From an uncultured Bacteroidales bacterium (GTDB lineage Bacteria; Bacteroidota; Bacteroidia; Bacteroidales; UBA1402): a stretch of DNA of 64,000 nt. Under the pieces are notes generated by a model. The model did no database searches. It was not told the origin of the DNA and saw only the letters and a program-made list of their open reading frames with translations. How positions within the stretch are numbered: position 1 is the first letter of the stretch; each line of letters begins with the position of its first letter. The stretch covers positions 2,321 to 66,320 of the forward strand of contig CAZCWK010000006.1 of assembly GCA_964502355.1 (NCBI GenBank), read 5' to 3'. The translations under genes were made by a program, and so were the position numbers. This document shows positions 1 through 64,000 of this stretch, one piece after another.

Positions 1-757
1 TTCCATCATAATTAATTTTAGCCAGATCGTTAGTAAATATTTTTTCCTTACAGATTTCAGGTGCATCAATTATCAGGGTTTCAGTATCAGATAATGTTAC
101 TGAAATGCCTGGTAGGAGGGTATAGCTTTTAGAAGCACCTTTTCCATTTATTTTTCTTAATCCAATATGAGATAATGTTTCAGCCATGCCATATGAGACA
201 TAAACATTATTTGGAAATGATTTTAAGTTGTTTTCAAGTGATATCTCAATGCTTTGTCCGCCAATGAGTAAGTTTTTTACTCTTTTCAGCTTTTTTGTCT
301 CATCTTCTGATTGTAATGTATTATAAACCTGCATCGGAACCATTGAAATAAAATCAAAACCGACGTTAATCTCTTTTAGCGGATTTCCCGTTGGATCAAT
401 GGGATAAAGGTCAAGACCAGCTACCAGCGATCTTACTACGAGCATTTTTGCGGCAATATAATTCAATGATAAGCAGAGTAATACTTTATCATTTTCCTTT
501 AGTTGAAAATAATTGCATGATAATTCTGCACTTTTTATCATGGATTTCTTTTTGACATCCATGGTTTTGGGCATTCCCGTAGAGCCGGAAGTGGAAATTG
601 ACATACAATCACTATCGTCAAACCAGTTATTCAGGAAATCATTTAATTCAACAGGAACGCCATTTTCAGTTGTCTTTCCTGACTTAATATCCTCTGAATT
701 ATATAGTATTCCATTAATTCTTATGGTTTGCTTATCTATCAAAGTCTTAAACCTCAT
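1..757 (-). CDS. menE: O-succinylbenzoate--CoA ligase (AMP-binding acyl-CoA synthetase family), C-terminus beyond window edge
   Basis: Absent from the ORF track because it runs off the window. The minus-strand frame from ATG 757-755 stays open to base 1. My translation starts MRFKTLIDKQ and contains the AMP-binding signature SISTSGSTGMPKT (codons about 601-563). ATGA start/stop overlap with menC. It is the last gene of a menF-D-B-C-E array. Confidence 0.8.
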   Translation of the reverse strand, partial: MRFKTLIDKQTIRINGILYNSEDIKSGKTTENGVPVELNDFLNNWFDDSDCMSISTSGSTGMPKTMDVKKKSMIKSAELSCNYFQLKENDKVLLCLSLNYIAAKMLVVRSLVAGLDLYPIDPTGNPLKEINVGFDFISMVPMQVYNTLQSEDETKKLKRVKNLLIGGQSIEISLENNLKSFPNNVYVSYGMAETLSHIGLRKINGKGASKSYTLLPGISVTLSDTETLIIDAPEICKEKIFTNDLAKINYDG

Positions 758-1785
758 TTTTTTGGTTTATACCATAATCTCTCTCCGATTATTTCAAGTG
801 GCATATTAATGTTGTTTTTAAACAATTTCCCGGTTCCCAATCCATGATAAGTGTCATTATCCAGTTTAGCACACCATTGAGCAATGGCATTCAATCCGAT
901 GTTTGATTCGAGAGCTGATGTAATCCACCAGCCAATATTCCTTTTTTCAGCGATATCTATCCATTCCTCACAACCTGTGAAACCACCATGTAAGGATGGT
1001 TTCAAAACTATGTAATCAGGTTTTAAAGTATCGAGCAATTTTATTTTTTCTTCTGAGGTGTTTACACCAATCAATTCTTCATCAAGAGCGATTGGTAATG
1101 GCGATTTTTTGATTATTTCAGCTGACAATTCCCGATTACCGGATTTTATGGGTTGTTCTATAGAATGAATATCCAATTCATTTAGCCTGCTTAATTTGAT
1201 TAAAGCATATTCAGGTTTGAATGCTCCGTTTGCATCAACACGGATAGTCAATTGATCAGATGAATATCTATTTCTGATTTGTTTAAGTATGTTTAGTTCC
1301 TCCTCAAAGTTTTGCGCTCCGATCTTTAGTTTGATGCATTTGAATCCAGCTTCAATTTTATCTTTAACTTGTTCAGTCATTTTTTCAATGGTGCCCATCC
1401 AGATAAGACCATTGGTTAAAATGCCTTCTTCTCCTCTGGAAAAAGGTGTATCCCATAAGGCGTAATCGTTTCTTTCGTAATGCCTTATGGCTGTTTCAAT
1501 CCCGAATTTTATTGAAGGGTAGGGACGAAGCTCTTCAAAATCAAAAGAATCATCGCTTTCAATTTTTTGACAGAAGTAGTTTAGCTTCGATTCGTATTCA
1601 TGATCGTAATCACAACTTAAATCAGGAAGTGGTGCGCATTCTCCAATTCCAAAATGGTAAGAATTACTTTTGTCCGTAATCGTAATCAACCATAAAGTTC
1701 TTTTATTATAAACACCTCTTGATGTTCCGGCAGGTATTTTAAAATCAAGTATTCGTTGATCAACTTTGATTCTGATATTTTGCAT
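754..1785 (-). CDS. menC: o-succinylbenzoate synthase (enolase superfamily)
   Basis: 343 aa. Enolase-superfamily pattern (KLKIG, IRVDANGAF, ALDEEL). Sits between menB and menE. Confidence 0.8.
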   Translation of the reverse strand: MQNIRIKVDQRILDFKIPAGTSRGVYNKRTLWLITITDKSNSYHFGIGECAPLPDLSCDYDHEYESKLNYFCQKIESDDSFDFEELRPYPSIKFGIETAIRHYERNDYALWDTPFSRGEEGILTNGLIWMGTIEKMTEQVKDKIEAGFKCIKLKIGAQNFEEELNILKQIRNRYSSDQLTIRVDANGAFKPEYALIKLSRLNELDIHSIEQPIKSGNRELSAEIIKKSPLPIALDEELIGVNTSEEKIKLLDTLKPDYIVLKPSLHGGFTGCEEWIDIAEKRNIGWWITSALESNIGLNAIAQWCAKLDNDTYHGLGTGKLFKNNINMPLEIIGERLWYKPKK

Positions 1786-1882
1786 ATGTTATTCTCTATA
1801 AATTACGAAAGAACCATATGGAATGCCGTATTCCAAAGGATTGTTCATTCAAAGTACTGGTTTATTAATACTCAATCCTCAA

Positions 1883-2707
1883 TCAGGGGAACTTCGGGAA
1901 TTTTTTAAAGTCTGGTTTCCTCTTTTCAAGAAATGCTTTTTTACCTTCCTGAGCTTCTTCAGTCATGTAATATAATAATGTGGCGTTTCCGGCCAGTTCC
2001 TGTATTCCTGCCTGCCCGTCAAGTTCGGCATTCAATCCCATTTTTATCATACGTAAAGCAAGAGGACTATGTTGCATCATGGTTTCTGCCCATTCAACCA
2101 CTTCGTCTTCAAGCTTGTCAAATGGTACAACTTTATTCACAAGACCCATCTCAAGAGCTTCCTGAGCTGAATATTGCCTGCACATAAACCAAATCTCTCT
2201 TGCTTTCTTTTGTCCGACAACACTGGCAAGATATGATGATCCGAATCCTGCATCAAAACTTCCGACGCGAGGTCCTGTCTGACCAAATATTGCATTCTCA
2301 GATGCAACTGATATATCACAAACAACATGTAATACGTGACCTCCACCTATAGCGAAACCATTTACCATTGCAATGACCGGTTTAGGCAAAGATCTTATTT
2401 GTTTCTGTACATCTAGTATATTTAATCTAGGAACTCCGTTTTTGTCAATATACCCTCCCTTACCTTTATAATTCTGATCACCGCCTGAACAAAATGCTTT
2501 GTCTCCTTCACCGGTAAGAACAACTACATAAATATCAGTATTTTCACGGCATACTCTCAAAGCATCACTTATTTCAGCTGATGTCAATGGTGTGAATGCA
2601 TTTCTGTATCTTGGTCTGTTTATCGTAATTTTACCAATACCATTGAAATACTCGAATTTTATTTCTTCGTACTGTTTGATTATTTCCCAGTTTCTTTCAG
2701 ATGACAT
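1883..2707 (-). CDS. menB: 1,4-dihydroxy-2-naphthoyl-CoA synthase
   Basis: 274 aa crotonase-fold protein ([19 protein letters not shown]-terminal KRKPDF). men operon context. Confidence 0.9.
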
Positions 2708-4394
2708 GATTGTTTTGTTTTAGATTATTGTAGTACTGATCTACAGCTTTTTTGTTATTAATTTTGTTTGTGAAAATTTCCAGTAAAACTCCATTATTCC
2801 GATTTTTACTAAAAAATTCAGATAGCACACTGTCAAGTTCCTCAATGTTTTCTGCTTTCAGGTAATCCAAATCTGTCGCTTCAATCCACTTGCGTGCATC
2901 TTTTGAATGACTTGCACTAACATATTTTTCAAGAGATTCTGCCTTTTCCAATCCCGGTAAAAGATGAAATATCCCGCCACCTCCGTTATTAATTAGAATA
3001 ATATGCAGATTTCCCGGTACTTTGTAATTCCACAAACTATTTAAGTCATAGAAGAAACTCAGATCTCCGACTAAAAGAAAAACTTCACCTTCATGTATGG
3101 TAGAATAACCTATAGCAGTTGATAATGTTCCTTCTATGCCGTTTGTGCCTCTGTTGCAAAAAACTTTTAAAGTTTTTTTCTTTTCGTATAGTTGAATATT
3201 TCTTACAGATGAACTATTTGCAACAAATAATACTGAATCCGAAGGCATTGAGTTCATGATTTTTCCGGTAACGACAATGTCAGAAAAAGGCAAGTTGAAG
3301 TCAGGGCTTTTAACCACAGATGATTCTTTTTGCCACATCGAAATGTATTCAGAGTCAGTTTCATGACATTCCTCAATGTGTTTTTCAAGTTTACTGAAGA
3401 AAATCTCAGGAGTCGAATTTATATAATGAGTAAGACATTTATATGTATCAGGTATTTCATCTGATGTTGAAATATGCCAATGATATTCAGGTGGATTATT
3501 TCTCAGAAGATTTTTAATTCTTTTTGAGACTATATGTCCACCAAAAGTAATCAGCAATTCAGGTGCAAACTTCATTATATTATCAGAGTCACACCCCGAC
3601 AGGATTGCATCAAAATTGTAGATGTCGTCGTGTAAAACAGAATTACTCAAATGCTCATCCAGTAAAACGAAATCGTTTTTATTTGATTTCAAAAGATGAT
3701 CAAAAGTGTTTTCAATGCTCCTCTGACCAATCATAATGATGCGTTTACCTGACTTTTTCCAGATTTCAGCAAGTTGAGTTAAGTCTTCGTAAGATATATC
3801 ATTTACTGCTTTAACCTGATTAATCTTTCTCGATTCAGGTAATTCTTCCAGGCTAAAATCAAATAATGGTTCTGATATCGGAATATTTATATGTACGGGC
3901 CCCGGACAATTCATTTGACAAGCTATCAGAGCCTCATTCAGAAGTCTGTTGCAATGCCAGTTGTCTTCTTCATTATTAATTTCAGGCAGTTGAACGGATT
4001 TTTTGACAAGACTTCTAAAAACTCCATATTGAGGTACTGTCTGTCCATCCATCTGACCAATCCATGCAGGAGATCTGTCTGCCGAAATTACAATTAAAGG
4101 TAATTTCTGATAATAGGCTTCAGCTACTGCAGGGTGATAATTTAATAATGCTGTTCCTGATGTACAGCATATTACAACTGGTTTCTTAGTCTTATAAATT
4201 ATTCCTATTGCATAAAAAGAGGCACTTCTTTCATCAACAACCGAATGGCATCTGAAAAAAGGATCTATAGCAAAGCCCTGAAGCAGAGGTGCATTTCTTG
4301 ACCCCGGTGACATAACCACATCATTGATCCCAAAAGCTTTCAATAATGCAATTGTCTGAACTACATTTTTTTTTGATGAAAACATTTTTTTCAT
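2697..4394 (-). CDS. menD: 2-succinyl-5-enolpyruvyl-6-hydroxy-3-cyclohexene-1-carboxylate (SEPHCHC) synthase
   Basis: 565 aa ThDP-dependent enzyme. N-terminal GSRNAPL; C-terminal ThDP motif [11 protein letters not shown]...NNGGGGIF. Overlaps menB by 11 nt and menF by 4 nt. Confidence 0.85.
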
Positions 4395-5509
4395 TTATCA
4401 ATTATGGAAAGCATCGTATTAAACTTAGCTTCAGTTTCTTCCCATTCATTCTCAATCTCAGAATCATCTATCAAACCACCGCCGGCATATAGTATCAAAG
4501 CATTATCAGTGATTTCCATGCATCTCAGATTTACATAAAGGCTGGTTTCTCCATTTTTGGATATAGGACCGCAAAAGCCACAATAATACTTCCTGTCGTG
4601 GCCTTCATTACTTCTTATGATTTCCATAGCGATGTCTTTAGGATATCCGCTGACTGCAGGAGTTGGGTGTAAAGAGAACAGCAAGTCACTTAAATAACTG
4701 TTAAAACGTAAATTCATTTTAAATTCCGTTTTCAGATGTTTCAATTTGCCGGCTTTTATCGTATAAGGTCCATTCATTGTAAATGTAATTTCCTTTTCAA
4801 GAAGCTTCTTTCGAATAAATGAAGTTACAATTTCCTGCTCATTTACATTTTTATTGTCCCATATGTTTTCATTACCGTTATCATCAAATTTTGTTCCTGC
4901 AAGTGAAACCGTTTGCCAGTCATCGCCTTTTCCGGAAATAATAATTTCGGGTGTTATTGTTAACCATGTACCTGAATGAATTGTTTTAAACATACATACC
5001 ATAGCCTCAGGGTATGATTCAAAAGCTTTCCTGAATGTCATTCCCAACGAAAAATTTTCAGGTTTTATAATTGCTTTTTTTCTTGACAAAACGATTTTCT
5101 CACAAACTCCATCAGTCAGAAATGATTTGAATCTATCAAATGTTTTACAATATCTCCCGTATTCATCTGTACTGAGTAAAGGTCCATAATCATTTTTGCA
5201 GACATTTTGATTAATATCAAAACCTTGTTCTTCGATCCAGCTGAATATCTGATATTCATTCTCGAACTTCAGATCATTTCTAATAAGCATAATCGGATTT
5301 TCTGAACTTATATCAAAAGGAGAGATGACGAAACCTTCGGCAGGATCGACGTCTGAATAACTATATAAACATTTGGCATGATCGTTAATCTGAACAATCA
5401 TATTCAGTTGTTCAGAACCGGGTAAACTGTATATCGCAAAGTCAAGCCCTGATCCCAGCAAACCGTCCAAAAGAGAGTAATCTAAATATTTGGTTTCACC
5501 AACTAACAT
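4391..5509 (-). CDS. menF: isochorismate synthase
   Basis: Chorismate-utilising fold motifs LHPTPAVSGYP, YCGFCGP, AGGGLIDDS. The track start at 5530 is a TTG; the first ATG is at 5509. Confidence 0.8.
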   Translation of the reverse strand: MLVGETKYLDYSLLDGLLGSGLDFAIYSLPGSEQLNMIVQINDHAKCLYSYSDVDPAEGFVISPFDISSENPIMLIRNDLKFENEYQIFSWIEEQGFDINQNVCKNDYGPLLSTDEYGRYCKTFDRFKSFLTDGVCEKIVLSRKKAIIKPENFSLGMTFRKAFESYPEAMVCMFKTIHSGTWLTITPEIIISGKGDDWQTVSLAGTKFDDNGNENIWDNKNVNEQEIVTSFIRKKLLEKEITFTMNGPYTIKAGKLKHLKTEFKMNLRFNSYLSDLLFSLHPTPAVSGYPKDIAMEIIRSNEGHDRKYYCGFCGPISKNGETSLYVNLRCMEITDNALILYAGGGLIDDSEIENEWEETEAKFNTMLSIIDK

Positions 5510-5627
5510 AAAAGAAAAACATTTAAGCAAAAATAAGACTAATTATTTAATTACGGTGCGCTAACCCGGCTGCTTTGCGGAGATGTCAGAAAAAATGATT
5601 TATATCCGGGATAAATGAAACAAAAAG

Positions 5628-6608
5628 TTACAATACTTTGTTCAGAAACTTAACTGAGTAATCGACAGCTGTTTCAACCCATGGTGAAAACAGCCAATAG
5701 GAGTGTGGTGCATCTTTGATCATATACTCTTCATTAACAATGCCGTATTTATCAAGGAGTTTCATCATGTCTTTTTGTCCCGCACTAAAACGAGGCTGGA
5801 TGCTGTTAACATATAAAAAATTCGCACTTTTTTTATTTACATGAGTCAATGCCGATGCTTCATACCATAATTCAGGTTTATCATTAAATGAACTTCCAAG
5901 CCATGCTGTTGCAGCAGAAGGTTTCCCCGGAATATCTTTACCTTCACCGGAATCAGGGTGGATAAATGCAAGTACTCCGTCAAAGTCAATCACAGCAAAT
6001 ACATCATCCGTATATTTATAGTATTTATCTGACCTGTAAGGGGATTTTTTTTTATTAATACTCCCCAATAAAGAAACCATTTGTCCTCCTGAAGAACAAC
6101 CCAAAAGTATAACCCGTTTTTTGTCGAAACCATACTTATCGGCATTTGCTTTAGTCCATCTTATAGCAGTAACAATGTCTTTCAGACCTTCAGGGTATCC
6201 TGACTCCATTGACAATCTGTATTCTACAGAAATTGCAGCGAATCCTTTACCGGCAAACAGGTTTGCCATATAGTGGTTCATGTTTTTATCGCCTGACCGC
6301 CAACCACCTCCATGTATTAGTAAAACGACGGGAATTTCTTTATTGTTATTTTTTGGTTTGAAAATATCAAGATGAAGTTCTCTTTTGTCAAACTGTTCAT
6401 AAACAACATTATAATGATACTCAATATCGTTGTTTTCGCTAAAAAAAGGTAAACTTATATAAGGATATTTTTTTTGATGTTTTTTTAATTCGTTTGTTGT
6501 ATTGTAAGAACTGTCAAAAGGGATTTCAGGATGCATCTTGTAGTGTTGCGTATAGCCTGAAGTGCATAAAAACATAAAAAACAAGGTAAAATATATGATT
6601 TTGTTCAT
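5628..6608 (-). CDS. secreted alpha/beta hydrolase (esterase/lipase type)
   Basis: HGGGW oxyanion-hole motif and GCSSGG nucleophile elbow. The internal Met at 6608 starts a signal peptide (MNKIIYFTLFFMFLCTSGYTQ), so the 6677 start is probably too long. Confidence 0.7.
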   Translation of the reverse strand: MNKIIYFTLFFMFLCTSGYTQHYKMHPEIPFDSSYNTTNELKKHQKKYPYISLPFFSENNDIEYHYNVVYEQFDKRELHLDIFKPKNNNKEIPVVLLIHGGGWRSGDKNMNHYMANLFAGKGFAAISVEYRLSMESGYPEGLKDIVTAIRWTKANADKYGFDKKRVILLGCSSGGQMVSLLGSINKKKSPYRSDKYYKYTDDVFAVIDFDGVLAFIHPDSGEGKDIPGKPSAATAWLGSSFNDKPELWYEASALTHVNKKSANFLYVNSIQPRFSAGQKDMMKLLDKYGIVNEEYMIKDAPHSYWLFSPWVETAVDYSVKFLNKVL

Positions 6609-6720
6609 TTTGATTATTTGCAAATAATTTAAAGTCAAAAATATAAATAAACAAAATAAAAAAAGATATTCAAACATAATGTATTTTAATCCTATTCGTT
6701 AATGTTTACTTTTTTATATT

Positions 6721-6728
6721 TATATTTG
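6721..6728 (+). promoter_or_regulatory. candidate Bacteroidota -7 promoter box (TAnnTTTG)
   Basis: TATATTTG matches the TAnnTTTG consensus, about 100 nt upstream of the CapD-like gene. No clear -33 TTTG was seen. Confidence 0.25.
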
Positions 6729-6830
6729 TAGCTCTTTACGTCCCAAATTTTTTGATCTCCATGGATAAGCAAGACAGATTATTGTTTTTTTTAATTTGGT
6801 CGGGCTGGTTTTTAATTTAAAATATTTCTT

Positions 6831-8771
6831 ATGGAAGACCTTAAATCGTGGTTAATAAAAACTGTTAAGAAACTATTGAAGTTTTCTCTTGAACACAGAC
6901 GAATTGTTCTTTTTGTAGATTTAATTATAAGTATATTTGGTTTATCACTTTCTGTTTTTATATACAACTATACAACTGATTATACTCAGCTAAGTCTGTT
7001 ACGGCTTTTTCAGGCTCAAATTGCATTCTTGATTTTTAATTTATTTACGTTCAGTTTGTTGAGGACTTATTCAAATCTGAATCGTCACACTACAATAAAA
7101 GAAATCTGGAGAGTCTTTGTATCGGTTTCAATATCCTGTATTTTGCTTTTATTTTTTTTAAAAATAATCGGATATCCGAAAATATCTGCTGAGTTTGTTG
7201 TTACATATACTTTTTTAATAACATTATTTATTTCTCTTTTTGTAAGGTTTCTGGTTATCTATACTTACGATTTTTCAAGGTCGCTGGCTAATAAAAAGAG
7301 GGAAAAAACTTTGATTTACGAGTTTGGCCCTCATAGTCTTGCTTTGGCTGGCTGGATTAAAAGAAGTGAATATTTAAATCTTAACGTTCAGGCATTTATT
7401 ACCAGACAGAAAGATGCAAGAAAAACCAGAATAATGGATAAGCCTGTTTATTATATGCCCAATGATGATATAGACTATATTCTTGAAAAACACAATGTTT
7501 CTACAATTCTTTTTCCTGATTATATGAGTGTCAGCAAGGAAAAAGATTTTATTTCATCTATGGTTGACAAAGGAATGAAATTACTGGTCACTCCACCTTT
7601 GGAGGGAATCAGGAATGACGATGAAAAAAAATACCAAATAAAGAATATTCAGCTTGAAGATTTATTGGGAAGGGCAGAGATAGTTATTGATTTAGAGAAG
7701 ATTAGAAATCAGACTTCAGGCAAAACTATACTAATCACAGGTGCAGCCGGATCTATTGGCAGTGAAATGGTAAGGCAATTGTCCGGATTAAGTCCCAAAA
7801 TGCTTATACTTTATGATACTGCAGAAACACCAATGCATGATTTGAGAATCGAACTTGAAAGTCAGAAAAATAAAATCAATTTTGTTCCTGTTATTGGTGA
7901 TATCAGGTATGAACACAGATTAAAACAGGTATTTGATACTTATCATCCTGATATCGTTTTTCATGCTGCTGCCTATAAACATGTTCCATTAATGGAAGAA
8001 AATCCCTGTGAGGCGATAAGAGTGAATGTTAAAGGCACAAAATTCCTGTGTGATATGGCGATTCAAAATAATGTTGAGTGCTTTGTAATGATTTCAACTG
8101 ACAAAGCTGTAAACCCAACTAATGTAATGGGGGCATCAAAAAGAATGGCTGAAATATATGTGCAATCTGTTGCAAGAAAAATTCAGAATGAAGGTAGCAA
8201 AATGAGAATTCTGACTACCCGTTTTGGTAATGTGCTTGGATCAAACGGATCAGTTATACCTCTTTTCAGACAACAAATTGAAGCAGGTGGACCGGTAACT
8301 GTTACAGATCCTGAAATTGAAAGATATTTTATGACAATACCTGAAGCCTGCAGACTGGTTCTTGAAGCCTCTGTTTTGGGTAATAATGGAGAAATTTACG
8401 TTTTTGATATGGGTAAACCCGTAAAGATTAAGGAATTAGCCAGGAGAATGATAATCTTGTCAGGGCGTAAACCGGAAACCGATATTAAAATTGTTTATAC
8501 CGGATTAAGACCCGGTGAGAAACTTTATGAAGAGCTGTTAAATGACAAAGAAAAAACCCTACCTACGACACATGAAAAAATTACTGTTGCTAAGGTAAGG
8601 CAATATGATTATCAATATGTTTTGGAGTCAATTAATAAAACCATACATTACGCTGATATAGTAGATATTGACAATACGATAATTAGTCTCAAGGAAATTA
8701 TAAGTGAGTATAACAGTAATAATTCACCTTTTAAGAAATTTGATGTTTCACGAAAAATAAATCAGAATTAA
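6831..8771 (+). CDS. polysaccharide biosynthesis protein, CapD/WbpM/PglF-type membrane-anchored NDP-HexNAc 4,6-dehydratase
   Basis: 646 aa. Several N-terminal TM segments, then a Rossmann motif ([13 protein letters not shown]) and SDR-like motifs ([19 protein letters not shown]). Confidence 0.8.
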
Positions 8772-8784
8772 TATTTATAATAAT

Positions 8785-9936
8785 ATGTCAAAAGTAGCTT
8801 TAATCACAGGAATCACCGGTCAGGATGGTGCATATCTTGCAGAGTATCTTATTAAAAAAGGATACATTGTACATGGTATTAAGAGAAGATCCTCCATGTT
8901 TAATACAGACAGGATTGATCATCTTTATCAGGCTCCCTGGGAGGAAGACAGAAGGATGGTACTTCACTACGGAGATTTGACAGACAGCCTGAATCTTACC
9001 AGAATTATTGGTGAAATTAAGCCTGACGAGATTTATAACCTTGCTGCAATGAGCCATGTAAAAGTAAGCTTTGATACACCTGAATATACTGCGAATGCTG
9101 ATGGTTTAGGTACTCTAAGAATACTTGAGGCTGTCAGATTACTGGAACTTACTAAAAAGACCAGGATTTATCAGGCTTCGACTTCTGAACTATATGGTAT
9201 GGTTCAGGAAATACCACAAAAAGAAACCACACCATTTTATCCCAGGAGTCCTTATGCAGTAGCAAAGCTATATGCTTACTGGATTACTGTAAACTATCGG
9301 GAGGCCTACGGAATGCATGCAAGCAATGGCATACTTTTTAATCATGAATCTCCTTTAAGAGGTGAAACCTTTGTAACCAGAAAGGTCACAAGAGCAGTTT
9401 CAAGAATTGTTCTTGGTATGCAGAAAAGTGTTTATATGGGTAATTTATCTTCCAAAAGAGACTGGGGACATGCTAAAGATTATATCAGAGCAATGTACCT
9501 TATACTACAACAGGACAAACCTGATGATTACGTTATAGCAACAGGTATTACAACTACAATCCGTGATTTTATTCTGATGGCTTTTTCTGAAATTGGTGTT
9601 AGTATCGAATTCAGGGGAAATGGTCTTGATGAGAAAGGTTATCTGGTTTCTGTAGATGAAAATATTTTTACAAAGACTGTCGGTGCTGAATATCTTGAAC
9701 AACTATTAAAAAGGAGAGGAGAAATCTTTGTAGGAGTAGATAAGAATTATTTCAGACCTACTGAAGTGGAACTATTGATAGGAGACGCATCCAAGGCCAG
9801 AAACATACTGGGCTGGAAACCTGAATATGATTTAAAATCATTGTGTAATGATATGATTATGAGTGATATAAAACTTATGAAAAAGGAGAACTACCTTAGA
9901 GACGGCGGATACCGCATTATGAATTATTTTGAATGA
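8785..9936 (+). CDS. gmd: GDP-mannose 4,6-dehydratase
   Basis: 383 aa. [25 protein letters not shown] and [15 protein letters not shown] are typical Gmd signatures. Confidence 0.95.
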
Positions 9937-9940
9937 TAAA

Positions 9941-11011
9941 ATGGAAAAAGAAGCTAAGATTTATGTTGCAGGTCATTTAGGATTGGTTGGCTCTGCTATT
10001 TTGAATAATTTAAAAAAAAGAGGATATACAAATTTCGTTTTACGTTCAATTTCTGAACTTGACCTTACAAATCAAAGTGCTGTAGAAAAATTCTTTAGTG
10101 AAGAGAAACCTGAATATGTTTTTCTGGCTGCTGCTCATGTGGGTGGTATAATTGCCAATAATACTTACAGAGCTGACTTTATTTACATCAACCTTCAGAT
10201 ACAAAACAATATAATTATTAGTTCATGGAAATACGGAGTTAAAAAACTCCTGTTTCTAGGCAGTACATGTATATATCCAAGAGATGCTCCTCAACCTATG
10301 TCTGAGAATACGTTGTTAACTTCTCCATTGGAATACACTAACGAGCCATATGCGATTGCTAAAATTGCAGGTTTGAAGATGTGTGAGAGCTTCAATCTTC
10401 AATACGGAACCAATTTTATAGCTGTTATGCCAACGAATCTTTACGGACCAAATGATAATTTCAATCTGGAAAAAAGTCATGTGCTTCCGGCATTAATCAG
10501 AAAGGCTCATTTGGGTAAGTGCCTGATGAATGATGATTATCAAAGTTTAAGAAATGATTTCAACAGATATCCTGTAGAGGGAGTTGACGGCAATGCTGAT
10601 TTATCGGAGATACTTTTCAAATTAGAAAAATACGGAGTTTCCAAAAACCAAATAGCCATTTGGGGTACCGGAGAGCCTACAAGAGAATTCCTGTGGAGTG
10701 AAGAAATGGCTGATGCCTGTGTCTTTATAATGGAAAAAGTTGATTTTAAAGATGTTAAAGGCCAGGATACTGAGGTTAAGAATTGTCATATAAATATTGG
10801 TACAGGCAAGGAAATAAGTATAAGACAACTTGCAATCCTGGTTTCAGAGATAGTCGGTTATGAAGGTGAATTATTTTTTGATTCCACAAAACCAGATGGA
10901 ACAATGAGAAAATTAACTGATCCCTCTAAATTACATTCATTAGGCTGGCATCATAAAATTGAAATCAATCAGGGTATTTCGACGCTTTACAATTGGTATC
11001 TTAATAAATAG
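9941..11011 (+). CDS. fcl: GDP-L-fucose synthase
   Basis: About 356 aa SDR ([25 protein letters not shown]), immediately after gmd. The track start 9929 is TTG; the ATG is at 9941. Confidence 0.9.
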
Positions 11012-11117
11012 TCATATTTTTGTAGAAATTCAAAAATCTGAAGTACAAAAACAATGATTTGTAATTACCTGTTCTGAAATAGTCGTATTTAAATATCATT
11101 GTGATTAAATAGAACAT

Positions 11118-11978
11118 ATGAAAGGAATTATACTTGCGGGCGGGAGTGCAACCCGTCTTTTCCCTTTGTCTAAGGCAATTTCAAAACAAATAATGCCTGT
11201 TTATGACAAACCAATGATATATTACCCGCTCTCAACATTGATGTTAGCAGGTATCAGGGAGGTTCTTATTATATCAACCCCAAGAGATTTGCCTATGTTC
11301 AGGGATCTGTTGGGTGATGGTAAAGAAATCGGTATGAATTTTGAGTATAAGATTCAGGAAGTACCTAATGGTTTGGCTCAGGCATTTGTTTTAGGTGCAG
11401 ATTTTCTTAATGGTGAACCCGGCTGTCTGATACTTGGTGATAATCTGTTTTATGGACAGGGTTTCTCTGAAATGCTTAAAAGAGCTGCTTCAAATCAAAA
11501 CGGAGCTACGATATTCGGTTATTATGTAAAGGATCCAAGTGCATATGGTGTGGTTGAATTTGATAATAACGGAAGTGTGGTTTCACTTGAAGAGAAACCG
11601 TTAGTGCCAAAATCACATTATGCTGTACCGGGTTTGTATTTTTATGATTCTAAGGTCGTTGAATATGCAAAAGCTCTGAAACCATCTCCCCGTGGTGAAT
11701 ATGAGATAACTGATTTGAATAAAGTATATCTTGAAAATAATAATCTCAAAGTGGAATTGTTTGGCAGGGGATTCGCGTGGCTTGATACAGGAAACTGTGA
11801 CAGCTTACTTGAAGCTTCAAATTTTGTGGCAACTATTCAAAACAGACAAGGATTTTATGTCTCCTGTATTGAAGAGATTTCATGGAGAAATGGCTGGATA
11901 GATAATGACCGTTTAAAAAGCCTTGGAGAAAAACTTTCAAAGACCTCATATGGACAATATTTATTGTCACTGTTATAA
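11118..11978 (+). CDS. rfbA: glucose-1-phosphate thymidylyltransferase
   Basis: 286 aa. [18 protein letters not shown]-terminus and a canonical RmlA C-terminus. Confidence 0.95.
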
Positions 11979-11990
11979 ACATTAATAATT

Positions 11991-13106
11991 ATGCTGAAAA
12001 CTTTTATCGTTACAGGTGGTGCCGGTTTTATAGGTGCCAATTTCGTAAAATACATGTTGTCAAGCTATAAGGATATTAAAATTATTATTCTTGATAGTCT
12101 TACTTACGCCGGTAATCTGGGTACTATTGCCGGTGATATCGATGGCGAAAGGTGTATTTTCGTAAAAGGTAATATATGTGATTTTGATTTAGTCAATAAA
12201 ATATTTGAAGACTATCCTGTAGATGTGATTGTCAATTTTGCTGCTGAAAGTCATGTTGACAGGAGTATTGAAAATCCCCGTCTGTTTCTTGAGACAAATA
12301 TACTCGGAACACAAAATCTTATGGATGTTGCCAGAAAACACTGGTCAACCGGTAAAGATGAAAACGGTTACCCTACATGGAAACCTGAAGTAAGGTTTCA
12401 TCAGGTTTCTACTGATGAAGTTTACGGTTCTTTAGGAGATGAAGGATATTTTACCGAAGATACTCCGCTTGACCCAAGGAGTCCGTATTCAGCTTCCAAG
12501 ACTTCTGCAGACCTTATTGTTAAAGCATACATGGAAACCTTTAAGTTTCCTGCTACAATAACCAGATGTTCAAATAATTACGGTCCATATCAGTTCCCTG
12601 AAAAACTTATACCGTTAATTATTAAAAACATTCTTGAAGGTAAAAAACTACCTGTCTATGGTGACGGTACAAATGTTCGCGACTGGTTGTATGTGGAAGA
12701 TCATTGTAAAGCGATTGACAGAGTTGTCAGAGATGGCAAGGATGGTGAAATATACAATGTAGGAGGACATAATGAAAAACAAAATATTGAAATAGTAAAG
12801 CTTACTATTGATACAATTATTGATTTGATGAATTCTAATTCTGAATATAAAAAAGTTTTGAAGACTGATTTATCAAATATCAATTATGATTTAATCACTT
12901 ATGTTCAGGACAGGCTTGGTCATGACAAACGCTACGCTATAGATCCTACAAAAATGAAAGAGTTATTGAATTGGGCACCCGAGACAAGTTTTGAGGTTGG
13001 TATAAAGAAAACTATAAAATGGTATCTTGAAAACCAGTCATGGGTAGATGAGGTAACATCAGGAGATTATCAGAAATATTACGAAAAAATGTATTCAAAT
13101 CGTTGA
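11991..13106 (+). CDS. rfbB: dTDP-glucose 4,6-dehydratase
   Basis: 371 aa. VTGGAGFIGANF, HQVSTDEVYG, PYSASKTSADL. Confidence 0.95.
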   Translation: MLKTFIVTGGAGFIGANFVKYMLSSYKDIKIIILDSLTYAGNLGTIAGDIDGERCIFVKGNICDFDLVNKIFEDYPVDVIVNFAAESHVDRSIENPRLFLETNILGTQNLMDVARKHWSTGKDENGYPTWKPEVRFHQVSTDEVYGSLGDEGYFTEDTPLDPRSPYSASKTSADLIVKAYMETFKFPATITRCSNNYGPYQFPEKLIPLIIKNILEGKKLPVYGDGTNVRDWLYVEDHCKAIDRVVRDGKDGEIYNVGGHNEKQNIEIVKLTIDTIIDLMNSNSEYKKVLKTDLSNINYDLITYVQDRLGHDKRYAIDPTKMKELLNWAPETSFEVGIKKTIKWYLENQSWVDEVTSGDYQKYYEKMYSNR

Positions 13107-13107
13107 A

Positions 13108-13653
13108 ATGCAGTTTATTGAACAATTTATAAAAGGAGTTTTCATCATAGAACCTAAGGTTTATTATGACCAGAGAGGTTATTTTATGGAAAGTTTTAAG
13201 GAGGCTGATTTTGAAAAAAACATTGGCAAAATCCATTTCCTTCAGGATAATGAATCAAAGTCTTCATATGGTGTATTAAGAGGATTGCACGCTCAGTCCG
13301 GTAATTCTGCACAAGCCAAATTGGTAAGAGTAATTAAGGGATCTGTCCTTGATGTCGTAGTGGATATGCGTAAAGGCTCATCTACTTTCGGAAAATACGT
13401 AGCTGTGGAATTATCTGAAGAAAACAAGCGTCAGCTTTTTGTTCCCCGTGGATTTTATCATGGTTTTTTGGTTACCAGTAATGAAACCATTTTCTCATAT
13501 AAGGTAGATAATGTTTATGATCCTTCTTCTGAAGTATCATTAAATTATGCAGATCCGACTATAGGTATTAAATGGCCTGTTTCAGAGAATGAGTTAATAC
13601 TATCAGATAAAGATAAAGTAGCTCCGTTATTGTCAGAAGCTGTTATTTTTTAA
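13108..13653 (+). CDS. rfbC: dTDP-4-dehydrorhamnose 3,5-epimerase
   Basis: 181 aa cupin. DQRGYFMESF, LRGLHAQ, VPRGFYHGF. Confidence 0.9.
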   Translation: MQFIEQFIKGVFIIEPKVYYDQRGYFMESFKEADFEKNIGKIHFLQDNESKSSYGVLRGLHAQSGNSAQAKLVRVIKGSVLDVVVDMRKGSSTFGKYVAVELSEENKRQLFVPRGFYHGFLVTSNETIFSYKVDNVYDPSSEVSLNYADPTIGIKWPVSENELILSDKDKVAPLLSEAVIF

Positions 13654-13680
13654 TATTGTTAAATTATAAGTGTTACTTTA

Positions 13681-13688
13681 TATATTTG
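13681..13688 (+). promoter_or_regulatory. candidate -7 promoter box (TAnnTTTG)
   Basis: TATATTTG lies 40 nt upstream of ATG 13728. Confidence 0.35.
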
Positions 13689-13727
13689 ATCGTAAGTAGT
13701 TGAAATATAGAGGTAAATTATATTCAA

Positions 13728-14876
13728 ATGAGAAAGAAAGTATTTGTATCAGGCTGTTATGACATGCTACACAGTGGGCATATTGCCTTCTTTAAAGAAG
13801 CAGCAAGTTATGGCGATTTATATGTTGGCTTAGGATCTGATTCAACCATACATGACTTGAAAGGACGGGATACCATAAATTCTGAGCAGGAAAGGTTGTA
13901 TATGGTAAAGTCAATCAAATATGTCACTGATGCCTGGATAAATACCGGTTCCGGAATACTGGATTTCGAAGATGATTTAAGACGTTTTAAACCTGATTTG
14001 TTCATTGTTAATGAAGATGGTCATTCACCTGCAAAAGAGAAAATCTGTACTGAACTTGAAATTAATTATCTGATTTTAAAAAGAATACCTGAAGCAGGCT
14101 TACCTGCCAGATCTACTACTTCAATCAGAAGCGAAGTTCACTGTCAGTTGCCGTTCAGAATTGATCTTGCAGGTACATGGATTGATCAGCCATACGTTTC
14201 AAAATATGGTTCAGGCTGGGCATTAACTATCTCTGTTGAACCTACTATCGAGTTTATGGAGAGGTGTGGTATGTCTACTTCTACACGAAATGCGGCAAGA
14301 AAGCTATGGCCATATCAGTTGCCGCTTGATCGTCCTGAAAAATTAGCTGAAATGCTTTTCAGATTTGAAAATGAACCTGGCAGAACTGAAATATCCGGTG
14401 CCCAGGATTCTATTGGCATTTGCATGCCGGGATTAAACAGACACTTTTATGATGGTAATTACTGGCCGGCAAAAATTGAGTCCTGCCATGATGAGAGTAT
14501 CTTGACATGGCTTGAAGACCATTTGTATATGGTTTTACTTTGGCCCAGAGAGCCTGGTCTGAATTTGCTGAAGGAAACTTACATAAATGAAGAAAATGTA
14601 AAAGCTTTGACATCTGCGGCTGAAAGATGCTGGGATGCAATAATGAAAAAAGATTTAGAAGCTTTTGCTCAATCTTATAAGGACTCTTTTGAAGCACAGA
14701 TACGAATGTTTCCTGCTATGATGAATCCTGCTGTTGCTGAAGTAATTGATAGCTACAAGGATAAAGCTCTTGCCTGGAAAATGCCGGGAGCAGGAGGTGG
14801 CGGTTATCTTGTTTTTATTTGTGAGAAACCGTTGGAAAACAGCATAAGGCCTAAAATTAGAAGGAGAGGCATGTGA
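13728..14876 (+). CDS. fusion protein: N-terminal cytidylyltransferase-fold nucleotidyltransferase + C-terminal GHMP-family sugar kinase
   Basis: 382 aa. The N-terminus carries VSGCYDMLHSGH (HxGH nucleotidyltransferase signature). The C-terminal about 250 aa carry GHMP-like motifs: RIDLAGTWIDQP, a divergent phosphate loop CGMSTSTRNA, and MPGAGGGGYLVF. Confidence 0.6.
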   Translation: MRKKVFVSGCYDMLHSGHIAFFKEAASYGDLYVGLGSDSTIHDLKGRDTINSEQERLYMVKSIKYVTDAWINTGSGILDFEDDLRRFKPDLFIVNEDGHSPAKEKICTELEINYLILKRIPEAGLPARSTTSIRSEVHCQLPFRIDLAGTWIDQPYVSKYGSGWALTISVEPTIEFMERCGMSTSTRNAARKLWPYQLPLDRPEKLAEMLFRFENEPGRTEISGAQDSIGICMPGLNRHFYDGNYWPAKIESCHDESILTWLEDHLYMVLLWPREPGLNLLKETYINEENVKALTSAAERCWDAIMKKDLEAFAQSYKDSFEAQIRMFPAMMNPAVAEVIDSYKDKALAWKMPGAGGGGYLVFICEKPLENSIRPKIRRRGM

Positions 14877-14885
14877 TTATTTGGT

Positions 14886-16766
14886 TTATCCAAATAACTT
14901 ATTTATAAGGTCTTGTCTGTTCATTTTTCTTAGTTTTTTGATAATAATATCACGGTAATTTTTGTCATACCAGAAGAAATAATCTTTTTGCCCGGTTTTT
15001 TCCTGTTTGCTCTTTGCTGAGAATACGGGTTTAAGGGTATAAGGATCAAGGCCTGTATAAAACATTTCTGTAGCCAGGGTCATAGGTGTAGGCGTAAAAT
15101 CCTGTACTTGTTCTAGTCTGAAGTTAAGTCTGCGTGTTTCAACAGCCAGCTCAGCCATATCTTCTTCAGTACATCCGGGATGTGATGATATGAAATAGGG
15201 TATAAGTTGTTGTCTTCCGGTTTCAGCATGTTTTAATCTGCGATCTTCAAACTCATTAAACTTTTCTGTGAATTTTTTGAACTGATTAAAATCTGGTTTC
15301 CTCATAAGTCTGAGAACATTCTGGCTGGTATGTTCAGGAGCAACTTTTAATCTTCCGGATACGTGATTCTTCACAACTTCTTCCAGATATTCATAAGAAT
15401 AGTTCTTGTCATTTTCTTTAGCGAATGATTTTTCGTTTTTATTGTCAGATATTTTTTCTCCTACAATCAGATCATAACGTATTCCGCTTCCTATGAAGGA
15501 TTTTTTTATGCTGGGAACCGCATCGGCTGCTTTATATAAGTCTATTAATGGTTTGTGATTTGTATTAAGATTCCTGCATATTTTTGGATAAATACATGAA
15601 GGTCTTTTACAATTTCTGCATAAGCCCAAATCAAATCCCTGCATTTGATACATATTAGCTGACGGTCCACCCAAATCACTAAGATATCCTTTGAAATCCT
15701 CCATCTCCGATAGTTTCTTTATTTCATCAATAATGGATTCTTTACTTCTGCTTGTAATAAATTTGCCCTGATGAGCAGAAATAGTACAAAATGAACAGCC
15801 TCCGAAACATCCTCTGTGAATATTAACTGAGAATTTTATCATTTCATAAGCCGGGATGGTTTTGCCTTTATATTTTGGATGTGGAAGTCTGGTAAATGGT
15901 AAAGAATGCACTTTGTCAAGCTCTTCACCTTCCATTGGAGGGAAAGTGCCATTCACAACAATTTCAAGGTTTCCACATGATTGTATTATTCTGCTTGATT
16001 GATATTTGTTGGATTCCTCTTCAATTATTTTGAAGTTTTCAGCCTGATAAATCTTGTTTTTCAGGCATTCTTCATGTGAATGTAAATAAACCCATTCGTT
16101 TTGTCTTATTATTCCTTTCTGGTTATTGCCTTCATTTACACCAATATAAGCTGTCTGAGGGATGTCTTTCATTGATGAAATAGTTTCACCTTCCATAAAT
16201 CTTTTGCATAACTCAGCAAGCGGTTTTTCCCCCATACCATATACCAGCATATCTGCCTTGCTGTCAATGAGAATACCGGGCATTAATTTATCTGACCAGT
16301 AATCGTAATGAGTCAACCTTCTGAGAGATGCTTCTATACCTCCGATGATTACAGGAGTATCAGGAAATAATTTTTTTAATATCCCTGAATAAGTTATTGT
16401 GGCGTAATCCGGTCTCGAACCTGCTTTTCCACCGGCAGTGTATGCGTCATCCGAACGTAATCTTTTATTTGCGGTATAATGATTCACCATAGAATCCATA
16501 CAGCCGGCAGTAATGGCAAAGAAGTATTTTGGTTTGCCTAATTTGGTGAAATCTCTGTAATCACCTCTCCAGTCAGGTTGTGGAACCAATGCGACTTTTA
16601 GCCCAAATGATTCCATCAATCTTCCGATAACAGCAGCACCAAACGAAGGGTGATCAACATATGCATCACCTGAAAAGATTATAACATCAACTTCATTCCA
16701 ACCCCTGATTTCCAGTTCTTTTTTTGTGGTTGGCAACCAATCTGTTAGTCTGTAATTTTCTGCCAT
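14886..16766 (-). CDS. ygiQ: YgiQ family (UPF0313) radical SAM protein
   Basis: 626 aa. Radical SAM triad in CFGGCSFC. N-terminal MAENYRLTDWLPTT...VDVIIFSGDAYVDHPSFG is typical of YgiQ. Confidence 0.85.
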   Translation of the reverse strand: MAENYRLTDWLPTTKKELEIRGWNEVDVIIFSGDAYVDHPSFGAAVIGRLMESFGLKVALVPQPDWRGDYRDFTKLGKPKYFFAITAGCMDSMVNHYTANKRLRSDDAYTAGGKAGSRPDYATITYSGILKKLFPDTPVIIGGIEASLRRLTHYDYWSDKLMPGILIDSKADMLVYGMGEKPLAELCKRFMEGETISSMKDIPQTAYIGVNEGNNQKGIIRQNEWVYLHSHEECLKNKIYQAENFKIIEEESNKYQSSRIIQSCGNLEIVVNGTFPPMEGEELDKVHSLPFTRLPHPKYKGKTIPAYEMIKFSVNIHRGCFGGCSFCTISAHQGKFITSRSKESIIDEIKKLSEMEDFKGYLSDLGGPSANMYQMQGFDLGLCRNCKRPSCIYPKICRNLNTNHKPLIDLYKAADAVPSIKKSFIGSGIRYDLIVGEKISDNKNEKSFAKENDKNYSYEYLEEVVKNHVSGRLKVAPEHTSQNVLRLMRKPDFNQFKKFTEKFNEFEDRRLKHAETGRQQLIPYFISSHPGCTEEDMAELAVETRRLNFRLEQVQDFTPTPMTLATEMFYTGLDPYTLKPVFSAKSKQEKTGQKDYFFWYDKNYRDIIIKKLRKMNRQDLINKLFG

Positions 16767-19250
16767 TTATTCTAAATCTACGATTGTTATACCTGCACCA
16801 CCAAACTGAACATGTTCGTCGTGATAATCTTTAACTCCATTAACTGTACCGAGGTATTGTCTGATTAGTTGCCTGAGTACTCCGGTTCCTGTGCCGTGGA
16901 GTATCCTTACACGGCTGACACCTGTCATTATAGCATCATCAATGAAATATGTAATTGTCTGCAAGGCTTCATCACCTCTCATTCCTCTTACATCTATTTC
17001 TTGTTTAAATTGTAATTTTTTTTCTCTGATTTCGTCAGATGTTCGTCTGCCAATGGTTGTATATGGGTTGAGATTTTCTTTTTTGACAGTAGCATGTTCG
17101 ATTTCGTCTATTTTGACTTTTGTTTTAATCGAACCAAAGATTACCATTGCCTTGCCTTCTTTTATTGACAAGATTGAGCCTACAGCCTGTTGCCCTTTAA
17201 TTCTTACAGTATCTTTTATTTTGAATTCCGGTTTAAGGATAGGCTTTACAGTAAGCGAAGGATTAACATCCTTTTCTTTATGTTTTGGATTGAGTTTTCT
17301 TTCGTCTTTTCTTTTGATCTTATCAATTTTTCTTTTAATAAAATCGATTTCGTCGGTATTATCTGTGGATATAGTTTCTTTAAAATCCTGGATGTTTTTT
17401 CTGAGTAATTTGGTTTTTTCCTTTTCTGCCTGAGTCTCACGGATTTCCCTGACAGTGTTTTCAATTATTGAATTGGAATTTTCCAGAATTTTTTTTGCTT
17501 CATTCTTCGCATTCAGAATTATTTCTTTTTTCTTCTGACTTACATCATTTAGTTCATTTTCAATCTTTTCATACAATTCCTCAGACTTTTTCTCCTGTAT
17601 CCTGATTTGTTGTCTTTTGTTTTCCCAATATCGTTTATCCCTTACAATGTCCTGCAAATATTTGTCTATATCAATATACTCTGAACCAACTATCTGTGAA
17701 GCCTTTTCAATCACTTCTTCAGGTAGTCCGATCTTTCTGGCAATTTCAACAGCAAAAGAACTTCCGGGTCTTCCGGTTTCTAACAAAAAAAGAGGTTTCA
17801 TCTCATTCCTGTCGTAAAGCATTGCCCCGTTAAATATGCCTTCGTGGTCATCAGCGTAATGTTTAAGATTGCTGTAATGAGTTGTAATAATGCCGAATGA
17901 TTTTTGTTTATTAAACTTTTCAAGACATGCTTCAGCTATAGCTCCTCCGATTTTTGGTTCAGTGCCACTTCCGAATTCATCAATTAATATAAGTGTTTTT
18001 CCGTTACCATTTTTCAGGAAATACTTCATGTTCAAAAGATGTGAACTATATGTACTTAAATCATTTTCAATGGATTGTTCATCGCCAATATCAACAAAAA
18101 TACTCTCAAAACATCCTGTCAATGAACTTTCATGAACAGGTATCAACAAACCGCACTGTAGCATGTATTGCAGTAAGCCGACTGTTTTCAAGCAAACCGA
18201 TTTACCACCTGCATTAGGACCTGAAATTATGAGAATTCTGTTTTTGTCATTGAGCTTTACTGATAATGGTACTATTTTTCTTTGTTGTTTTTTAAGTGAA
18301 ATGTCAAGCAGGGGATGTATGGCTTTATTATATTCAATACATGGTTCATTTATAAAATCTGGTTTAATTGCTCCTATGGTTTTCGAAAAAATCGATTTTG
18401 CTCTGAGGAAATCTATTTCAGCAAGTAACTCATATGAACTAATCATCTCAATTGCAAATGGTCTGATCTTATCTGTAATCTGTATCAAAATCTTAATAAT
18501 CTCACGTCTCTCTTCATTCTGAAGCTCTCTTATTCGGTTGTTGATTTCAACAAGTTCTTCAGGCTCAATGAAAATAGTTTTTCCTGTAGCGGATTCATCA
18601 TGTACAATACCCTTAATCTTTCTTTTATACATCGGTGAAACCGGTAAAACCAACCGGCCTTCTCTCATACCGGGAACAGTATCTTTATCCACAAATCCAT
18701 CCAATTGAGCCTTTCTCAGGATTTGACTCATCTTTCTTGAAACACTGTTGCTGGTAGATGATAATTCTTTCCTGATATTTGAAAGTTCAGGTGATGCATT
18801 ATCTTTAATTTCACCTTCAGGTGTTAAAATCGTATCAACCTTTTTAATGATTTCAGGAAATACAGGCGTTTCAGAAGCAAGCAGACTTAAACAAGGATAT
18901 TTATTTGTTTTATCTTCATTTTTAAAGAATACTACAATTTTCCTGATTGATTCCAATGATTGTCTTAATGCCAAAAGCTCTGATTCATCAAGCCAGATGC
19001 CTTCAATTCTGATTTTTTTTAGCGAAGGTTTTAAATCGTAAAAGTGACAATCCGGGAAAGTATCTTCTTCGTTTGATATATTCTGGTATTCCTGAGCTCT
19101 TCTCAGATACTCAAGTATGGTTTCATATTTGCTTGAAAATGAGATTTTATCAACTTTTTCTGAACCAAGAGTACTTAAACATTCATTTTTTAAGTACTGC
19201 CTGATCTGGTCAAATCCTATTTTTTGTTCGAAATGTATTGGATAAATCAT
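16767..19250 (-). CDS. mutS2: endonuclease MutS2 (MutS domain V ATPase + C-terminal Smr domain)
   Basis: Walker A GPNAGGKS. C-terminal Smr (VRILHGTGTGVLR). The track start 19322 adds 24 unlikely residues; the ATG at 19250 gives MIYPIHFEQKIGF. Its stop codon directly abuts the ygiQ start. Confidence 0.9.
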   Translation of the reverse strand: MIYPIHFEQKIGFDQIRQYLKNECLSTLGSEKVDKISFSSKYETILEYLRRAQEYQNISNEEDTFPDCHFYDLKPSLKKIRIEGIWLDESELLALRQSLESIRKIVVFFKNEDKTNKYPCLSLLASETPVFPEIIKKVDTILTPEGEIKDNASPELSNIRKELSSTSNSVSRKMSQILRKAQLDGFVDKDTVPGMREGRLVLPVSPMYKRKIKGIVHDESATGKTIFIEPEELVEINNRIRELQNEERREIIKILIQITDKIRPFAIEMISSYELLAEIDFLRAKSIFSKTIGAIKPDFINEPCIEYNKAIHPLLDISLKKQQRKIVPLSVKLNDKNRILIISGPNAGGKSVCLKTVGLLQYMLQCGLLIPVHESSLTGCFESIFVDIGDEQSIENDLSTYSSHLLNMKYFLKNGNGKTLILIDEFGSGTEPKIGGAIAEACLEKFNKQKSFGIITTHYSNLKHYADDHEGIFNGAMLYDRNEMKPLFLLETGRPGSSFAVEIARKIGLPEEVIEKASQIVGSEYIDIDKYLQDIVRDKRYWENKRQQIRIQEKKSEELYEKIENELNDVSQKKKEIILNAKNEAKKILENSNSIIENTVREIRETQAEKEKTKLLRKNIQDFKETISTDNTDEIDFIKRKIDKIKRKDERKLNPKHKEKDVNPSLTVKPILKPEFKIKDTVRIKGQQAVGSILSIKEGKAMVIFGSIKTKVKIDEIEHATVKKENLNPYTTIGRRTSDEIREKKLQFKQEIDVRGMRGDEALQTITYFIDDAIMTGVSRVRILHGTGTGVLRQLIRQYLGTVNGVKDYHDEHVQFGGAGITIVDLE

Positions 19251-19450
19251 AAAGCCCCGACCGAAATTTATATTTACAAATATAATACTAATAACTGAGC
19301 TGTATTGTTCTGAAAAAAACAATTAAATCTTATATATGTACTTAGTATTCACGTTCTAATCGGCATAGCAATAATGATATTTAATTGCTTTTAATCAATT
19401 AATGTTTATTTTTGTTATACCATAAACACACAAACATCATTGTTTTTATC

Positions 19451-22249
19451 ATGAAGAACTTTAAATCTGCAGTAGTTTTAATAAATATATTGTTTTTAAC
19501 TTTCTTATTTTCCTGTAATAAGCAAAGTGATCAGACCAGATCAAGGATTGATTTATCAGGGGATTGGTCGGTTTCATTGATAAGTGATTCGACATCTTCT
19601 AAAACATCCTCAATATATTTGCCCGGCACAACAGACATTGCAAAAATTGGGCACCTCAATAAAGATACTTCTTTAAGCCATTTGAACAGAGAGTATTATT
19701 ACAATGACAAGGCGTTTTACAAAAAAGAAGTGGATATACCTCAGGAATGGGATGGCAAACATATTGTTTTGTACATGGAAAGAACCAAATCATCAGGTTT
19801 ATGGATTGATGATAAACTGGTCGGTAAATCTGATATACTTGAATCCCCGCAAATCTACGATATTACATCTTTTGTGAAACCGGGAAAACATCTGTTGACT
19901 ATAATGGTGGACAATAATTTGAAAAATACTCCTTATGGGAATGTCCACATTTATTCAGATGATACTCAGACAAACTGGAATGGAATACTGGGAGATTTTT
20001 ATCTTGAAGCTTCAAGTATGACTTATATTAAGGATTTACAGGTGTTTCCTGATATCAACGATAAAAAAATTAAAGTTAAAATGACTGTAGGCAATTCCAT
20101 AAATAAAAAGATAAAGACCGAGCTTACAGTGACTAAAAGGAGAGGGGATGTAAAAGTAAAATTAGCACCTGAAAGTTTTGTTATAGATTGCGATTCCGTC
20201 ATTGAGCTTTCTTATAATTTAAAAGGAAACACCCATTACTGGGATGAATATCATCAAAGTTTCTATGATATAAATATTAAGATCGGATCTACAGATGAAT
20301 CCTGGTCTGATAGTAAAAGTGTAACTTTTGGTATGCGTAAATTTTCTACCAAAGACAATCATTTTACTATCAATGACAGAATTACATTCTTAAGAGGTAA
20401 GAATGATGCATGCATTTTTCCAAATACGGGCCATACCCCAATGGATGAAGAAACCTGGATGAAGGTGATGAGTGTAGCAAAAGAGTATGGTATCAATCAT
20501 TATCGTTTTCATTCATGGTGTCCTCCCGATGCTGCATTCAGAGCCGCTGACAAACTGGGTATCTATATGCAGGTTGAATTACCTTATTGGGGCAATATTG
20601 ATTCTTTGTATTCTAAAATGTATGATGAGGGTATTCATTTATTGGAGAATTATGCTAATCATCCTTCGTTTGTAATGTTTTCAATGGGTAATGAGTTATG
20701 GGGAGATTTTCAAAAAGCCGGTCAATTAATGACTAATCTTAAAAAAGCTGACGGCAGACCATTATATGCGATTGGTTCGAATATAAATATCGGCTATACC
20801 TGGCCTTTTGAAGGTGCGGACTTTTATGTTGGAGCAAGAACACCTTCAGATGGTGATAACCATTTAACACACTTAAGATTAACTCATGCTTTTGCTGATT
20901 CATATCAGGCGGGATTACTTAACTCTAATGTGCCATCAACAAGAATTAATTTCGATAATGCTGTTTCGCAGATAAAAATACCTGTAGTAAGTCACGAAGT
21001 TGGTCAATACCAAATATATCCTGATTTCAAAGAAATAAAAAAATACAAAGGTGTTTTGAAACCATGGAACCTTGAAAAATTCAGCAACAGATTAAAAAAA
21101 TCAGGAATGTTTGACCAAAATACTGATTTTCAAAAAGCTTCAGGTGCGTTATCCGCAATTTGTTATCGGGCAGAAATAGAAGCTGCATTAAAGACAGATA
21201 AGCTTGCTGGTTATCAATTACTTGATCTTCAAGACTATTCTGGCCAGGGAACAGCATTAGTTGGCATTTTGGATGCATTTATGGAGAGTAAAGGAGTAAT
21301 TGATGTTGAAGATTGGAAAAGTTTTTCAAATGATGTTGTGCCTCTTTTAGGTTTTGATAAATATTGCTGGACAAATAAAGAAAGATTTTCAGCTGATATA
21401 CAAATTGCAAATTTCTCAGATAAGAAATTTGATAATAAGATTGTTTATAAAATAACTGACGAGAGTGGTAAAAAAATAAAGGACGGTTTCATTAAAAACA
21501 AGATTATCGATAACCAGGGTGTAAATCATTATGGTAAAATCATGTGTGATTTGTCAACAGTAAAAAAAGCTTCTAAGCTTACAATATCCATCAGCATAGA
21601 TAGCACAAATTATAAAAATGATTATTCTGTTTGGGTATATCCTGTCAACCAGCAAATCGAAACCCCTAAAGATCTGATTGTAAGTAATAAGCTTAATAAG
21701 GCCTTACTTATTCATCTAGCTAAAGGTGGCAAAGCTTTATTGTTGCCTGAAACTTATACTGTTTCTCATAATAGTCTGCCGGGGATGTTTATCCCGGATT
21801 TCTGGAATTACGGCATGTTTAAACAAATAAGTATATCCAATGGGAAACCGGTTTCTCCCGGCACTTTAGGATTACTTATGGATCCTGAACATCCGATATT
21901 CAATGATTTCCCGACAGAATTTCACACTAACTGGCAATGGTGGAATATTATAAAAAACAGCAATTCAATGATACTGAATAATTTGAAGAGCGATTACAAA
22001 CCTATCGTTCAGGTGATTGACAATATGGAAAGAGATTATAAACTCGGTCTAATTTTTGAGTTTAAAGTAAACAAAGGCAAATTATTGATTTGTATGTCAC
22101 AATTACATAGAAACCTTGAAAAACCTGAAGTTTATCAACTTTATAAAAGCATTATTAATTATATGTCTTCCGAAAAATTTAATCCTGCTTACAGAATTAC
22201 TCCGGAAGAATTGACGCAAATGGTAAAATATACAGTTACCAAGTTTTGA
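19451..22249 (+). CDS. glycoside hydrolase family 2-like lipoprotein (sugar-binding jelly-roll + TIM barrel)
   Basis: Signal peptide with lipobox (LTFLFSC) after ATG 19451. The GH2-like N-terminal region ends NWNGILGDFYLEA; the TIM-barrel-like region contains HYRFHSWCPP and MGNELWG. The family assignment is tentative. Confidence 0.5.
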   Translation: MKNFKSAVVLINILFLTFLFSCNKQSDQTRSRIDLSGDWSVSLISDSTSSKTSSIYLPGTTDIAKIGHLNKDTSLSHLNREYYYNDKAFYKKEVDIPQEWDGKHIVLYMERTKSSGLWIDDKLVGKSDILESPQIYDITSFVKPGKHLLTIMVDNNLKNTPYGNVHIYSDDTQTNWNGILGDFYLEASSMTYIKDLQVFPDINDKKIKVKMTVGNSINKKIKTELTVTKRRGDVKVKLAPESFVIDCDSVIELSYNLKGNTHYWDEYHQSFYDINIKIGSTDESWSDSKSVTFGMRKFSTKDNHFTINDRITFLRGKNDACIFPNTGHTPMDEETWMKVMSVAKEYGINHYRFHSWCPPDAAFRAADKLGIYMQVELPYWGNIDSLYSKMYDEGIHLLENYANHPSFVMFSMGNELWGDFQKAGQLMTNLKKADGRPLYAIGSNINIGYTWPFEGADFYVGARTPSDGDNHLTHLRLTHAFADSYQAGLLNSNVPSTRINFDNAVSQIKIPVVSHEVGQYQIYPDFKEIKKYKGVLKPWNLEKFSNRLKKSGMFDQNTDFQKASGALSAICYRAEIEAALKTDKLAGYQLLDLQDYSGQGTALVGILDAFMESKGVIDVEDWKSFSNDVVPLLGFDKYCWTNKERFSADIQIANFSDKKFDNKIVYKITDESGKKIKDGFIKNKIIDNQGVNHYGKIMCDLSTVKKASKLTISISIDSTNYKNDYSVWVYPVNQQIETPKDLIVSNKLNKALLIHLAKGGKALLLPETYTVSHNSLPGMFIPDFWNYGMFKQISISNGKPVSPGTLGLLMDPEHPIFNDFPTEFHTNWQWWNIIKNSNSMILNNLKSDYKPIVQVIDNMERDYKLGLIFEFKVNKGKLLICMSQLHRNLEKPEVYQLYKSIINYMSSEKFNPAYRITPEELTQMVKYTVTKF

Positions 22250-22252
22250 TAT

Positions 22253-22939
22253 TTATTCAACAGTCATCATATAACCCGTTCCACGCATAGTCTTAATTTG
22301 AACCCGTGGATCGGGAGCAAGATATTTTCTTAACGTATAAATAAATGCATCAAGCCTTTGTTGTGTGTAAAACTTAATGCCTCCCCAGATAAGTTCGGCT
22401 ATTTCTTCTTTAGAAACCAGCTGGTTCATTTTTTTACACAAAAGTTCTAATAAATATGCTTCACGCATAGATAAATGAACATCACCATTAGATGAATGAA
22501 GTACCTGTAATTTAGCATCAAAGCCCATATTTCCCAAATGATATATGTTTTCTGATTTATCCTCAGATTTTATACCTGTCCTTTTTATAAGTCCCTGTAG
22601 ATAAGCATGAAGCTCATCAGGTAAAAAAGGTTTTTTAATATAATTATCAATGCCGATTTTATATGCTTCCAGTATTATTTTACTGGAAGTTACGCATGTT
22701 TCAAGTATGATTGGAATATCGGCATCCTTTTCTCTGATCTTTCTTGCAAAATCAAGACCACTCATTATAGGCATTTCAACATCAGATACAATTACGTCGG
22801 GTTGGAACTCTTCATACGCTCTCAATCCTTCAACAGGATTAACAGACCACTGAACATCATATTCGCCTATAAGTTCCATTCCTTCTTTTATAATGAAGCC
22901 CAAAACTTCATCATCTTCAACCAACAATAACTTGATCAT
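22253..22939 (-). CDS. OmpR/PhoB-family response regulator
   Basis: 228 aa. Receiver domain (DVIVSDVEMPIMSG, KKPF) plus a winged-helix C-terminus (MRGTGYMM). Lies 4 nt downstream of the kinase gene. Confidence 0.85.
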   Translation of the reverse strand: MIKLLLVEDDEVLGFIIKEGMELIGEYDVQWSVNPVEGLRAYEEFQPDVIVSDVEMPIMSGLDFARKIREKDADIPIILETCVTSSKIILEAYKIGIDNYIKKPFLPDELHAYLQGLIKRTGIKSEDKSENIYHLGNMGFDAKLQVLHSSNGDVHLSMREAYLLELLCKKMNQLVSKEEIAELIWGGIKFYTQQRLDAFIYTLRKYLAPDPRVQIKTMRGTGYMMTVE

Positions 22940-22943
22940 ATAA

Positions 22944-24245
22944 TCAATTTTTATATAAATCTATTATAAATTCACTGCCAACGCCTTCTGTACTATCTAC
23001 CATAATAGAGCCCTTATGGGCTTTAATAACTTTCTGGACGTAATTTAATCCTATACCAAAACCATCAATACCTTTTATATCTACTTTATTACCTCTTTCA
23101 AAATTGTCAAATATGTGTTTGATTTCTTTTTCTGAAATTCCAAACCCATTATCCTTGATATGAATCTTGAGTTTATCTGATTGACATTCACATATAATCT
23201 GAATTTTTATAGTTGATTCTGAGTATTTTATCGCATTATCTATGAGATTACTCAAAACATTTTCCATTAATGTCGGATCAAAATTCCAGACTATATTTTC
23301 CTGATTGTAACTGGTAGTAATTTCAAGATTTTTTTGTCTGTAATTATTCAATCTATAACTCTCTGCAATTTTCTCAATATATGGTTGTAATGTTACTACT
23401 TCATAGTCCGGAATAATTGCTGAATGTTCTGCTTTTGCAACCAATAGTATCCTTTCAACAGTTTTCAATAATTTTGAACTTTGATCTTTACATATTTGAT
23501 AATGTTTTTGTCTTGACTCCAGGTTACCTTCAAGCTTTCCGGAAGTCAGCATGGATGAAGACATGTATATACCACTTATAGGAGTTTTTAATTCATGAGT
23601 AAGAGCATGTGTGTATTCTTTAAGAAATGTTACAAACTTACTTTCTCTAAGCATTCCCTGTAACTGAATGATTAAAATTACACCAATCAATACAGCCAGA
23701 AACAAAGATATTATCAATATTAACTGTGCTTCCCGCAATACTGAACGAATAGGTGAAATGAGAGTTACTTTTAAATATTGATCTTCTGTAATCTTATTAT
23801 ATAAGGTGTATTTAGAATAAGTGCTTTTAATTCTGGTAGAATCATCAACCATCTTTACTGTATAATTCAACTTTTCATTCAAACTATTATCAAGGTTCTG
23901 GCTAATTAATGTATCCAGGCGTGAAACTGAACAGGGGAGACCCAGCATTTTTGATAGTTCTTGCAGGCTAGTGTTTATGTCGATTGATTTACTGACTTGA
24001 TTATCTGTAAGAACCACGTCATCATTATCTAAAATATTTTTTTCTTGAACATTTAAATTAATAGATTTTTTTTCAAGTCTTTCATATAACTCAGATTCAA
24101 CAGCTTTATCAATGCTTTCTTTGCATTTTACCAAAAGATTATGCTCCATAAGGTCAAAAGAATTTTTAAACCAGATATATTGCAGTACCAGTAACAGCAG
24201 TATGCCAACGATTGATACGATTCTGATAGATTTAGTCTTGAACAT
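22944..24245 (-). CDS. sensor histidine kinase (two TM helices flanking a periplasmic domain, HisKA + HATPase_c)
   Basis: H-box THELKTPISG, N-box LIDNAIKYS, G-boxes DNGFGIS and GFGIGLNYV. The track start 24272 is TTG; the first ATG is at 24245. Confidence 0.85.
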   Translation of the reverse strand: MFKTKSIRIVSIVGILLLLVLQYIWFKNSFDLMEHNLLVKCKESIDKAVESELYERLEKKSINLNVQEKNILDNDDVVLTDNQVSKSIDINTSLQELSKMLGLPCSVSRLDTLISQNLDNSLNEKLNYTVKMVDDSTRIKSTYSKYTLYNKITEDQYLKVTLISPIRSVLREAQLILIISLFLAVLIGVILIIQLQGMLRESKFVTFLKEYTHALTHELKTPISGIYMSSSMLTSGKLEGNLESRQKHYQICKDQSSKLLKTVERILLVAKAEHSAIIPDYEVVTLQPYIEKIAESYRLNNYRQKNLEITTSYNQENIVWNFDPTLMENVLSNLIDNAIKYSESTIKIQIICECQSDKLKIHIKDNGFGISEKEIKHIFDNFERGNKVDIKGIDGFGIGLNYVQKVIKAHKGSIMVDSTEGVGSEFIIDLYKN

Positions 24246-24297
24246 TATAATTTCATATTGAGGTGTATGCAAATATAAATGATTATTTAAAAACTTG

Positions 24298-24328
24298 CTC
24301 AGGTTAAATAAGGTTTTACTCAGATTAA
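24298..24328. promoter_or_regulatory. direct repeats CTCAGGTTAA / CTCAGATTAA (21-bp register) and AGGTT/AGGTT (10-bp register)
   Basis: CTCAGGTTAA at 24298-24307 and CTCAGATTAA at 24319-24328. AGGTT at 24301 and 24311. They sit in the divergent region between the kinase operon and the peptide gene. Confidence 0.4.
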
Positions 24329-24355
24329 CTAAGATTTCTTTTTAGGATAGACGCA

Positions 24356-24388
24356 ATCTTATATCTTATTTTTGTAAAAAATAAGATA
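24356..24388. promoter_or_regulatory. heptamer repeats (ATCTTAT x2 direct, x1 inverted) forming a perfect 12-bp inverted repeat that embeds a -7 box
   Basis: ATCTTAT at 24356-24362 and 24363-24369; its complement ATAAGAT at 24381-24387. Inverted repeat TATCTTATTTTT (24362-24373) / AAAAATAAGATA (24377-24388). TATTTTTG (24367-24374) matches TAnnTTTG, 44 nt upstream of ATG 24418. Confidence 0.5.
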
Positions 24389-24417
24389 CAGCATTAAAAA
24401 CTATAAAACACCCTGTT

Positions 24418-24564
24418 ATGAAAACAATTTTTAATTCAACCAAAAGCAACAAGAAAAATTTTGAAGTTATCTCAAGTGAAGAAATGAAACAGGTTCAAGG
24501 TGGTGTTCGCGTGATTGCTATCAGAGATGGTGAAGGAAATATAAGAGTAGTTATCATACCTTAA
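24418..24564 (+). CDS. double-glycine-leader precursor peptide (48 aa), bacteriocin/RiPP/peptide-signal candidate
   Basis: Below the ORF-track cutoff. My translation: MKTIFNSTKSNKKNFEVISSEEMKQVQGG|VRVIAIRDGEGNIRVVIIP. The leader fits the GG-leader consensus (hydrophobic at -4, -7, -12, -15; E at -8; S at -11). A C39-peptidase ABC exporter lies downstream. Confidence 0.8.
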   Translation: MKTIFNSTKSNKKNFEVISSEEMKQVQGGVRVIAIRDGEGNIRVVIIP

Positions 24565-24584
24565 GATTATTAAATATAATTAAT

Positions 24585-24761
24585 ATGGGAACAATAAATT
24601 TCCACGCAGAACGCCTGTTCTTTAATCCAATTTTAGATCCTATTTCTAATTTCAGGTCTCTCTACGGCATTGAAATTGAAGAAAATAGTCAGAATCTGTT
24701 AAACAGGTATATTTCACGTTCTGTAAATGATGCAAAGACTTACAAAGTAGTCATATTGTGA
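24585..24761 (+). CDS. hypothetical 58-aa protein (unannotated small ORF)
   Basis: ATG 24585 to TGA 24759-24761. Translation: MGTINFHAERLFFNPILDPISNFRSLYGIEIEENSQNLLNRYISRSVNDAKTYKVVIL. It starts 20 nt after the peptide gene and ends 5 nt before the SPASM gene. No recognisable motif. Confidence 0.45.
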   Translation: MGTINFHAERLFFNPILDPISNFRSLYGIEIEENSQNLLNRYISRSVNDAKTYKVVIL

Positions 24762-24766
24762 TTTAG

Positions 24767-25762
24767 ATGTATCGGTATTTTAACCTTTATTCGTTTTGTA
24801 TTCCTGTTAAGGGGATAAAAAGGGCGGTCGTCTGCGATTTGCAGCGTAATATTATTCAACCTATACCTCTGTTGCTCTTTGAATATCTCGAGAAACTTAA
24901 AACAGTTGATGAACCTTTGGAAATGTTAGATACTTATACTAACATTGAGAGGAATACAATCAATGAGTATATCAACTTCTTATATTATAATCAGTTCGGT
25001 TTTTTTACAACAAATAAGCCGATTGCTCCTGACATCCCGACAATTGAATATTCTGATGATAGTCAAATTACAAATGCAATTGTGGACTTTAACAGAAATT
25101 CGGAACATTCTTTAGAAAATATTCTTGGTCAGTTATCTGAATTGGGATGTAAGGCTATTGAAATAAGATATTTTTATCCAATACCTTTTACTCATTTTTT
25201 AGATTCATTAATCGTTGCAAATAATTGCCAGGTTGAAAAAATCGAATTTTTACTCCAGAAAAATGAGGAAATTAACTGGAACAAAATTCTTCAGTTAAAT
25301 ATTCAATTTCCAAAACTAAAAAAAGTTACTATAAGTAATTCTGCAGACAATATTATCTACAAACATGAGGACCTTGTAGTAATATATACTACTGAGATAA
25401 TCAGGAATGAGACAAAATGCGGTGTTACAGGTGAGCTTTATTGTATAGCTGATAACAGATTATTCTGGGAATCTCAGAATTTTAATAATTGTCTTTACAA
25501 AAAAATATCAATTGACAAATCCGGATTAATAAAGAATTGTCCTTCCATGCAGGAAAGCTTCGGAAATATACAATTCACTAAGCTATCTGATGTAATTTCA
25601 GATGAATCTTTTAAAAAATTCTGGACCATAACTAAGGATTCGATTGAGATTTGCTCAGAATGCGAACTAAGATATGTTTGTCAGGATTGCAGAGCTTATA
25701 CAATAAATATGAACAATCCTTTTTCCAAACCTCTGAAATGCAGATATAATCCTAAAGAATAG
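24767..25762 (+). CDS. SPASM-domain protein lacking the radical-SAM Cys triad (pseudo-radical-SAM / SPASM-only peptide-maturase-like)
   Basis: 331 aa. The C-terminus has a full 7-Cys SPASM pattern: CLYKKISIDKSGLIKNC (C-x10-G-x4-C), CSECELRYVCQDC (C-x2-C-x5-C-x2-C), and a final C in KCRYN. No CxxxCxxC occurs anywhere in the protein. Confidence 0.75.
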   Translation: MYRYFNLYSFCIPVKGIKRAVVCDLQRNIIQPIPLLLFEYLEKLKTVDEPLEMLDTYTNIERNTINEYINFLYYNQFGFFTTNKPIAPDIPTIEYSDDSQITNAIVDFNRNSEHSLENILGQLSELGCKAIEIRYFYPIPFTHFLDSLIVANNCQVEKIEFLLQKNEEINWNKILQLNIQFPKLKKVTISNSADNIIYKHEDLVVIYTTEIIRNETKCGVTGELYCIADNRLFWESQNFNNCLYKKISIDKSGLIKNCPSMQESFGNIQFTKLSDVISDESFKKFWTITKDSIEICSECELRYVCQDCRAYTINMNNPFSKPLKCRYNPKE

Positions 25763-25794
25763 CTGCAAATTTATATAAAATGTAATTGTTTGTT

Positions 25795-25802
25795 TAAATT
25801 TG
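25795..25802 (+). promoter_or_regulatory. candidate internal -7 promoter box (TAnnTTTG)
   Basis: TAAATTTG lies 40 nt upstream of the exporter ATG at 25842, in the 79-nt gap after the SPASM gene. Confidence 0.3.
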
Positions 25803-25841
25803 AAATATTATACAATTGCATTAAGAATCTAAACCCTTGTA

Positions 25842-28055
25842 ATGAAAAGCTTTCATTTTATTTCACAGTTGGATGCCATGGATTGCGGACCAACCTGCCT
25901 ATTGATGATATCAAAATTTTATGGGAAATCTTTTGATTTACAGGATTTAAGACAAAGAGCATCAATAAATAAACTTGGAACTAATCTGCTTGGCCTCAGT
26001 GAAGCTGCTGATTCATTAGGTTTTGAAGCAACCGGAGTTAAAGTTTCAGAAGATCAATTGATTGAGGATGTCCCACTGCCATGTATTCTTCACTGGAAAC
26101 AAAATCATTTTGTTGTATGTTACGACATTAAAAGGAAAAGGAATGGATCAGTGATTTTTTTAATTGCTGATCCTGCTACCGGATTAGTAAAGTATGATAA
26201 AAATGAAATCAGAAATAACTGGATAAGTTCCGGAAATTCAAATGAAAATGGAAATAAGGGAGTTGCATTGATTCTTCAACCTACAAATGTCTTTTTTGAT
26301 ATTGCAGAAGAAAAACCAAATGGAAAAAACAAGATAATCCCTTTTATTAATTATTTAAAACCGTATAAGAAGCATATTTTACAGATCATTGTAGGTATGG
26401 TAGCTATCAGCATTTTACAGTTGATTTTACCGTTTCTTACTCAGGTTTTGGTCGATATTGGTATAAAAGATGGCAATTTAAATTTCATAAAAATCATCCT
26501 CATTACCCAGCTTTTAATTTTTATTGCGAGATTATCTGTGGAATTTATCAGAGGATGGTTATTGTTACATATTAATACAAGGATAAGCATATCTCTTATT
26601 TCAGATTTTCTGATTAAAATCATGAAAATGCCTCTGAAATTTTTTGATACTAAAACAATAGGGGATATATTACAAAGGATAAGCGATCACAAAAGGATAG
26701 AATCTTTTTTAACAGGCAATTCGGTTACCTTACTATTTTCACTCATTAATTTTTTTGTATTTTCCTTAGTGCTTGGTTATTATAAATTTAGCCTGCTGGC
26801 TTTATTTTTATTAGGAAATACAATTTACGTTGTGTATGTTCTGTTTTTTATGAAATACCGCAAAAACCTCGACAATAAAAAATTTGAACTTTCTGCTGAA
26901 GAACAAGGTAATTTGATACAGATGGTTTCCGGTATGCAGGATATAAAACTAGGTAACTGTGAAAATCAAAAAAGATGGAAGTGGGAGCAAATTCAGGTAA
27001 GATTATTTAATATTAATGTCAAAAATCTTGCATTAGGACAAATTCAACAAATCGGTTCAGTCTTTTTTAGTCAGCTTACCAACATTCTGATTACGTTTAT
27101 TGCTGCTAAATCTGTGGTAGATGGCGAAATAACTTTGGGTATGTTGATGTCAGTAAGTTTTATACTGGGTCAGTTAAGTGCTCCTATTGATCAGTTTCTT
27201 GGATTTTTTCAGACATTCCAGGATGCAAAACTTAGTCTGGAACGGTTGAATGAGATTCACGGCAAAAATGATGAGGAACAGGATTCTATGAAAAAGCTTG
27301 AAGAGATATCCGGTAAAAGGAACATTATAATTTCGAATCTTAGTTTTGGATATGAACATGCTGAAAGAGATTTTATTTTAAGGGATCTGAATCTTGTGAT
27401 TGAAGAAAATAAAGTTACTGCGATCGTTGGTTCCAGCGGAAGTGGTAAAACTACATTGATAAAATTATTACTCGGTTTTTACGAACCTCAAAAAGGTAGT
27501 ATATGTATTGGTGATACTAATCTGAATAATATTAATCCTCACTACTGGAGGAATTGTACAGGCTCGGTATTGCAGGATGGTTATATTTTTTCTGAAACAA
27601 TAGCCGAAAATATTGCATTAGGTGATACTGAGATTAATAACGAAAAACTGAATAAAGCTGTAAATATTTCAAATATTAAAGATTTTATTTACTCTTTACC
27701 TCTAAAGTTCAATACAAAAATCGGTACTGATGGGCATGGTTTAAGTCAGGGACAGAAGCAAAGAATTTTAATAGCCAGGTCTGTTTACAAAAATCCGGAT
27801 TTTTTGTTTTTTGATGAAGCAACAAATGCACTTGATGCTTCAAATGAAAAGGAAATAATGGAAAATCTTGATTCTTTCTACAATGGAAAAACTGTAATCA
27901 TTGTAGCACACAGGCTAAGTACAGTCAGAAATGCAGATAAAATTGTTTTTATTGAAAATGGTCAGATTATTGAAGAGGGTAATCATGAGGAACTGACTTC
28001 GCTTCGGGGAAAATATTACAATCTTGTAAAGAATCAGTTGGAGCTTGGTAATTAA
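25842..28055 (+). CDS. peptidase-containing ABC transporter (PCAT; C39 peptidase + ABC TMD + NBD), bacteriocin/peptide exporter
   Basis: 737 aa. C39 catalytic Cys in QLDAMDCGPTC and His in HWKQNHFVV. Six-TM region. Walker A GSSGSGKTT, signature LSQGQKQR, Walker B FLFFDEATNALD, H-loop VAHRLS. Confidence 0.9.
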   Translation: MKSFHFISQLDAMDCGPTCLLMISKFYGKSFDLQDLRQRASINKLGTNLLGLSEAADSLGFEATGVKVSEDQLIEDVPLPCILHWKQNHFVVCYDIKRKRNGSVIFLIADPATGLVKYDKNEIRNNWISSGNSNENGNKGVALILQPTNVFFDIAEEKPNGKNKIIPFINYLKPYKKHILQIIVGMVAISILQLILPFLTQVLVDIGIKDGNLNFIKIILITQLLIFIARLSVEFIRGWLLLHINTRISISLISDFLIKIMKMPLKFFDTKTIGDILQRISDHKRIESFLTGNSVTLLFSLINFFVFSLVLGYYKFSLLALFLLGNTIYVVYVLFFMKYRKNLDNKKFELSAEEQGNLIQMVSGMQDIKLGNCENQKRWKWEQIQVRLFNINVKNLALGQIQQIGSVFFSQLTNILITFIAAKSVVDGEITLGMLMSVSFILGQLSAPIDQFLGFFQTFQDAKLSLERLNEIHGKNDEEQDSMKKLEEISGKRNIIISNLSFGYEHAERDFILRDLNLVIEENKVTAIVGSSGSGKTTLIKLLLGFYEPQKGSICIGDTNLNNINPHYWRNCTGSVLQDGYIFSETIAENIALGDTEINNEKLNKAVNISNIKDFIYSLPLKFNTKIGTDGHGLSQGQKQRILIARSVYKNPDFLFFDEATNALDASNEKEIMENLDSFYNGKTVIIVAHRLSTVRNADKIVFIENGQIIEEGNHEELTSLRGKYYNLVKNQLELGN

Positions 28056-28069
28056 TAAAAAATGTTCGA

Positions 28070-28585
28070 ATGAATCAAAATGATATAGAAAAAAGGTCAG
28101 GGGAAGTACAAAAACTGATGAATCAAATACCCGGTAAAATACTCATATGGGGAAATACGATAATTCTTTTTATAGTAATTAGTTTAATAATAATTGCCTG
28201 TTTTTTTAATTATTCAGAAGTAGTAAAATCTGATATCATAATTAATACTACCAGAACCGGTCATAATACATATGTGAATAAAGGGTTATTATTATTGAAT
28301 TTTGAAGGATCAGATAAAATCAGAAAAGGTTATCCTGTAGAAGTCCGTATTGATAACTATCTTGGACATAAACAAGGTCATATTAAAGGTGTTATAACAG
28401 CAATATGTACTAATAATTTAAATAGTGAGTTTGGAGAAGCTCATATAAATTTCTCCCGGACTGTGGTAGCTGATAACCATAAATATTTACCGGACTCTAT
28501 TGTGTTTCGTGGCAATGCGAAAATAATAGTTGGAAAAACCAGGTTTTTAACAAAAATAAAGCTGGCTTTGAAAAAGAAATCATAA
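28070..28585 (+). CDS. HlyD-family adaptor-like protein, unusually short (171 aa; no coiled-coil hairpin)
   Basis: The N-terminus (RSGEVQKLMNQIPGKILIWGNTIILFIVISLIIIACFF) and C-terminus (GNAKIIVGKTRFLTKIKLALKK) resemble the ends of about 400-aa Bacteroidota bacteriocin HlyD proteins (from memory). The central helical region is absent. Confidence 0.55.
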   Translation: MNQNDIEKRSGEVQKLMNQIPGKILIWGNTIILFIVISLIIIACFFNYSEVVKSDIIINTTRTGHNTYVNKGLLLLNFEGSDKIRKGYPVEVRIDNYLGHKQGHIKGVITAICTNNLNSEFGEAHINFSRTVVADNHKYLPDSIVFRGNAKIIVGKTRFLTKIKLALKKKS

Positions 28586-28593
28586 TAAAGGTA

Positions 28594-30012
28594 TTAAGCT
28601 ATAGGTATCTTAATAAGAAATTCAGTTCCAACATGTTCTTTGCTTGTAACCAGAATATCGCCTTTATGAGCCTTCACAACTTTTTTTACAAAACTTAAAC
28701 CAATACCGTATCCCATAATACTGCTTCTTTCAACTTTGCTACCCCGGTTGAAATTTTTAAAAATTTCATCCAAATCCTGAGCTGAAATTCCCATACCATT
28801 ATCGGATATTTTAATATTGAGGTTATTATTATCCTGCCGGCATTCAATATCAATATTTAGTGATTCATATGAATATTTGATAGAATTATCTATCATGTTG
28901 TAAAAAACTATCTCAAATTTGTCTTTGTCTATACAGGCTTGCAGATTTTCCGGATTACATATAAAACTAAACTTCACTTCTTTGTTTTGCACTGAGACAG
29001 ACTCTTTGTAATAACAGATTATTTCATTAACAAATTCGTTAATTTTTACAAATTTCTTTGTTAAAACAAGTTCACCTCGTTCTTCTTTTGCCAAAAGAAG
29101 TAGTCTGTGAATACTCCGGATTTGTTTTTCGCATTGTTCTTTGAATAGTTTATAATACTTGCTGCGTAACTCTTCGCTTTTATCAAAATTACCCATTTTC
29201 AACATATCAGAAACGTACATTATATTGTTTAACGGAGTCTGCATATCGTGAGTTACTGCGCTGGTATATTCCTTTAAAAATTGAATTTTAAGATGCTCTT
29301 TATTTAATGATCTTATTTGAAGAATGATAATCAGTATAACAAACATTACAATAAAAAGAGAAGTAAAGAATAAGCGTCGTATTTCTTTGTAGTGTATTAC
29401 AGATTTAAGATCAAGATTCATTTCAATTACCTGTACACTGTTTAACCTGATAAGAATATGGTTACCTTGTATGCTATCATATACCAGATTTGTATTAGAG
29501 CTAACTTCAGAAGTTGTTTTTTTGGTATTTCTACCCTTAGTAGAATCACTGATTAAACCTGAAATCTGAAAGTTTTTTAATTGAACAGAATCATTTTTGA
29601 TTGAAATATTATATTCCGGTAAAAAGCCAATTTTATTTGTAATAATACTTTTATATATAGAATCAATTTTAGATATATCAGGTTTAATACCCATAAGATA
29701 TGATGATTCATATAAAAATATTATCATATCTCCGGTTTTAGACGCCATACCACTAGCAATAACTTCTCCGTCAGTAACAAATGTATCTTTGACTAAACTT
29801 ATTTTACTGTCAGCTAAAACATCTGTTCTTTCAATCAATTCAATATCTGCCGCTTCCCTAAGGCTCGTTTTGCATTTCTCCATCATATCTTTTGATGTGG
29901 ATTCAAATGCTTGTAAAAACCAGTTATACTGCAGTATTAATAGTAATAAAACGCACAATATGGGTAATACATGCATTGATATGTAAACCAGTTTGTTCTT
30001 ATTTATTTTCAT
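28594..30012 (-). CDS. orphan sensor histidine kinase, paralog of 22944-24245
   Basis: 472 aa with the same architecture as the other kinase. TM1 LLLLILQYNWF compares with LLLLVLQYIWF. H-box VTHDMQTPLNN; NMIDNSIKYS; SDNGMGIS; GYGIGLSF. No adjacent response regulator. Confidence 0.85.
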   Translation of the reverse strand: MKINKNKLVYISMHVLPILCVLLLLILQYNWFLQAFESTSKDMMEKCKTSLREAADIELIERTDVLADSKISLVKDTFVTDGEVIASGMASKTGDMIIFLYESSYLMGIKPDISKIDSIYKSIITNKIGFLPEYNISIKNDSVQLKNFQISGLISDSTKGRNTKKTTSEVSSNTNLVYDSIQGNHILIRLNSVQVIEMNLDLKSVIHYKEIRRLFFTSLFIVMFVILIIILQIRSLNKEHLKIQFLKEYTSAVTHDMQTPLNNIMYVSDMLKMGNFDKSEELRSKYYKLFKEQCEKQIRSIHRLLLLAKEERGELVLTKKFVKINEFVNEIICYYKESVSVQNKEVKFSFICNPENLQACIDKDKFEIVFYNMIDNSIKYSYESLNIDIECRQDNNNLNIKISDNGMGISAQDLDEIFKNFNRGSKVERSSIMGYGIGLSFVKKVVKAHKGDILVTSKEHVGTEFLIKIPIA

Positions 30013-30050
30013 AGCATTAAATTAACGATGCGAAAATACAAAAAAAATTA

Positions 30051-30087
30051 ATAAAAAAAATCCTGATTCAAAAAAAGAAACAGGATT
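30051..30087 (-). terminator. rho-independent terminator-like hairpin after the ECF/DUF4252 operon
   Basis: Stem AATCCTG (30059-30065) / CAGGATT (30081-30087). On the minus strand it is followed by a T-run (plus-strand A-run 30051-30058). Confidence 0.55.
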
Positions 30088-30111
30088 TTCGTAAAAAAAA
30101 GTATAAAAAAA

Positions 30112-30582
30112 TTATTTCATCTTTTTTGTAAGTTTCTGAATATCTTCCATAGTCATGTTTCCATTCATTTGTATGATGACAAATTCGTCAGGTTCATCAA
30201 CCAACATTACAAGTTCAGAAATCAGAGTTTCAGATTTTTTCTTGACATAAAAATTTACATTGGATCCATCATCTTTGATTTTCATAAGTATTTCATATGC
30301 CGGATTGTTATGAAAGTGGGAAGTTTCCGTACGCATCATTTTTGCTATTCCGGGATTTTCAGAAGTCAGTATTAAAATACCTGATAGTTTTCCTGCAAAA
30401 TCTCCTATGTCCATTCCATTTTGGATTTTCATACCAGGCATCATTTGAAGCATTGATTTTGAAATAAATACAGAAGTAACTCCTTCCATCTCAGAAAACT
30501 TATCAAACAATTTATTTTGGGCAAAGCAATTGCCTGTAATCAGAACCATCAGTAAAGCAATTATTATATTCTTTGTTTTCAT
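30112..30582 (-). CDS. DUF4252 domain-containing secreted protein
   Basis: 156 aa with a signal peptide. The pattern LFDKFSEMEGVTSVFISKSML...ILILTSE...FVIIQMNGNMTMEDIQKL is typical of DUF4252, as I recall that family. Confidence 0.7.
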   Translation of the reverse strand: MKTKNIIIALLMVLITGNCFAQNKLFDKFSEMEGVTSVFISKSMLQMMPGMKIQNGMDIGDFAGKLSGILILTSENPGIAKMMRTETSHFHNNPAYEILMKIKDDGSNVNFYVKKKSETLISELVMLVDEPDEFVIIQMNGNMTMEDIQKLTKKMK

Positions 30583-30592
30583 ATAGTTATTA

Positions 30593-31183
30593 TTATTTGT
30601 TATTAGTAATCTTTTTAATTTGTTTGTCTAATATCTTATTGGATTTTTCAATTTTATTTGTTGCATTCTCCATTTGTTCAAATCCTGTATTTAAGTTCTC
30701 AGCGACCAAAGCAAGAGCTTTTTGAGTTTCAACGTAAGCTTTAGCCGGATCATTAAAAGTATCAGCATAGTTTTGAGTATCATTTTTCTTAACTACGGCA
30801 AATGTTATTGCAAATATTATTAGGGCACATGCTGCGATTGTTGACATAATTGTCCATGGCGAATACAGAAATACATTTTTTCTTTTTGGAGGCTTTATAT
30901 CAGGATTTATTCTTTCTGATATTGCTTTTTCACTATAGCTGGAATTGTTATTTTCGGAATTTTCAGAAAGTTTATCAATCATAGAGTTTAAATCAAACTC
31001 CAGGGATTCAGGTACGTTTATCACTTCGTTTTCATAACAAGCTAAAAATATTTTCTTGTCATCCATCAGTTCATCTGGTACATTATCCTTACTGAAGAAT
31101 TCATACAATTCTTTTTCTTGTTCGTTTGTGGTATTCCCATCATAAAACTCTGAAATTAGCTTTTTTATATGTTGAGTTCTCAT
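30593..31183 (-). CDS. putative anti-sigma factor (single-pass membrane protein)
   Basis: 196 aa. Cytoplasmic N-terminus, one TM (WTIMSTIAACALIIFAITFAVV), immediately downstream of the ECF sigma gene. Assignment is by context only. Confidence 0.4.
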   Translation of the reverse strand: MRTQHIKKLISEFYDGNTTNEQEKELYEFFSKDNVPDELMDDKKIFLACYENEVINVPESLEFDLNSMIDKLSENSENNNSSYSEKAISERINPDIKPPKRKNVFLYSPWTIMSTIAACALIIFAITFAVVKKNDTQNYADTFNDPAKAYVETQKALALVAENLNTGFEQMENATNKIEKSNKILDKQIKKITNNK

Positions 31184-31187
31184 TGTT

Positions 31188-31745
31188 TTATAGTGTAATG
31201 TTTAGACAATATTCATTATTATTTTCTACTTTATAATTCAATTCTCTGTTATAGAATGAATTATAATTTTCTTTAATAAACTTTCTACTTCTTGACAGAA
31301 TAACTCTGATATTGACAGCGCTTAATCCTGTAATCGCTTCAATTTCTTCAAAACTGTAATCATCATAGTGTCTTAATTTAAATACAAGCTTACTTTGCTC
31401 AGGCATTTTTTCGACAATCTTGTTAATAATACTTAGTGACTCATTGGTTTCAAAATCAGTAATTATTGACGAACTGTCAGACTTTTCCACATTTTGCAAA
31501 TCAAGCGAGTTCATTTTGTTTCTTGATGATCTCAAAATATCCATGCAGAGATTTCTAACCATTACTATGCAAAAGGATTCAGGATTTCTGAGTAATTCAA
31601 GCTCATCTCTTTTTTCCCACAACTTAACGTAAGTTTCCTGAACTACATCCTCTGCATCTGATGAATCTTCAAGAAGGCGATAGGCCATTCTGTAAAGTTT
31701 CTTATGTAAAGGAATAAATACTCCTTTGAAAGTAGTTGCATCCAT
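31188..31745 (-). CDS. ECF-type RNA polymerase sigma-70 factor
   Basis: 185 aa. Region 2 (DAEDVVQETYVKLW) and region 4 HTH (SFEEIEAITGLSAVNIRVILSRSRKFIK). Confidence 0.85.
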   Translation of the reverse strand: MDATTFKGVFIPLHKKLYRMAYRLLEDSSDAEDVVQETYVKLWEKRDELELLRNPESFCIVMVRNLCMDILRSSRNKMNSLDLQNVEKSDSSSIITDFETNESLSIINKIVEKMPEQSKLVFKLRHYDDYSFEEIEAITGLSAVNIRVILSRSRKFIKENYNSFYNRELNYKVENNNEYCLNITL

Positions 31746-31748
31746 TTA

Positions 31749-32201
31749 TCAATTGTTACATGCAAATTTTTGAACATCAGTTAAAGAAAAGCTGCCTTTA
31801 ATTCTGATATAAGCTGAATCATCACCGGTTACTAAAATGACGATTTCGTTAAAATGATCATTATAGTTTTTGGCCATAATCTTTACAAACTCGTCATCTT
31901 CTTTCACCTGAATAAGAGTTTCGTACAATTCATCATCAACATATCTGACTCTGTCACCATATTCTTCTTTTACATGCCTGTCACATTCACTCAAATCCAG
32001 AACCTGTAATGATTTTATTTTCAGGCCACTAAATTCTTTTTGTGATATGAATGGTCTTATCACTGACATGACAAAACGATTAAGATTTACTTTTTCAACA
32101 TTCCGGGCATATGAAAAATCCTTAAAAATATCACTCACAGATTCTGCCTGAATATTGAGGACGCTGATAAAAATTGTTGCTATAAATAAAATACGTTTCA
32201 T
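31749..32201 (-). CDS. DUF4252 domain-containing secreted protein
   Basis: 150 aa with a signal peptide. C-terminal VILVTGDDSAYIRIKGSFSLTDVQKF fits the DUF4252 pattern. First gene of the ECF operon. Confidence 0.65.
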   Translation of the reverse strand: MKRILFIATIFISVLNIQAESVSDIFKDFSYARNVEKVNLNRFVMSVIRPFISQKEFSGLKIKSLQVLDLSECDRHVKEEYGDRVRYVDDELYETLIQVKEDDEFVKIMAKNYNDHFNEIVILVTGDDSAYIRIKGSFSLTDVQKFACNN

Positions 32202-32331
32202 ACGATATTGTTTTTTTATTTTTTAGTCTTTAATAGGTAGACGATATCGAATAAATCTTGTTACAAATAAAAATAAAAAATTGTTTCTTTGTACTAATAA
32301 CATATCACTAGCTGGTTTATTGAATAAATAT

Positions 32332-33360
32332 ATGAAGAGTTTTGCGTCAGATAACAATTCCGGTGTACATAGTTCTGTAATGGATGCAATTATTAATGCC
32401 AATCAGGGTCATGCGATTGGTTACGGTGATGATCTGTGGACTAAAGAAGCTGAAGCATTGTTTAAATTTAATTTTGGAAATCAAAGTGAAACATATTTCG
32501 TTTTTAACGGGACAGGAAGTAACATAATATCGCTTCAGTTGATTACAAGGCCTTATAATTCAATAATATGTGCAGAAACCGCACATATCAATGTAGATGA
32601 ATGCGGAGCACCTGTTAAAAGTACCGGATGTCAGATTATTTCAATACCGGTTTCAAATGGAAAATTGACACCAGAATTGATTATGCCATATTTGCATGGG
32701 TTTGGTATAGAACACCATTCTCAACCCGGTGCAATTTATATATCGCAATGTACAGAACTTGGAACCGTATATACCATAGATGAGATTAAAGCCATTACAA
32801 AACTGGCTCATGAAAATGGAATGTATGTTCATATGGATGGTGCAAGACTGGCAAACGCTGCTGTTTTTTTAAATGCTTCATTTAAAGAAATGACTACTGA
32901 TTGTGGCATTGATGTCCTGAGTTTTGGAGGCACTAAAAACGGTTTAATGGGGGGAGAAAGTGTTGTGGTGTTGAACCCTCAACTATTTAATAAGGCAAAA
33001 TATATCCGTAAACAATCAGCTCAATTATCTTCAAAAATGAGGTATATATCAGCTCAGTTTGTAGCATATTTAACTGACGATTTATGGAAGAAAAATGCAG
33101 TTCATTCAAACAGGATGGCCGGATTGTTATTTGATAATTTAAAAAAATACCCCGAAATATCATTTACTCAAAACGTTGAGACTAATGCAATTTTTCTGAA
33201 ATTGCCAAAACAGGTGTCAAAGGCACTATTAGAAAAATGGTTTTTTTATTATTGGAATGAAAACGAAGGCGAGATTCGTCTGGTAACATCTTTTGATACT
33301 GATGAAAGTGATATAGATGAGTTTATAAGTGATTTAGATAACATTATTAATAACAGATAA
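32332..33360 (+). CDS. ltaE: low-specificity L-threonine aldolase (PLP-dependent)
   Basis: From ATG 32332: MKSFASDNNSGVH, and GGTKNG with the PLP lysine. The track start 32281 is TTG. Confidence 0.8.
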   Translation: MKSFASDNNSGVHSSVMDAIINANQGHAIGYGDDLWTKEAEALFKFNFGNQSETYFVFNGTGSNIISLQLITRPYNSIICAETAHINVDECGAPVKSTGCQIISIPVSNGKLTPELIMPYLHGFGIEHHSQPGAIYISQCTELGTVYTIDEIKAITKLAHENGMYVHMDGARLANAAVFLNASFKEMTTDCGIDVLSFGGTKNGLMGGESVVVLNPQLFNKAKYIRKQSAQLSSKMRYISAQFVAYLTDDLWKKNAVHSNRMAGLLFDNLKKYPEISFTQNVETNAIFLKLPKQVSKALLEKWFFYYWNENEGEIRLVTSFDTDESDIDEFISDLDNIINNR

Positions 33361-33391
33361 TAAAAACTTCATACTTAAAAAAACCAAAACA

Positions 33392-34627
33392 ATGAAAAGA
33401 GTTTTAATTGTAGCTTCATTGCTATGTTTTAATATTATGCTTAATGCACAGGTTAAAAATTCTGTGCCTGCCACAAAAATTAAGGTGTCTCAAAACGCTG
33501 AAAAAAGCATGAACGATCAGCTTGTAAAAGGCAGTGTTAAAGTTGTTTTAAATGTAAAAGATTTCGAGAATGATACTATTTATATTAGTGTCAATAACTT
33601 AAGTGCTCAGAATGATGTATTTGAAGATACATTGTTTTGTCAATCAGCAAATCAGGTTATTGATTTAGATATTAAAGGTCCGGGTTTAGCCAAGATTTAT
33701 TCAAAGAAATCATTTTTACTCAGGAAAAATGGTAAAAAGCTACTCGCTAACCACAGGTCAATAACGTTAGCTCTGAAACCGGGACAAAACATTGGTATTT
33801 CGGGAAAATTTGAGAATAACACATTGATATATAAAGTAGATGGTGATGATATTAACAAGACTTTCGGGGAAATGAGATTGAAATCATTAAGCGAAGATGC
33901 GTTGCTTACTACTCAAATGCTTAAAATAGATTCAATGCAATACAGCGGAGCTGATGAGAAATTAGTAGATTCACTTTGGGAAGAGTTGGATAAGAAACAG
34001 CAAAATCTTTTATCTGACAATTGGAAGTTTATCAAAGAAAATCCTGAAAATGAACTATCAGCTTTTTATATGTCATCACTTCCAATGGATTCAATACCTG
34101 TTTATATGAATCTTTTAGGTGTTAATCTTAAGAATGGAGATTATAGTAAGTTTTTAAACAATCTGAATGCCAAATACAAAAAATATGATGAAATAAACCA
34201 GGCTCAGAAAAAAGTTACTGAAGGTAAACAGGCTCCTGATTTCTCCCTGACTTCCATTGATGGTAAGCAAGTTAAATTATCTGATTTTAAGGACAAGTAT
34301 ATAGTAATTGATTTTTGGGGGAGCTGGTGCTACTGGTGCATAAAAGGCGTTCCACAGATGAAAGAGTATTATGCAAAATATAAGAATAAAGTAGAATTTA
34401 TTGGTATAGCATGTCGCGATAAAGATGCTGCATGGAGAGAGTCAGTAGCCAAAAATGAAATGAAATGGGTTCAACTGTATAATCAGACAAAAGATGATGC
34501 ATCAGTTTTATATGGAGTGACAGGCTATCCGACAAAGTTTATTCTTGATAAAGATCATAAAGTGGTTTATAAAGTAATTGGTGAAGATCCTGCTTTTTAT
34601 ACAAAGATGGATGAGTTGTTTAAATAA
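33392..34627 (+). CDS. TlpA-family thiol:disulfide oxidoreductase (thioredoxin-like, secreted)
   Basis: 411 aa with a signal peptide. C-terminal thioredoxin fold with CxxC (FWGSWCYWC) and GYPTKFILD. Confidence 0.75.
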   Translation: MKRVLIVASLLCFNIMLNAQVKNSVPATKIKVSQNAEKSMNDQLVKGSVKVVLNVKDFENDTIYISVNNLSAQNDVFEDTLFCQSANQVIDLDIKGPGLAKIYSKKSFLLRKNGKKLLANHRSITLALKPGQNIGISGKFENNTLIYKVDGDDINKTFGEMRLKSLSEDALLTTQMLKIDSMQYSGADEKLVDSLWEELDKKQQNLLSDNWKFIKENPENELSAFYMSSLPMDSIPVYMNLLGVNLKNGDYSKFLNNLNAKYKKYDEINQAQKKVTEGKQAPDFSLTSIDGKQVKLSDFKDKYIVIDFWGSWCYWCIKGVPQMKEYYAKYKNKVEFIGIACRDKDAAWRESVAKNEMKWVQLYNQTKDDASVLYGVTGYPTKFILDKDHKVVYKVIGEDPAFYTKMDELFK

Positions 34628-34640
34628 TAAATGATAGAAT

Positions 34641-35396
34641 ATGAGGTTCTTAGGATTGATACCTGCGAGGTATGCTTCAAGTAGATTCCCTGGAAAACCA
34701 CTGGTAAATATCGGTGGCAAATCAATGATCAGAAGAGTATATGAACAGGTTTTACCGGTTTTGGACGAAGTATGGGTTGCAACAGATGATGAAAGGATAC
34801 AAAAAGAGGTAGTCAGTTTTGGAGGGAAAGTTATAATGACATCAGATACTCACAGAAGTGGTACTGACAGATGTCTGGAAGCCTCTCAGAAGATTGGAGG
34901 AGACTTTGATGTTATTATCAATATTCAGGGTGATGAACCTTTTATTCAGCCCTCTCAAATTGAAAGTCTGAAAGCCTGTTTTCTGAATTTTCCTGAGATA
35001 AAACTTGCCACACTTATTAAAAAAATAACTGAAAAAGACGGAACAGAGTCTTTAATAAATCCTAATTCGCCTAAAGTTGTTATTGACTCCAGAGGCAGGG
35101 CTTTATACTTTAGCCGTTCAGTAATTCCTTTTGTAAGAGGTTTAAAACCTGATAGCTGGCTAAAAAATGGTTTGTTTTATAAACATATTGGAATTTACGG
35201 CTATAAAAAAGAGACATTGCAGGAAATTGCTTCTTTACCACAATCTAATCTGGAAAAACTTGAATCGCTTGAACAACTCAGATGGATTGAAAATGGATAT
35301 CAAATTCAAACAGCCATAACTGATATTGAAAATATTGCTGTGGATACACCTGAAGATCTTGAAAAAATTAATGAATTCCTTTTTAAAAATAGTTGA
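34641..35396 (+). CDS. kdsB: 3-deoxy-manno-octulosonate cytidylyltransferase (CMP-Kdo synthetase)
   Basis: 251 aa. IPARYASSRFPGKPL and IQGDEPF motifs. Confidence 0.9.
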   Translation: MRFLGLIPARYASSRFPGKPLVNIGGKSMIRRVYEQVLPVLDEVWVATDDERIQKEVVSFGGKVIMTSDTHRSGTDRCLEASQKIGGDFDVIINIQGDEPFIQPSQIESLKACFLNFPEIKLATLIKKITEKDGTESLINPNSPKVVIDSRGRALYFSRSVIPFVRGLKPDSWLKNGLFYKHIGIYGYKKETLQEIASLPQSNLEKLESLEQLRWIENGYQIQTAITDIENIAVDTPEDLEKINEFLFKNS

Positions 35397-35445
35397 TTTT
35401 GCAATAGAAAGACTATTTTGACGTTAATAATCAAGAATCAAGTGT

Positions 35446-36381
35446 ATGGAAATCATTGAAGTATCTCAGAAGGTCTACGACTCTTATTTTAAGGATATAC
35501 CATGTTTTAACAAGGCATCTTTTAATGAATTGAACTCTCAGAAATGTGAAGAAGTTCATTATCTTTTTTTTAAAGATAATAAAATCAGACTTGGCTTAAT
35601 ATATGGTGAAACCGGTAAGAATATCAACAGTCCGTTTTCTGCACCTTTTGGAGGATTTTCAACTAATAATTCAAAAATCAAAATTGAATATCTGGAAGAA
35701 TCAATCGGATTGTTTGAGGAGTACTTAGCTGCTTCAGGTATTGAGTGTGCAAAAATTGCCTTACCTCCGTTATTTTACGATGAGTCTTTCATAACCAAAA
35801 TAACTCACGTACTATACCAGAAAGAATGGATTCTGGACCAAATGGATCTTAATTATTATTATGTTCTGGATGATATCATTAAAGATTTTGGTTTCCCGGT
35901 AATGACCTATAGTGCCAGGAAAAATTTATCAGCTTCAAATAGTAATAATCTGCAATTCGCTTTTTGGAAAGACGAAGAACATTTATCAATTGCCTATGAT
36001 ATTATTGAAAAAAACAGGGCAATGAAGGGATATCCATTAAGTATGACCAAAGATCAGATGATTGTTACATCAAAAGTCGTACCTGTGGAATCCATGCTTG
36101 TAAGTCTTAATGATAAGTATATAGCAGGTGCGATAGTATATATGGTAACAAAAAACATACCACAGGTAGTTTATTGGGGAGATGATATTGAATATTCCGG
36201 ATTGCGGACGATGAATTTTTTGTCATATAACCTTTTCTTACACTATCAGAAATGTGGTTTCACAATTATTGATGTAGGAACAGCGATGATAGGGAATAAG
36301 CCAAATTATGGTCTGTGTGAATTCAAGGAATCAATAGGTTGTAAAATTCAGCCAAGAATTACTTTCAGAAAAGACTTCTAA
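35446..36381 (+). CDS. hypothetical protein, possibly FemAB/CelD-like GNAT-fold acyl- or aminoacyl-transferase
   Basis: 311 aa. The SPFSAPFGGF motif and the size are reminiscent of FemAB-like/Acetyltransf_6 proteins found in glycan loci. This is a weak call by eye. Confidence 0.3.
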   Translation: MEIIEVSQKVYDSYFKDIPCFNKASFNELNSQKCEEVHYLFFKDNKIRLGLIYGETGKNINSPFSAPFGGFSTNNSKIKIEYLEESIGLFEEYLAASGIECAKIALPPLFYDESFITKITHVLYQKEWILDQMDLNYYYVLDDIIKDFGFPVMTYSARKNLSASNSNNLQFAFWKDEEHLSIAYDIIEKNRAMKGYPLSMTKDQMIVTSKVVPVESMLVSLNDKYIAGAIVYMVTKNIPQVVYWGDDIEYSGLRTMNFLSYNLFLHYQKCGFTIIDVGTAMIGNKPNYGLCEFKESIGCKIQPRITFRKDF

Positions 36382-36391
36382 ATCACTTATC

Positions 36392-36964
36392 ATGAAACCA
36401 TTACTATATTTATTAAATAATATCAGAATCAGGTGCTACAGGAAGATCTGGAGTAAAAGTGTAACCATCGAAGGACAACCTGTACTAAATCAGCCTTTAA
36501 TGATTAATGGTAGTGGACATATAATATTTGACACAAATGTAATTATAGGTTACAGATATTCACAGCAATATCTGAACACATATACGTATTTTGATTTAAG
36601 GGGATACGGTGCTTCCATAATAATTGGTAATAATGTAATTCTTAATAATAACACCTGTTTAAATGCTGATAAAGCATCAATTACTATTGGTAATGATACA
36701 GTTGCAGGTGTAAATCTTTCAATTATGACCAGTGATGGTCACAATATAGAAGGTTCAGACAGGCATGATGCAAATTATCCCGGACAGCCTGTTGTAATAG
36801 GAAAGAACGTATTCATCGGAGATAATGTAATGATTTTAAAAGGAGTGAATATTGGAAATAATTCCGTTATTGGTGCCGGTTCCGTTGTTACTAAAGATAT
36901 TCCTGAAAATGCTATAGCTGCCGGGAATCCATGCAAGATTCTAAGATTAATCAATCAGGATTGA
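36392..36964 (+). CDS. hexapeptide-repeat (left-handed beta-helix) O-acetyltransferase
   Basis: 190 aa. Repeated [LIV]-G-x4 hexapeptides (IGNNVILNNN, IGKNVFIGDNVMILKGVNIGNNSVIGAGSVV). C-terminal AAGNPCKILR. Confidence 0.8.
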   Translation: MKPLLYLLNNIRIRCYRKIWSKSVTIEGQPVLNQPLMINGSGHIIFDTNVIIGYRYSQQYLNTYTYFDLRGYGASIIIGNNVILNNNTCLNADKASITIGNDTVAGVNLSIMTSDGHNIEGSDRHDANYPGQPVVIGKNVFIGDNVMILKGVNIGNNSVIGAGSVVTKDIPENAIAAGNPCKILRLINQD

Positions 36965-36965
36965 A

Positions 36966-38456
36966 GTGGAAAAGGAAAATGACAATTCATATAACCAGAT
37001 TGCAAAATCGACAGGTATATTTGGCGGATCTCAGTTTCTGATTATAATAATTGGAGTATTAAGGACAAAAATTCTTGCCGTTCTGCTTGGAACTTATGGT
37101 ATTGGTCTGGTAGGTTTGTACCAGTCTGTGATAGATTTTTTTAAAACTTTCGCAGGAATGGGACTTAATTTTAGTCTGGTTAAAGAAATATCCCAGGCAT
37201 CCGAATCGGGAAATAAAGATAAGCTTGCTTTAGCAATTTCAGTATCAAAACGTTTGCTTTGGTATACAGGAGTTTTGGGTATGTTTTTGCTGATTATTTT
37301 CAGCGTACCTGCAAGCAGGATATTCTTTGGAGATTCAAGTAAATCACTGCATTTATGCTTTCTTTCTTTTGCAGTTCTTACAGGTATATTATCTACCGGA
37401 CAGGTAGCATATTTACAAGGTACCAGACAGATTTTCAAGATGGCAAAAGCGACATTATATGGTGCGATAGTTGGTTTGGTATTATCGGTTTCATTATATT
37501 ATATATTTGGTATTGAGGGGATTGTGCCTGCATTGATAGGAGCATCAGTCATTAATTTATTTTTCTCATGGTTTTTTTCTCATAAAGAGATGCTTGTAAA
37601 AGTAAAAATCAGTTTCAGAGAAACCATGACGAAAGGTATGAATATGATAAAGCTGGGTTTCTTTACAATGCTTACCGGAATTATTTCTACTTTAGCAATG
37701 CTGTTTCTGAAAAGTTTTATCATTAAAGTGGACAGTCTGGAAACTCTTGGGTTATTTCAGGCGGTTTGGTCGATATCATTTACTTATATTGGTGCTTTAC
37801 TGGCTTCTATGGGTGCTGATTACTATCCTAAGCTTTGTGGCCTGTCTGAAGATAATAAATCGATGGTAACATTTGCAAATCAACAAACCAGATTCGTTTT
37901 GTTGATATCTTCCCCAATACTAATAGTAGCTTTATTTTTGTCTGTTCCGATACTTAACATCCTTTATTCCAGCAAATTTATCGGAGCTGAGAATCTTATG
38001 TATTTTCAACTTTTCGGATTATTCCTGAAAGTTTTTACATGGCCTATCGGTTTCATCTTACTTGCTAAAGGAAAAGGTTTGAGATTTTTTCTGGTTGATT
38101 TTATCTGGTTTGTTATATATTGCACGGCAACATGTTTAGGATGGGAAACGTTTGGAGTTGAGTCTGCAGGTATTGCATTTGTGATTTCTTATTTGGTTTA
38201 TTTACCAATGGTTTATCTTATTGTCAAACCACTCTGCGATTTAAAATATGAAAAAATAAATATTCTCTATTTCATTATATTTTTGCTCCTGATATCTACA
38301 GCTTTAGTGGTTTCATTAATATTTAATGGTTGGATTTTTATAATTTCCGCAATTGTGATAGCCATCTTATCTTTGATAATTGCAATGAATGGTTTGAACA
38401 ATATTCTGCCTGCAAAAACCTGGATTAATTATATAAAAAAAGTATTGATCAAATAG
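36966..38456 (+). CDS. Wzx-type oligosaccharide flippase (MOP superfamily)
   Basis: 496 aa with about 12-14 TM segments. Typical N-terminus (AKSTGIFGGSQFLIIIIGVLRTKILAVLLG). GTG start at 36966. Confidence 0.75.
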   Translation: MEKENDNSYNQIAKSTGIFGGSQFLIIIIGVLRTKILAVLLGTYGIGLVGLYQSVIDFFKTFAGMGLNFSLVKEISQASESGNKDKLALAISVSKRLLWYTGVLGMFLLIIFSVPASRIFFGDSSKSLHLCFLSFAVLTGILSTGQVAYLQGTRQIFKMAKATLYGAIVGLVLSVSLYYIFGIEGIVPALIGASVINLFFSWFFSHKEMLVKVKISFRETMTKGMNMIKLGFFTMLTGIISTLAMLFLKSFIIKVDSLETLGLFQAVWSISFTYIGALLASMGADYYPKLCGLSEDNKSMVTFANQQTRFVLLISSPILIVALFLSVPILNILYSSKFIGAENLMYFQLFGLFLKVFTWPIGFILLAKGKGLRFFLVDFIWFVIYCTATCLGWETFGVESAGIAFVISYLVYLPMVYLIVKPLCDLKYEKINILYFIIFLLLISTALVVSLIFNGWIFIISAIVIAILSLIIAMNGLNNILPAKTWINYIKKVLIK

Positions 38457-38462
38457 TTTAAT

Positions 38463-39500
38463 ATGGAAAATAAAGGACCGTTGGTTTCGATTCTTGTAGT
38501 AACATATAATCAGGTATCTTTTATCAGGCAAACTCTTGATAGCCTGATAGAACAAGACTGTCCTTTTAATTATGAAATCCTGATTGGGGAAGATAATTCA
38601 ACTGATGGAACCCGTGAAATTTGCATAGAATACGAAAAAAAATATCCTGAAAAAATCAGACTTTTTCTGAATCAAAGCAATAAAGGTTTCATTAAAAATT
38701 ATTTTGGCCTTTTTGAGTACGTAAAAGGGAAATATATTGCTGAATGTGGCGGAGATGATTACTGGTGCGATAAGTTAAAATTAAAGAGACAGGTTGATAT
38801 TCTTGATGCTAATCCTGAAGTAGGTTTGGTTTATGGTAATTATAAGATATTCAATGAAACCAAATCAAAATATGAAAGTTCTGCTATAAATATCGATAGT
38901 GATTGGTTTGATAAAGATTACTATGGAAAGAATGCTCTGGCAGATTATATTAACGGTTTAAAAATCCCCCGTGTTGTATTATCTACTGCCTGTTACAGAG
39001 CTGATTGGGTGAAGTGTTTTTTTGCAGAAAAAGCGCAACTGTTTGATCTGGAAGATATTGTTTGTGAAGATCTCCCTTTAACTATATGTTTTTTAGAAAG
39101 AAGTCCTTTATACATGATGAAGGATGATCTTATGGTTTATAGATTAATGGAAGAATCCGAGAGCCATTCCAGAGACGCAGATAAATATATGAGAGGTTTC
39201 GCATGGAATGTCTTTCGTCAGACTATAAATATTTCTAAAAATTTCAACATTCCTCTAAAAGAAATATCTGAATATGTTAAAAGGTTATACCCGGATTTTT
39301 GGCTTCATGCTTTTAAAACAGGTGATAGTAAATGGATACAAGAGATATATTTTTTTTCCAAAGAACACAATCTTAAAGTTGGATTTAAACAAAAAGTACT
39401 AAGATTTCTTACTGAAACATATATTCTGAAAAAAGTATCGAGGCCTCTTTATTTTGCCTTTAAAGGCATAAATAAAAGGATGTTATTTATGAAACGCTGA
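38463..39500 (+). CDS. glycosyltransferase family 2
   Basis: VSILVVTYNQ, GEDNSTDGT and GGDDYW (DxD-like) are GT-A signatures. Confidence 0.8.
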   Translation: MENKGPLVSILVVTYNQVSFIRQTLDSLIEQDCPFNYEILIGEDNSTDGTREICIEYEKKYPEKIRLFLNQSNKGFIKNYFGLFEYVKGKYIAECGGDDYWCDKLKLKRQVDILDANPEVGLVYGNYKIFNETKSKYESSAINIDSDWFDKDYYGKNALADYINGLKIPRVVLSTACYRADWVKCFFAEKAQLFDLEDIVCEDLPLTICFLERSPLYMMKDDLMVYRLMEESESHSRDADKYMRGFAWNVFRQTINISKNFNIPLKEISEYVKRLYPDFWLHAFKTGDSKWIQEIYFFSKEHNLKVGFKQKVLRFLTETYILKKVSRPLYFAFKGINKRMLFMKR

Positions 39501-39512
39501 AAAGAGATTAGT

Positions 39513-40697
39513 ATGGAAACCGGAAGAGTTTTGTTCGTATGTCCTTCATATCCTGCAATAGGAGGTGTGGAAACCGTCACCTCATTGTTGGTTGATTACT
39601 TTATCAGCAAAGAATATGATGTTCACATCCTGGTTTCCGGTGATAAAAAGACAGAAGAAATGGCTTCTCATAAACATTCCCGTTTAATTCATTTGATGGA
39701 AGGAGCGTTGAACTCTGAGCTAAATATCAGATTCATTGAAGATTTCATTATTAAGAATAATGTAAAATTTGTTTTTAATCAGGGTGTATTCTCAGAAATA
39801 AGAAAAGGATCGGGTCAAATTAGCAACTTTGTTTTGATAAATACTCTTCATTCATGCCCGTTTTGGGAAGTTGAAAAGTTTGGCCACAGTAGTTTGTTAT
39901 CACTTTTTAAAACTGAAAAAACTGCTTTTAAAAAGTTTAAATTGATTTTCAGATACCCCTTGTACAAAATCAATCCATATATGGCTTTTCCCAATGTATT
40001 TAAAAATTACAGATTGGCGATTGATGAATCTGATTATTATGTTGTTCTAAATCAATCATATAAAAGAATACTAGAGGATAAACTGTTTAAAGGAAAATCA
40101 ATCGAAAAAATAAAAGTCATACCAAATCCTTCTGTTTCCGGTGAGCACATTTCCGTAAGTGAAAAAGAAAAAATAATACTTTATACAGGAAGACTTGTAA
40201 AGGTTCCTAAAAGAGTTGACAGATTGCTAAGTATCTGGAAAAGAATAGAGGATAAATTGAATGATTGGCATTTGATAATACTTGGTGATGGTGAAGAAAA
40301 ACCACATCTGGAAAAAATCTCAAATGATATGAATCTGAAAAGGGTCACATTTGAAGGCTTTAAACCTGCTGAGGACTATTACCGGAAAGCTTCAATATTA
40401 TGTCTTACCTCAGATTATGAAGGTGCTCCCCTGGTAATAACTGAATCACAAAGTTATGGAGTTGTACCTGTAACTTTTGATAGTTCAGCAGGTATCAGAG
40501 AAATGATACAGGATGGGGCAGACGGAATAATCGTAAAGCAGGGTGATGTTGATTTGTTTTCAAAGGAATTACTGAAACTGGCATCTGACAATGCTTTAAG
40601 GGAAAGTATGAGTAAAAAATGCTTTGACAAATCACTCGAAAATGATTTGGAAAAAATCGGAATCAGATGGGTTGAGCTGTTTAAAACATCAGACTAA
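39513..40697 (+). CDS. glycosyltransferase family 4 (GT-B fold)
   Basis: 394 aa. C-terminal GT1/GT4 motif region SDYEGAPLVITESQSYGVVPV. Confidence 0.8.
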   Translation: METGRVLFVCPSYPAIGGVETVTSLLVDYFISKEYDVHILVSGDKKTEEMASHKHSRLIHLMEGALNSELNIRFIEDFIIKNNVKFVFNQGVFSEIRKGSGQISNFVLINTLHSCPFWEVEKFGHSSLLSLFKTEKTAFKKFKLIFRYPLYKINPYMAFPNVFKNYRLAIDESDYYVVLNQSYKRILEDKLFKGKSIEKIKVIPNPSVSGEHISVSEKEKIILYTGRLVKVPKRVDRLLSIWKRIEDKLNDWHLIILGDGEEKPHLEKISNDMNLKRVTFEGFKPAEDYYRKASILCLTSDYEGAPLVITESQSYGVVPVTFDSSAGIREMIQDGADGIIVKQGDVDLFSKELLKLASDNALRESMSKKCFDKSLENDLEKIGIRWVELFKTSD

Positions 40698-41647
40698 AGC
40701 AGAAACTCAGCTATCCTCCAGAAGCCTCTTCCTCCGGATCCGGTGTACAGGTAATGTAGCTTAATAACGTTTCCGGAAAAGGCTTTATTTTTTTCGGGTA
40801 GTTTATTCAGAGCGTCACCAAGAAAGGCTTCAGATAATTTTTTATGACCTTCAAGCTTAATCTGGGCCGCAACAGTACCGATTCTGAAGCATAAAGCTCT
40901 TTGTAGTTTATCCTTAAAGTGAGGATTTTCAATACTGTCAATTATTGTCTGTATTTTTTGAATTGTCCTGTTAAGTTTGTAATGGTCGTCTGTGTATGAG
41001 TTGCTGCTGATAGCGTTTTCGTGCATCAAAACTTCATATAAAGGATTTCCTTTAATAAAAACAATTTTCTCAGTATTAAGTAATATCCTGAAACCAAATT
41101 CCAAATCCTGCCACCTCGATAAAGATTTATCCCATAAGCCGGCTTTTTCAAATAGTGACCTTTTAAAAATCATTCCATGCGTAGCCAATACCGTGTCAAA
41201 TAATTGGCTTTCAGGTTTTTTTGAATTTCTTTTTGGTCTTTTGGTAAGTTTTCCTTCAGGAGTTCTTATCTGGAATGGAAAAGCTAAAACTTCGGGAAAA
41301 TCATATTTATACAGATTCCTGTAAATAATCTCCAGACTTCCGGGGAACATAATGTCATCAGAGTCAAAAAAGTACACGTAATCACCATCGGAATTTTTGA
41401 AACCTTTGTTTCTCGCAGCATTTGCTCCGGTTTTTGCTTCAGAAAAAACTTTAATGAATAAAGACTGGTCTTTGTTATTGTCCTTAAATTTGTTGCAAAT
41501 GTCTAAGGAGCTATCATTTGAATTGTTATCAACAAGAATTAATTCAAATGGTCTGAAAGTTTGATTAATTAGTGACTGCAATGTTCTCTCAAGGATTTCC
41601 TGCCTGTTATATACAGGAACAATTACAGAAATCAAAGGATTTTCCAT
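40694..41647 (-). CDS. glycosyltransferase family 2
   Basis: ISVIVPVYNR, VDNNSNDSS, FFDSDD. Its 3' end overlaps the convergent GT4 gene by 4 nt. Confidence 0.8.
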   Translation of the reverse strand: MENPLISVIVPVYNRQEILERTLQSLINQTFRPFELILVDNNSNDSSLDICNKFKDNNKDQSLFIKVFSEAKTGANAARNKGFKNSDGDYVYFFDSDDIMFPGSLEIIYRNLYKYDFPEVLAFPFQIRTPEGKLTKRPKRNSKKPESQLFDTVLATHGMIFKRSLFEKAGLWDKSLSRWQDLEFGFRILLNTEKIVFIKGNPLYEVLMHENAISSNSYTDDHYKLNRTIQKIQTIIDSIENPHFKDKLQRALCFRIGTVAAQIKLEGHKKLSEAFLGDALNKLPEKNKAFSGNVIKLHYLYTGSGGRGFWRIAEFLL

Positions 41648-41792
41648 ACTAATGAATTTTCAGGAGTTATGATTTAATAATCAGACTGATACCGGAAGTA
41701 AGGTTTTCAAACATAGAATACTATCATCATTTACCAATTGATACAAATATATATTTTAAATCACAGAGTTGTTCAAAGTATCTTAATTTCTT

Positions 41793-41800
41793 TATTTTTG
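41793..41800 (+). promoter_or_regulatory. candidate -7 promoter box (TAnnTTTG)
   Basis: TATTTTTG ends 20 nt upstream of ATG 41820, in a 172-nt divergent intergenic region. Confidence 0.3.
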
Positions 41801-41819
41801 TCATAATTAATTCTGTATA

Positions 41820-42632
41820 ATGCAAACCGTTCAACTATTAATATCAACTTTTGGTAACCGGATTAGCCAGGTGGAAAAAATATTGTTGCCTCCTGAAGCC
41901 GGGGTTTCATATATAATTTCACATCAGATAGTTGATGGAGTTGACATCCTGATACCTGAAAGCTTATTAAGAGATGATGTATCCGTTTTTCAGATAGAGG
42001 GCAGAGGATTGGGCAGAAACAGAAATAACTGTCTGAGTCATGCCAGTGCAGATATTGTAATGATACTCGATGATGATATAAAAATTAAGTCTGAATATAT
42101 ACAACGGGTCAGGGACTTCTTTGAAAACGAAGATATAGATATTGCATGCAGTAAAATTAAAACTCCTGATAATCAACCTGCCTATAAAACTTATACTGAT
42201 TATCCGGTTTTACTGGACAAACCCGATCAGTTTAAATCAGTAAGTTCTGTAGAATTGTCTATAAGATTGAAATCTGTAAGTGATAAATCGATTTTTTTCG
42301 ATGAAAGATTTGGACTGGGTACTAAGTTGAGTAGCGGAGAAGAGTTCGTTTTTTTGGTTGAATGCTGGAGGAAGAAGCTTAAAATCAAGTATTTCCCTGT
42401 ATTTACAGTTGAGCATGATTATCAAAGCTCCGGAAAAGATAAATCCTTTTTAAGTGATGAAAAACTCATGGTTGCCGGTGCGCATTCGTTTTATCTGTAT
42501 GGAAACAAGGCATTTATCTATAATTTTTTGTCGGTATTCAGAAGATTTTTTGCGATTATCAAAACCGGTATTAACCCTGTACATTTCCTGAAGATGAAAA
42601 ATGCTGGCTCATCCTACCTTCGTTATAGCTGA
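41820..42632 (+). CDS. GT-A fold glycosyltransferase-like protein
   Basis: 270 aa. VMILDDDI is a DxD motif, and GRNRNN sits upstream of it. Glycan locus context. Confidence 0.55.
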   Translation: MQTVQLLISTFGNRISQVEKILLPPEAGVSYIISHQIVDGVDILIPESLLRDDVSVFQIEGRGLGRNRNNCLSHASADIVMILDDDIKIKSEYIQRVRDFFENEDIDIACSKIKTPDNQPAYKTYTDYPVLLDKPDQFKSVSSVELSIRLKSVSDKSIFFDERFGLGTKLSSGEEFVFLVECWRKKLKIKYFPVFTVEHDYQSSGKDKSFLSDEKLMVAGAHSFYLYGNKAFIYNFLSVFRRFFAIIKTGINPVHFLKMKNAGSSYLRYS

Positions 42633-43519
42633 TGTGTTTGTTTATATAAACACATGTAACCTAATCTGTAACAGTCAAATATAAACAAGCTTGGTCTTGA
42701 ATTTATTAAATTGCTTCTCATTGAATTCCTGGATAATCTAAACAATATTGATCCGGTTTTATCGAGTTTTAAATGACATATTCTGTCAAAAACTCTGAAT
42801 ATCTTAATGCTTTTTAACAGAGAATCCTGTCTGAATGCAGGATTAGTAAAAAATTTAGATGCCGAAACCAGACTCTTCTCCAAAAAGATTGCGTTATCCT
42901 CCAGCCCCGTATGTATCAAAGGATTATCAATATGAAGTATTGAAATGCCAGCTTTAAGGAATTCATAACCTATTAAAGTATCTTCATGACCATAATCTGT
43001 GATTGATTCGTCAAAAGGATGATTAATCAAAATATCCTTTTTTGTCAGGAATTGAAAGGAAGAGAATGATTTATACGGTTGGATATTTTTAACCACAGGG
43101 CTGATATATTCCCGGTTTCTTCCATAATGCCATCTGAGTATTTTTTCTTTTTCAGGCCTTTTGTTGTCGTACATTACTCCACCCACGATGACATCAGATT
43201 TGTCAATGTTCTCAAGATACCTTTCAATATATTTATTATCAGTTATTTGTGCATCACAATCCATGAGTAAAATATATGGGAAGGATGCCATTAAGACCAG
43301 TTTGTTTCTGTTTTTGGCAGCACCGGAATTTTCAGCATTGATAATAAACCTGCAAAAAGGATATTCTGAAATTGCCTTATTTTCAGTTATATATTTGTTG
43401 GATGCATCATCAAGAACAATAATTTCAAAATCAATTTTGAGATCACCGCATTGTGTATATAAATCATATACAAGCTTGCTGCAATCATGATTGTATTCCG
43501 GAATTAGTATAGATAGCAT
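42623..43519 (-). CDS. glycosyltransferase family 2
   Basis: LSILIPEYNHD, VLDDASN, LLMDCDA. Its 3' end overlaps the convergent gene by 10 nt. Confidence 0.8.
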   Translation of the reverse strand: MLSILIPEYNHDCSKLVYDLYTQCGDLKIDFEIIVLDDASNKYITENKAISEYPFCRFIINAENSGAAKNRNKLVLMASFPYILLMDCDAQITDNKYIERYLENIDKSDVIVGGVMYDNKRPEKEKILRWHYGRNREYISPVVKNIQPYKSFSSFQFLTKKDILINHPFDESITDYGHEDTLIGYEFLKAGISILHIDNPLIHTGLEDNAIFLEKSLVSASKFFTNPAFRQDSLLKSIKIFRVFDRICHLKLDKTGSILFRLSRNSMRSNLINSRPSLFIFDCYRLGYMCLYKQTHQL

Positions 43520-43602
43520 TTTTTCAGGATAAGTCTAAACATAGTTAAACGATATACAAATTTAAAATTTATATCACTATTTTTGCTAATAAAAAGTTTG
43601 AA

Positions 43603-44616
43603 ATGCAATTATTTGAAAATATATCCCTCAAGGACAAACATACATTCCACATAGATGTAAAATCACGTTATTGGATTGATTTTGAGAAAACAGAAGAACT
43701 AAGTAATATTTTTAATAATCCGTGCTTTTCAAATCTGCCTTCTTATATAATTGGCGGAGGTAGTAACATGCTTTTCGATAATGATTTTCCCGGTCTTTTA
43801 ATTCATTCCTGTATTAAAGGAATCGAAGTTGTCAGTGAAGATTCAGAAAGTGTTTTAGTAAGAGTCGGATCTGGTATTAACTGGGATAATTTTGTTAATG
43901 AAGCCGTTAGCAGGGGATGGTCAGGTGCAGAAAATCTGTCCGGAATTCCCGGAGATGTTGGTGCAACCCCGGTTCAGAATATTGGTGCTTATGGAGTTGA
44001 AGCAGGCGATCTGATTTATTCAACTGAAGCCTATAGCATTGAAACCGGGGAGATTAAATGTTTCTACAATTCAGATTGTGACTTTTCATACAGAAACAGC
44101 GTTTTTAAAAAAGAATTGAAAGGAAAATATATAATTTGTTATGTTACATTCAGGCTTTCAAAAAAGTTTGTACCTGTACTAAACTATGGAGATCTGGAGT
44201 CAAGATTAATGAAAACCGGTGATATTTCTCCTTTGGCTGTTAGAAATGCGATAATTTCAATAAGATTCGAAAAATTACCTGATCCGGATGTGACAGGAAA
44301 TGCAGGTAGTTTTTTTATGAATCCTGTAATAACATCAGATGAATATTTTAGAATAAAAGCCTCATTCCCGGATTTTAACGGATGGCTTCAAAAAGATGGA
44401 AAATACAAGGTTTCTGCTGCCTGGTGCATAGAAAAATCCGGTTGGAAAGGTAAAACTTATGGTAATGCCGGTGTTCATCCGAAACAAGCTCTTGTGCTTG
44501 TTAATAATGGAGAATCAACAAGTAAGGAAATAATTGAATTGTCAGAATTAATCCGCAGGGATGTTTTATCAGATTTTGGAATTAATCTGATACCTGAAGT
44601 TCTGATAATAAAATAG
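43603..44616 (+). CDS. murB: UDP-N-acetylmuramate dehydrogenase
   Basis: 337 aa. FAD-binding IIGGGSNMLF. C-terminal SAAWCIEKSGWKG is typical of long-form MurB. Confidence 0.9.
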   Translation: MQLFENISLKDKHTFHIDVKSRYWIDFEKTEELSNIFNNPCFSNLPSYIIGGGSNMLFDNDFPGLLIHSCIKGIEVVSEDSESVLVRVGSGINWDNFVNEAVSRGWSGAENLSGIPGDVGATPVQNIGAYGVEAGDLIYSTEAYSIETGEIKCFYNSDCDFSYRNSVFKKELKGKYIICYVTFRLSKKFVPVLNYGDLESRLMKTGDISPLAVRNAIISIRFEKLPDPDVTGNAGSFFMNPVITSDEYFRIKASFPDFNGWLQKDGKYKVSAAWCIEKSGWKGKTYGNAGVHPKQALVLVNNGESTSKEIIELSELIRRDVLSDFGINLIPEVLIIK

Positions 44617-44623
44617 AGTATAT

Positions 44624-44773
44624 CATATGAAACGAGCATGCTTAAACAAAACGTCCAAGTCAATGAAAGTTTTAAGAAGCGAGAGTAGAGACGAAGTTTA
44701 CTTCGGATATACCGAGTCTCGCAAAACTACTGTTCAGAATGAACAAAATTTTTGGCATGCGGCGTACCATATG
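44624..44773. other. 150-bp imperfect nested palindrome (candidate structured RNA, MITE/REP-like element, or coincident with a 59-codon ORF 44627-44806)
   Basis: Nine nested all-Watson-Crick helices, 44 bp in total. They include CATATG 44624/44768, ACG/CGT 44632/44763, GCATGC 44636/44755, CAAAA/TTTTG 44647/44750, AGTTTT/AAAACT 44668/44723, GCGAGA/TCTCGC 44679/44717, and CGAAG-TTTA-CTTCG 44692-44705. The segment looks visibly GC-richer than other intergenic DNA here. The ORF ATG 44627 to TGA 44804-44806 overlaps the next gene's ATG as ATGA. Confidence 0.45.
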
Positions 44774-44802
44774 GCCTTAGTGTTAAAGATTAAAAATAAT
44801 AT

Positions 44803-45561
44803 ATGAAAATAACTTTTCTTGGTACAGGTACTTCGACAGGAAATCCCCAGTTATTATGTGAGTGCAGAACCTGCAAATCAGAAGATCCAAAAGATGTCAG
44901 GTTAAGATCCTCTGTATTTATTGAAACTGATGATGCCTCAATATTGATTGATTGCGGGCCTGATTTCAGATACCAGTCACTTAGGTCGGGTATTAAAAAA
45001 ATTGATTCTGTTATTTTAACTCATGAACATTATGATCATGTCGGAGGCCTGGATGACCTGAGGCCCTTTTGTAAAGTAAGGGATTTGCCTTTGTATTCAT
45101 TAAACAGAGTTCTTAAAAAGGTTCAGGAATATATGCCGTACAGCTTCACTAAAAATCCTTATTCGGGAGTTCCGGTGTTTGAACTGAATGAAGTTAATGA
45201 TGAAGTTTTTAAAATAAATAATACCAGTATAATTCCCGTTAAACTAATGCATTACAAACTGGAAGTATTGGGGCTTAGAATTGGTGATTTTGCCTATCTC
45301 ACTGATTTTAATTATATTGATGATCGTGAACTGGGTAAACTTCATGGTTTAAAAGTACTTGTAATTGATGCATTAAGGAAGGAAAAGCATATTTCCCATA
45401 ATTCACTTGATGAATCTCTTAAAATTATTGAGATGATAAAACCTGAAAAAACATTGTTAATCCATATGAGTCACGATATGGGACTTCATAAAGAAGTTAA
45501 CGATGAGTTACCTGAAAATATCAGTTTATCCTGGGATAATCTTGAAATATCAATCAAATAA
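44803..45561 (+). CDS. MBL-fold metallo-hydrolase (PhnP-like phosphodiesterase type)
   Basis: 252 aa. HxHxDH motif (LTHEHYDHVGG). N-terminal GTGTSTGNP...CECRTC as in PhnP-like proteins. Confidence 0.75.
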   Translation: MKITFLGTGTSTGNPQLLCECRTCKSEDPKDVRLRSSVFIETDDASILIDCGPDFRYQSLRSGIKKIDSVILTHEHYDHVGGLDDLRPFCKVRDLPLYSLNRVLKKVQEYMPYSFTKNPYSGVPVFELNEVNDEVFKINNTSIIPVKLMHYKLEVLGLRIGDFAYLTDFNYIDDRELGKLHGLKVLVIDALRKEKHISHNSLDESLKIIEMIKPEKTLLIHMSHDMGLHKEVNDELPENISLSWDNLEISIK

Positions 45562-45603
45562 AAAAAAGCTTTATATTGATAAAACAGCTGCTACTTTTTT
45601 TAG

Positions 45604-45611
45604 TATTTTTG
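45604..45611 (+). promoter_or_regulatory. candidate -7 promoter box (TAnnTTTG)
   Basis: TATTTTTG lies 26 nt upstream of the dnaN ATG. Confidence 0.35.
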
Positions 45612-45636
45612 TAAATAAAACCATAAAAATCGACCT

Positions 45637-46761
45637 ATGAAATTTACTGTATCAAGTTCTTCATTACAGAGTCATCTGCAGGCAATTAGCCGTGTGATAA
45701 ACTCTAAGAACACCCTACCGGTTCTTGAGTGTTTCCATTTAAAAATAGAAGGTCTCAAATTGATTGCTACAGCTTCTGATACTGAGACTACCTTAGTAAC
45801 ATCTCTTGATTTGATTAGCTCTGATCAGGATGGTTCATTCGCGATTTCTTCAAAAACATTGCTTGATGCTCTTCGTGAATTGACTGAACAGCCTTTATCA
45901 ATTGAAATAAATGAAAACAGTCTTGAGGTTACTATACTTTATCAAAACGGTAGATATAAATTTGTAGCTCAGAATGGAGATGAGTTTCCGAGATTAAAAG
46001 GTCTTAAAGAAAATCAGGGGAATATTGAAATTCCGGCTTCCACATTGCTGAGAGGTATTAATACTACATTATTTGCTTCTGCTGATGATGAGTTACGTCC
46101 TGTTATGAATGGTGTTGTACTTGATATAACAACTGAAGATGTAACTTTTGTGGCTTCAGATGCTCATAAACTTGTAAGGCTTAAAAACAGTTCAATAAAG
46201 GGTGAACAAAAATCCACTCTGATTTTACCAAAAAAACCTGCTAACCTTTTACGTGCGATTCTGCCTAAGGAAACAGGCAATGTTTTGGTTTCTTTTGATG
46301 ATAATAATGTTTTATTTATACTTTCCAATTATCAGATGTTTTGCAGACTTGTTGAGGGCCGATTCCCCAATTACAATGCTGTAATTCCTCAGAATAATCC
46401 ATACAGAGTTATTGTTGACAGGATTTCTTTTTTGAATACTCTCAAACGTGTAGCTATTTTCGCTAATCAGTCAACGAGTTTGGTTAAGATTTCCATTAAT
46501 CAAAATAATATGGATCTTACTTCACAGGATATAGATTTCTCAACCTCAGCTGAAGAAAGCATTACGTGTCAGTATGAGGGAGAGCCGATTAATATAGGAT
46601 TTAAAGCTCAGTTTATTATTGATATTGTTAATAATCTTGAAACTCAGGAAATTACTCTTGAGCTGGCAGATCCATCCAGGGCTGGTTTGTTTTTACCAAT
46701 AGAAAATAATGAAAACGAAGATTTATTGATGTTATTAATGCCTATGTTGATAAATGAATAA
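45637..46761 (+). CDS. dnaN: DNA polymerase III subunit beta (sliding clamp)
   Basis: 374 aa. N-terminus MKFTVSSSSLQSHLQAISRVINSKNTLPVLECF, three-domain length, C-terminal LLMP. Confidence 0.9.
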   Translation: MKFTVSSSSLQSHLQAISRVINSKNTLPVLECFHLKIEGLKLIATASDTETTLVTSLDLISSDQDGSFAISSKTLLDALRELTEQPLSIEINENSLEVTILYQNGRYKFVAQNGDEFPRLKGLKENQGNIEIPASTLLRGINTTLFASADDELRPVMNGVVLDITTEDVTFVASDAHKLVRLKNSSIKGEQKSTLILPKKPANLLRAILPKETGNVLVSFDDNNVLFILSNYQMFCRLVEGRFPNYNAVIPQNNPYRVIVDRISFLNTLKRVAIFANQSTSLVKISINQNNMDLTSQDIDFSTSAEESITCQYEGEPINIGFKAQFIIDIVNNLETQEITLELADPSRAGLFLPIENNENEDLLMLLMPMLINE

Positions 46762-46804
46762 ATCAAAGATTGAGATTTTTAAGTATAAAATATAGTGATT
46801 ATGA

Positions 46805-46833
46805 ATGAGGCTGTTTTGTTAAAGCAGCCTCAT
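46805..46833 (+). terminator. terminator-like hairpin after dnaN
   Basis: Stem ATGAGGCTG (46805-46813) / CAGCCTCAT (46825-46833), extendable by T-A pairs into the loop. No clear U-tract. Confidence 0.45.
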
Positions 46834-46857
46834 GGCATCTAATAAAAAACCAATTCA

Positions 46858-47625
46858 ATGAAGCTAAATTTAACCAACAGCCTGATTTTTTTTGATCTGG
46901 AAACCACAGGTATTAATCCCGGAACTGACAGAATTGTTGAGATTTCATGGCTTAAGGTATATCCTAATGGCAAGGAGGAAAGTAAAACAATAAGAGTTAA
47001 TCCCGGTATTCCCATTCCAAAGGAAGCGTCAGATATTCACCATATTACAGAAGCGGATGTTGCTGACTGCCCAACGTTTAAAGAAGTTGGTAAGATGATA
47101 GCACGAGAGTTTGAAGGTTGCGACATTGCCGGTTTCAATTCGAACAGATATGATGTACCTCTTCTTGCTGAAGAATTTTTAAGAAATGATGTGGATATTG
47201 ATTTGTCAAAACATAAGTTTATTGATGTCCAGGTTATTTTTCATAAGATGGAACAGAGAACACTAAGTGCCGCGTATAAATTTTATTGCGGTATGGATCT
47301 TGAGGGTGCACATGGAGCTGAAGCTGATACGAAGGCAACATATGAAGTCCTGAAGGCTCAGCTTGACAGGTATCAGGATCTGGAAAATAATGTTTCATTT
47401 TTATCTGAATTCTCTACACAAAACAAGAATGTTGATTTTGCAGGTAAAATCATTTATAATGACAAAGGCGTTGAGGTTTTTAATTTTGGAAAATATAAAG
47501 ATGTTCCTGTAGAGGAAGTCCTTAAAAAAGATTTAGGATATTATGGTTGGATAATGAATGGTGAATTTTCGCTCCATACAAAAAAGGTTCTTACAAGAAT
47601 AAGGCTTCGATCGCTTAATAAATAA
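46858..47625 (+). CDS. DEDDh 3'-5' exonuclease (DnaQ/epsilon-like)
   Basis: Exo I FFDLETTG, Exo II GFNSNRYDVPLL, Exo III HGAEADTKATYEV. Confidence 0.8.
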   Translation: MKLNLTNSLIFFDLETTGINPGTDRIVEISWLKVYPNGKEESKTIRVNPGIPIPKEASDIHHITEADVADCPTFKEVGKMIAREFEGCDIAGFNSNRYDVPLLAEEFLRNDVDIDLSKHKFIDVQVIFHKMEQRTLSAAYKFYCGMDLEGAHGAEADTKATYEVLKAQLDRYQDLENNVSFLSEFSTQNKNVDFAGKIIYNDKGVEVFNFGKYKDVPVEEVLKKDLGYYGWIMNGEFSLHTKKVLTRIRLRSLNK

Positions 47626-48839
47626 TGCTTATGCTTAAAGGGAAACATGTTTTGATTGGTATTTCAGGAGGTATTGCTGCATACAAGATTCCGGAATTGG
47701 TCAGGTTGTTTATTAAATCCGGAGCTGAAGTAAAGGTTATAGCTACCAAAAATGCTCTTGAATTTGTTACACCAATGACATTGGAGACATTATCACAAAA
47801 CAAGTTGTATTGTGAAACCTTTGACTCTGCTAATCAATACTCCACAGACCATATTTCTCATGCCAAATGGGGTGACATATTGGTTGTGGCACCTGCCACG
47901 GCGAATATCATCGGAAAATTTGCCAATGGTATAGCTGATGATGCTTTATCAACCACTTTTATGGCTTTTGATAAATTTGTTTATGTGGCTCCGGCGATGA
48001 ATGTGAATATGTATGAACATCCTGAGTTACAGGAGAACATTGTCAAAATAAAAAAAAGGGGAGTCTCTATAATTGAACCAAATGAAGGTGAATTAGCTTG
48101 TGGTGATATTGGTAAAGGAAGAATGGAAGAACCTGCAGGTATTCTTAAATATGTCGAAGAGTCTTTACTTCTTCAATCTTCATGGTCCGGGAAAAAAATC
48201 CTTATTACTGCGGGGCCTACTTTTGAAAAAATTGATCCTGTACGTTTTATTGGTAACTATTCATCCGGTAAGATGGGTTTTGCTATTGCTGAAGCATGTG
48301 CAAACAGAGGTGCTGAAGTATTTTTAATATCAGGTCCGGTCAGTTTAAAAACATTTCACCCGAATATAAAAAGGATTGATGTTGAATCTGCTGAAGAAAT
48401 GTACCAGGAATCATTAAAAATATTTTCTGATATGAATGCTGCCATTTTATCTGCAGCTGTTGCTGACTTTACACCTGAAACCGTTTTTGATTCTAAAAAG
48501 AAAAGAGGAAGCGAAGATTTAATCTTAAGATTGAAACCCACAAAAGACATTGCATCTTCTTTAGGTATGATGAAAAACAATACTCAGATTCTTGTTGGCT
48601 TTGCACTGGAAACTGACAACGAAGAAGAAAATGCACTTTTGAAACTAGATAAGAAAAATCTTGATTTTATTGTGCTGAATTCTTTAAAAGAAGAAGGTGC
48701 AGGTTTTCGGCACGATACTAATAAAATAATGATTATCAATAAAGAAGGTTATAGATTTGACTTTCCTTTAAAGGATAAGAAAGATGTTGCCGAAGATATT
48801 TTAAATACATTGAATATTTGTTTTATTAATAATAAATAA
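47625..48839 (+). CDS. coaBC: bifunctional phosphopantothenoylcysteine decarboxylase / phosphopantothenate--cysteine ligase
   Basis: 404 aa. Flavoprotein N-domain (IGISGGIAAYK, PATANIIGK) plus CoaB domain (ITAGPTFEKIDPVRFIGNYSSGKMG). Confidence 0.9.
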   Translation: MLMLKGKHVLIGISGGIAAYKIPELVRLFIKSGAEVKVIATKNALEFVTPMTLETLSQNKLYCETFDSANQYSTDHISHAKWGDILVVAPATANIIGKFANGIADDALSTTFMAFDKFVYVAPAMNVNMYEHPELQENIVKIKKRGVSIIEPNEGELACGDIGKGRMEEPAGILKYVEESLLLQSSWSGKKILITAGPTFEKIDPVRFIGNYSSGKMGFAIAEACANRGAEVFLISGPVSLKTFHPNIKRIDVESAEEMYQESLKIFSDMNAAILSAAVADFTPETVFDSKKKRGSEDLILRLKPTKDIASSLGMMKNNTQILVGFALETDNEEENALLKLDKKNLDFIVLNSLKEEGAGFRHDTNKIMIINKEGYRFDFPLKDKKDVAEDILNTLNICFINNK

Positions 48840-48883
48840 ATATATATCTTTGCGTTTGATTAATTTATTTATGCATATTATAC

Positions 48884-49780
48884 ATGAAATTGAAATTACT
48901 TACAGTTTTCGCATTAACGCTATTTACTGTGCTGGTACCTGCAAGTGCTCAGGAACTGGATTGTAAGGTACAGGTTAATTCTCAGCAGATGACAGGAGAC
49001 AAGGCTATCTATGATAATTTCAAGACTTCTGTTGAGACATTTATGAAATCTAATCAATGGTCAAATCTGCAACTAAAAAAAAATGAAAAGATATCATGTT
49101 CGATGAATTTCATTTTTAAGAAAAGAGAAGGAGATAACCATACCTGTGAATTTCAGATGCAGTCTCAACGCCCTGTGTTTGGTTCCACATTAACTACATC
49201 TTTGCTTAATATCAGAGAGGAAATCTCATTTGAATTTTCAGAAAATCAGGTACTGACTTTTAATGAGACATTGATTGACAACAATCTGACAGCTACTCTT
49301 GCATTTTGGGCTTACGTGATTATTGGTATGGATTTTGACAGTTTTTCAAAACTGGGAGGTACACCTTTTTTTCAGAAAGCTCAGGAAATTGCAGGTATTG
49401 CTCAGGGAAGTCTCGGGGATTTATGGAAAGGACAGGAAGATAAGAATCACTGGGGCTGGATTAATGTACTGACTGATGAAAACCAGCCATCACTCAGACT
49501 TTTATCTTACGAATATCATCGTACAGGCCTGGATGAGATGTATAAAGATGTTGAAAAAGGCAGAAGCGGCATTTCTAAATCTCTCAATCAATTAAAAACC
49601 GCGAAACAGGTTAAACCAAGATCTCCTTTACTGGCGAATTTTATTGATACGAAAGCAGATGAACTGGTTAATGTTTATTCTAAAGCTCCGGCTCAGGAAA
49701 AAGTAAACGTATATAATTTGCTCACAGAGATTTATCCGGCTTCAAGCAATAGATTACAGGGTATAAAAAACAACAGATAA
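48884..49780 (+). CDS. DUF4835 family protein (family I recall being annotated as T9SS-associated PorD; uncertain)
   Basis: 298 aa with a signal peptide. The conserved Bacteroidota position between coaBC and recN and the opening ELDCKVQVNSQQ pattern are recalled from memory. Confidence 0.5.
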   Translation: MKLKLLTVFALTLFTVLVPASAQELDCKVQVNSQQMTGDKAIYDNFKTSVETFMKSNQWSNLQLKKNEKISCSMNFIFKKREGDNHTCEFQMQSQRPVFGSTLTTSLLNIREEISFEFSENQVLTFNETLIDNNLTATLAFWAYVIIGMDFDSFSKLGGTPFFQKAQEIAGIAQGSLGDLWKGQEDKNHWGWINVLTDENQPSLRLLSYEYHRTGLDEMYKDVEKGRSGISKSLNQLKTAKQVKPRSPLLANFIDTKADELVNVYSKAPAQEKVNVYNLLTEIYPASSNRLQGIKNNR

Positions 49781-51441
49781 TGCTTTGCAGACTTCATATA
49801 GAAAATTATGCTCTGATTGATAAACTTGATCTTGATTTTGAAGATGGTTTTACAGTAATCACCGGTGAAACCGGTGCCGGTAAATCTATTCTTCTGGGTG
49901 CTTTATCATTGATATTAGGGCAAAGATCAGATGCAAAAGTAATAATGGAAGGATCTTCCAAATGTATCGTTGAAGCTGAGTTTAGACTTAATGACGATTA
50001 TTTTGAAAGACTGTTTCAGTTAAACGACCTGGACTATTATCCCGGGAGTTGCATTATAAGGAGAGAATTATTTGAGAATGGTAAAAACAGAGTCTTTATT
50101 AATGATTCACCGGTTTCTTTGAATATTCTTAAGGAAATATCGGGTTTGCTTATTGATATTCATTCTCAGCATCAGAATCTCTTATTGGCAAAAGAAAGCT
50201 TTCAATTGAATTTTATTGACTGTGTAAGTAAGAATAAAACTATTTTAGATGATTATAAAGCATCTTTCTCCAAATTTAAGGAACTTACTTCTGATCTGAA
50301 AAAAATCGAATCCCTGTCTGAAAAATCAAAAGAAGAAGAAGATTACATCCGGTTTCAATATAATCAACTACTTGAAGCTAAACTAAAAGATGGAGAGCTG
50401 GAATCGCTTGAATCTGAATGGAATATATTAAGTCATGGAGAGGAAATAAAGTCAGGTCTGAGTTTGATTACTGATATTTTTGAAAATGACGAGAAAGGTG
50501 TTCTGTCTAATTTAAAGAGTATTATTAATCAGATTACATCCATTGGAAAGTTAACTGATAGCTTTAATGAGATTAAAGAAAGACTTTCGGTTAATATGAT
50601 TGACTTGAAAGATATTTCTGAAGAAATCAGGAATAGATTTGAAGATATTGAAATTGATCCTGAAAGGCTGTTACTAATTGAGGGAAGATTGAATTTGATA
50701 AACAGTCTTCAACAAAAGCATCATGTGAACAGTGTTAAGGAATTAATTTCTATCAGAGATAGTTATTCTGAAAAGCTTCAGAAGATAGATTCATTTGAAG
50801 AAGAAATATTGTCTCTTAAAAAAGCGATTGAAACCAGTGAATCAGAAACTTTAAAAAAAGCTGAAAATTTGTCAGAAACCAGAAAAATCGTATTTCATCC
50901 TTTAGAAAGCAAAATCGTAAGTATGTTGGTGCAATTAGGGATCCCCAATGCTAAATTTAAAATTTGCCATGAAATCAAAAAACCGGATACTGATGGATTT
51001 GATAAGATAAGTTTATTATTCTCAGCAAATAAAAACTATTCTCCAATGTCTATCGATGACATTGCCTCAGGTGGTGAAATGTCCAGAATCATGTTGTGTA
51101 TAAAGTCCGTTATGGCGAGTTCAATGTCGTTATCCACTCTTTTGTTTGATGAAATTGATACCGGTGTTTCCGGTGAGATTGCTTACAGAATGGGGGAGAT
51201 AATGCAGGATATGTCTGTAGACAGGCAGGTTATATGTATAACTCATTTACCACAGATAGCGGCAAAAGGTAAAACTCATTTAAAAGTAATAAAATCAGAT
51301 TTAGAAGACAGGAGCAGGACAAATGTAGTAAAGTTGAACGATAAGGAGAGGCTGGTTGAGGTCGCGCAAATGCTTAGCGGTGCTAATATAACTGATGCTG
51401 CGATAATTAATGCTCAGACATTAATGGAAGATAAAAATTGA
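49780..51441 (+). CDS. recN: DNA repair protein RecN
   Basis: 553 aa SMC-like protein. Walker A GETGAGKS, long coiled coil, LLFDEIDTGVSG, CITHLPQIA. Confidence 0.9.
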   Translation: MLCRLHIENYALIDKLDLDFEDGFTVITGETGAGKSILLGALSLILGQRSDAKVIMEGSSKCIVEAEFRLNDDYFERLFQLNDLDYYPGSCIIRRELFENGKNRVFINDSPVSLNILKEISGLLIDIHSQHQNLLLAKESFQLNFIDCVSKNKTILDDYKASFSKFKELTSDLKKIESLSEKSKEEEDYIRFQYNQLLEAKLKDGELESLESEWNILSHGEEIKSGLSLITDIFENDEKGVLSNLKSIINQITSIGKLTDSFNEIKERLSVNMIDLKDISEEIRNRFEDIEIDPERLLLIEGRLNLINSLQQKHHVNSVKELISIRDSYSEKLQKIDSFEEEILSLKKAIETSESETLKKAENLSETRKIVFHPLESKIVSMLVQLGIPNAKFKICHEIKKPDTDGFDKISLLFSANKNYSPMSIDDIASGGEMSRIMLCIKSVMASSMSLSTLLFDEIDTGVSGEIAYRMGEIMQDMSVDRQVICITHLPQIAAKGKTHLKVIKSDLEDRSRTNVVKLNDKERLVEVAQMLSGANITDAAIINAQTLMEDKN

Positions 51442-51459
51442 ATGAAATAAATAATTACA

Positions 51460-52245
51460 ATGCAGGAATATAACAAAGAAAGAACAGGAAGACCGGTCAA
51501 AAAGAAATCATCAGGTGATTATATTTTTGGGACTCGGGCAGTCATTGAAGCAATAAAAGCAGGTAAAGACATTGATAAAATACTTGTAAAGAAAAATATT
51601 GAATCAGAATTGGTTTCAGAATTATTTGCTGAATTAAAAGGTCTGGAAATACCAATTCAGAGAGTACCTGTTGAAAAATTGAACAGGATAACGATGAAAA
51701 ATCATCAGGGAGTAATTGCCTATATTTCAGCTGTTACTTACCAGAAGATTGAAGATATTATTCCTTCTTTATATGAAGAGGGCAAAACTCCTTTTATTTT
51801 ACTTCTAGATGGAATAACTGATGTTAGAAATTTTGGAGCCATTGCAAGAACCTGTGAATGTGCCGGAGTTGATGCTATCGTGATCCCTTCAACAAATTCT
51901 GCCGGAATAAACGCTGATGCTATTAAAACTTCAGCAGGTGCATTACATAAATTACCGGTATGCAGAGAAAGAAGTCTTAAAGAAGCGATAATTTATCTGA
52001 AGAATTCAGGTGTTAAAGTTATTGCAGCATCAGAAAAATCATCAAACATATATACAGGAATTGATTATAATGTACCAATAGCTATAGTAATGGGAGCTGA
52101 AGATACAGGTGTTTCAGCTGAACATTTACGAATATGTGATGATCTGGTCAAATTACCAATGCAGGGTTCTATAGCATCTCTGAACGTTTCTGTTGCAGCC
52201 GGTATATTAATATATGAGGTTTTAAGGCAAAGATTGAATTTTTGA
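51460..52245 (+). CDS. rlmB: SpoU/TrmH-family 23S rRNA (guanosine-2'-O)-methyltransferase RlmB
   Basis: 261 aa. Substrate-binding N-domain (IFGTRAVIEAI) plus SPOUT domain (LDGITDVRNFGAIARTC, IVMGAEDTGVS, SLNVSVAAGI). Confidence 0.75.
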   Translation: MQEYNKERTGRPVKKKSSGDYIFGTRAVIEAIKAGKDIDKILVKKNIESELVSELFAELKGLEIPIQRVPVEKLNRITMKNHQGVIAYISAVTYQKIEDIIPSLYEEGKTPFILLLDGITDVRNFGAIARTCECAGVDAIVIPSTNSAGINADAIKTSAGALHKLPVCRERSLKEAIIYLKNSGVKVIAASEKSSNIYTGIDYNVPIAIVMGAEDTGVSAEHLRICDDLVKLPMQGSIASLNVSVAAGILIYEVLRQRLNF

Positions 52246-52246
52246 T

Positions 52247-53317
52247 ATGCTGGAGACATTAACAGAAGTTTTTAAAAATACAGTAATGATCACATCATTC
52301 GTGATCGTTATAATGATATTTATTGAGCTTTTAAATGTTTTTACAAGTGGTACCTGGAGTCATTGGTTAAGTAAATCTAAACCATTACAGGTTTTAATTG
52401 CAACTTTACTTGGTTTGATTCCCGGTTGTTTTGGTGGTTTTGCTGTTGTCGGAATGTGGACACATGGGGCAATAAGTTTTGGTTCATTGGTTGCTGCTAT
52501 GATAAGCAGTGTTGGAGATGAAGCTTTTTTTATGCTGGTGAGTATGCCTGAGAAGGCATTTTTATTGTTTTTCATACTTTTAATAATTGCCATTTTCGTA
52601 GGAATTACCATCGATAAGTTGAAAATTAATGTGAAAACTCCGGCAAATATGGGTAATCACCTTATTGTTCATGAACATGAGCGTAAAAACGTTTCAGAAT
52701 ATCTTAAAAACTGGAAAACCAATTTTAAACAGCTCACTTTTACACGAATTTTGTTAATTACAGGAGTATGCTTTTTTATTATTGCAGTTTTAGGAGGTTT
52801 CTTTGAGCATGAGCATGAAAGTGTAAAAAATATATCACAGGGTATATTTATCGAGGAGAAATGGTTTAACTCGATATTCATAATTATGGCTTTTGTAGTT
52901 TTGTTGACTTTTATAATTGTTGATGATCATTTCCTTGAAGAACATCTTTGGAAACACATAATCAGGCAACATGTACCTAAAATAGCGATATGGACATTCG
53001 GGGCTTTGTTATTAATTCATTTTGTTTTCAATTCAGTTAATCTGCAAACATGGGTAAGCGAAAATACTTTGTTGGTTTTGTTGATAGCTGTTTTGTTTGG
53101 ACTTATACCTGAATCAGGTCCGCACCTGATTTTTATCACTATGTTTTTAAGTGGTACAATTCCTTTCAGTGTTTTGCTGGCAAATTCAATAACACAGGAT
53201 GGTCATTCTTCTTTGCCTTTGTTAGCTGAATCAAAAAGGGGATTTATATTGACTAAATCAATTAATATTGTTATTGGTTTTTCAGTAGGTTTTGCTGGCT
53301 ATTTATTTGGTTTCTAA
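52247..53317 (+). CDS. polytopic membrane protein (family I recall annotated as putative manganese transporter / formerly arsenic efflux protein)
   Basis: 356 aa, about 10 TM segments in two repeated halves (LIPGCFGG... and LIPESGPHLIF...). The functional label comes from memory only. Confidence 0.4.
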   Translation: MLETLTEVFKNTVMITSFVIVIMIFIELLNVFTSGTWSHWLSKSKPLQVLIATLLGLIPGCFGGFAVVGMWTHGAISFGSLVAAMISSVGDEAFFMLVSMPEKAFLLFFILLIIAIFVGITIDKLKINVKTPANMGNHLIVHEHERKNVSEYLKNWKTNFKQLTFTRILLITGVCFFIIAVLGGFFEHEHESVKNISQGIFIEEKWFNSIFIIMAFVVLLTFIIVDDHFLEEHLWKHIIRQHVPKIAIWTFGALLLIHFVFNSVNLQTWVSENTLLVLLIAVLFGLIPESGPHLIFITMFLSGTIPFSVLLANSITQDGHSSLPLLAESKRGFILTKSINIVIGFSVGFAGYLFGF

Positions 53318-53388
53318 ATATTTATAAATTAACGCATTAATTGAACACGCGGTGTTCAATACGACCTCAGTGTAAAAAAAATAAACGT

Positions 53389-53766
53389 ATGAAAAAGGTT
53401 ATTAGTACAAAAAAAGCACCTTCAGCAATTGGTCCTTATAGTCAGGCAATTATGAGTTCGAATATGCTGTTTATATCGGGACAGATACCGGTTAATCCCC
53501 AGAATGGATTAGTAGAATCAAATGATATAAAAGGTCAGACACTACAAGTCTTTAATAACATAAAGGCCATTCTTGAAGAGGCTGATCTTTGTATCGATAA
53601 TATAGTTAAGACAACTGTCTTTCTGTCTGATATGAGCCTTTTTGCTGATATGAACGAAGTTTATTCATCTCAGTTTACCGGGAATTTTCCGGCCAGAGCT
53701 GCATTTGCTGTCAGGGAACTTCCTAAAGGCGCATTGGTAGAGATAGAAGCAATTGCAATGAAGTAA
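53389..53766 (+). CDS. ridA: RidA family reactive-intermediate deaminase (YjgF/L-PSP)
   Basis: From ATG 53389: MKKVISTKKAPSAIGPYSQA...ARAAFAVRELPKGALVEIEAIA. The track start 53341 is TTG. Confidence 0.85.
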   Translation: MKKVISTKKAPSAIGPYSQAIMSSNMLFISGQIPVNPQNGLVESNDIKGQTLQVFNNIKAILEEADLCIDNIVKTTVFLSDMSLFADMNEVYSSQFTGNFPARAAFAVRELPKGALVEIEAIAMK

Positions 53767-55227
53767 TCATTGCGCAATTGCTTCCATCAAAACTACATTT
53801 TCTACATGTTGAGTGTGGGGGAACAAATCTACCGGTTGAACTTTTGTTACTTTGTATTTTTCACTTAACATTAAAATATCTCTTGCCTGAGTGGCAGGAT
53901 TGCAACTGACATAGACAATTTTCTTAGGAGATGCAAATAAAATAGCATCAATAACATCTGAATGCATCCCTGCCCGTGGTGGATCAGTTATTATAATATC
54001 GGGACGACCATGAGTTGTTATGAATTGTTCATTTAATATATCTTTCATATCTCCTGAGAAGAACATTGCATTTTCAATATTATTCAATTCTGCATTGATC
54101 TTTGCATCTTCAATTGCTTCAGGTACATATTCAATTCCGATTACCTTATTGCAATAACCGGAAATAAACTGGGCTATTGTTCCTGTACCTGTATATAAGT
54201 CATAAACCAATTCATTCCCGTTTAAGCCGGCAAATGAACGGGCAACTTTATAAAGCTCGTACGCCTGAGTGGAGTTGGTTTGGAAAAATGATTTTGGACC
54301 AACCTTGAAGCGAAGATTTTCCATGGTTTCGTAAATACAATCATTTCCTCTGAAAATATGTATTTCCTGATCACTGATTGTGTCATTGGCTTTTTCATTT
54401 ATGACATATAACAGCGAAGTTATCTCAGGAAATTGTTTTTCGATGTGATTAAGCAGCGCTTCGATTTTCTCAGGTTCATTAGCAAAAAAGACTACTATTA
54501 ACATTATTTCTCCCGAAGAGGATGTCCTGATAATGAGGTTTCTCATTAAACCTTCCTGCTGCCTTAAGTTGAAAAAAGGATAGTCATTATGATTGCAAAA
54601 ATCTTTTACCGATAATCTGATTCTGTTCGAAATATCATCCTGCAACCAACAATATTTTATATCCAGCACTTTATCAAACATACCCGGAATATGAAATCCT
54701 AATCCATTTCTGTCTTTATAAATTTCTTCATTTTCCATTTCAGAAAAACTCAGCCATCTTCTGTCAGAAAAAGTGAATTCCAGTTTGTTTCTGTAAAATC
54801 TTGTTTTTTCAGAACCAATTATATTAAAAGTTCCTTCAGTTACAGCCTTGTTGTCATATTCTGTATCTAGTGAAACAGGCATTTGTATTTTACCAATTCT
54901 TTCAAGAGCATCAATGACTTGTTTGTGCTTGTATTTCAACTGATTATTATATGTCAGGTGCTGCCATTTACAGCCTCCGCAAACACTAAAATGCTCACAA
55001 AAAGGTGTTTCCCTTTCTTCAGAAAAAGTATGGTACTTCACAACATAGCCTTCAGCATAATTGTGTTTTTTCTTATTTACCTGAATATCTACAATATCAC
55101 CCGGAGCTGCAAATGGCACAAAAACAACCATATCATCTATTCTTGCTAAAGCTTTACCTTCAGCAGCAACATCCGAAATCTTAACCATCTCCAGTAATGG
55201 GAGATTTTTTTTCTTTCTTCCAGCCAA
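53767..55227 (-). CDS. rlmD: 23S rRNA (uracil-C5)-methyltransferase RlmD (TRAM + Fe-S + SAM MTase)
   Basis: 486 aa. TRAM N-domain, Cys cluster CEHFSVCGGCKWQ, SAM motif DLYTGTGT, catalytic VYVSCNPAT. TTG start at 55227; the N-terminus looks full length. Confidence 0.85.
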   Translation of the reverse strand: MAGRKKKNLPLLEMVKISDVAAEGKALARIDDMVVFVPFAAPGDIVDIQVNKKKHNYAEGYVVKYHTFSEERETPFCEHFSVCGGCKWQHLTYNNQLKYKHKQVIDALERIGKIQMPVSLDTEYDNKAVTEGTFNIIGSEKTRFYRNKLEFTFSDRRWLSFSEMENEEIYKDRNGLGFHIPGMFDKVLDIKYCWLQDDISNRIRLSVKDFCNHNDYPFFNLRQQEGLMRNLIIRTSSSGEIMLIVVFFANEPEKIEALLNHIEKQFPEITSLLYVINEKANDTISDQEIHIFRGNDCIYETMENLRFKVGPKSFFQTNSTQAYELYKVARSFAGLNGNELVYDLYTGTGTIAQFISGYCNKVIGIEYVPEAIEDAKINAELNNIENAMFFSGDMKDILNEQFITTHGRPDIIITDPPRAGMHSDVIDAILFASPKKIVYVSCNPATQARDILMLSEKYKVTKVQPVDLFPHTQHVENVVLMEAIAQ

Positions 55228-55340
55228 TCTAAAAAGAGTTAAAAAAATTCAATACTAACTGACTGCAAAAATACTAAAAAATACATATGGATTTTGATAT
55301 TTCGAGTTGGCAAAAAAGCATATAATTGAATATATTTTTT

Positions 55341-55348
55341 TAATTTTG
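55341..55348 (+). promoter_or_regulatory. candidate -7 promoter box (TAnnTTTG)
   Basis: TAATTTTG lies 52 nt upstream of the probable ppdK ATG at 55400. Confidence 0.35.
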
Positions 55349-55399
55349 CACATCATTGTTAGAAATTATATTTTTATTAATCTAAATACATTTTTACGG

Positions 55400-58117
55400 A
55401 TGAATACTAAAAGAGTCTATACCTTTGGAAATGGTAAAGCTGAAGGTAAAGCTACTATGAAAAACCTTCTTGGAGGTAAAGGAGCAAATCTTGCAGAAAT
55501 GAATCTTATTGGCGTTCCAGTGCCTCCGGGTTTCACAATTACTACTGATGTTTGTTCAGAGTATTTTGAACTTGGAAAGGAAAAAGTTATTTCGCTGTTG
55601 AAGGAAGAAGTTGAAAACGCCATCAGCGGTGTTGAGATCCTTATGAAGTCCAGATTTGGAGATGTCGAAAATCCTCTTTTAGTGTCTGTTCGTTCTGGAG
55701 CAAGAGCCTCAATGCCTGGTATGATGGATACTATTCTGAACTTAGGTTTAAATGACAAGGTTGTAGAAGGTATGGCCAGAAAGACCGGTAATGCACGCTT
55801 TGCATGGGATTCATACAGAAGATTTGTGCAGATGTACGGTGATGTTGTACTTGGAATGAAGCCTGTCAATAAGAATGATATTGATCCGTTTGAAGAGATT
55901 ATTGAAGAAGTAAAACACTCAAAAGGCGTTAACCTTGATACAGAACTTCAAGTTGAAGATTTGAAAGAACTTGTAAGCAAATTTAAAAATGCTGTTAAAG
56001 AAAGAACCGGCAAAGATTTCCCTGAAAACTCTTTTGAGCAGCTTTGGGGTGCTGTATGCTCAGTTTTTGACAGCTGGATGAATGATCGTGCCATTCTTTA
56101 TCGTAAGATGGAAGGAATACCTTCAGAATGGGGTACCGCTGTTACTGTACAGGCTATGGTTTTTGGAAATATGGGCCTGACATCTGCAACGGGAGTTTGT
56201 TTCTCCCGCGATGCTGCGACAGGTGAAGACATGTTTATTGGAGAATATCTCATTAATGCACAAGGAGAAGATGTTGTTGCTGGTATCCGTACACCACAGC
56301 AAATCACAAAGGAAGGATCACAAAGATGGGCAAGACTGGCAAGCGTAAGTGAAGAAGATCGTATTTCAAAATATCCATCAATGGAAGAAGCCATGCCTGA
56401 GATATTTAACGAATTAAATTCGATTCAGGAAAAGGTGGAAGATCATTATAAAGACATGCAGGATATGGAATTTACCGTTCAGGAAGGAAAGCTTTGGTTT
56501 TTACAGACCAGAAACGGTAAAAGAACAGGAGCTGCTATGGTAAAGATTGCTATGGATATGTATCATCAGGGAATAATAGATGAAAAAACAGCTGTACTTC
56601 GTATAGATCCTCTAAAATTAGATGAACTTTTACATCCAATATTTGAAAAGAAAGCAATCAAAAATGCTAAAATTATTGCAAAGGGACTCGCTGCATCTCC
56701 TGGTGCTGCTACCGGTAGAATAGTTTTCAATGCAGATGATGCTTCTGAATGGGCTAAAAGAGGTGAGAAAGTGATAATGGTACGTATTGAAACCTCTCCT
56801 GAAGATTTAGCCGGAATGGCGGCAGCTCAGGGTATTTTAACAGCCAGAGGAGGTATGACATCTCATGCTGCTGTAGTTGCCAGAGGTATGGGTAAATGCT
56901 GTGTATCAGGTGCAGGCTCTTTAAAAATCGATTATGCTACCAAAACTATTGAGGTTGCTGACGTTGTACTTAAGGAAGGTGATAATTTATCATTAAATGG
57001 TTCAACCGGTGATATTTATTTGGGTGCTGTTGCTACAACTGAAGCCGAATTGGATAACGATTTTGCAGAACTGATGTCTCTTGCTGATAAGTATACGGTA
57101 ATGAAGGTCAGGACTAATGCTGATACTCCTCATGATGCGGAAGTTGCCAGAAAATTTGGTGCATCAGGTATAGGTCTTTGCAGAACAGAGCATATGTTTT
57201 TTGAAGGTGAAAAAATCAAGGCTATGCGTGAGATGATTCTTGCCGATGATGCAAATGGTCGTACAAAAGCTCTTGAAAAAATATTACCATTTCAGAAGGC
57301 TGACTTTAAGGGTATTTTTAAAGTTATGCATGATCTTCCTGTTACCGTACGTTTACTGGATCCACCATTGCATGAATTTGTACCTCATGAAGAAAAAGAA
57401 CAGGCAGAACTTGCTAAAGTCATGGGTATTTCACTGAAGAAAATTCAACAACGTGTGAATGAACTTCATGAAGCTAATCCGATGTTAGGACATCGTGGTT
57501 GTCGTTTAGGAAATACATATCCTGAAATTACTGAAATGCAGACCAGAGCTATCCTTGGAGCTGCACTTGAATTACAGGAAGAAGGAATTACCGCAATTCC
57601 TGAAATAATGGTTCCTTTGACAGGTATCTTATATGAATTTTTGGAACAGGAGAAAGTTATTCGTGCTACAGCAGAAAAGTTGTTTGCAGAAACCGGTAAA
57701 AGAATTGATTACAAAGTAGGAACGATGATTGAAATACCAAGAGCTGCTCTTACAGCTAATCGTATTGCATCAGCTGCAGAGTTTTTCTCATTTGGTACAA
57801 ATGACCTGACACAAATGACATTTGGTTACAGCCGTGATGATATCGCTTCATTCCTTCCAATATATCTTGAAAAGAAAATCCTCAAAGCTGATCCTTTCCA
57901 GGTTCTTGATCAGAAGGGTGTTGGCCAGTTAGTTCAGATGGCGACTGAAAGAGGTCGTTCAGTACGTCCGGAATTGAAATGTGGAATTTGTGGTGAACAT
58001 GGTGGAGAGCCATCATCTGTTGAGTTCTGTCATAGAACCGGCTTGAATTATGTAAGTTGTTCACCTTTCAGGGTACCTATTGCAAGAATTGCTGCAGCTC
58101 AGGCTGCTTTGAGATAA
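55400..58117 (+). CDS. ppdK: pyruvate, phosphate dikinase
   Basis: From ATG 55400: MNTKRVYTFGNGKAEG. Phosphohistidine motif GGMTSHAAVVARG, and the C-terminal PEP-utilising motif GICGEHGG. The 31 residues upstream in the track ORF are hydrophobic junk. Confidence 0.95.
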   Translation: MNTKRVYTFGNGKAEGKATMKNLLGGKGANLAEMNLIGVPVPPGFTITTDVCSEYFELGKEKVISLLKEEVENAISGVEILMKSRFGDVENPLLVSVRSGARASMPGMMDTILNLGLNDKVVEGMARKTGNARFAWDSYRRFVQMYGDVVLGMKPVNKNDIDPFEEIIEEVKHSKGVNLDTELQVEDLKELVSKFKNAVKERTGKDFPENSFEQLWGAVCSVFDSWMNDRAILYRKMEGIPSEWGTAVTVQAMVFGNMGLTSATGVCFSRDAATGEDMFIGEYLINAQGEDVVAGIRTPQQITKEGSQRWARLASVSEEDRISKYPSMEEAMPEIFNELNSIQEKVEDHYKDMQDMEFTVQEGKLWFLQTRNGKRTGAAMVKIAMDMYHQGIIDEKTAVLRIDPLKLDELLHPIFEKKAIKNAKIIAKGLAASPGAATGRIVFNADDASEWAKRGEKVIMVRIETSPEDLAGMAAAQGILTARGGMTSHAAVVARGMGKCCVSGAGSLKIDYATKTIEVADVVLKEGDNLSLNGSTGDIYLGAVATTEAELDNDFAELMSLADKYTVMKVRTNADTPHDAEVARKFGASGIGLCRTEHMFFEGEKIKAMREMILADDANGRTKALEKILPFQKADFKGIFKVMHDLPVTVRLLDPPLHEFVPHEEKEQAELAKVMGISLKKIQQRVNELHEANPMLGHRGCRLGNTYPEITEMQTRAILGAALELQEEGITAIPEIMVPLTGILYEFLEQEKVIRATAEKLFAETGKRIDYKVGTMIEIPRAALTANRIASAAEFFSFGTNDLTQMTFGYSRDDIASFLPIYLEKKILKADPFQVLDQKGVGQLVQMATERGRSVRPELKCGICGEHGGEPSSVEFCHRTGLNYVSCSPFRVPIARIAAAQAALR

Positions 58118-58134
58118 TTGGTTTATCAATTACA

Positions 58135-58182
58135 TTATAACAATGAGGCTGTAACATTGATCGTTCAGCCTCATTGTTATAA
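58135..58182 (+). terminator. strong terminator-like hairpin after ppdK (17-bp stem)
   Basis: TTATAACAATGAGGCTG (58135-58151) pairs perfectly with CAGCCTCATTGTTATAA (58166-58182), with a 14-nt loop. It starts 18 nt after the ppdK stop. Confidence 0.6.
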
Positions 58183-58320
58183 ATGAGCAAAATAAATCTG
58201 TTCTGAATAATCCTGATGACTTGTTACAAGTCACATAACTTTTAAATAGATTTTACCGTTTTATTCTTGTCAATTTTAGGGAAATTAACTAATATAGCAG
58301 TTCATATAAGCAATAGCCTG

Positions 58321-58611
58321 ATGAAATACAAGGAGTTTATAGATTCTATTTCGAAAAAGACCGGTATTGACAACACAAATACCGAATTTTTGTCGGAAAA
58401 AACATGTCAGATAATTATTGATATGTTAAGCAAAGGAGATACTTTATCCATACAAGGTTTCGGAACTTTTATTGTAAAAAAAAGGGAAGAGCGGTTATCT
58501 GTAATCCCCTCTACACAAAAAAGATTACTGATTCCACCGAAGCTTGTTCCTGGTTTTAAACCCGGACCATTATTGAAAGAAAAAATCAAAAACCTTTCGA
58601 ACAATGGATAA
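58321..58611 (+). CDS. HU family DNA-binding protein
   Basis: From ATG 58321: MKYKEFIDSISKKTGID...GFGTFIVKKREER...IPPKLVPGFKPG, an HU/IHF fold pattern. The track start 58267 is TTG. Confidence 0.8.
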   Translation: MKYKEFIDSISKKTGIDNTNTEFLSEKTCQIIIDMLSKGDTLSIQGFGTFIVKKREERLSVIPSTQKRLLIPPKLVPGFKPGPLLKEKIKNLSNNG

Positions 58612-60055
58612 AAAACTATTATTTCAGGATTTGGTAGATGCTCTAAGCGAATCAGGCGAAATCAGGAAGAAAGAAGCTGATGAGTTTCTTAAGGTTTTTT
58701 TTGATTTACTTGAAGATGGCTTGCTCAATGAGAAGTTAGTAAAAATAAACAATCTGGGTACTTTCAAGCTAATTGAAGCAGAAGCAAGAAATAGCGTTGA
58801 TGTAAATACAGGTGAAAGTTTCCTCATTAAAGAGCATTTTAAGATTAGTTTTACTCCTGATCAGGTTTTGAAAGATGCTGTAAATAAACCTTTTTCTGCT
58901 TTTGAACCTGTAGAATCAAATATTACAGACGATAATACAGCAAATAGTGTAATTGCTGAAGACGAAGATCCAGAAATACCACAAAAGCCATCTCTGTCCC
59001 CCAAAGAAAGGATTTGCGAACATAATACCGAGCATACAATTGAGAATTTAAAGTATAATACAGTATATAGTGGTGAGGCTCAAAAAATTGAATGTGATTG
59101 TAAAATATTGCAAAATGTAGAACCAGTTTCTGATAAAAACTTAAATGGAATAAGAATTTCTGAAACTGGTATCATTTATGATTATGATTCAGATGTCCCT
59201 GATATCACATATTATAACAAGGAAGATGAGCATAAAGAGTTTAAAACTAATAATGATGTATCTGAGAACTGTATTATTAACGAAATTGATTCGGATATTC
59301 CTGATATTGAAATAGAACAAACCAATTCTCTTTTGATTAGTACTGAAGAGTACCAACTGACACCTGATATTTCTATTGAAGAGCAAAGAAGCTTCATTTC
59401 AGACACAGAAGAGCCACAATTAATATCTAAGGATAATATAAATAGAAAACAGAGATTAATAATAATCGGAAAGAGAACAAGATTTATTTTTTTCTCAATA
59501 ATATGCATTATTGGTATATTAATACTTATATGGTCAATAATTTCAAATTTGGAAGTACAAAAAGACATCGATCAGAAAAATAAGATAAAAGAATTATATT
59601 TAAAGGAACAATCTGTTAAGAAGTCACCAGTATCAACTGATTCAGTTACCGGAGTACAAGAAGATAGTCTTAAGACCAAAAAGGATACTATTATTCAAAA
59701 AAAGAATAAAGAAGCAATAATCTCAGACAAGCAGGTTGAAATTGAAACCAAAAAAACAGAGTCAACTAAACAAAACATTGTAAACAAAAATATTTTACCG
59801 AAAACAATAATTATACATCCAGGTGAGAGATTGTTGGATCTATCAAAAAAATACTATGGCAATTCTGTTTTTTGGGTATACATTTATCTGGACAATAAAA
59901 ATGTAATCAGTGATCCTAATAATGTTGTAGTAGGTACAAAAATATTAATATCCAAACCTGATCCTTCTAAAATAAACTCTAATGATCCGGTTTCAATTGA
60001 TAAAGCGAAAAAATTGCAATCAAGCATTTTTTCTGAATTCAAAACTGTAAATTAA
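58604..60055 (+). CDS. HU-like domain / acidic repeat linker / TM helix / LysM-like domain fusion protein
   Basis: 483 aa. N-terminal HU fold (LVKINNLGTFKLIEAEARNSVDVNTGE). Acidic region with repeated DSD[VI]PDI. TM FIFFSIICIIGILILIWSII. C-terminal LysM-like HPGERLLDLSKKYYGN...VVGTKILISKP. Overlaps the upstream HU gene by 8 nt. Confidence 0.7.
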   Translation: MDKKLLFQDLVDALSESGEIRKKEADEFLKVFFDLLEDGLLNEKLVKINNLGTFKLIEAEARNSVDVNTGESFLIKEHFKISFTPDQVLKDAVNKPFSAFEPVESNITDDNTANSVIAEDEDPEIPQKPSLSPKERICEHNTEHTIENLKYNTVYSGEAQKIECDCKILQNVEPVSDKNLNGIRISETGIIYDYDSDVPDITYYNKEDEHKEFKTNNDVSENCIINEIDSDIPDIEIEQTNSLLISTEEYQLTPDISIEEQRSFISDTEEPQLISKDNINRKQRLIIIGKRTRFIFFSIICIIGILILIWSIISNLEVQKDIDQKNKIKELYLKEQSVKKSPVSTDSVTGVQEDSLKTKKDTIIQKKNKEAIISDKQVEIETKKTESTKQNIVNKNILPKTIIIHPGERLLDLSKKYYGNSVFWVYIYLDNKNVISDPNNVVVGTKILISKPDPSKINSNDPVSIDKAKKLQSSIFSEFKTVN

Positions 60056-60195
60056 ATTATTCCGGAAAGCTTGCATAGAATGAGCCGTATATTTTTTGAT
60101 ATTCATGGCACATAAAATATGGATGATATTTCATTTAAAGTGTCATACTTAAACATTTTTAACGAGAATGGTTATTTATTAAAACAAGCGTTAGT

Positions 60196-60203
60196 TAATT
60201 TTG
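60196..60203 (+). promoter_or_regulatory. candidate -7 promoter box (TAnnTTTG)
   Basis: TAATTTTG lies 35 nt upstream of the moxR ATG. Confidence 0.35.
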
Positions 60204-60237
60204 CAAATCAATTTTCAAACACAATAAACTATTAAAT

Positions 60238-61233
60238 ATGAGTCAAACCGTTAACATCAGGGAATTAAATGAACTGATTGAAAGGAAAAGTGCATTTGTC
60301 GATACAATATTCCTGGGTATGGACAAAGTTATCGTTGGGCAGAAACACTTGGTTGAGTCTTTACTGATTGGTCTGCTTTCAGACGGACATCTTCTGCTTG
60401 AAGGTGTGCCGGGATTGGCAAAAACATTGGCAATCAAAAGTTTATCATCTTTGATTGATTCTAAATTTAGTAGAATCCAGTTCACGCCCGATTTATTACC
60501 TGCCGACGTAATTGGCACCATGATTTATAGTCAGAAAAAAGAAGAGTTTTTGGTAAAAAAAGGACCAATATTTGCAAATTTTATACTTGCGGATGAAATA
60601 AACAGAGCTCCGGCTAAAGTTCAGAGTGCTTTATTGGAAGCAATGCAGGAAAGACAGGTTACAATAAGTGACAAAACATTTGAACTTGACAAACCTTTCC
60701 TTGTGATGGCAACCCAAAACCCAATAGAACAGGAAGGTACTTATCAGCTACCTGAAGCCCAGGTTGACCGTTTTATGCTGAAGGTTATTGTAGGCTATCC
60801 CAAAAAAGATGAAGAAGTCCTGATTATCAGACAAAATATGTCAGGTAGTATGCCTGAAATAAAACCAGTTCTTGGTCCTAAAGATATTATGGAAGCAAGA
60901 GATGTGGTCAGACAAGTCTATATGGATGAAAAAATTGAAAAATATATTGTTGATATCGTTTTTTCAACCAGATATCCTGAAGAATATGGCTTGAATGATT
61001 TAAAAGGTATGATTTCATTCGGCGGATCTCCCCGTGCTTCAATAAATCTTGCTTTAGCTGCCCGTTCTTACGCTTTTATTAAGAGAAGAGGCTACGTAAT
61101 ACCTGAAGATGTCAGAGCTATCTGTCATGATGTGCTACGTCATCGTATCGGTTTAAGTTATGAAGCAGAAGCAAACAATCTTACAAGTGAAGAGATAATT
61201 AGTGAAATTCTTAATAAAGTAGAAGTACCTTAA
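60238..61233 (+). CDS. MoxR-family AAA+ ATPase
   Basis: 331 aa. LLEGVPGLAKT (Walker A), ILADEINRAPAKVQSALLEAMQE, ATQNPIEQEGTYQLPEAQVDRF. Confidence 0.9.
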   Translation: MSQTVNIRELNELIERKSAFVDTIFLGMDKVIVGQKHLVESLLIGLLSDGHLLLEGVPGLAKTLAIKSLSSLIDSKFSRIQFTPDLLPADVIGTMIYSQKKEEFLVKKGPIFANFILADEINRAPAKVQSALLEAMQERQVTISDKTFELDKPFLVMATQNPIEQEGTYQLPEAQVDRFMLKVIVGYPKKDEEVLIIRQNMSGSMPEIKPVLGPKDIMEARDVVRQVYMDEKIEKYIVDIVFSTRYPEEYGLNDLKGMISFGGSPRASINLALAARSYAFIKRRGYVIPEDVRAICHDVLRHRIGLSYEAEANNLTSEEIISEILNKVEVP

Positions 61234-61239
61234 AAATTA

Positions 61240-62109
61240 ATGGAAACCAGCGAGCTTTTAAAAAAGGTACGAAAAATCGAGATTAAATCACGCGGATTAT
61301 CCAGCAATATTTTTGCAGGACAATACCATACTGCTTTTAAAGGTCGTGGTATGGCATTTTCTGAGGTAAGAGAATATCAATACGGAGATGATATTCGCAA
61401 TATTGACTGGAATGTAACCGCGAGATTTGACAAACCCTATGTCAAAATTTTTGAAGAAGAAAGAGAGCTGACAGTAATGTTGCTGATTGATGTTTCAGGA
61501 AGTCATAGTTTTGGTACAGTTAATAATTTTAAAAGAGAAATTATTACTGAAATAGCAGCAACTCTCGCTTTTTCAGCTATTCAAAACAATGATAAGATAG
61601 GTGTTATATTTTTTTCGGATAAAGTTGAAAAGTTTATTCCTCCTCAGAAAGGTAAAAAACATACTCTTTATATAATCAGAGAATTAATTAATTTTCAACC
61701 TGATAACAAAAAAACCGACATTTCATTGGCTCTTAAGTATATGACCGGGGCTATAAAGAAACGTTGTACAGCTTTCATTATTTCAGATTTTATAGACAAA
61801 ATGGATTTTAAAACAGATCTTACTATAGCAAATCGAAAACATGATATAGTTGCCATTCAGGTATTTGATAAGCGAGAAGCTGAACTGCCATCTGTAGGAT
61901 TAATGTATGTTCATGATGCTGAAACCGATAAACAAAGATTGATTGATACCTCCTCAAATACTGTCAGAGAGACATATAGAAGATGGTGGAAAGATCTCCA
62001 GGAAAAACTGTCGGATACTTTCAAAAAAAGTAAAGTTGATTCAATTTCGATTTCAACAGATCAGGATTATGTACGAGCATTAATGAACCTGTTTAATCTG
62101 AGATCGTAA
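61240..62109 (+). CDS. DUF58 domain-containing protein (VWA-like, MoxR partner)
   Basis: 289 aa. YQYGDDIRNIDWNVTAR motif. Standard position after moxR. Confidence 0.8.
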   Translation: METSELLKKVRKIEIKSRGLSSNIFAGQYHTAFKGRGMAFSEVREYQYGDDIRNIDWNVTARFDKPYVKIFEEERELTVMLLIDVSGSHSFGTVNNFKREIITEIAATLAFSAIQNNDKIGVIFFSDKVEKFIPPQKGKKHTLYIIRELINFQPDNKKTDISLALKYMTGAIKKRCTAFIISDFIDKMDFKTDLTIANRKHDIVAIQVFDKREAELPSVGLMYVHDAETDKQRLIDTSSNTVRETYRRWWKDLQEKLSDTFKKSKVDSISISTDQDYVRALMNLFNLRS

Positions 62110-62135
62110 CCATATACAGAAAGCCTATATTTTAT

Positions 62136-63170
62136 ATGAGTATAAAAAAAATATTTTTGATTTTTGTCCTGATTAATTTGGCTTTTATACCTGCATATTC
62201 ACAGGTATCGGTAAATGCATCCATTGACTCTACACAGTTAATGATTGGACAACAATCTGCGATGCATTTAAAAATATCCGGACCTTCATCAAAGAAATAT
62301 GTTTTGCCTCAATTTCCCGGTGATACTCTGGTAAATGGGATTGAAGTCCTTTTAAAAAGTAATGTAGACACCATCAAACAGGAAAATGGTGAAATCCAGT
62401 TAAAGATAGATTATCTGGTTACTTCATTTGATACCGGTTTGTACTACATACCTCCGATAAAAGTACTTGCAGATCAGGATACATTTTTAAGTAATAATAT
62501 GGCTATTAAAGTATTAACATATGAAGTTGATACTACTAAAGCTCAGTTATTTGATATTAAAGGAGTGCAACAACCCCCAATTGTCTTAAGCGATTATTAT
62601 ACAATTTTGATAATAATTCTGTTGGCTTATATCCTGGCTTTGATTACTATATGGTTTATACTTCGAAAAAAGTACAAAAATAAAGAAAAGCAAACCGAAG
62701 AACAGGATAAATACCTGCCACCCCATGTCAGAGCATTATTTGAGCTTGATAAGCTTAAATCAGAAAAAATGTGGAGAGCAGGTAAAAATAAAGAGTATTA
62801 TACTAAACTATCTGATATTATTCGAGAGTATATACAGCGTAGATACCAGATCAATGCACTGGAAATGACAACGGGTGAAATTTTACCATTTTTCGGCAAA
62901 GACAAAATTACACAATCTGTTTATTTAAATCTGAAGCAGATACTTCAGCTTTCCGATCTTGTAAAGTTTGCCAAATATTCACCATTAGAAGATGATAATG
63001 AGCTAAGTTTAATGAATGCATTCTTATTTGTAAATCAAACGAAATTTGAAGAAGTTCAATCTATTGATGAGCAGAAAGAGGCATTTAATGAAAAGAATGA
63101 AACCAATAATAACTCAACAAATATTGTTGATGAAGATCAGGAGTATCTGAAAAAATTTCAAAGAAAATGA
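62136..63170 (+). CDS. hypothetical membrane protein of the Bat-type operon
   Basis: 344 aa. Signal peptide, extracytoplasmic N-domain, one central TM (YYTILIIILLAYILALITIWFIL), charged C-terminal half. ATGA overlap with batA. Confidence 0.5.
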   Translation: MSIKKIFLIFVLINLAFIPAYSQVSVNASIDSTQLMIGQQSAMHLKISGPSSKKYVLPQFPGDTLVNGIEVLLKSNVDTIKQENGEIQLKIDYLVTSFDTGLYYIPPIKVLADQDTFLSNNMAIKVLTYEVDTTKAQLFDIKGVQQPPIVLSDYYTILIIILLAYILALITIWFILRKKYKNKEKQTEEQDKYLPPHVRALFELDKLKSEKMWRAGKNKEYYTKLSDIIREYIQRRYQINALEMTTGEILPFFGKDKITQSVYLNLKQILQLSDLVKFAKYSPLEDDNELSLMNAFLFVNQTKFEEVQSIDEQKEAFNEKNETNNNSTNIVDEDQEYLKKFQRK

Positions 63171-64000
63171 TATTAGCAAATCCACAATACCTATTTTTAA
63201 TATTGCTGTTAATACCAGCCATTGCATGGTATGTACTCAAAAGAAATAAATCACATGCAACTTTACAGGTTTCAAACAGTTATGCATTAGACACATTACG
63301 AAAATCCTGGAAAGAGCGTCTGGTCCATTTACCTTTTATCCTGAAGATGCTTGCTTTTGTTATGCTGGTACTGGTACTATCACGTCCTCAATCCACTAAT
63401 AGCTGGCAAAATGTTTCTACAGAAGGTATTGATATTGTCATTACTCTTGATATATCAAGTAGTATGCTTGCCGAAGATTTAAGACCAAACAGACTTGAGG
63501 CAGCAAAGACTGTTGCGTCGAATTTTATTTCAGGCAGACCAAATGACAATATCGGATTAGTTGTTTTTTCAGCTGAAAGCTACACACAATGTCCGTTAAC
63601 AACAGACCATACTGTTTTATTAAACTTATTTGGTGGAATTAAAAGTGGTATCATAGAAGATGGTACAGCAATTGGATTAGGTCTCGCAAATGCAGTAAAC
63701 AGAATCAAAGATTCTAAAGCCAAATCAAAAGTTATTATTCTTCTTACAGATGGAACAAACAACAGAGGTGATATTGATCCGATAACCGCTGCAGAACTGG
63801 CTAAAACATTTGGTATCAGAGTATATACTATTGGTATTGGTACTCATGGCAAAGCTCCTTATCCATTCCAGACTGCCTATGGTGTTCAATATCAAAATAT
63901 TGATGTAGTGATTGACGAACAACCTCTTAAACAGATTGCCGGCTTAACCGGGGGAGAGTATTACAGAGCAACAAATAATAATAGTCTGAAGAGTATTTAT
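63167..64000 (+). CDS. batA: VWA domain-containing protein BatA, C-terminus beyond window edge
   Basis: Not in the track because it runs off the window. My translation from ATG 63167: MILANPQYLFLILLLIPAIAWYVLKR..., with two N-terminal TM segments and VWA MIDAS motifs (DIVITLDISSSM, IILLTDGTNN). Confidence 0.8.
   Translation, partial: MILANPQYLFLILLLIPAIAWYVLKRNKSHATLQVSNSYALDTLRKSWKERLVHLPFILKMLAFVMLVLVLSRPQSTNSWQNVSTEGIDIVITLDISSSMLAEDLRPNRLEAAKTVASNFISGRPNDNIGLVVFSAESYTQCPLTTDHTVLLNLFGGIKSGIIEDGTAIGLGLANAVNRIKDSKAKSKVIILLTDGTNNRGDIDPITAAELAKTFGIRVYTIGIGTHGKAPYPFQTAYGVQYQNIDVVIDEQPLKQIAGLTGGEYYRATNNNSLKSIY

Follow-up and report, generated by a model that had tools for sequence, protein, structure and literature searches.

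A grasp-with-spasm-like gene cluster flanked by two paralogous histidine kinases is a candidate peptide signalling cassette in Bacteroidales

A peptide-export cluster of an uncultured Bacteroidales bacterium appears, on balance, to be a self-contained signalling cassette, which would combine a nisin-like autoinduction loop with agr/com-like pherotypes and use one of its two histidine kinases, HK1, as the sensor. The cluster occupies positions 22253-30012 of a 64,000-nt stretch of DNA (GCA_964502355.1 CAZCWK010000006.1:2321-66320; hereafter the window) and contains, between an OmpR-type regulator (RR) with HK1 and a second kinase (HK2), genes for a GG-leader precursor, a protein of 58 aa, a SPASM-domain protein, a PCAT, and an HlyD remnant. 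Every part that an initial annotation had named in this region was found where it had been placed.

The gene content was compared with that of grasp-with-spasm systems (GwsG/GwsS; ATP-grasp "branch 5", a RiPP type of Bacteroidota). As in those systems, a TIGR04193 SPASM protein scoring above the cutoff is accompanied by a GG-leader precursor, a small protein encoded just 5' of the SPASM gene, a PCAT, and an HlyD-type adaptor. Unlike them, the clade of the window lacks the ATP-grasp ligase (GwsG, TIGR04192) throughout, its small protein belongs to an unrelated family, its precursor cores are short, hairpin-like, and Cys-free, and a module of RR, HK1, and HK2 has been added. Among 87 surveyed loci with TIGR04193 homologues, 16 had no ATP-grasp gene; these form a Bacteroidales clade comprising all loci at least 46% identical to the window, and tblastn with an L007 query found no ATP-grasp in the window or its 15 clade relatives. 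Kinases or the regulator were present in every one of these loci whose contig extends far enough. The other 71 loci were of the ATP-grasp type without a flanking two-component system, and the ATP-grasp gene adjoins the SPASM gene in 70 of them (the contig of the remaining locus, L030, ends too near to show it). Judging from these sequence comparisons, the cassette is a grasp-with-spasm derivative in which the ATP-grasp ligase was lost and the kinases and regulator were added. The initial annotation had missed this ancestry.

Wherever the contigs permitted, RR-HK1 lay upstream and HK2 downstream of the peptide cluster, and this order held down to 46-51% maturase identity; the right flanks vary among clade members. 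Linkage in this genome only, which had been named as an outcome that would speak against a circuit, was not what we observed, as the arrangement was conserved in all relatives with sufficient contig.

RR (228 aa; 22253-22939, minus strand) is an OmpR-family response regulator with Pfam Response_reg (77.6 bits) and Trans_reg_C (58.3 bits) domains; its best NCBIfam match, RprY, reached 162 bits, under the cutoff of 370. It lies 4 nt downstream of HK1 (433 aa; 22944-24245, minus strand), with which it probably forms one operon, and it adjoins HK1 in all relatives whose contig extends that far. HK2 (472 aa; 28594-30012, minus strand) is an orphan, and the earlier statement that only the first kinase has an adjacent regulator holds. 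Both are two-TM kinases with Pfam HisKA and HATPase_c domains. They had been described as paralogues with a shared TM1 motif and shared G-boxes; these motifs are common to both, and the proteins align from end to end, including the sensor region, at 32% identity (E=5e-69), a similarity that marks them as true paralogues. HisKA follows TM2 directly, as previously noted: the HAMP domain is absent, and the AF2 model of HK1 (pLDDT 75) shows a continuous helix over residues 166-234 and a catalytic core that superposes on HK853/WalK. The HK1 periplasmic sensor domain (about residues 31-172; 23730-24155, minus strand) has a mixed alpha/beta secondary structure in this model, and a search of 1.84 billion cluster representatives gave only 9 relatives. 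HK1 orthologues are monophyletic and slow-evolving, with 30-43% identity in the periplasmic domain versus 59-72% in the cytoplasmic part; sensor domains in general evolve faster than kinase cores. HK2, whose sensor domain lies at roughly 29383-29895 (minus strand), is fast-evolving and varies in copy number. The catalytic residues of HK2 (H, N, G1, and G2) are invariant. The HK1/HK2 duplication is older than the clade, and both copies have been retained throughout.

This paralogy, and the position of all loci at one chromosomal site near MutS2, would fit a peptide island inserted between tandem-duplicated kinases and held there by vertical inheritance without any functional link, an origin that the initial annotation had also considered. 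Because the site is shared, part of the conservation is indeed simple vertical synteny. However, HK1 and HK2 were nowhere adjacent without the cluster among the loci examined, and no lone HK1 orthologue was found: every orthologue (44-100% identity) with enough context adjoins the cluster, whereas the next-closest kinases (at most 35% identity) are generic HK-RR pairs. The age of the duplication with retention of both kinases, the constant distance of regulator-type sites in the peptide promoter, and the joint variation of peptide and sensor (both described below) also argue against it. An insertion without function is therefore very improbable and has been largely refuted.

The genes between the kinases lie on the plus strand and begin with the 48-aa precursor (24418-24564), whose leader ends in EEMKQVQGG and is followed by the core VRVIAIRDGEGNIRVVIIP (encoded by 24505-24561). 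The predicted mature peptide is ~19 aa long after GG, and the core is Cys-free with a low net charge, about +1. The leader gave a weak Pfam Bacteriocin_IIc match (20.8 bits, under the cutoff). When the window was compared with L008 over 21 kb, the precursor was the most diverged 200-nt bin, and the 58-aa protein (24585-24761) was identical to its counterpart (100% aa). The HMM of this clade-specific family matched only within the ATP-grasp-less clade. Its gene takes the slot of the "LPL" small proteins (Makarova et al. 2022), just 5' of the SPASM gene, and we propose it as an accessory/chaperone candidate.

The maturase-like SPASM-domain protein (331 aa; 24767-25762) scored 258.7 bits against TIGR04193 (NCBIfam; cutoff 175) and 29.1 bits against TIGR04085 (SPASM domain; cutoff 27). 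Its sequence lacks the radical-SAM CxxxCxxC motif of the SAM-binding 4Fe-4S cluster. Across 99 aligned homologues, the (nearly) invariant Cys columns were C11, C23, C128, and C218 together with the SPASM cysteines, none of which form CxxxCxxC; the invariant C242, C258, C296, C299, C305, C308, and C325 agree with the 7-8 cysteines of a C-terminal SPASM domain. The AF2 model (pLDDT 89.5) found its best PDB matches in CteB (5WGG/5WHY) and TigE (8VPO), with a Foldseek E value of 4.6e-6 and a modest TM-score of 0.43 for CteB, in keeping with a fold of the CteB type. With this protein present, a candidate maturation protein joins the export genes in the cluster. The 58-aa ORF and the TIGR04193 protein were both missing from the earlier description of the cluster.

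The export genes encode a PCAT (peptidase-containing ABC transporter; 737 aa; 25842-28055; Pfam Peptidase_C39 103.5, ABC_membrane 97.8, and ABC_tran 99.6 bits) with the catalytic-Cys motif DAMDCGPTC, and a 171-aa HlyD-family adaptor (28070-28585). The adaptor had been thought too short to span the periplasm, and alignment with 434-438-aa homologues confirmed this: an in-frame internal deletion has removed about 265 aa, retaining the N-terminal TM and the C-terminal beta-barrel, and the lipoyl domain and the alpha-helical hairpin that reaches the outer-membrane channel are absent. The missing residues occur in the homologues of L004 (with an HlyD_3 match at residues 294-390), L005, L006, L010, L012, L013, and L015, and short forms were found across several sublineages.

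GG-leader/PCAT/HlyD machinery is typical for bacteriocin export, a hypervariable core is compatible with antagonism, and nisin doubles as antibiotic and inducer. The peptide could accordingly be mainly a bacteriocin in a nisin-like dual role, with HK1 detecting the cell's own or a neighbour's peptide and switching on production or immunity; the polymorphism would then stem from an arms race or from kin discrimination, not from quorum sensing. Such a role is distinctly unlikely, given that no immunity gene or immunity transporter was found in the conserved module, that the core is short, Cys-free, and of low charge, and that a hairpin-less adaptor speaks against efficient outer-membrane delivery. 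Sensing is common to this explanation and to the signalling cassette; only the main role of the peptide differs.

The region between the divergent operons was then considered. The peptide-operon promoter (24363-24387, plus strand) is a palindrome, ATCTTATTTTTGTAAAAAATAAGAT, enclosing the -7 box TATTTTTG (24367-24374); the palindrome is kept in most relatives, and L005 and L012 retain the -7 box alone. On the minus strand, the Bacteroidota-type -7 box TATATTTG (24270-24277; GCAAAGATATAAGA when read on the plus strand) is conserved among relatives and is the predicted promoter driving the HK1-RR operon. Between the two promoters lie four tandem half-sites T[CA]AG[AG]TT (24299-24336, plus strand) spaced 10/11/10 nt. 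The direct repeats reported earlier in the peptide promoter proved to be two exact copies of TMAGRTTNNNTMAGRTT (24299-24315 and 24320-24336), and this sequence had 6 matches with at most one mismatch across the 64-kb window versus 0.99 expected. In the clade loci examined, the proximal half-site was constantly 37 nt upstream of the start of the peptide promoter's -7 box. A periodicity of 10-11 nt is typical of OmpR/PhoB-family sites, and the sequence and positional conservation of the array suggest that it is the binding site of the regulator.

The peptide core and the HK1 sensor were found to vary together. Outside the core and the HK1 sensor, about 9 kb of L097 and L098, from one metagenomic population, is 100% identical, but the two share only 45% aa identity in the core and 55% in the HK1 periplasmic domain, where dS is saturated. 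With breakpoints at TM1 and TM2, the divergence leaves the DHp domain identical and the promoter 97% conserved. L095 has its peptide and HK1 sensor in common with L098 and a different HK2, and in L093 the same sensor allele and a peptide of the same type occur in a backbone with 94% identity in the SPASM protein. L097, L095, and L093 compared with L098 thus display a hypervariable block of signal peptide and receptor sensor beside a conserved kinase core. This population comparison comprises few metagenome contigs, which end inside HK1, and a contig mis-join inside the conserved promoter island may mimic the L097/L098 pattern; the peptide gene is only about 250 nt from the HK1 sensor, and a single divergent tract imported with both, its promoter held similar by constraint, would also link the two. 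The 21-kb comparison with L008 repeats the pattern more weakly, the precursor and both kinase sensor regions being among the least conserved parts, with high dN.

Across the clade, partial Mantel tests on 14 loci, controlling for the SPASM protein as phylogeny and liberal for phylogenetically structured data, correlated core divergence with HK1 sensor divergence (r=0.40, p=0.0008). In the same tests, no significant correlation was observed for the core with the HK1 cytoplasmic part (r=0.02), the leader with the HK1 sensor (r=0.12), or the core with the HK2 sensor (r=0.11). Conserved linkage and regulator-type sites are compatible with any input, HK2 does not co-vary with the peptide, and an OmpR-type regulator near ATP-grasp branch 5 loci has previously been taken as plain regulation (PMC8939145). 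The two-component system might then control the peptide operon with kinases that sense envelope stress, a nutrient, or a host/competitor cue, the peptide being a regulated antimicrobial or secreted product. This is possible but rather unlikely, as the L097/L098 divergence is restricted to the core and the HK1 periplasmic domain, the Mantel signal is specific to this pair, and the HK1 sensor family was found nowhere else in the representatives searched.

The signalling cassette was further compared with known systems. The initial annotation had proposed a Gram-positive-style circuit of the ComABCDE/BlpABCHR type; linkage, promoter sites, and the co-variation of core and HK1 sensor support a circuit, the proposed class is not supported, and HK2 showed no co-variation with the peptide. 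Like Com/Blp, the cluster has a GG leader, a C39 PCAT, and an accessory protein (here a shortened HlyD-family member), and as in agr and ComCDE/BlpRH a hypervariable signal peptide and sensor part lie beside a conserved kinase domain; in agr, the hypervariable block runs across agrB, agrD, and agrC (PMC10482373). However, domain searches agree with the caveat already attached to that proposal: HK1 and HK2 are two-TM HisKA kinases (PF00512) rather than polytopic 6-7-TM HPK10 types such as ComD/BlpH, and the regulator is OmpR/PhoB-type (Trans_reg_C) rather than LytTR. Membership in ComABCDE/BlpABCHR was rejected because these classes differ. The peptide and kinase genes are also divergently transcribed and accompanied by a SPASM-domain protein, unlike in agr and Com/Blp.

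By analogy, NisRK/SpaRK of Lactococcus and Bacillus lantibiotics is the better mechanistic counterpart. NisK/NisR is an OmpR-family system sensing extracellular nisin (PMC8895600). Common features are a ribosomal peptide with a dedicated exporter, a kinase of the two-TM HisKA type that has an extracytoplasmic domain, signalling genes within the biosynthetic cluster, and control of the structural-gene promoter by an OmpR-family regulator, a control that is predicted here. In contrast to NisRK/SpaRK, no LanB/C or LanM lanthipeptide synthetase domain was detected among the cluster ORFs (Pfam, NCBIfam), two paralogous kinases accompany one regulator, peptide and sensor show strong allelic polymorphism, the HK1 sensor domain has no sequence kinship to a known family in the search above, and sensing would be periplasmic because the host is Gram-negative. 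RaxX-RaxSTAB/RaxRH of Xanthomonas is likewise a Gram-negative GG-leader RiPP system with a PCAT, a membrane-fusion protein, and two-component-linked expression, but its peptide is tyrosine-sulfated and aimed at a plant receptor. It is not known to have a SPASM-domain protein or to show peptide/kinase co-variation.

From the gene content, conserved architecture, promoter footprint, and co-variation, we infer the following course of binding, phosphotransfer, activation, and feedback. The SPASM-domain protein and its 58-aa partner would act on the precursor, and the PCAT would cleave after GG and export the peptide with the adaptor, which here has no periplasm-spanning hairpin. The mature peptide would bind the HK1 periplasmic domain, and HK1 would phosphorylate the adjacent regulator, which would occupy the four half-sites and give positive feedback by activating the peptide operon and, probably, also that of HK1-RR. 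HK2 would be an active orphan paralogue within the cassette that does not track the peptide. Joint diversification of the core and the HK1 sensor would generate strain-specific "pherotypes". Such co-variation of peptide and sensor, as in Gram-positive pheromone/receptor systems, would be unusual for a Gram-negative lineage.

The gene order of the cassette was determined from the ORF listing and domain searches of the window. On the minus strand, an OmpR-type response regulator (RR, 22253-22939; Response_reg and Trans_reg_C) lies beside the histidine kinase HK1 (22944-24245; HisKA and HATPase_c). Across a divergent intergenic region of 172 nt, the plus strand carries a 48-aa GG-leader precursor (24418-24564; leader MKTIFNSTKSNKKNFEVISSEEMKQVQGG, core VRVIAIRDGEGNIRVVIIP), a 58-aa ORF (24585-24761), a 331-aa SPASM-domain protein (24767-25762), a C39-peptidase ABC exporter (PCAT, 25842-28055; Peptidase_C39, ABC_membrane, and ABC_tran), and a 171-aa HlyD-family adaptor (28070-28585), after which a second kinase, HK2 (28594-30012), is encoded on the minus strand. 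The common architecture of the two kinases proposed in the initial annotation was borne out, as they could be aligned end to end, including the periplasmic sensor between TM1 and TM2 (32% identity, E=5e-69), and only HK1 has an adjacent regulator, HK2 having none, as had also been noted. The SPASM-domain protein, a cluster component absent from that annotation, matched TIGR04193 (‘grasp-with-spasm system SPASM domain peptide maturase’) with 258.7 bits against a cutoff of 175 (NCBIfam).

A set of 87 loci was assembled by scanning one genome per GTDB species with the TIGR04193 alignment and adding contigs found through protein look-ups, and the loci were annotated by tblastn using the window proteins and the ATP-grasp of a canonical Sphingobacterium locus as queries. 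In 16 of them, all Bacteroidales MAGs or metagenome contigs, the SPASM protein was at least 46% identical to that of the window; tblastn detected ATP-grasp in none of these 16, and an ORF of 57-67 aa stood immediately upstream of the SPASM gene. Wherever the contigs of this clade reached far enough, RR-HK1 was divergent upstream and HK2 convergent downstream. In the other 71 loci (SPASM identity ≤41%), ATP-grasp adjoined the SPASM gene, apart from L030, where the contig ends too soon for it to be seen, and flanking two-component systems were absent. Measured against grasp-with-spasm, the cassette is thus an incomplete member that is missing ATP-grasp. These results show a branch of this RiPP family in which the ATP-grasp ligase was replaced by a small protein and a dedicated sensor was acquired. 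Makarova et al. 2022 described the canonical system as ATP-grasp ‘branch 5’, listed an OmpR-type regulator as associated with it, and considered the small protein in the slot upstream of the SPASM gene a possible PqqD-like chaperone (PMC8939145). With ATP-grasp enzymes as its seeds, that survey was unable to see the ATP-grasp-less clade. The possibility that the 58-aa ORF is an ATP-grasp remnant or a homologue of the small protein of canonical loci was rejected, since the HMM of its family matched only the ATP-grasp-less clade and Pfam gave no match.

The AlphaFold2 (AF2) model of the SPASM-domain protein was confident (pLDDT 89.5) and comprised an N-terminal strand-plus-helix domain like a RiPP recognition element, a partial alpha/beta barrel, and the SPASM domain; its best PDB matches were the sactipeptide synthase CteB and TigE (E ~5e-6, TM-score 0.43). 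The CxxxCxxC motif was absent from its sequence, and the cysteine columns conserved among 99 homologues were C11, C23 (nearly invariant), C128, C218, and seven SPASM cysteines, indicating that the protein is not a canonical radical-SAM enzyme. The precursor cores are ~19-35 aa long, contain no Cys, and place a D/N-x-D/E-G turn between two hydrophobic stretches, an arrangement that suggests a beta-hairpin. The adaptor occurs in two forms among the relatives’ loci (L numbers; genome records or metagenome contigs). Full-length adaptors of 434-438 aa with an HlyD_3 match were found in L004, L005, L006, L010, L012, L013, and L015, and short adaptors of 165-181 aa in the window, L001, L003, L008, L009, L014, L167, L168, and L169. 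The short form retains the N-terminal TM segment and the C-terminal beta-barrel, whereas ~265 internal residues spanning the expected position of the HlyD-type lipoyl domain and alpha-hairpin are gone, in frame; a C-terminal truncation of the 171-aa protein was therefore rejected. L013, with a full-length adaptor, and L014, with a short one, are closely related, which makes more than one origin of the deletion probable.

The RR-HK1-peptide-small ORF-SPASM-PCAT-adaptor-HK2 block was unbroken down to ~50% maturase identity. Scanning of metagenomes with the HK1 alignment as seed returned HK1 orthologues of 44-61% identity, and the cluster adjoined every scanned orthologue with enough flanking DNA (L090, L091, L093, L094, L095, L097, and L098); the next-nearest kinases (≤35% identity) were ordinary HK-RR pairs without the cluster. 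Among ~90 HK1 orthologue clusters listed by a full-length HK1 search, three more were taken from long contigs, and the cassette was complete in 3/3. Co-occurrence of cluster and kinases therefore extends beyond the window genome, and their linkage is no single-genome accident; chance juxtaposition is essentially excluded. The initial annotation had also considered an island inserted between tandem kinases, a scenario left unsupported, as none of the loci examined had HK1 and HK2 as neighbours in the absence of the peptide genes.

The left flank is syntenic, with MutS2 and sometimes a GH2 or Asp-Al_Ex gene, and the right flank is variable (DUF4252/ECF sigma, PIF1 helicase, or NusG). In the window, 14886-19322 (-) and 19412-22249 (+) encode a Radical_SAM_N/DUF3362 protein, MutS2 (MutS_V and Smr), and a GH2-family glycosidase; MutS2 was near the cassette wherever the left flank of relatives was visible, and so marks a fixed chromosomal site. 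Immediately upstream of HK2 and on the same strand, 30112-32201 (-) encodes four proteins: two of the DUF4252 type, first and last, and between them a 196-aa protein that matched no family and an ECF-type sigma factor. This four-gene set is present in L001, L003, L004, L167, and L168 and is swapped for other genes in further relatives, placing it outside the conserved cassette, and a hairpin with a T-run (~30075-30045) lies between it and HK2. No tRNA genes or Rfam families (gathering thresholds) were found in the whole window (1-64000).

In the AF2 model of HK1 (90-sequence alignment, pLDDT 75), residues 2-59 form a long TM1 helix and residues 60-86 a loop of poor prediction quality; residues 87-163 comprise two helices and three strands, and a single unbroken helix (166-234) runs from TM2 into the DHp domain, its continuity indicating that there is no HAMP domain. 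In a fold search with the whole model, the catalytic core resembled HK853 and WalK, and only kinase cores were returned, the sensor fold not being matched. The HK1 sensor on its own gave no match in a word-indexed search, and exhaustive HMMER comparison with 1.84 billion representatives retrieved only nine proteins, all of the HK1/HK2 type or fragments, indicating that the word-indexed null reflects rapid divergence and not technical failure. Neither type shows variation at the H, N, G1, or G2 residues, and HK2 is therefore probably an active kinase. In the kinase tree, HK1 orthologues cluster tightly in one clade with a slow rate of evolution, and HK2 sequences, which are older paralogues, have a much faster one. 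Distant Bacteroidota HK-RR pairs (L107, L108, L119, L145, L160, and L166; 24-27% full-length identity) have no peptide cluster, and their N-terminal layout of TM1, a Q..W motif, and a helical segment is common to HK1 and HK2. Both kinases probably derive from this broader two-TM family.

The direct repeats in the peptide promoter claimed in the initial annotation were confirmed. Four half-sites, T[CA]AG[AG]TT, start at 24299, 24309, 24320, and 24330 (spacing 10/11/10 nt), which is the periodicity expected for OmpR/PhoB-family dimers. They form two double sites that match TMAGRTTNNNTMAGRTT exactly; at ≤1 mismatch, the window holds six matches against 0.99 expected. A Bacteroidota-type -7 box, TATTTTTG, lies downstream of the half-sites at 24367-24374, and a second one (24270-24277) precedes HK1 on the opposite strand. 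In all relatives examined, the half-site array was present and its proximal site started exactly 37 nt before the -7 box, although spacer sequences differed. Judged from sequence, the array is a phylogenetic footprint of a regulator site that is positioned such that it would control both divergent promoters, and we infer that it is bound by this particular RR. A conserved palindrome, ATCTTATTTTTGTAAAAAATAAGAT (24363-24387), encloses the -7 box at the peptide promoter. The TAAGAT core of the regulator half-sites recurs in its arms, and the palindrome may serve as a further, inverted site for the regulator or as the operator of a different repressor. L005 and L012 lack it and keep the -7 box alone. 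The only other exact double-half-site match in the 64 kb, TAAGGTTTCATCAGGTT (12391-12407), falls within an ORF (11991-13106) and is probably due to chance. No regulator boxes were found upstream of HK2 in a scan of the 64-kb window.

The window was compared with its closest genome, L008, an uncultured Bacteroidales MAG with 90% DNA identity over 21 kb. The precursor gene was the lowest of all 200-nt bins (69% identity), and the HK2 sensor (75%) and HK1 sensor (76%) were among the least conserved; one unrelated bin only, near 33200, was comparably low (74%). The dN values were 0.29 for the precursor, 0.16 for the HK2 sensor, 0.13 for the adaptor, and 0.10 for the HK1 sensor, compared with 0.013-0.05 for most other segments and 0.07 for an anti-sigma-like gene. 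In the genome record L011, the expected precursor stretch (~7040-7200) is masked, translating as a run of X, and the peptide is unreadable.

The strongest co-variation result came from three contigs of related metagenomes. L097 and L098 are 100% identical over ~9 kb (HK2, adaptor, PCAT, SPASM, and small ORF), whereas their peptides share 73% aa identity in the leader and 45% in the core, and their HK1 periplasmic domains 55% (dN 0.32, dS saturated). Divergence begins past the start codon of the small ORF, falls to 3% across the promoter, and rises again in HK1, where the aa differences are confined between TM1 and TM2 and the DHp domain is identical again; these contigs end inside HK1, the variable segments are near each other, and a mis-join in the conserved promoter island is possible. 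L095 and L098 are 100% identical in both peptide and HK1 sensor, whereas their HK2 regions share 62-80% identity, with two HK2 copies in L095, next to an identical adaptor gene. L093 and L095 have SPASM proteins that are 94% identical, an identical HK1 sensor allele, and peptides of the same type. Together, these comparisons indicate that the HK1 sensor allele tracks the peptide allele and that HK2 does not. Tandem HK2-type pairs were also observed in L006 (16085-17407; the copies share 71% identity in their cytoplasmic parts and 36% in their sensors), L095 (10-1326 and 1385-2689), and L169 (836-2221 and 2248-3633), which, with the L095/L098 difference, marks HK2 as a hot spot of duplication and replacement independent of the peptide allele.

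Clade-wide, partial Mantel tests, which are liberal, associated the core with the HK1 sensor when controlled for SPASM (r=0.40, p=0.0008, n=14; r=0.35, p=0.0008, n=17) or for the HK1 cytoplasmic part (r=0.42, p=0.0006). With control for SPASM, the two control comparisons, core with HK1 cytoplasmic part (r=0.02, p=0.44) and leader with HK1 sensor (r=0.12, p=0.12), gave no such association, nor did core with HK2 sensor (r=0.11, p=0.16). The same pattern is seen in agr, in which the hypervariable region covers agrB, agrD, and agrC (PMC10482373). If the kinases sensed some other cue and not the peptide, the linkage and the operator would be accounted for, but the domain-precise co-variation would be left unexplained.

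The most economical reading of these sequence comparisons is that the cassette would be a NisRK-type autoinduction loop with agr/com-like pherotype diversification. In NisRK-type systems, a HisKA kinase with two TM helices works with an OmpR-family regulator to sense the peptide of their own cluster (PMC8895600), and HK1 and RR may act in this fashion. Membership in the ComABCDE/Blp family does not hold, because the kinase and regulator classes differ. The peptide may instead be a bacteriocin with inducible production, an explanation that overlaps with autoinduction. A wider joint reading, which we consider unlikely as a whole, would be a true Bacteroidales peptide-pheromone system with coexisting pherotypes, in which a SPASM-matured hairpin peptide is read by HK1 as a private periplasmic receptor; lineages with independent adaptor-hairpin deletion would release the peptide into the producer’s own periplasm, so that a quorum signal that was public would become a more private loop of self-sensing, and the fast-evolving, copy-number-variable orphan HK2 would detect peptide variants other than self and pass the signal to the same regulator.

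Signalling by peptides that two-component kinases detect is a Gram-positive hallmark, and to our knowledge, well-supported Gram-negative examples are rare. Our literature search found no Bacteroidota description of this architecture, of kinase-read peptide signals, or of peptide/kinase pherotypes. A 2023 survey of Bacteroidales RiPPs reported one Bacteroidales cluster with HK and RR genes, BGC5 (PMC10352776), which was rejected as a prior description since it has no PCAT, carries LanC-like genes, and differs in architecture. The cassette is a concrete, testable candidate in which the peptide, receptor domain, regulator, and operator are all defined, and the natural allele pairs of the L097 and L098 types make the hypothesis of a Gram-negative peptide pheromone directly testable by specificity swap. 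The clade also poses the question of the role of a SPASM-domain protein without a radical-SAM cluster, and repeated deletion of the adaptor hairpin in frame provides a natural experiment on the site of peptide delivery in a diderm cell.

Follow-up and report, generated by a model that had tools for sequence, protein, structure and literature searches.

A ligase-free relative of grasp-with-spasm clusters in Bacteroidales as a candidate autoinduced peptide export system

What does a double-glycine peptide operon produce when its SPASM protein carries no radical-SAM triad and no obvious partner enzyme stands beside it? The question is raised by five co-directional open reading frames in a 64,000-nucleotide stretch of DNA from an uncultured Bacteroidales bacterium (the window), in which the gene content described by the original prediction was found as follows:

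24418..24564, + strand: precursor peptide, 48 aa (TIGR01847, 16.1 bits, cutoff 15.7)
24585..24761, + strand: small partner protein, 58 aa, ending 5 nt before the SPASM gene
24767..25762, + strand: TIGR04193 SPASM-domain protein, 331 aa (258.7 bits, cutoff 175)
25842..28055, + strand: PCAT with C39 peptidase, TMD and NBD (Pfam C39, 1e-29; ABC_membrane; ABC_tran)
28070..28585, + strand: mini-HlyD, 171 aa (HlyD profile positions 7–71 and 334–429 of 434, E = 1.3e-22)

The same order of peptide, small ORF, SPASM, PCAT and HlyD genes was seen again in 43 other loci, and because it recurs in this way the five-gene arrangement is far beyond chance. Synteny is conserved and purifying selection acts on every gene of the module. 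The operon is tightly packed, with one GG peptide and no immunity-like gene. The original prediction had allowed that the small ORFs might not be conserved in relatives; they are present in related loci.

TIGR04193 had been named among the nearest relatives of the 331-aa protein, which proved to score well above the cutoff of that family and, as also claimed, contains no CxxxCxxC triad; the triad was found in 0 of 130 TIGR04193 members, its absence being a family-wide trait rather than a peculiarity of this locus. The family already bears the name "SPASM domain peptide maturase". From N- to C-terminus the protein combines an RRE-like domain, a radical-SAM barrel that is degenerate and has no SAM cluster, and a SPASM domain whose 8 Cys serve two auxiliary clusters (motifs C242-x10-G-x4-C258, C296-x2-C-x5-C-x2-C308 and C325); C11, C23 and C128 are also conserved, and a further Cys, C226, is clade-specific and diagnostic. 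A profile search found no PDB relative by sequence, and the top fold matches of an AF2 model (pLDDT 78.8) were CteB (5wgg/5why), TigE (8vpo) and SuiB (5v1q), with the RRE protein TbiB1 matching the N-terminus. These enzymes share the RRE-like domain, the (beta/alpha) barrel and the full two-auxiliary-cluster Cys ligation of the C-terminal SPASM domain, but the window protein lacks CxxxCxxC and the usual SAM-binding motifs and is only 10–12% identical to them. Its substrate also differs, since the clade peptides have no Cys for CteB chemistry and the window peptide has no Lys or Trp for SuiB chemistry. The GG-Bacteroidales system pairs a pseudo-rSAM protein (TIGR04150) with an rSAM protein (TIGR04148), and the window locus is conceptually similar in placing a radical-SAM-like protein without a SAM cluster in a Bacteroidales GG-peptide locus. 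Unlike that system, the window has no dedicated rSAM/SPASM partner, and TIGR04150 was not among the NCBIfam matches at E <= 0.1.

Grasp-with-spasm systems combine the TIGR04192 ATP-grasp protein GwsG with the TIGR04193 SPASM protein GwsS, and constitute 'branch 5' of the graspetides (Makarova et al. 2022, PMC8939145). In our comparison set of 160 loci related to the window locus, an ATP-grasp ligase adjoins the SPASM gene in 111/117 loci outside the window's clade, and is found in 0/44 loci of that clade (flanks up to 10 kb). A search of the whole 64 kb likewise detected no ATP-grasp gene (best tblastn E 0.22, best profile E 1.5; positive control E = 0). Bootstrap support for the window's clade is 100/100, and it is nested seven nodes deep among ligase-linked sisters; the loss of the ligase is secondary and clade-wide. 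The idea of a stripped-down pathway is therefore real at the level of the clade, but not as a one-off deletion at this locus. It had also been anticipated that a canonical maturase regularly linked to homologous clusters would make this a known family: such linkage exists in the wider family, so that the SPASM protein belongs to a known family, but never in the window's clade.

Other features shared with grasp-with-spasm are a small protein just upstream of the SPASM gene, a similar GG-leader motif, PCAT and HlyD genes downstream, and occurrence in the phylum Bacteroidota. In contrast, the clade module contains no 'cluster 23' protein, its SPASM protein has the additional C226, its HlyD is sometimes hairpin-less, its invariable neighbours are a response regulator and paralogous histidine kinases, two or three in number, and its core peptide is a hydrophobic, Cys-free beta-hairpin rather than the Thr/Ser- and Asp/Glu-rich, often Cys-containing core of grasp-with-spasm.

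The window precursor consists of a 29-aa double-glycine leader (GG at residues 28–29, hydrophobic residues at -4, -7, -12 and -15) and a 19-aa core, VRVIAIRDGEGNIRVVIIP, made up of a strand, a DGEG turn and a second strand. In homologous precursors from 35 clade loci the leader is conserved and the core hypervariable, with a (D/N)x(D/E)G turn always present, and none of 31 distinct clade cores contains Cys. Judged by composition, graspetide and thioether chemistry cannot apply to the core: the window core has no Ser, Thr or Lys, and therefore no omega-ester or omega-amide can form. The SPASM protein may modify the peptide or act merely as its chaperone; any modification would have to be of another kind. 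An ATP-grasp ligase encoded elsewhere in the genome might nevertheless act in trans and so preserve a graspetide pathway, as the almost invariable pairing of this SPASM family with a ligase elsewhere would suggest. We regard this as very improbable given the composition of the core and the distribution of the ligase, which is adjacent in nearly all other loci and missing across the clade. Moreover, clade cores are no longer Thr-rich or Asp-rich, as they are in the nearest ligase-containing loci, which have a similar leader, and the precursor and small ORF are only 20 nt apart at the slot where the ligase gene is normally found.

The original prediction also held that no radical-SAM partner was present. 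No dedicated one was found in the window, but a YgiQ-family radical-SAM gene lies at 14886-16766, and its product is the only protein in the window with a CxxxCxxC triad. YgiQ lies within the flanks in 16/17 clade loci (MutS2 in 17/17), and it could be imagined to supply radical chemistry in trans, in the manner of the GG-Bacteroidales pairing of pseudo-rSAM and rSAM proteins. This is highly unlikely, since the protein belongs to a slowly evolving and very widespread housekeeping family (8000+ matches; 64–65% identity in cultured Parabacteroides), has no RRE or SPASM domain and is separated from the module by a GH2 gene in the window. The MutS2–YgiQ pair is also found in loci L163 and L164, where the module is missing, and in L161 and L162 the surroundings of YgiQ are unrelated; YgiQ proved to be a housekeeping neighbour.

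The 58-aa protein is encoded immediately 5' of the SPASM gene in 37 clade loci and corresponds in position to the 'LPL family' small protein, whose place in graspetide branch 5 loci has been described (PMC8939145). Its C-terminal K-x-I-S-[KR] motif recurs in the small proteins encoded at ATP-grasp loci (hhalign E = 6e-4, an alignment of just 14 columns). Compared with locus L001, its gene displays 12 synonymous and 0 nonsynonymous differences.

The exporter appears fully equipped: Q9, C15 and H89 are invariant in 34/34 clade homologs, and its Walker A, Walker B and signature motifs are intact. The 171-aa adaptor had no match in Pfam or NCBIfam, and aligns by BLASTP in two blocks to the full-length HlyD of locus L003. 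By this alignment it is an HlyD lacking ~260 residues in frame (the lipoyl domain and the coiled-coil periplasmic hairpin), and retaining the cytoplasmic tail, TM helix and C-terminal beta-barrel. Most clade members keep a full-length HlyD. The aligned deletions have different boundaries in four cases, namely the window together with L001, then L002, then L007, and the group L100, L101 and L112, with a partial deletion in L114; the hairpin was deleted several times, and all of these deletions are in frame and keep both flanking domains.

The operon sits in a fixed clade module with the following regulatory features:

22253..22939, - strand: OmpR-family response regulator (Pfam Response_reg 1e-21, Trans_reg_C 8e-16)
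22944..24272, - strand: upstream sensor histidine kinase (Pfam HisKA and HATPase_c), divergent from the peptide operon
24298..24336, + strand: four tandem direct repeats (MTMAGRTT), 10/11/10-bp spacing, between the divergent promoters
24363..24387, + strand: promoter palindrome ATCTTATTTTTGTAAAAAATAAGAT, holding a Bacteroidetes-type -7 element (TAnnTTTG) and unique in the window
28594..30012, - strand: second sensor histidine kinase (Pfam HisKA and HATPase_c), convergent, with two TM helices

The response regulator accompanies the module in 17/17 clade loci with full flanks, and the upstream kinase directly adjoins the operon in each of the 32 clade loci whose upstream sequence reaches 1.2 kb or more. 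This kinase probably starts at the ATG at 24245, and has TM segments at residues 15–33 and 184–202 flanking a periplasmic domain of ~150 aa, followed by HisKA and HATPase domains. The second kinase is its paralog (32% identical over the full length) and has no adjacent regulator; its position is filled in nearly all clade loci, sometimes by two kinases. The four-repeat box, which begins exactly at the coordinate where the original prediction began the cluster, is unique in the window (0 expected by chance), and its repeats stand at fixed positions -66, -56, -45 and -35 relative to the -7 box throughout the clade. It is a putative OmpR-type response-regulator box. The promoter palindrome is almost unchanged among clade loci whose SPASM proteins are only 47–66% identical.

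With the key enzyme lost, HlyD internally deleted and constraint on the mini-HlyD relaxed (dN/dS 0.36, window versus L001), the locus could be read as the decaying, non-functional remnant of a graspetide cluster. This is the least probable of the explanations considered here: the module persists in 44 loci with SPASM identities down to 47%, strong purifying selection acts on the SPASM protein (dN/dS 0.08), PCAT (0.09), the response regulator (0.05) and especially the small ORF, catalytic residues are intact, promoter and repeats are conserved, and the HlyD deletions respect the reading frame and the flanking domains.

Only the peptide and the sensor-coding DNA are hypervariable. Within a subclade whose SPASM, PCAT and small proteins are 90–94% identical, the core is 34% identical, and the sensor domains of the kinases are 70% and 49% identical compared with 91% and 70% for their kinase domains. 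Between the window and L001, dS is ~0.9–1.0 in the precursor and kinase sensor versus 0.3–0.4 elsewhere; within the upstream kinase it is 0.90 in the sensor half and 0.36 in the kinase half. In the pair L100 and L101 the promoter island is 100% identical, the adjacent peptide gene 48%, and the sensor end of the second kinase, where the module diverges most, down to 38%. Divergence valleys flank the conserved promoter in several independent locus pairs; peptide gene and sensor DNA resemble, by analogy, the divergence hot-spots of a pherotype locus. Core identity tracks the sensor identity of the upstream kinase given its kinase domain (partial Mantel r = 0.36, p = 0.0002), and the reverse test gave r = -0.06. 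PCAT showed no link to core identity in the Mantel comparison, and for the downstream kinase core and sensor were not correlated with the kinase domain controlled (r = 0.06). Kinase sensor domains evolve fast in general; this and the missing core–sensor correlation of the downstream kinase count against a signalling role.

We give an even chance to the reading, drawn from sequence, that the module is an autoinduced exported peptide system derived from a grasp-with-spasm cluster. The ancestral graspetide cluster lost its ligase and, in the mechanism we propose, exchanged a Thr/Asp-rich core for a short, Cys-free, self-folding beta-hairpin, and with sensor kinases wired to it peptide self-signalling may result. 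The OmpR-type regulator would bind the four repeats and activate transcription of the operon at the conserved -7 promoter, probably along with that of the divergent kinase–regulator operon. The leader would be recognised by the RRE-like domain of the SPASM protein together with the 58-aa partner, and PCAT would cut after the GG and export the ~19-aa hairpin. Where the HlyD hairpin is deleted, as in the window, release would probably be mainly into the periplasm. The periplasmic domains of the flanking paralogous kinases may then sense the peptide, closing the autoinduction loop. Peptide self-signalling is rare in Gram-negative bacteria. Several points weigh against it. True signalling between cells would require two passages of a ~2-kDa peptide through the outer membrane, and the module has no TolC-like gene. 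The core–sensor correlation is confounded by physical linkage, because no DNA lies nearer to the peptide gene than the part of the kinase gene that encodes the sensor, and core identity correlates with the regulator too (r = 0.44). The precursor dN/dS of 0.25–0.37 does not by itself indicate positive selection, and signalling does not explain the redox or catalytic role which the SPASM protein must have, to judge from its conserved Fe-S ligands.

Alternatively, the beta-hairpin, small and either amphipathic or hydrophobic, may act mainly as a toxin of the bacteriocin or microcin type that is exported by PCAT and HlyD, with the two-component system answering other cues or the toxin inducing its own production in the manner of nisin. 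Class II microcins (PMC12219008) and bacteroidetocins (PMC6671954) typically combine a GG-leader peptide with PCAT and MFP, a hypervariable core behind a conserved leader is also typical of bacteriocins, and the full-length HlyD of most clade members suits secretion across both membranes. Nor is the lack of an obvious immunity gene unusual, since bacteroidetocin producers also have none (PMC6671954). We nevertheless consider a toxin somewhat unlikely. Bacteroidetocins are class IIf bacteriocins of Bacteroidales with a 15-aa leader and a 42-aa mature peptide containing four Cys, in kinase-free regions that also encode a thiol oxidoreductase and a TM protein (Coyne et al. 2019, PMC6671954; the term 'histidine kinase' is absent from that paper). 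The window core is Cys-free and, at ~19 aa, much shorter than these or microcins, and the module has one peptide gene only, no immunity or TM-protein gene, and instead a SPASM protein, a small partner and a two-component system. The described bacteroidetocin regions show nothing like its tight, invariable link with two or three paralogous kinases whose sensors are hypervariable, and the repeated loss of the HlyD periplasmic hairpin is hard to square with an extracellular toxin.

For an autoinduced peptide, the closest parallels are the Gram-positive double-glycine pheromone circuits ComC/ComAB/ComDE, BlpC/BlpAB/BlpRH and PlnA/PlnBCD. The module differs from these in its diderm Bacteroidales host, in kinases with two TM helices and a periplasmic domain rather than polytopic HPK10 kinases, in an OmpR-type rather than LytTR regulator (the kinase and regulator types both count against the signalling reading), in the Fe-S SPASM protein and small partner held in the operon, and in the extra orphan paralogous kinases. 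It shares with them the GG-leader peptide, export by PCAT with an accessory protein, an adjacent histidine kinase and response regulator, and direct repeats 5' of the peptide promoter; as in their pherotypes, hypervariable peptide and sensor sequences flank conserved DNA.

The five co-directional ORFs placed by the original prediction at 24298-28585 are present as described, and by its profile match the 331-aa product among them is a member of an already known family. Encoded at 24767-25762, it scores 258.7 bits against a cutoff of 175 on the NCBIfam model TIGR04193 (E = 9.6e-77), and its residues 4-329 align to positions 1-327 of the 342 in the profile. This is the accession that the original prediction had named, and the family is called grasp-with-spasm system SPASM domain peptide maturase, GwsS. 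The protein has the full SPASM Cys signature (C242-x10-G-x4-C258, C296xxCx5CxxC308, C325) and no CxxxCxxC triad, both as predicted, and because the triad was found in 0 of 130 collected TIGR04193 family members, the missing SAM cluster is a trait of the family. The literature names the TIGR04193 protein a radical-SAM enzyme despite the missing cluster, and no biochemical characterisation of the family was found there.

Loci of this kind were described by Makarova et al. 2022 (PMC8939145) as the "branch 5" graspetide loci of Bacteroidetes, which contain GG precursors, an ATP-grasp protein, an "LPL family" protein, the TIGR04193 protein, a "cluster 23" protein, a PCAT and an HlyD, with the small LPL protein always immediately upstream of the TIGR04193 protein. 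We sampled 80 loci from genomes and 80 from metagenomes, the latter found with the alignment of the window's clade as query (a single-protein query gave none). In most of them the gene just upstream of the SPASM gene encodes the TIGR04192 ATP-grasp maturase, scoring 280.7 and 241.4 bits where the cutoff is 230. Outside the window's clade this ligase adjoins the SPASM gene in 111 of 117 loci, and in each of the other six the available upstream sequence is shorter than 800 nt. Its presence in 17 high-GC loci, and in L054 and L056, which were thereby ruled out as ligase-less exceptions, was established by six-frame profile searches. Within the clade, that is the window and 43 loci whose SPASM proteins share ~47% or more identity with that of the window, the ligase occurs in 0 of 44. 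The prediction that the 64-kb window contains no ATP-grasp partner was upheld, and neither the window nor eight related loci (L001-L008) contain a ligase remnant; the precursor gene and the small ORF are separated in the window by only 20 nt, in the usual slot of the ligase gene.

In a neighbour-joining tree the clade forms one bipartition (bootstrap 100/100). Seven nodes separate it from the midpoint root, and at each step the sister group is one associated with the ligase. This nesting argues that the ligase was lost once, in the ancestor of the clade. The locus in the window belongs by descent to the grasp-with-spasm systems, although it lacks what defines them, a TIGR04192 ligase beside the SPASM gene. 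No description of a ligase-less clade was found in the literature. In public annotation the SPASM protein carries the label "grasp-with-spasm system" despite the missing ligase, which will lead genome-mining tools to sort the clade wrongly among the graspetide clusters; the small ORF is a "hypothetical protein" there. Two ligase-containing loci (L035 and L037) carry two or three tandem ATP-grasp/SPASM pairs each, so the pair duplicates as a unit.

The 48-aa product, encoded at 24418-24564, has the textbook double-glycine leader that had been predicted: it passes TIGR01847, with GG at residues 28-29 and hydrophobic residues at -4, -7, -12 and -15. The 19-aa core of the window, VRVIAIRDGEGNIRVVIIP, consists solely of V, I, R, A, D, E, G, N and P and has no Ser, Thr, Lys, Cys, Trp, Tyr or any aromatic residue; it can accordingly form no thioether, omega-ester/amide or aromatic cross-link. 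Cys is likewise found in 0 of 31 distinct clade cores. In graspetides, by contrast, ATP-grasp enzymes join Ser/Thr/Lys to Asp/Glu side chains in omega-ester or omega-amide macrocycles, and the nearest ligase-containing relatives have typical graspetide cores, rich in Thr and Asp (e.g. YTANTVTIPGGTDDGDDGIRND after the GG). Leaders are conserved across the clade (MKT...EE[LM]K...GG), and cores are hypervariable with a constant layout of a hydrophobic strand, a (D/N)x(D/E)G turn and a second hydrophobic strand; the turn in several of them is NPDG, a classic hairpin-turn sequence. The core was replaced at ligase loss and the leader retained. The precursor has a dN/dS of 0.25-0.37 by a crude Nei-Gojobori estimate with synonymous sites near saturation, and on these values we make no claim of positive selection on the core. 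In one subclade (L093-L099, L111, L006, L100 and L101) the hairpin is followed by a C-terminal tail of ~10-15 residues rich in Ser, Phe and Tyr (e.g. ...RPGVVSSYLKSFFSRD). This tail, lacking in the precursor of the window, may serve as a follower peptide or form another functional region.

The 58-aa ORF, at 24585-24761, stops 5 nt before the 331-aa gene, as had been stated. Precursor and small protein were found in 35 and 37 clade loci, respectively, in each case wherever sequence was available. The small proteins of the clade and of the ligase loci have a C-terminal K-x-I-S-[KR] motif in common, and an hhalign comparison between the two groups gave a weak match covering 14 columns only (probability 29%, E = 6e-4). 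The N-terminal LPL motif is not evident in the 58-aa protein, and its similarity was traced over the 14-column motif only. It occupies the same position as the LPL protein and is probably homologous to it. We also observed that its C-terminus (...KTYKVVIL) resembles the second strand of the core (...NIRVVIIP), which might reflect strand pairing or mimicry of partner with substrate, or coincidence.

Substitution patterns show the genes of the module to be functional and constrained. Between the window and its relative L001, dN/dS is 0.05-0.09 for the SPASM protein, PCAT and response regulator, and of the differences in the small ORF 12 are synonymous and 0 nonsynonymous. In the clade, strong purifying selection maintains both the SPASM protein and its small partner in the absence of an ATP-grasp ligase. 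TIGR04193 (GwsS) is common in Bacteroidota graspetide clusters and the clade amounts to a natural experiment on the SPASM protein, whose intrinsic function is directly testable here because there is neither a ligase nor a Cys, Ser, Thr, Lys or aromatic handle in the core.

Eight Cys of the SPASM protein are invariant or nearly so (C218, C242, C258, C296, C299, C305, C308 and C325), which would be enough as ligands for two auxiliary [4Fe-4S] clusters. Also conserved across the whole TIGR04193 family are C11 and C23, in the N-terminal domain, and C128, in barrel strand 2. C226 is diagnostic, occurring in 100% of clade SPASM proteins and 0% of outsiders (usually Phe), and, with the spacing C218-x7-C226, is a clade-specific gain. 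These four residues (C11, C23, C128 and C226) could ligate an extra metal site, and an alternative SAM cluster formed from them is a candidate idea. An AlphaFold (AF2) model of the protein (pLDDT 78.8) comprises an N-terminal domain of three strands and three helices (strands at 4-33, then helices at 35-74), a partial (beta/alpha) barrel and the SPASM region. Sequence profiles found no PDB relatives beyond chance-level matches to YmcA/RicA (E = 0.075 and 0.37); the best Foldseek matches of the whole model are CteB, TigE and SuiB, which are maturases with RRE, radical-SAM and SPASM domains. A PqqD-like RRE is an N-terminal winged-helix domain of three strands and three helices that binds the leader peptide. 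The N-terminal domain here is predicted to be RRE-like, matching the RRE protein TbiB1 (5v1v) over 81 columns with a TM-score on the target of 0.58 (E = 0.07); Pfam PqqD found no match in the protein. The overall fold therefore resembles that of CteB and SuiB. However, the radical-SAM/SPASM RiPP maturases of the sactipeptide, ranthipeptide and streptide type have the CxxxCxxC triad, which is lacking here, and act on substrates with Cys (for thioethers) or with Lys or Trp, none of which occurs in the core of the window.

A radical-SAM enzyme acting in trans would be one way to supply the missing radical chemistry, and a single candidate is encoded to the left of the module:

14886-16766, minus strand: YgiQ-family radical-SAM gene (PF08497, PF04055 and DUF3362), whose product is the sole CxxxCxxC protein in the window

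14886-19322, minus strand: the YgiQ and MutS2 genes together, left of the module

Full flanks are available for 17 clade loci; YgiQ lies beside the module in 16 of them and MutS2 in all 17, whereas the right flank is not conserved. The module thus seems to be anchored to a single place in the chromosome, across a lineage in which SPASM identity is only 47%. The YgiQ family evolves slowly and is ubiquitous; two loci (L163 and L164) have the MutS2-YgiQ pair but no module, and YgiQ is found in unrelated contexts in two Parabacteroides genomes. We therefore rejected a trans-acting partnership as the main reading and conclude from these neighbourhoods that the adjacency reflects a conserved chromosomal position; a trans role of YgiQ is conceivable but unlikely.

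The 737-aa protein is a PCAT with catalytic C15 and H89 intact, in agreement with the prediction, and has the Pfam domains PF03412 (C39, 1e-29), PF00664 and PF00005; Q9, the oxyanion Gln, is present along with C15 and H89 in all 34 clade homologues, and the Walker A, LSQGQ and Walker B motifs of the ATPase are intact. The 171-aa protein, encoded at 28070-28585, matched no curated family. That it is HlyD-like, as claimed, follows from an HlyD profile match and from BLASTP to full-length HlyD. Its profile match consists of two blocks, 7-71 and 334-429 of 434 (E = 1.3e-22), positions 72-333 being deleted in frame. Members of the HlyD family have a TM anchor, a lipoyl domain, an alpha-helical coiled-coil hairpin and a beta-barrel, whereas the mini-HlyD keeps only the N-terminal tail with its TM helix and the C-terminal barrel, having lost the lipoyl domain and the hairpin. 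By this alignment it derives from HlyD, and the hairpin it has lost is the part that determines how far the adaptor extends towards the outer membrane.

Most clade members have an HlyD of 434-440 aa. The short form (171-185 aa) is found in seven loci including the window, and one further locus has a partial deletion; the loci concerned, besides the window and L001, are L002, L007, L100, L101, L112 and L114, the deletion in L114 being smaller (~100 residues), as if caught midway. Because the deletion boundaries differ among the window and L001, L002, L007, and L100, L101 and L112 (at least four boundaries), the hairpin has been lost several times. Constraint on the mini-HlyD appears relaxed and still present (dN/dS 0.36 between the window and L001). 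Outer-membrane reach may therefore be dispensable, as it would be for a peptide acting in the periplasm, the compartment of the kinase sensor domains. Repeated in-frame loss of the HlyD hairpin is an unusual evolutionary pattern, and a hint at the place of action of the peptide.

In all 32 clade loci with at least 1.2 kb of upstream sequence, the peptide operon is adjoined by a divergent histidine kinase gene (the upstream kinase) and then by a regulator with an OmpR-type Trans_reg_C domain, and in nearly all clade loci one or two more paralogous kinases are convergent on its 3' end. Each kinase has two TM helices, with a periplasmic domain of roughly 150-190 aa between them. Nine loci (L090, L095, L101-L104, L108, L110 and L115) have two tandem paralogous orphan kinases downstream of HlyD instead of one, giving three kinases per regulator, with the sensor domains as the most divergent part of the module. 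The divergent intergenic region is 145 bp long and has two conserved elements:

24298-24336: repeat box of four tandem MTMAGRTT copies with 10/11/10-bp spacing, unique in the window (0 expected by chance)

24363-24387: near-invariant promoter palindrome, ATCTTATTTTTGTAAAAAATAAGAT, which holds a Bacteroidetes-type -7 element, TAnnTTTG

Counted from the -7 box, equivalent repeats lie at -66, -56, -45 and -35 across the clade; regulators of the OmpR/PhoB family usually bind to direct repeats in helical phase. A sigma-70 promoter and terminator scan was uninformative, with fewer promoter-like sites than in shuffles, and the sigma-70 promoter type is not applicable to Bacteroidota. The palindrome overlaps the -7 box and is conserved above any coding sequence of the module, and it may be an operator for a second regulator rather than simply part of the promoter.

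Divergence is concentrated in the peptide and in the sensors. In a subclade with 90-94% identity in the SPASM protein, small protein and PCAT, the core is only 34% identical, and sensor and kinase domain differ in identity both in the upstream kinase (70% versus 91%) and in the downstream kinase (49% versus 70%). Core identity is correlated with the sensor identity of the upstream kinase when conditioned on its kinase domain (partial Mantel r = 0.36, p = 0.0002), and the converse test gave r = -0.06. The same approach gave no link between core and PCAT, and no core-sensor correlation for the downstream kinase after controlling for its kinase domain. The precursor and the sensor-coding half of the upstream kinase gene have a dS of ~0.9-1.0 between the window and L001, compared to 0.3-0.4 elsewhere. 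In several independent pairs, identity along a sliding window dips in the precursor and sensor-coding DNA around a conserved promoter island (in L100 versus L101, promoter 100%, precursor 48%, sensor 56-75%). This pattern resembles that of pherotype loci such as agr and comCD. However, the sensor DNA adjoins the peptide gene, and a correlation with the core is seen for the regulator too (r = 0.44), so linkage or recombination blocks are confounded with coevolution. A hypervariable peptide and sensor around a conserved promoter, together with the core-sensor correlation, would be consistent with activation of the cognate kinase by the mature peptide, which would thereby induce its own operon.

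Among known peptide systems, bacteroidetocins have a 15-aa leader and a 42-aa mature peptide with four Cys, and are encoded with a thiol oxidoreductase and a TM protein (PMC6671954). The locus differs from these and from class II microcins: such mature peptides have ~42 aa or more with Cys and disulfides, whereas the core here has 19 aa and is Cys-free, and the tightly packed operon contains no thiol oxidoreductase, TM or immunity gene. Double-glycine pheromone, or three-component, systems combine a GG peptide, a PCAT, an adjacent histidine kinase and response regulator, and regulator-binding direct repeats at the peptide promoter. All of these elements are present here as conserved sequence features, the repeats as a putative binding site. 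Autoinduction by double-glycine peptides through two-component systems is a hallmark of Gram-positive bacteria. ComDE, BlpRH and PlnBCD have an HPK10-type polytopic kinase and a LytTR-type regulator, unlike the two-TM kinases with a periplasmic domain and the OmpR-type regulator found here. By analogy, the locus would work most like a Gram-positive double-glycine pheromone circuit, set in a diderm.

We regard the evolutionary and anatomical findings as solid, and autoinduction, judged from the sequence features, as plausible, with about an even chance of being correct. We are doubtful of the fuller reading, in which the module would be a Bacteroidales pheromone quorum-sensing system with pherotype diversification, the SPASM protein and its 58-aa partner would be the sole maturase, and the paralogous kinases would read the PCAT-exported hairpin. 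The chemistry of the SAM-cluster-less maturase would then be neither radical-SAM nor thioether nor ester, and the kinases would sense in the periplasm, where some may eavesdrop on foreign peptide variants. Peptide signalling by a conserved, diversifying peptide/kinase module in Bacteroidales would bring the Gram-positive scheme to a Gram-negative order that is ecologically dominant.

Directly upstream of the downstream kinase of the window, on the same strand (30112-32201, minus), lie genes for an ECF sigma factor and a putative anti-sigma factor and two DUF4252 genes, an arrangement common only to the window and L001; they could be co-transcribed with the kinase.

Follow-up and report, generated by a model that had tools for sequence, protein, structure and literature searches.

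A short gene in a 64,000-nucleotide stretch of DNA from an uncultured Bacteroidales bacterium (hereafter, the window) is a genuine conserved gene under coding constraint. On balance, the evidence favours the reading that it encodes an exported peptide, probably autoinducing, whose leader would be bound by a SPASM-domain protein acting with a 58-aa partner. The surrounding cassette descends from grasp-with-SPASM graspetide clusters; ATP-grasp is absent throughout its clade (hereafter, the graspless clade), and a two-component system is present in this clade alone. As a whole, the cassette has the appearance of a peptide signal or bacteriocin system that induces itself, of a kind so far undescribed in the Bacteroidales. 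Its features are as follows.

22253–22939, minus strand: response regulator of the OmpR/PhoB type, with receiver and winged-helix Trans_reg_C domains (Pfam PF00072 and PF00486)
22944–24272, minus strand: sensor histidine kinase HK1 (HisKA and HATPase_c domains; hydropathy)
24298–24338, no strand assigned: four tandem 10/11-bp repeats (CTCAGGTTAA / ATAAGGTTTTA / CTCAGATTAA / CTAAGATTTC), a putative regulator-binding array recognized from the sequence
24363–24387, no strand assigned: palindrome ATCTTATTTTTGTAAAAAATAAGAT, containing a presumed -7 promoter box, TAnnTTTG, at 24367–24374
24418–24564, plus strand: peptide ORF, translated as MKTIFNSTKSNKKNFEVISSEEMKQVQGGVRVIAIRDGEGNIRVVIIP, with its stop codon at 24562–24564
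24418–24504, plus strand: predicted leader peptide, residues 1–29, ending at the G28-G29 cleavage site (TIGR01847, invariant GG, AlphaFold2)
24505–24564, plus strand: predicted core peptide VRVIAIRDGEGNIRVVIIP, residues 30–48, and the stop codon (sequence, family alignment, AlphaFold2)
24585–24761, plus strand: 58-aa partner protein, conserved in all graspless loci; its gene stops 5 nt short of the SPASM gene
24767–25762, plus strand: TIGR04193 SPASM-domain "peptide maturase", 331 aa (258.7 bits against a cutoff of 175)
25842–28055, plus strand: C39-peptidase ABC exporter (PCAT; PF03412, E = 1e-29; ABC_membrane and ABC_tran)
28070–28585, plus strand: shortened HlyD-type adaptor, 171 aa (BLASTP against a 437-aa homologue from locus L008)
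28594–30012, minus strand: sensor kinase HK2, the second of the cassette, without a regulator gene next to it (HisKA and HATPase_c domains; hydropathy)

The peptide gene, its leader and its core

The ORF encodes a 48-residue precursor, is present in the mechanical ORF list, and is the sole ORF in the 64-kb window with a GG-leader pattern adjoining an exporter. Exactly the same 48-aa protein has already been called, as a nameless gene, in NCBI and Logan assemblies. With only 48 codons, a genomic G+C content of 34% and no strong family match, the ORF could be suspected of being a chance open frame in AT-rich intergenic DNA. However, conservation already refutes this explanation, which is vanishingly improbable. 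About 70 distinct relatives all begin with MK and have in common the GG cleavage site as well as one glycine in the turn; in an alignment of 35 sequences, M1, K2, E22, G28, G29 and G40 are invariant. The position of the ORF is kept in all syntenic loci with enough upstream sequence, and the gene has been called by independent pipelines. Relative to the closest relative (locus L003; peptide VEVIAVRDSDGHVRVIIVP, 62% identity), dN/dS is 0.30. The initial annotation had staked the peptide on conservation of the ORF and its GG motif in syntenic loci, and both are conserved there.

A search with the peptide profile returned 63 proteins from among 5.8 billion, and an exhaustive search of 1.84 billion cluster representatives returned 58 matches, most of them peptides of 47–73 aa and the remainder large repeat proteins. 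The latter (1,634–5,400 aa, with 5–17 matching stretches each) were rejected as homologues of the peptide: Pfam assigns them to unrelated LapA, SdrD-B, FG-GAP and MBG repeats, and their matches are read as a generic strand-DxDG-strand resemblance.

The leader scores above the curated cutoff of TIGR01847 (bacteriocin_sig; 16.1 bits against 15.7), and an exporter with a C39 peptidase is encoded in the same locus, which together bear out the double-glycine leader that had been proposed. Its residues are likewise as first described, with G at -1 and -2, V at -4, M at -7, E at -8, S at -11, I at -12 and F at -15. The match of the peptide to Pfam Bacteriocin_IIc is below cutoff (20.8 against 27.1). 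Matches of the leader to TIGR04149, BriC, ComC, Lactococcin and Mersacidin are also below their cutoffs and reflect the shared GG leader only; these identities were rejected. Residues 20–28 are helical in the AlphaFold2 model, and the N-terminal half of the leader is more conserved than a C39 domain requires.

The exporter gene is conserved in the cassette, and its product carries the expected Cys and His motifs at its N-terminus (QLDAMDCGPTC ... NHFVV). The leader pattern and the putatively cognate C39 ABC transporter in the locus place the peptide among the GG-leader/C39 systems, and if this exporter acts as others of the C39 type are known to do, it would cut the leader after G28-G29 and export the 19-residue core. 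The HlyD-type adaptor keeps its N-terminal transmembrane part (a single segment, residues 24–42, by hydropathy) and its C-terminal ~100 residues but has lost the ~270 residues that lie between them in the 437-aa form; in BLASTP, residues 2–60 align to 7–65 and residues 74–169 to 336–435 of the longer homologue. With this gap in the adaptor, and with no gene for an outer-membrane channel in the cassette, the peptide may not be set free outside the cell; given the truncated adaptor in several lineages, release may be into the periplasm only.

The core has an unmodified monoisotopic mass of 2088.2531 Da and a composition of I5 V4 R3 G2 A D E N P, that is, no Cys, Ser, Thr, Lys or aromatic residues, as had been reported from the single sequence. 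The lack of Cys extends to the whole family (0/70 cores), but the lack of Ser, Thr and Lys is not a family trait, as only two of 70 cores are without all three. The earlier exclusion of the usual RiPP chemistries nevertheless stands, since no core contains Cys, no ATP-grasp gene is found in the clade, and none of 148 SPASM-family proteins has a CxxxCxxC motif. Additionally, no Ser/Thr/Lys donor or Asp/Glu acceptor positions of the graspetide type are conserved in the family. By class, then, the locus has the TIGR04193 protein and partner ORF of graspetide clusters but neither an ATP-grasp gene nor a donor/acceptor core, and it has neither the CxxxCxxC maturase nor the core Cys of sactipeptides and ranthipeptides.

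Alignment of the cores across homologous loci, a check suggested at the outset, revealed that the family has two strands joined by a [D/E/N]-x-[D/E/N]-G turn, in which the glycine is invariant and which alternating aliphatic residues flank. In the window core the predicted turn is D37-G38-E39-G40-N41, and AlphaFold2 places strands at residues 31–36 and 42–47 with moderate confidence (core pLDDT 75–78). The family pattern and the model agree with the beta-hairpin that had been read from the sequence, and the core probably folds in this way.

Cassette architecture and origin

The cassette consists, in order, of the divergently oriented regulator and HK1, the peptide, the 58-aa partner, the SPASM protein, the C39-ABC exporter, the shortened HlyD adaptor and the convergently oriented HK2. 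The peptide is the first gene of the operon-like row, and this Bacteroidales cassette keeps its eight genes in a fixed arrangement. Much of this is shared with the grasp-with-SPASM clusters of Bacteroidota, in which a TIGR04192 ATP-grasp ligase is combined with a TIGR04193 SPASM protein, which form "branch 5" in Makarova et al. 2022 (PMC8939145), and of which the gwsG/gwsS genes in a P. gingivalis ICE are an example (preprint 10.64898/2026.08.04.741601). The shared elements are the TIGR04193 protein, a small partner ORF directly upstream of it, a GG-leader precursor, a C39-ABC exporter and an HlyD adaptor.

In contrast to those clusters, the window locus gave no ATP-grasp match when a verified TIGR04192 protein (280.7 bits) was used as tblastn query, nor did any of its clade's 33 loci. 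The boundary is sharp: ATP-grasp is absent wherever the SPASM protein has 46% identity or more to that of the window (33 loci), and lies directly upstream of the SPASM gene in every locus at 44% identity or less that has enough upstream sequence. The graspless clade is monophyletic (100/100 NJ bootstraps). The two groups also differ in their cores, which are strand-turn-strand here and Thr-rich/Asp-rich (YTxNTxT...DG...DGVxND) in canonical neighbours, and in their regulatory genes. Among graspless loci with sufficient flank, essentially all have both the HK1-regulator pair and HK2, the regulator lying divergently upstream of the peptide in every one of these and HK2 convergently downstream in nearly all (the exception is L099, with no detectable HK2), whereas a kinase or regulator match was found in only one of 121 canonical loci.

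The absence of the ATP-grasp gene and the internal deletion of the HlyD adaptor in several lineages could also mean that the locus is the decaying remnant of a graspetide cluster that has lost its ligase, and that the peptide has no function. However, the graspless architecture is intact even though the SPASM proteins of the clade diverge down to 42% identity, every gene is intact and under purifying selection, and the promoter elements are conserved nearly base for base. A remnant is therefore already contradicted and highly unlikely.

The SPASM protein and its small partner

The SPASM protein has an RRE-like N-terminus, a reduced barrel without CxxxCxxC, and a C-terminal SPASM domain with seven cysteines. 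Its AlphaFold2 model (pLDDT 86.6) shows the RRE-like strands and helices at residues 4–81, and the best fold matches in the PDB are to CteB (5why and 5wgg; E = 5e-6, TM 0.41–0.45). A search for PDB relatives with the SPASM-family profile gave matches at chance level only (YmcA/RicA, E ~0.1), so that only the fold comparison was informative. The likeness to CteB-type sactipeptide and ranthipeptide synthases thus lies in the fold and in the domain order (RRE-like, beta/alpha barrel, SPASM), whereas the reduced barrel, the Cys-free substrates, the lack of a sequence-level PDB match and the lack of CxxxCxxC set the window family apart. This last motif is missing from the first 230 residues of all 148 SPASM-family proteins and from the invariant columns of their alignment, while CX2CX5CX2-3C is present in all 148. 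The label "SPASM protein" given by the initial annotation is therefore right as to the SPASM domain but does not hold in the sense of a radical SAM enzyme, as TIGR04193 is a pseudo-rSAM family without the cluster motif. The protein descends from a CteB-like RRE-rSAM-SPASM enzyme and is without the radical-SAM cluster motif.

All seven SPASM cysteines, and further ones, are conserved in both the graspless and the canonical clades; three additional conserved cysteines are C11, C23 and C128. Purifying selection on the SPASM and ABC genes is strong (dN/dS 0.08–0.09). Most likely, the SPASM protein and its 58-aa partner would bind the leader jointly, the former by way of its RRE-like N-terminus, and the SPASM protein may then either alter the peptide through two auxiliary Fe-S clusters or merely escort it. 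A literature search found no functional study of TIGR04193 proteins, which occur in hundreds of Bacteroidota RiPP clusters. The graspless clade keeps the SPASM protein and its partner with a Cys-free substrate and without ATP-grasp, which isolates their function from graspetide chemistry; the graspless cassette is thus the simplest system for learning the role of a SPASM protein that has no radical-SAM cluster.

A further comparison is with the GG-Bacteroidales rSAM/pseudo-rSAM systems (TIGR04149 precursor and TIGR04150 pseudo-rSAM) discussed in PMC10352776, in which a GG-leader peptide of Bacteroidota is likewise found beside a radical-SAM-like protein without the cluster motif. However, the window peptide and its relative in locus L013 score only 12.4 and 14.8 bits against TIGR04149 (cutoff 25), TIGR04150 is absent among the matches of the 331-aa protein, and the cassette has no true rSAM partner gene.

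The 58-aa partner ends in F-N-[KR]-x-I-S-R-L, which aligns with the canonical F-Y-K-P-I-S-K (hhalign P = 7.6e-4). It is the positional counterpart, and probably also a true homologue, of the small "LPL-family" proteins found in grasp-with-SPASM clusters, a family described by Makarova et al. 2022 (PMC8939145). Its relatives were taken from syntenic loci, as a word-indexed search yielded only one copy, 95% identical.

In another reading, the true ligand or substrate of the SPASM protein is this 58-aa protein, encoded immediately upstream, and the exporter carries the GG peptide independently and unmodified. Every TIGR04193 gene, whether or not ATP-grasp is present, does have just upstream a small ORF that ends in a shared [FY]-x-[KR]-x-I-S-[KR] motif, and the 58-aa protein shows 100% identity to that of L003, as against 62% for the GG peptide. 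However, it has no GG site or obvious leader/core split, and Makarova et al. read the small protein as an auxiliary PqqD-like component (PMC8939145). Moreover, leader distance tracks SPASM distance when kinase-domain distance is controlled for (r = 0.46–0.73, p <= 0.0007; partial Mantel test, which is known to be anticonservative on phylogenetically structured data). A substrate role for the 58-aa protein is accordingly judged improbable, and binding of the peptide leader by the SPASM protein remains the preferred reading.

A candidate sensing circuit

Peptide pheromone circuits are textbook knowledge for Gram-positive bacteria. Nisin (NisRK) and subtilin (SpaRK) are autoinduced lantibiotics, and ComC/ComDE, BlpC/BlpHR and PlnA are three-component class II bacteriocin or competence pheromone systems. 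We know of none described for Bacteroidota. From general knowledge of these systems, the cassette resembles ComC/ComAB in its GG-leader peptide and C39-ABC exporter, and NisK/NisR in pairing a two-transmembrane sensor kinase with an OmpR-family regulator, and it shares with these systems a peptide gene that lies beside the sensor genes and diverges faster than its neighbours. It differs in its diderm Bacteroidales host, in having two kinases per regulator, in the presence of an Fe-S pseudo-rSAM protein and its partner in the operon, and in that autoinduction is here a prediction from comparison.

The peptide gene has the genetic linkage to kinase and regulator genes that autoinducing three-component systems require. 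HK1 has transmembrane segments at residues 15–33 and 184–202 with an extracytoplasmic loop of ~150 aa between them, and HK2 has two segments around a loop of ~185 aa (by hydropathy). The best NCBIfam match of the regulator is RprY, below cutoff. Relative to L003, the background nucleotide identity of ~92% falls to 66–72% over the peptide, to 70% at HK1 residues ~57–90 and to 66–78% at HK2 residues ~104–170, the latter two lying in the extracytoplasmic loops. Similarly, 27 of the 40 differences in HK1 fall within its first 120 residues, those in HK2 concentrate in its loop, and the peptide is 62% identical as against 94–100% for the neighbouring operon genes.

Across loci, core distance is correlated with HK1 sensor distance when the kinase domain is controlled for (r = 0.24, p = 0.008), and in the control comparison, core distance is not correlated with the kinase domain given SPASM (r = 0.05, p = 0.32), both by the same anticonservative partial Mantel test. 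For the HK2 sensor, no significant partial correlation with the core was found, and the case for sensing therefore rests mainly on HK1 and the pairwise hotspot. Faster change in sensor loops than in kinase cores is a general trend. The idea that the peptide divergence reflects a burst of positive selection was rejected, as dN/dS is 0.30 and dS is also raised (0.96, against 0.3–0.4 in the flanks). The raised dS fits allele replacement as well as co-evolution.

The upstream region contains putative elements of a regulated promoter. In most of 21 loci, a relaxed motif, nnAGrwT, recurs at least three times in a row at 10–11 bp, a spacing like that of OmpR/PhoB sites, and at the same distance from the -7 box. 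The palindrome is unique in the window (0 matches expected by chance), and its core is found in 18 of 21 loci; TAnnTTTG, which we take to be a Bacteroides-type -7 box by the sigma-ABfr promoter consensus, stands 36–65 nt before the ATG in 20 of 21. The regulator boxes and the transcription start are placed by consensus.

The clade-specific, strictly conserved two-component system, the regulator-type promoter repeats and the co-localised divergence of peptide and sensor loops support the suggestion, made initially from peptide size and leader type, of a pheromone-like role. Synteny and divergence patterns suggest that HK1, and possibly HK2 as well, senses the exported peptide with its extracytoplasmic loop. 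The phosphorylated OmpR-type regulator would then bind the tandem repeats at 24298–24338 and activate a promoter that carries only the -7 box at 24367–24374. Running from peptide to kinase to regulator to the promoter of the peptide itself, the cassette is thus proposed to induce itself. The peptide may be a signal alone, or also an antimicrobial.

Alternatively, the peptide may be mainly an antimicrobial RiPP, modified by the SPASM protein and partner and killing competitors, perhaps through beta-strand augmentation at a target in the outer membrane, with the two-component system sensing another cue and tuning production or tolerance. The descent of the locus from RiPP (graspetide) clusters, the cysteines conserved in both clades and the strong purifying selection on the SPASM and ABC genes speak for such a role, as do the names "bacteriocin" or "bacteriocin-like protein" that some sources give to some relatives; rapid peptide diversification is typical of bacteriocins too. 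However, no immunity-like gene was found in the cassette by ORF list or family searches, the turn Gly is the only conserved candidate for a common modification site, the maturase lacks the radical-SAM cluster motif, and the divergence hotspots fall where the kinases have their sensor loops. We regard a mainly antimicrobial role as possible but rather unlikely.

If the GG-leader peptide is linked to two periplasm-sensing kinases, as the preferred autoinducing reading would have it, then the cassette is a directly testable candidate for Bacteroidota signalling. More tentatively, and with some doubt, it may represent a quorum-sensing-like circuit of diderm Bacteroidales, in which a Cys-free hairpin is escorted, or modified by a novel chemistry, by an Fe-S SPASM protein that has lost the radical-SAM cluster, released by a C39 exporter and read by the periplasmic loops of two dedicated kinases, with pherotype-like co-diversification. 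The hairpin family, 19–38 residues long and hypervariable in sequence around a fixed turn, offers natural variants for tests of specificity.

A conserved peptide cassette

The GG-leader peptide gene is conserved and constrained and heads a fixed cassette, which contains a C39 exporter, a pseudo-radical-SAM SPASM protein with its small partner, and a dedicated two-component system. The cassette and its flanking genes are arranged as follows.

14886-16766 (-): Radical_SAM_N/DUF3362 protein (flank)
16767-19322 (-): MutS2-Smr (flank)
19412-22249 (+): GH2 glycosidase (flank)
22253-22939, divergent, upstream of the peptide: response regulator, OmpR/PhoB-type
22944-24272, divergent, upstream of the peptide: sensor kinase HK1
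24418-24564 (+): GG peptide, MKTIFNSTKSNKKNFEVISSEEMKQVQGGVRVIAIRDGEGNIRVVIIP, then stop
24585-24761 (+): small partner, 58-aa ORF
24767-25762 (+): SPASM protein, 331 aa; TIGR04193 'grasp-with-spasm system SPASM domain peptide maturase' (258.7 bits, cutoff 175)
25842-28055 (+): C39-peptidase ABC exporter
28070-28585 (+): HlyD-type adaptor, 171 aa, by alignment to 437-aa adaptors
28594-30012, convergent, downstream: second kinase HK2
30112-32201 (-): ECF sigma factor and two DUF4252 proteins (flank)

The genes on either side are ordinary and have no relation to the cassette, whose limits are therefore placed at ~22253 and ~30012. No immunity-like gene was found within it. HK1 and HK2 each have two transmembrane segments around an extracytoplasmic loop of 150-185 residues.

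In a scan of the 64-kb window (33.7% G+C), the peptide gene was the sole small ORF with a GG-leader pattern adjoining an exporter. Translation bears out the leader positions named in the initial annotation (hydrophobic residues at -4, -7, -12 and -15, E at -8, S at -11) and a core without Cys, Ser, Thr, Lys or aromatic residues. The leader barely reaches the generic model TIGR01847 (16.1 bits, curated cutoff 15.7), and the peptide scores below the cutoff of every more specific peptide family. An identical protein is present as a nameless gene call in NCBI and Logan assemblies. From what is known of the family, the precursor would be cut after G29 and the 19-mer exported.

The 171-aa protein matches 437-aa HlyD-type adaptors only at their ends, over the transmembrane part at the N-terminus and the last ~100 residues, which identifies it as an internally deleted adaptor. 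The middle part is missing in the window and independently in four related loci: L009 (10298-10834), L095 (8292-8822), L096 (8293-8823) and L104 (8289-9293). These shortened adaptors have 171-185 aa versus ~437 aa, and their deletion boundaries differ between lineages, which suggests repeated loss of the periplasm-spanning region in several lineages. This loss puts the peptide's exit from the periplasm across the outer membrane in question.

Relationship to grasp-with-SPASM clusters

A total of 160 loci with TIGR04193 relatives were gathered from species-representative genomes and metagenomes, and were searched for ATP-grasp genes using the maturase of locus L012, verified as TIGR04192 (280.7 bits). 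An ATP-grasp gene lies directly upstream in every locus with SPASM identity of <=44% to the window and enough upstream sequence; it was found in none of the 33 loci with identity of >=46%. The SPASM proteins of these graspless loci form one clade in 100/100 neighbour-joining bootstraps, with no ATP-grasp-containing locus inside it. The clade has one fixed gene order, running from the regulator and HK1 through the peptide, the small ORF, the SPASM protein, the exporter and the adaptor to HK2, whereas a kinase or regulator match was obtained in only 1/121 canonical grasp-with-SPASM loci. Where clade members carry a name, they are uncultured Bacteroidales or Bacteroidota MAGs. The cassette derives from grasp-with-SPASM graspetide clusters but lacks the ATP-grasp ligase that defines them. 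The canonical precursors nearest the clade have Thr-rich/Asp-rich cores unrelated to those of the hairpin family. Upstream of the ATP-grasp gene in L102, L103, L105, L107, L108, L012 and L016, the precursors read MKK..F..L...EKMKRVKGG followed by YTxNTxT...DG....DGVxND.

The AlphaFold2 model of the SPASM protein (pLDDT 86.6) has an RRE-like N-terminus of four strands and three helices, then a reduced beta/alpha barrel and a C-terminal SPASM domain. Its sole significant PDB fold match is the sactisynthase CteB (E = 5e-6, TM 0.41-0.45); no PDB sequence matched the SPASM family. The CxxxCxxC motif is found in 0/148 TIGR04193 family proteins and the SPASM motif CX2CX5CX2-3C in 148/148, which makes the SPASM protein a pseudo-radical-SAM protein. 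It has eleven conserved cysteines and probably carries two auxiliary Fe-S clusters. C11, C23 and C128 lie outside the SPASM domain and show little or no variation across the family. The literature searched yielded no functional study of TIGR04193 proteins.

Every TIGR04193 gene, whether or not an ATP-grasp gene accompanies it, has a small ORF immediately upstream (window 24585-24761; L011-L162). The graspless (...F-N-[KR]-x-I-S-R-L...Y-[KR]-V-V-x-L) and canonical (...F-Y-K-P-I-S-K...) versions align with hhalign P = 7.6e-4 and have in common a C-terminal [FY]-x-[KR]-x-I-S-[KR] motif. These ORFs match the 'LPL family', proposed by Makarova et al. to be a PqqD-like auxiliary component (PMC8939145). 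In the graspless ORFs, AERLF...PIS stands in place of the N-terminal 'LPL'-type motif.

The peptide family and its core

The initial annotation had proposed looking for the peptide in homologous loci, and a GG peptide is indeed encoded at the same position in every graspless locus with upstream sequence. In L006, the expected position (about 6680-6790) is a masked run of N. Searching 5.8 billion proteins with a peptide profile retrieved 63, some few of them named 'bacteriocin-like protein' at source, and a similar profile gave 58 matches, mostly small peptides, among 1.84 billion cluster representatives. Large repeat proteins with LapA, SdrD-B, FG-GAP and MBG domains (P0191, P0192, P0204, P0206, P0208 and P0238) also match the profile, through many short strand-DxDG-strand stretches; these matches are interpreted as generic rather than homologous. 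This motif resembles Ca-binding hairpin turns.

A typical family leader reads MKTNLVKKGSEKNIEMFKMSNEELxxINGG, and the core is a strand, [D/E/N]-x-[D/E/N]-G and a second strand, to which RPG or NR and a Ser/Phe/Arg-rich tail are often added. M1, K2, E22, G28, G29 and G40 are invariant in the alignment, and the window's 19-residue core is the shortest. With the family alignment, AlphaFold2 predicts a leader helix at 20-28 and hairpin strands at 31-36 and 42-47 (core pLDDT 75-78); the disordered N-terminal leader lowers the overall pLDDT to 59.7. Therefore, the earlier reading of the core as a beta-hairpin is supported at the family level. The accompanying argument, that composition excludes the usual modification chemistries, is likewise supported at that level, with Cys in 0/70 distinct cores. 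The absence of Ser, Thr and Lys is specific to the window member, one of only two such cores among the 70.

Sensing and promoter

Relative to L003, the closest relative of the window, amino-acid identity is 100% for the 58-aa partner, 96.5% for the response regulator, 95% for the SPASM protein, 94% for the exporter, 91% for HK1, 85% for HK2, 77% for the adaptor and 62% for the peptide. Nucleotide identity is 66-72% in the peptide gene, 70% at 24001-24100 (HK1 loop) and 66-78% at 29501-29700 (HK2 loop), against a background of ~92%, and 27/40 HK1 differences fall within the first 120 residues. For the peptide gene, dN/dS is 0.30 with dS raised to 0.96. These values point to coding constraint and an older allele rather than to a burst of positive selection.

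Across 18 cassettes, core distance correlated with HK1 sensor distance given the kinase domain (partial Mantel r = 0.24, p = 0.008), the control of core versus kinase domain given SPASM was null (r = 0.05, p = 0.32), HK2 sensor versus core was not significant (13 loci), and leader distance followed SPASM distance (r = 0.46-0.73, p <= 0.0007). Mantel statistics are anticonservative when sequences are related, so these correlations are no more than suggestive. From such comparative patterns, the peptide may be sensed by HK1 and perhaps also HK2. Nisin/NisRK and ComC/ComDE are autoinduced RiPP or bacteriocin systems, and by analogy the cassette would work most like these. The combination of a Bacteroidales host, a Cys-free hairpin peptide, two kinases and a SPASM protein that lacks the radical-SAM cluster was found nowhere in the literature searched, which included a survey devoted to Bacteroidales RiPP clusters (PMC10352776).

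The 145-bp intergenic region upstream of the peptide was compared across 21 loci. It contains four copies of a tandem 10/11-bp repeat (24298-24338), and most loci have their relaxed motif, nnAGrwT, at the same relative position, again spaced by 10-11 bp. A 25-bp palindrome, ATCTTATTTTTGTAAAAAATAAGAT (24363-24387), is unique in the window. The Bacteroides -7 consensus is TAnnTTTG, which TATTTTTG within the palindrome matches; in 20/21 loci such a box is located 36-65 nt ahead of the ATG. No TTTG was seen at the expected -33 position upstream of the peptide. We infer that the promoter depends on an activator, the neighbouring OmpR-type regulator, which would activate the operon via the tandem repeats. 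A second dimeric regulator may act at the palindrome, since the -7 box alone would not require such conservation: an equivalent is present in 18/21 related loci, and its DNA is almost invariant, even where protein identity between loci is as low as ~50%.

Follow-up and report, generated by a model that had tools for sequence, protein, structure and literature searches.

Organization of the locus

The window, a stretch of 64,000 nucleotides from an uncultured Bacteroidales bacterium, contains a peptide-maturation cluster in which a small ORF lies between a precursor-peptide gene and gwsS, the gene of a SPASM-domain maturase. The features concerned are:

24418-24564, forward strand: precursor peptide of 48 aa, presumably the substrate that is exported, with a double-glycine (GG) leader and a hairpin-like core free of Cys (matches to double-glycine leader models; homologues in all related loci)
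24585-24761, forward strand: small ORF encoding 58 aa and ending in TGA; its product is a divergent LPL homologue without the LPL motif, proposed as the partner peptide of GwsS
24606-24647, forward strand: N-proximal conserved block of the small ORF, residues 8-21, A-E-x-L-F ... P-I-S (alignment A3, hhalign)
24702-24758, forward strand: C-terminal conserved module of the small ORF, residues 40-58, N-[RK]-x-I-S-R ... Y-K-V-V-x-L (alignment A3, hhalign)
24767-25762, forward strand: gwsS, 331-aa SPASM-domain maturase of the grasp-with-spasm family, without CxxxCxxC (TIGR04193; AF2 model)
25842-28055, forward strand: ABC exporter with a C39 peptidase (PCAT) (profile matches)
28070-28585, forward strand: short remnant of an HlyD-like adaptor, 171 aa (profile matches; relatives' genes encode 434-435 aa)

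The ATG of the small ORF (24585) lies 20 nt past the TAA of the peptide gene, and its TGA (24759-24761) lies 5 nt ahead of the gwsS ATG (24767). The product of 58 residues contains neither Cys nor GG, and in all these respects an earlier note on this DNA described the ORF correctly. The translational coupling proposed there also fits the related loci: in all 13 measured, gwsS starts between -4 nt (an ATGA overlap) and +12 nt from the small-ORF stop codon, which is TGA in every related locus compared. Judged by this spacing, the small ORF appears to be co-transcribed, and is probably translationally coupled, with gwsS. Neither the small ORF nor any of 35 relatives, the canonical proteins included, matches a Pfam or NCBIfam family. 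The double-glycine leader models also miss it, and match the neighbouring 48-aa peptide.

The surrounding genes show several further features. The cores of the precursor (24418-24564) and of its homologues (L019-L029, L076 and L078) are hypervariable and free of Cys, consisting of a strand, a turn ([DNP]-x-[DET]-G) and a second strand, and the leaders keep M-K-T ... GG. In one related locus (L022 / L015, G025:C96) a run of N stands just upstream of the small ORF, at the expected position of the precursor gene. About 44 nt upstream of the peptide ATG lies an inverted repeat (24363-24387) with 11-bp arms and a 3-nt gap, overlapping a Bacteroidetes -7 promoter box of the TAnnTTTG type (24367-24374). 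Translated upstream frames suggest that the sequence of the repeat is conserved in related loci, and it may be a candidate operator for the adjacent response regulator. This regulator is encoded upstream together with a histidine kinase (22253-24272, reverse strand), and a second, paralogous kinase is encoded downstream (28594-30012, reverse strand). Such regulator and kinase genes bracket the cluster in the window and in loci L076-L078, which suggests a peptide-sensing circuit. The HlyD-like gene at the end of the cluster has counterparts of 434-435 aa with an AprE-type beta-barrel match in L076 and L078, and the window's copy looks internally deleted or truncated.

Conservation and coding status of the small ORF

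Of the 13 other genomes of the genus, 12 contain GwsS; it is missing from all 15 genomes of two sister genera. An open frame homologous to the small ORF is found directly upstream of gwsS in all 12 gwsS-bearing genomes of the genus, two of the copies being cut by contig ends. The aligned homologues comprise 57-67 aa, are 34-95% identical to the window's protein and differ by indels of whole codons only, including a deletion of 10 codons in the variable middle. Between the window's gene and its nearest copy (genome G027) there are 12 substitutions, all of them synonymous (dN 0, dS 0.43), and dN/dS in other close pairs is 0.06, 0.12 and 0.28. Conservation is concentrated in two blocks, A-E-x-L-F ... 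P-I-S on the N-terminal side and F-N-K-x-I-S-R-L-x-N ... Y-K-V-V-x-L at the C-terminus. Within them, P19, I43, S44, R45 and Y53 are invariant in alignments A1 and A3 (in A3, which holds 18 members of the window's family, L11 is invariant too), and E9, F12 and I20 are nearly invariant in A3.

Such an ORF is rarely produced by chance, as 20,000 Markov-1 simulations of the 202-nt gap at 30% G+C yielded an ATG-to-stop frame of 58 or more codons in 43 cases (~0.2%). Presence of the frame in 12 of 12 syntenic clusters, dN/dS of 0-0.28 and codon-sized indels together refute a chance ORF and identify the small ORF, at the level of sequence comparison, as a genuine protein-coding gene under purifying selection; the option of noise, which the earlier note had entertained, is thereby removed. 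The probability of a chance ORF or non-coding spacer is practically nil: absence from the gene list of one relative's public record and the failure of every family model would agree with it, but the exclusively synonymous changes relative to the nearest copy, the ceiling of 0.28 on dN/dS and a frame kept in all clusters down to 34% identity do not.

The family is narrow. A word-seeded search with the single sequence against a database of 5.8 billion proteins returned one match (95%), and when 1.84 billion representative proteins were searched exhaustively with a profile, the matches were limited to 7 clusters, all belonging to this narrow family, and a single spurious repeat protein. Across 400 genomes of the order, an HMM of alignment A1 found nothing convincing outside the genus. 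Where homologues are named at all in the sources, the name is 'hypothetical protein'; the small ORF is missing among the genes listed on the public record of L076 and is called in L078.

Absence of the ATP-grasp gene

GwsS matches TIGR04193 ('grasp-with-spasm system SPASM domain peptide maturase') with 258.7 bits, against a cut-off of 175. Grasp-with-spasm systems are defined by the joint presence of GwsG, the ATP-grasp protein, and GwsS, and only the latter is found here. TIGR04192 (GwsG) has no match in the genome from which the window comes (94% complete). Nor has it one among the 29 genomes of the taxonomic family, of which one is a complete single contig bearing the cluster. In a sample of 401 genomes of the order, GwsG is also matched in each of the 19 other genomes whose GwsS exceeds the cut-off, and gwsG adjoins in all class-level loci inspected. 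A search for independent gwsS loci without gwsG found none in 401 order-level or 341 phylum-level genomes. The metagenomic relatives L076-L078, whose GwsS proteins are 44-51% identical to the window's, share its layout of two-component system, peptide, small ORF, gwsS, PCAT and HlyD. By its gene content, the cluster is a 'spasm-without-grasp' derivative, and its carriers form a single such clade. Given the loss of the ATP-grasp protein in this lineage, the small protein most likely serves the SPASM protein as a helper peptide.

Relationship to the LPL family

A survey of ATP-grasp clusters describes a family of small proteins, termed LPL, encoded directly upstream of SPASM genes in the Bacteroidota clusters of branch 5 (Makarova et al., 2022, Biol Direct 17:7, PMC8939145). 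The LPL proteins are proposed there to be PqqD-like auxiliary components with a chaperone role; alternatively, according to the same survey, the LPL motif might contact the ATP-grasp protein. The motif is described there as resembling a graspetide leader motif, which branch-5 precursors lack. No Pfam or NCBIfam model covers the LPL family, judged by a scan of 17 canonical members (alignment A2), and TIGR04194 (grasp_w_spasm_A) matches nothing in five canonical genomes, nor the small ORFs.

Outside the genus, 17 informative gwsS loci of the order and 9 loci from other orders of the class were inspected. Every one of these loci contains gwsG, and an ORF of 51-81 aa adjoins gwsG, gwsS or both in 17 of 17 and 9 of 9 of them, respectively, and lies between the two genes in most. 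The N-terminal motif of these canonical ORFs reads h-P-h-N-[YF], the C-terminal one F-Y-K-P-I-S-[KR] (A2). The canonical gwsS genes closest to that of the window (44-45% identity) are preceded by ORFs of 78-81 aa of the type 'SLNF...KHISRY...Y', 25 of which were aligned as A6. The small ORF can travel with either enzyme, as shown by loci in which another gene intervenes. In L083 and L084 (G690 and G632) a gene of 268-300 aa separates the LPL ORF from gwsS and the LPL ORF stays beside gwsG, and in L049 (G189) a gene of 416 aa separates it from gwsG and it stays beside gwsS. A different arrangement is seen in L063 (G388:C18, oriented coordinates 386-1486), where the ATP-grasp ORF exceeds its usual length by ~46 aa, covering the place of the small ORF and reaching the start of gwsS. 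The extension contains an LPL-like L-F-P-I segment and no Y-K-P-I-S motif, and this long ORF may represent a GwsG-LPL fusion or a frameshift.

The window's family can be connected to the canonical proteins in two steps. Profile-profile comparison by hhalign aligns A3 with A6 over window residues 5-58 (probability 92.3%, E 5.7e-7) and A6 with A2 (probability 97.0%, E 9.4e-11). The direct comparison of A1 with A2 is weak (probability 7.9%, P 0.0044), and only the I-S-[RK] block is aligned. The link also appears in searches of loci. The six-frame ORFs of 24 canonical loci, 1,438 in all, were searched with the A3 HMM, and each of the top 5 matches was the ORF directly upstream of gwsS. In the reverse direction, a broad LPL HMM did not pick out the small ORF among the 879 ORFs of the window, and an HMM of only four sequences (A4) ranked it fourth (E 0.58). 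Taken together, the profile comparisons show the product of the small ORF to be a divergent relative of the LPL proteins, the relationship being established through the SLNF intermediates.

The alignments also indicate which parts of the protein have been kept. The C-terminal block, L-N-R-Y-I-S-R in the window and F-N-K-x-I-S-R-L in the family consensus, is paired by hhalign with the K-H-I-S-R-Y and Y-K-P-I-S-K blocks of canonical relatives, and the counterpart of the N-proximal block is the stretch after their SLNF/LPL motif. The common block [FY]-[YNH]-K-x-I-[ST]-[RK] is our own reading of A2 and A6 and not a definition taken from the published survey. The signature motif itself is judged to be missing because the alignment begins at window residue 5, immediately past the invariant S-L-N columns of A6, so that only the next aromatic or hydrophobic position is kept. 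The window's protein lacks the LPL/SLNF signature together with ~10-19 N-terminal residues, and retains the later segment and the whole C-terminal module.

Compared with the LPL family, the window's protein has the same place directly upstream of, and tightly coupled to, a TIGR04193 gene, a similar size (50-80 aa in both), no GG motif, homology through the SLNF subfamily and the C-terminal [FY]-x-K-x-I-[ST]-[RK] motif. It differs in lacking the N-terminal LPL/SLNF motif and any association with GwsG, which is missing from the cluster and from the whole taxonomic family, and the precursors of the window's clade are Cys-free, hairpin-like GG peptides. The loss of the LPL motif coincides with the loss of GwsG; as both belong to one evolutionary event (n=1), the coincidence is suggestive only.

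Partner or substrate of the SPASM protein

Natural fusions of an LPL protein with GwsS occur in two homologues. P0090 (431 aa) and P0118 (454 aa) have an N-terminal extension with an LPL motif and a Y-H-K-P-x-x-R motif, followed by a linker of 30-45 aa, and the LPL HMM matches both extensions (E 1e-5 and 8e-7, respectively). P0118 occurs on 7 contigs, in a gwsG - fusion - PCAT cluster without a separate small ORF. The maintenance of such a fusion favours a stoichiometric partner of GwsS. The occurrence of one small ORF per gwsS, its coupling, the absence of GG from a protein encoded beside a PCAT, and the retention of the motif across unrelated precursors point the same way. Of the readings considered, an accessory subunit of the SPASM protein has the best support, and it agrees with the role proposed for LPL proteins by Makarova et al. 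(2022).

Among the options of the earlier note, a second, non-canonical substrate is disfavoured by the missing GG, the 1:1 ratio to gwsS across unrelated precursors and the natural fusion. In its most explicit form, the substrate reading holds that the small protein is a non-exported, cofactor-type or intracellular RiPP precursor such as PqqA or MftA, in which conserved Ser, Tyr, Lys or Arg residues are modified by GwsS. In favour of this reading, the protein is short and without a stable fold in the AF2 model (pLDDT 57), is conserved only in short linear motifs around a variable, indel-prone middle, contains the invariant S44 and Y53 and is encoded directly before the enzyme, much as the genes of PqqA and MftA adjoin those of their SPASM enzymes. 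However, it shows no double-glycine leader or other recognisable signal for cleavage or export, and a GG-leader peptide is encoded separately in the cluster, together with a PCAT. The small protein is found strictly once per gwsS, whereas the precursors of these systems are described as multiple and hypervariable (PMC8939145), and the same C-terminal motif is retained in clusters with unrelated precursors. Moreover, the protein occurs fused to the N-terminus of GwsS, and GwsS lacks the radical-SAM cluster motif that chemistry of the PqqE or MftC type needs. We therefore regard a second substrate as unlikely.

The SPASM protein and the RRE question

The AF2 model of GwsS (pLDDT 89, pTM 0.82) predicts four N-terminal strands and three helices (residues 1-80), a partial barrel and a SPASM domain. 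At full length, its best Foldseek match is the RRE-containing sactisynthase CteB (5why/5wgg, E 1.7e-6), followed by SkfB. Because of this N-terminal strand/helix fold and the likeness to CteB over the full length, GwsS itself already has a predicted RRE-like domain. Among 64 homologues, residues 1-34 have a mean top-residue frequency of 0.69, compared with 0.67 for the SPASM domain and 0.47 for the barrel. For a domain supposed to recognise hypervariable leaders, such conservation is unusual, and it would be explained if the ligand were the conserved C-terminal module of the small protein. The same homologues show, besides the SPASM cysteines, that C11 and C128 are invariant and C23 nearly so, C11 and C23 lying in the RRE-like strands.

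For the small protein, AF2 gives no confident fold. The model built on the 18-sequence alignment (pLDDT 57, pTM 0.20) contains three short helices and no strands, Foldseek with this low-confidence model finds no match in the PDB, and a sequence search of the PDB with the small-ORF profile is equally blank. No Pfam family, PF05402 included, is matched by the window's protein at E <= 1, nor by the 18 members of A3 and the 17 of A2 at E <= 0.1. An RRE is a winged helix of three strands and three helices and ~85-90 aa, a fold that the 58-aa protein does not show, the low AF2 confidence making this a weak negative. As AlphaFold yields no confident fold, the protein is not regarded as a PqqD/RRE domain.

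The earlier note had raised a small PqqD/RRE-like leader-recognition subunit, which would act as a discrete RRE, binding the leader of the GG peptide and passing it on to GwsS. The position of the gene, immediately upstream of and coupled to that of a SPASM-domain maturase, is that of PqqD relative to PqqE and of MftB relative to MftC, and a PqqD-like chaperone role was proposed for LPL proteins by Makarova et al. (2022). However, this reading is very unlikely in view of the missing matches to PF05402 or any other Pfam or NCBIfam model in 35 members, the missing sequence match in the PDB, and a length ~30 residues below that of PqqD together with a model that is helical only. In addition, the partner enzyme differs from those of PqqD and MftB in having an RRE-like domain of its own (four strands followed by three helices, as in the likeness to CteB) and in lacking a radical-SAM cluster motif. 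A chaperone-like role in a looser sense overlaps with the accessory-subunit reading.

Finally, it is scarcely credible that the small protein is an intracellular immunity or neutralising factor whose C-terminal beta-strand pairs with the hairpin peptide and renders it harmless, or keeps it in solution, until export: the protein is hydrophilic and cytoplasmic, and its Y-K-V-V-x-L tail is similar to the final strand in the core of the window's precursor, but homologues occur in clusters with unrelated, non-hairpin precursors and fused to GwsS, and a co-variation of this tail with the highly variable precursor cores was rejected on inspection of the related loci.

Proposed mechanism

The accessory-subunit reading can be formulated as a mechanism in which the small protein is a translationally coupled partner peptide of GwsS, and as a whole this mechanism seems to us somewhat more probable than improbable. 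The peptide, having little structure alone, would fold on binding GwsS in a 1:1 complex. Contact would be made through the conserved C-terminal module, that is, the x-K-x-I-S-R motif and the Y-K-V-V-x-L tail, and the unusually conserved N-terminal RRE-like beta-sheet of GwsS is, by its conservation, the likely docking site. Once bound, the peptide may stabilise or activate GwsS or position the GG-leader hairpin peptide before its export by the PCAT. In canonical systems, the additional LPL/SLNF motif would tether or activate GwsG, in line with the contact proposed in the literature. In the window's lineage, both GwsG and the LPL motif are gone and the protein would have become a GwsS-only adaptor. 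The assignment of the two conserved motifs to two different partners follows from the survival of the SPASM-proximal module alone after the loss of gwsG and from the fusions to GwsS elsewhere.

Two further systems bear comparison. The leader motifs of graspetides, which bind and activate ATP-grasp ligases (PFFARFL in microviridin; 'Phh[x1-2]h' in PMC8939145), are likewise short linear motifs on a small peptide, thought to engage the maturase; in the window's protein, the motif-bearing N-terminus is missing and the SPASM-side module remains. A precedent for a co-encoded, non-catalytic partner that is needed for the stability and activity of a RiPP enzyme and co-purifies with it is MirC with MirB (Carter et al., 2026, PMC13097080). 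Unlike the window's protein, however, MirC is a SurA-like protein of 315 aa that partners an ATP-grasp enzyme, and the two are unrelated in sequence and size. The SPASM-associated group 14 was left uncharacterised in that study (PMC13097080).

A bolder version of the partner-peptide mechanism treats the small protein as a stand-alone, trans-acting 'surrogate leader'. Its conserved C-terminal module would be what the conserved RRE-like domain of GwsS actually binds, and in canonical systems its LPL motif would play this part for GwsG. We consider this version possible but rather doubtful.

Implications

The LPL family itself and the idea of a chaperone role are already published, as a prediction made a single time (Makarova et al., 2022). 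The present analysis adds a divergent subfamily in a type of cluster that is invisible to surveys seeded with ATP-grasp proteins, the loss of the signature motif together with the ATP-grasp protein, the C-terminal motif as the feature that unites the family, and the evidence for LPL-GwsS fusions. Bacteroidota contain many grasp-with-spasm clusters (graspetide group 14, or branch 5), for which the literature searched yielded no functional tests. A profile of the small-protein family would recover a gene that is systematically missed in annotation.

Purifying selection has maintained the small protein in the window's lineage beyond the loss of the ATP-grasp protein, with only its SPASM-proximal module retained. 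The cluster thereby offers a minimal system of three genes, encoding the peptide, the small protein and GwsS. If the surrogate-leader version were true, an invariant peptide would assemble and activate the enzymes and hypervariable GG peptides would be processed without a recognition sequence of their own, and the window's lineage would represent a natural dissection of a two-headed adaptor, of which only the SPASM-side head remains.
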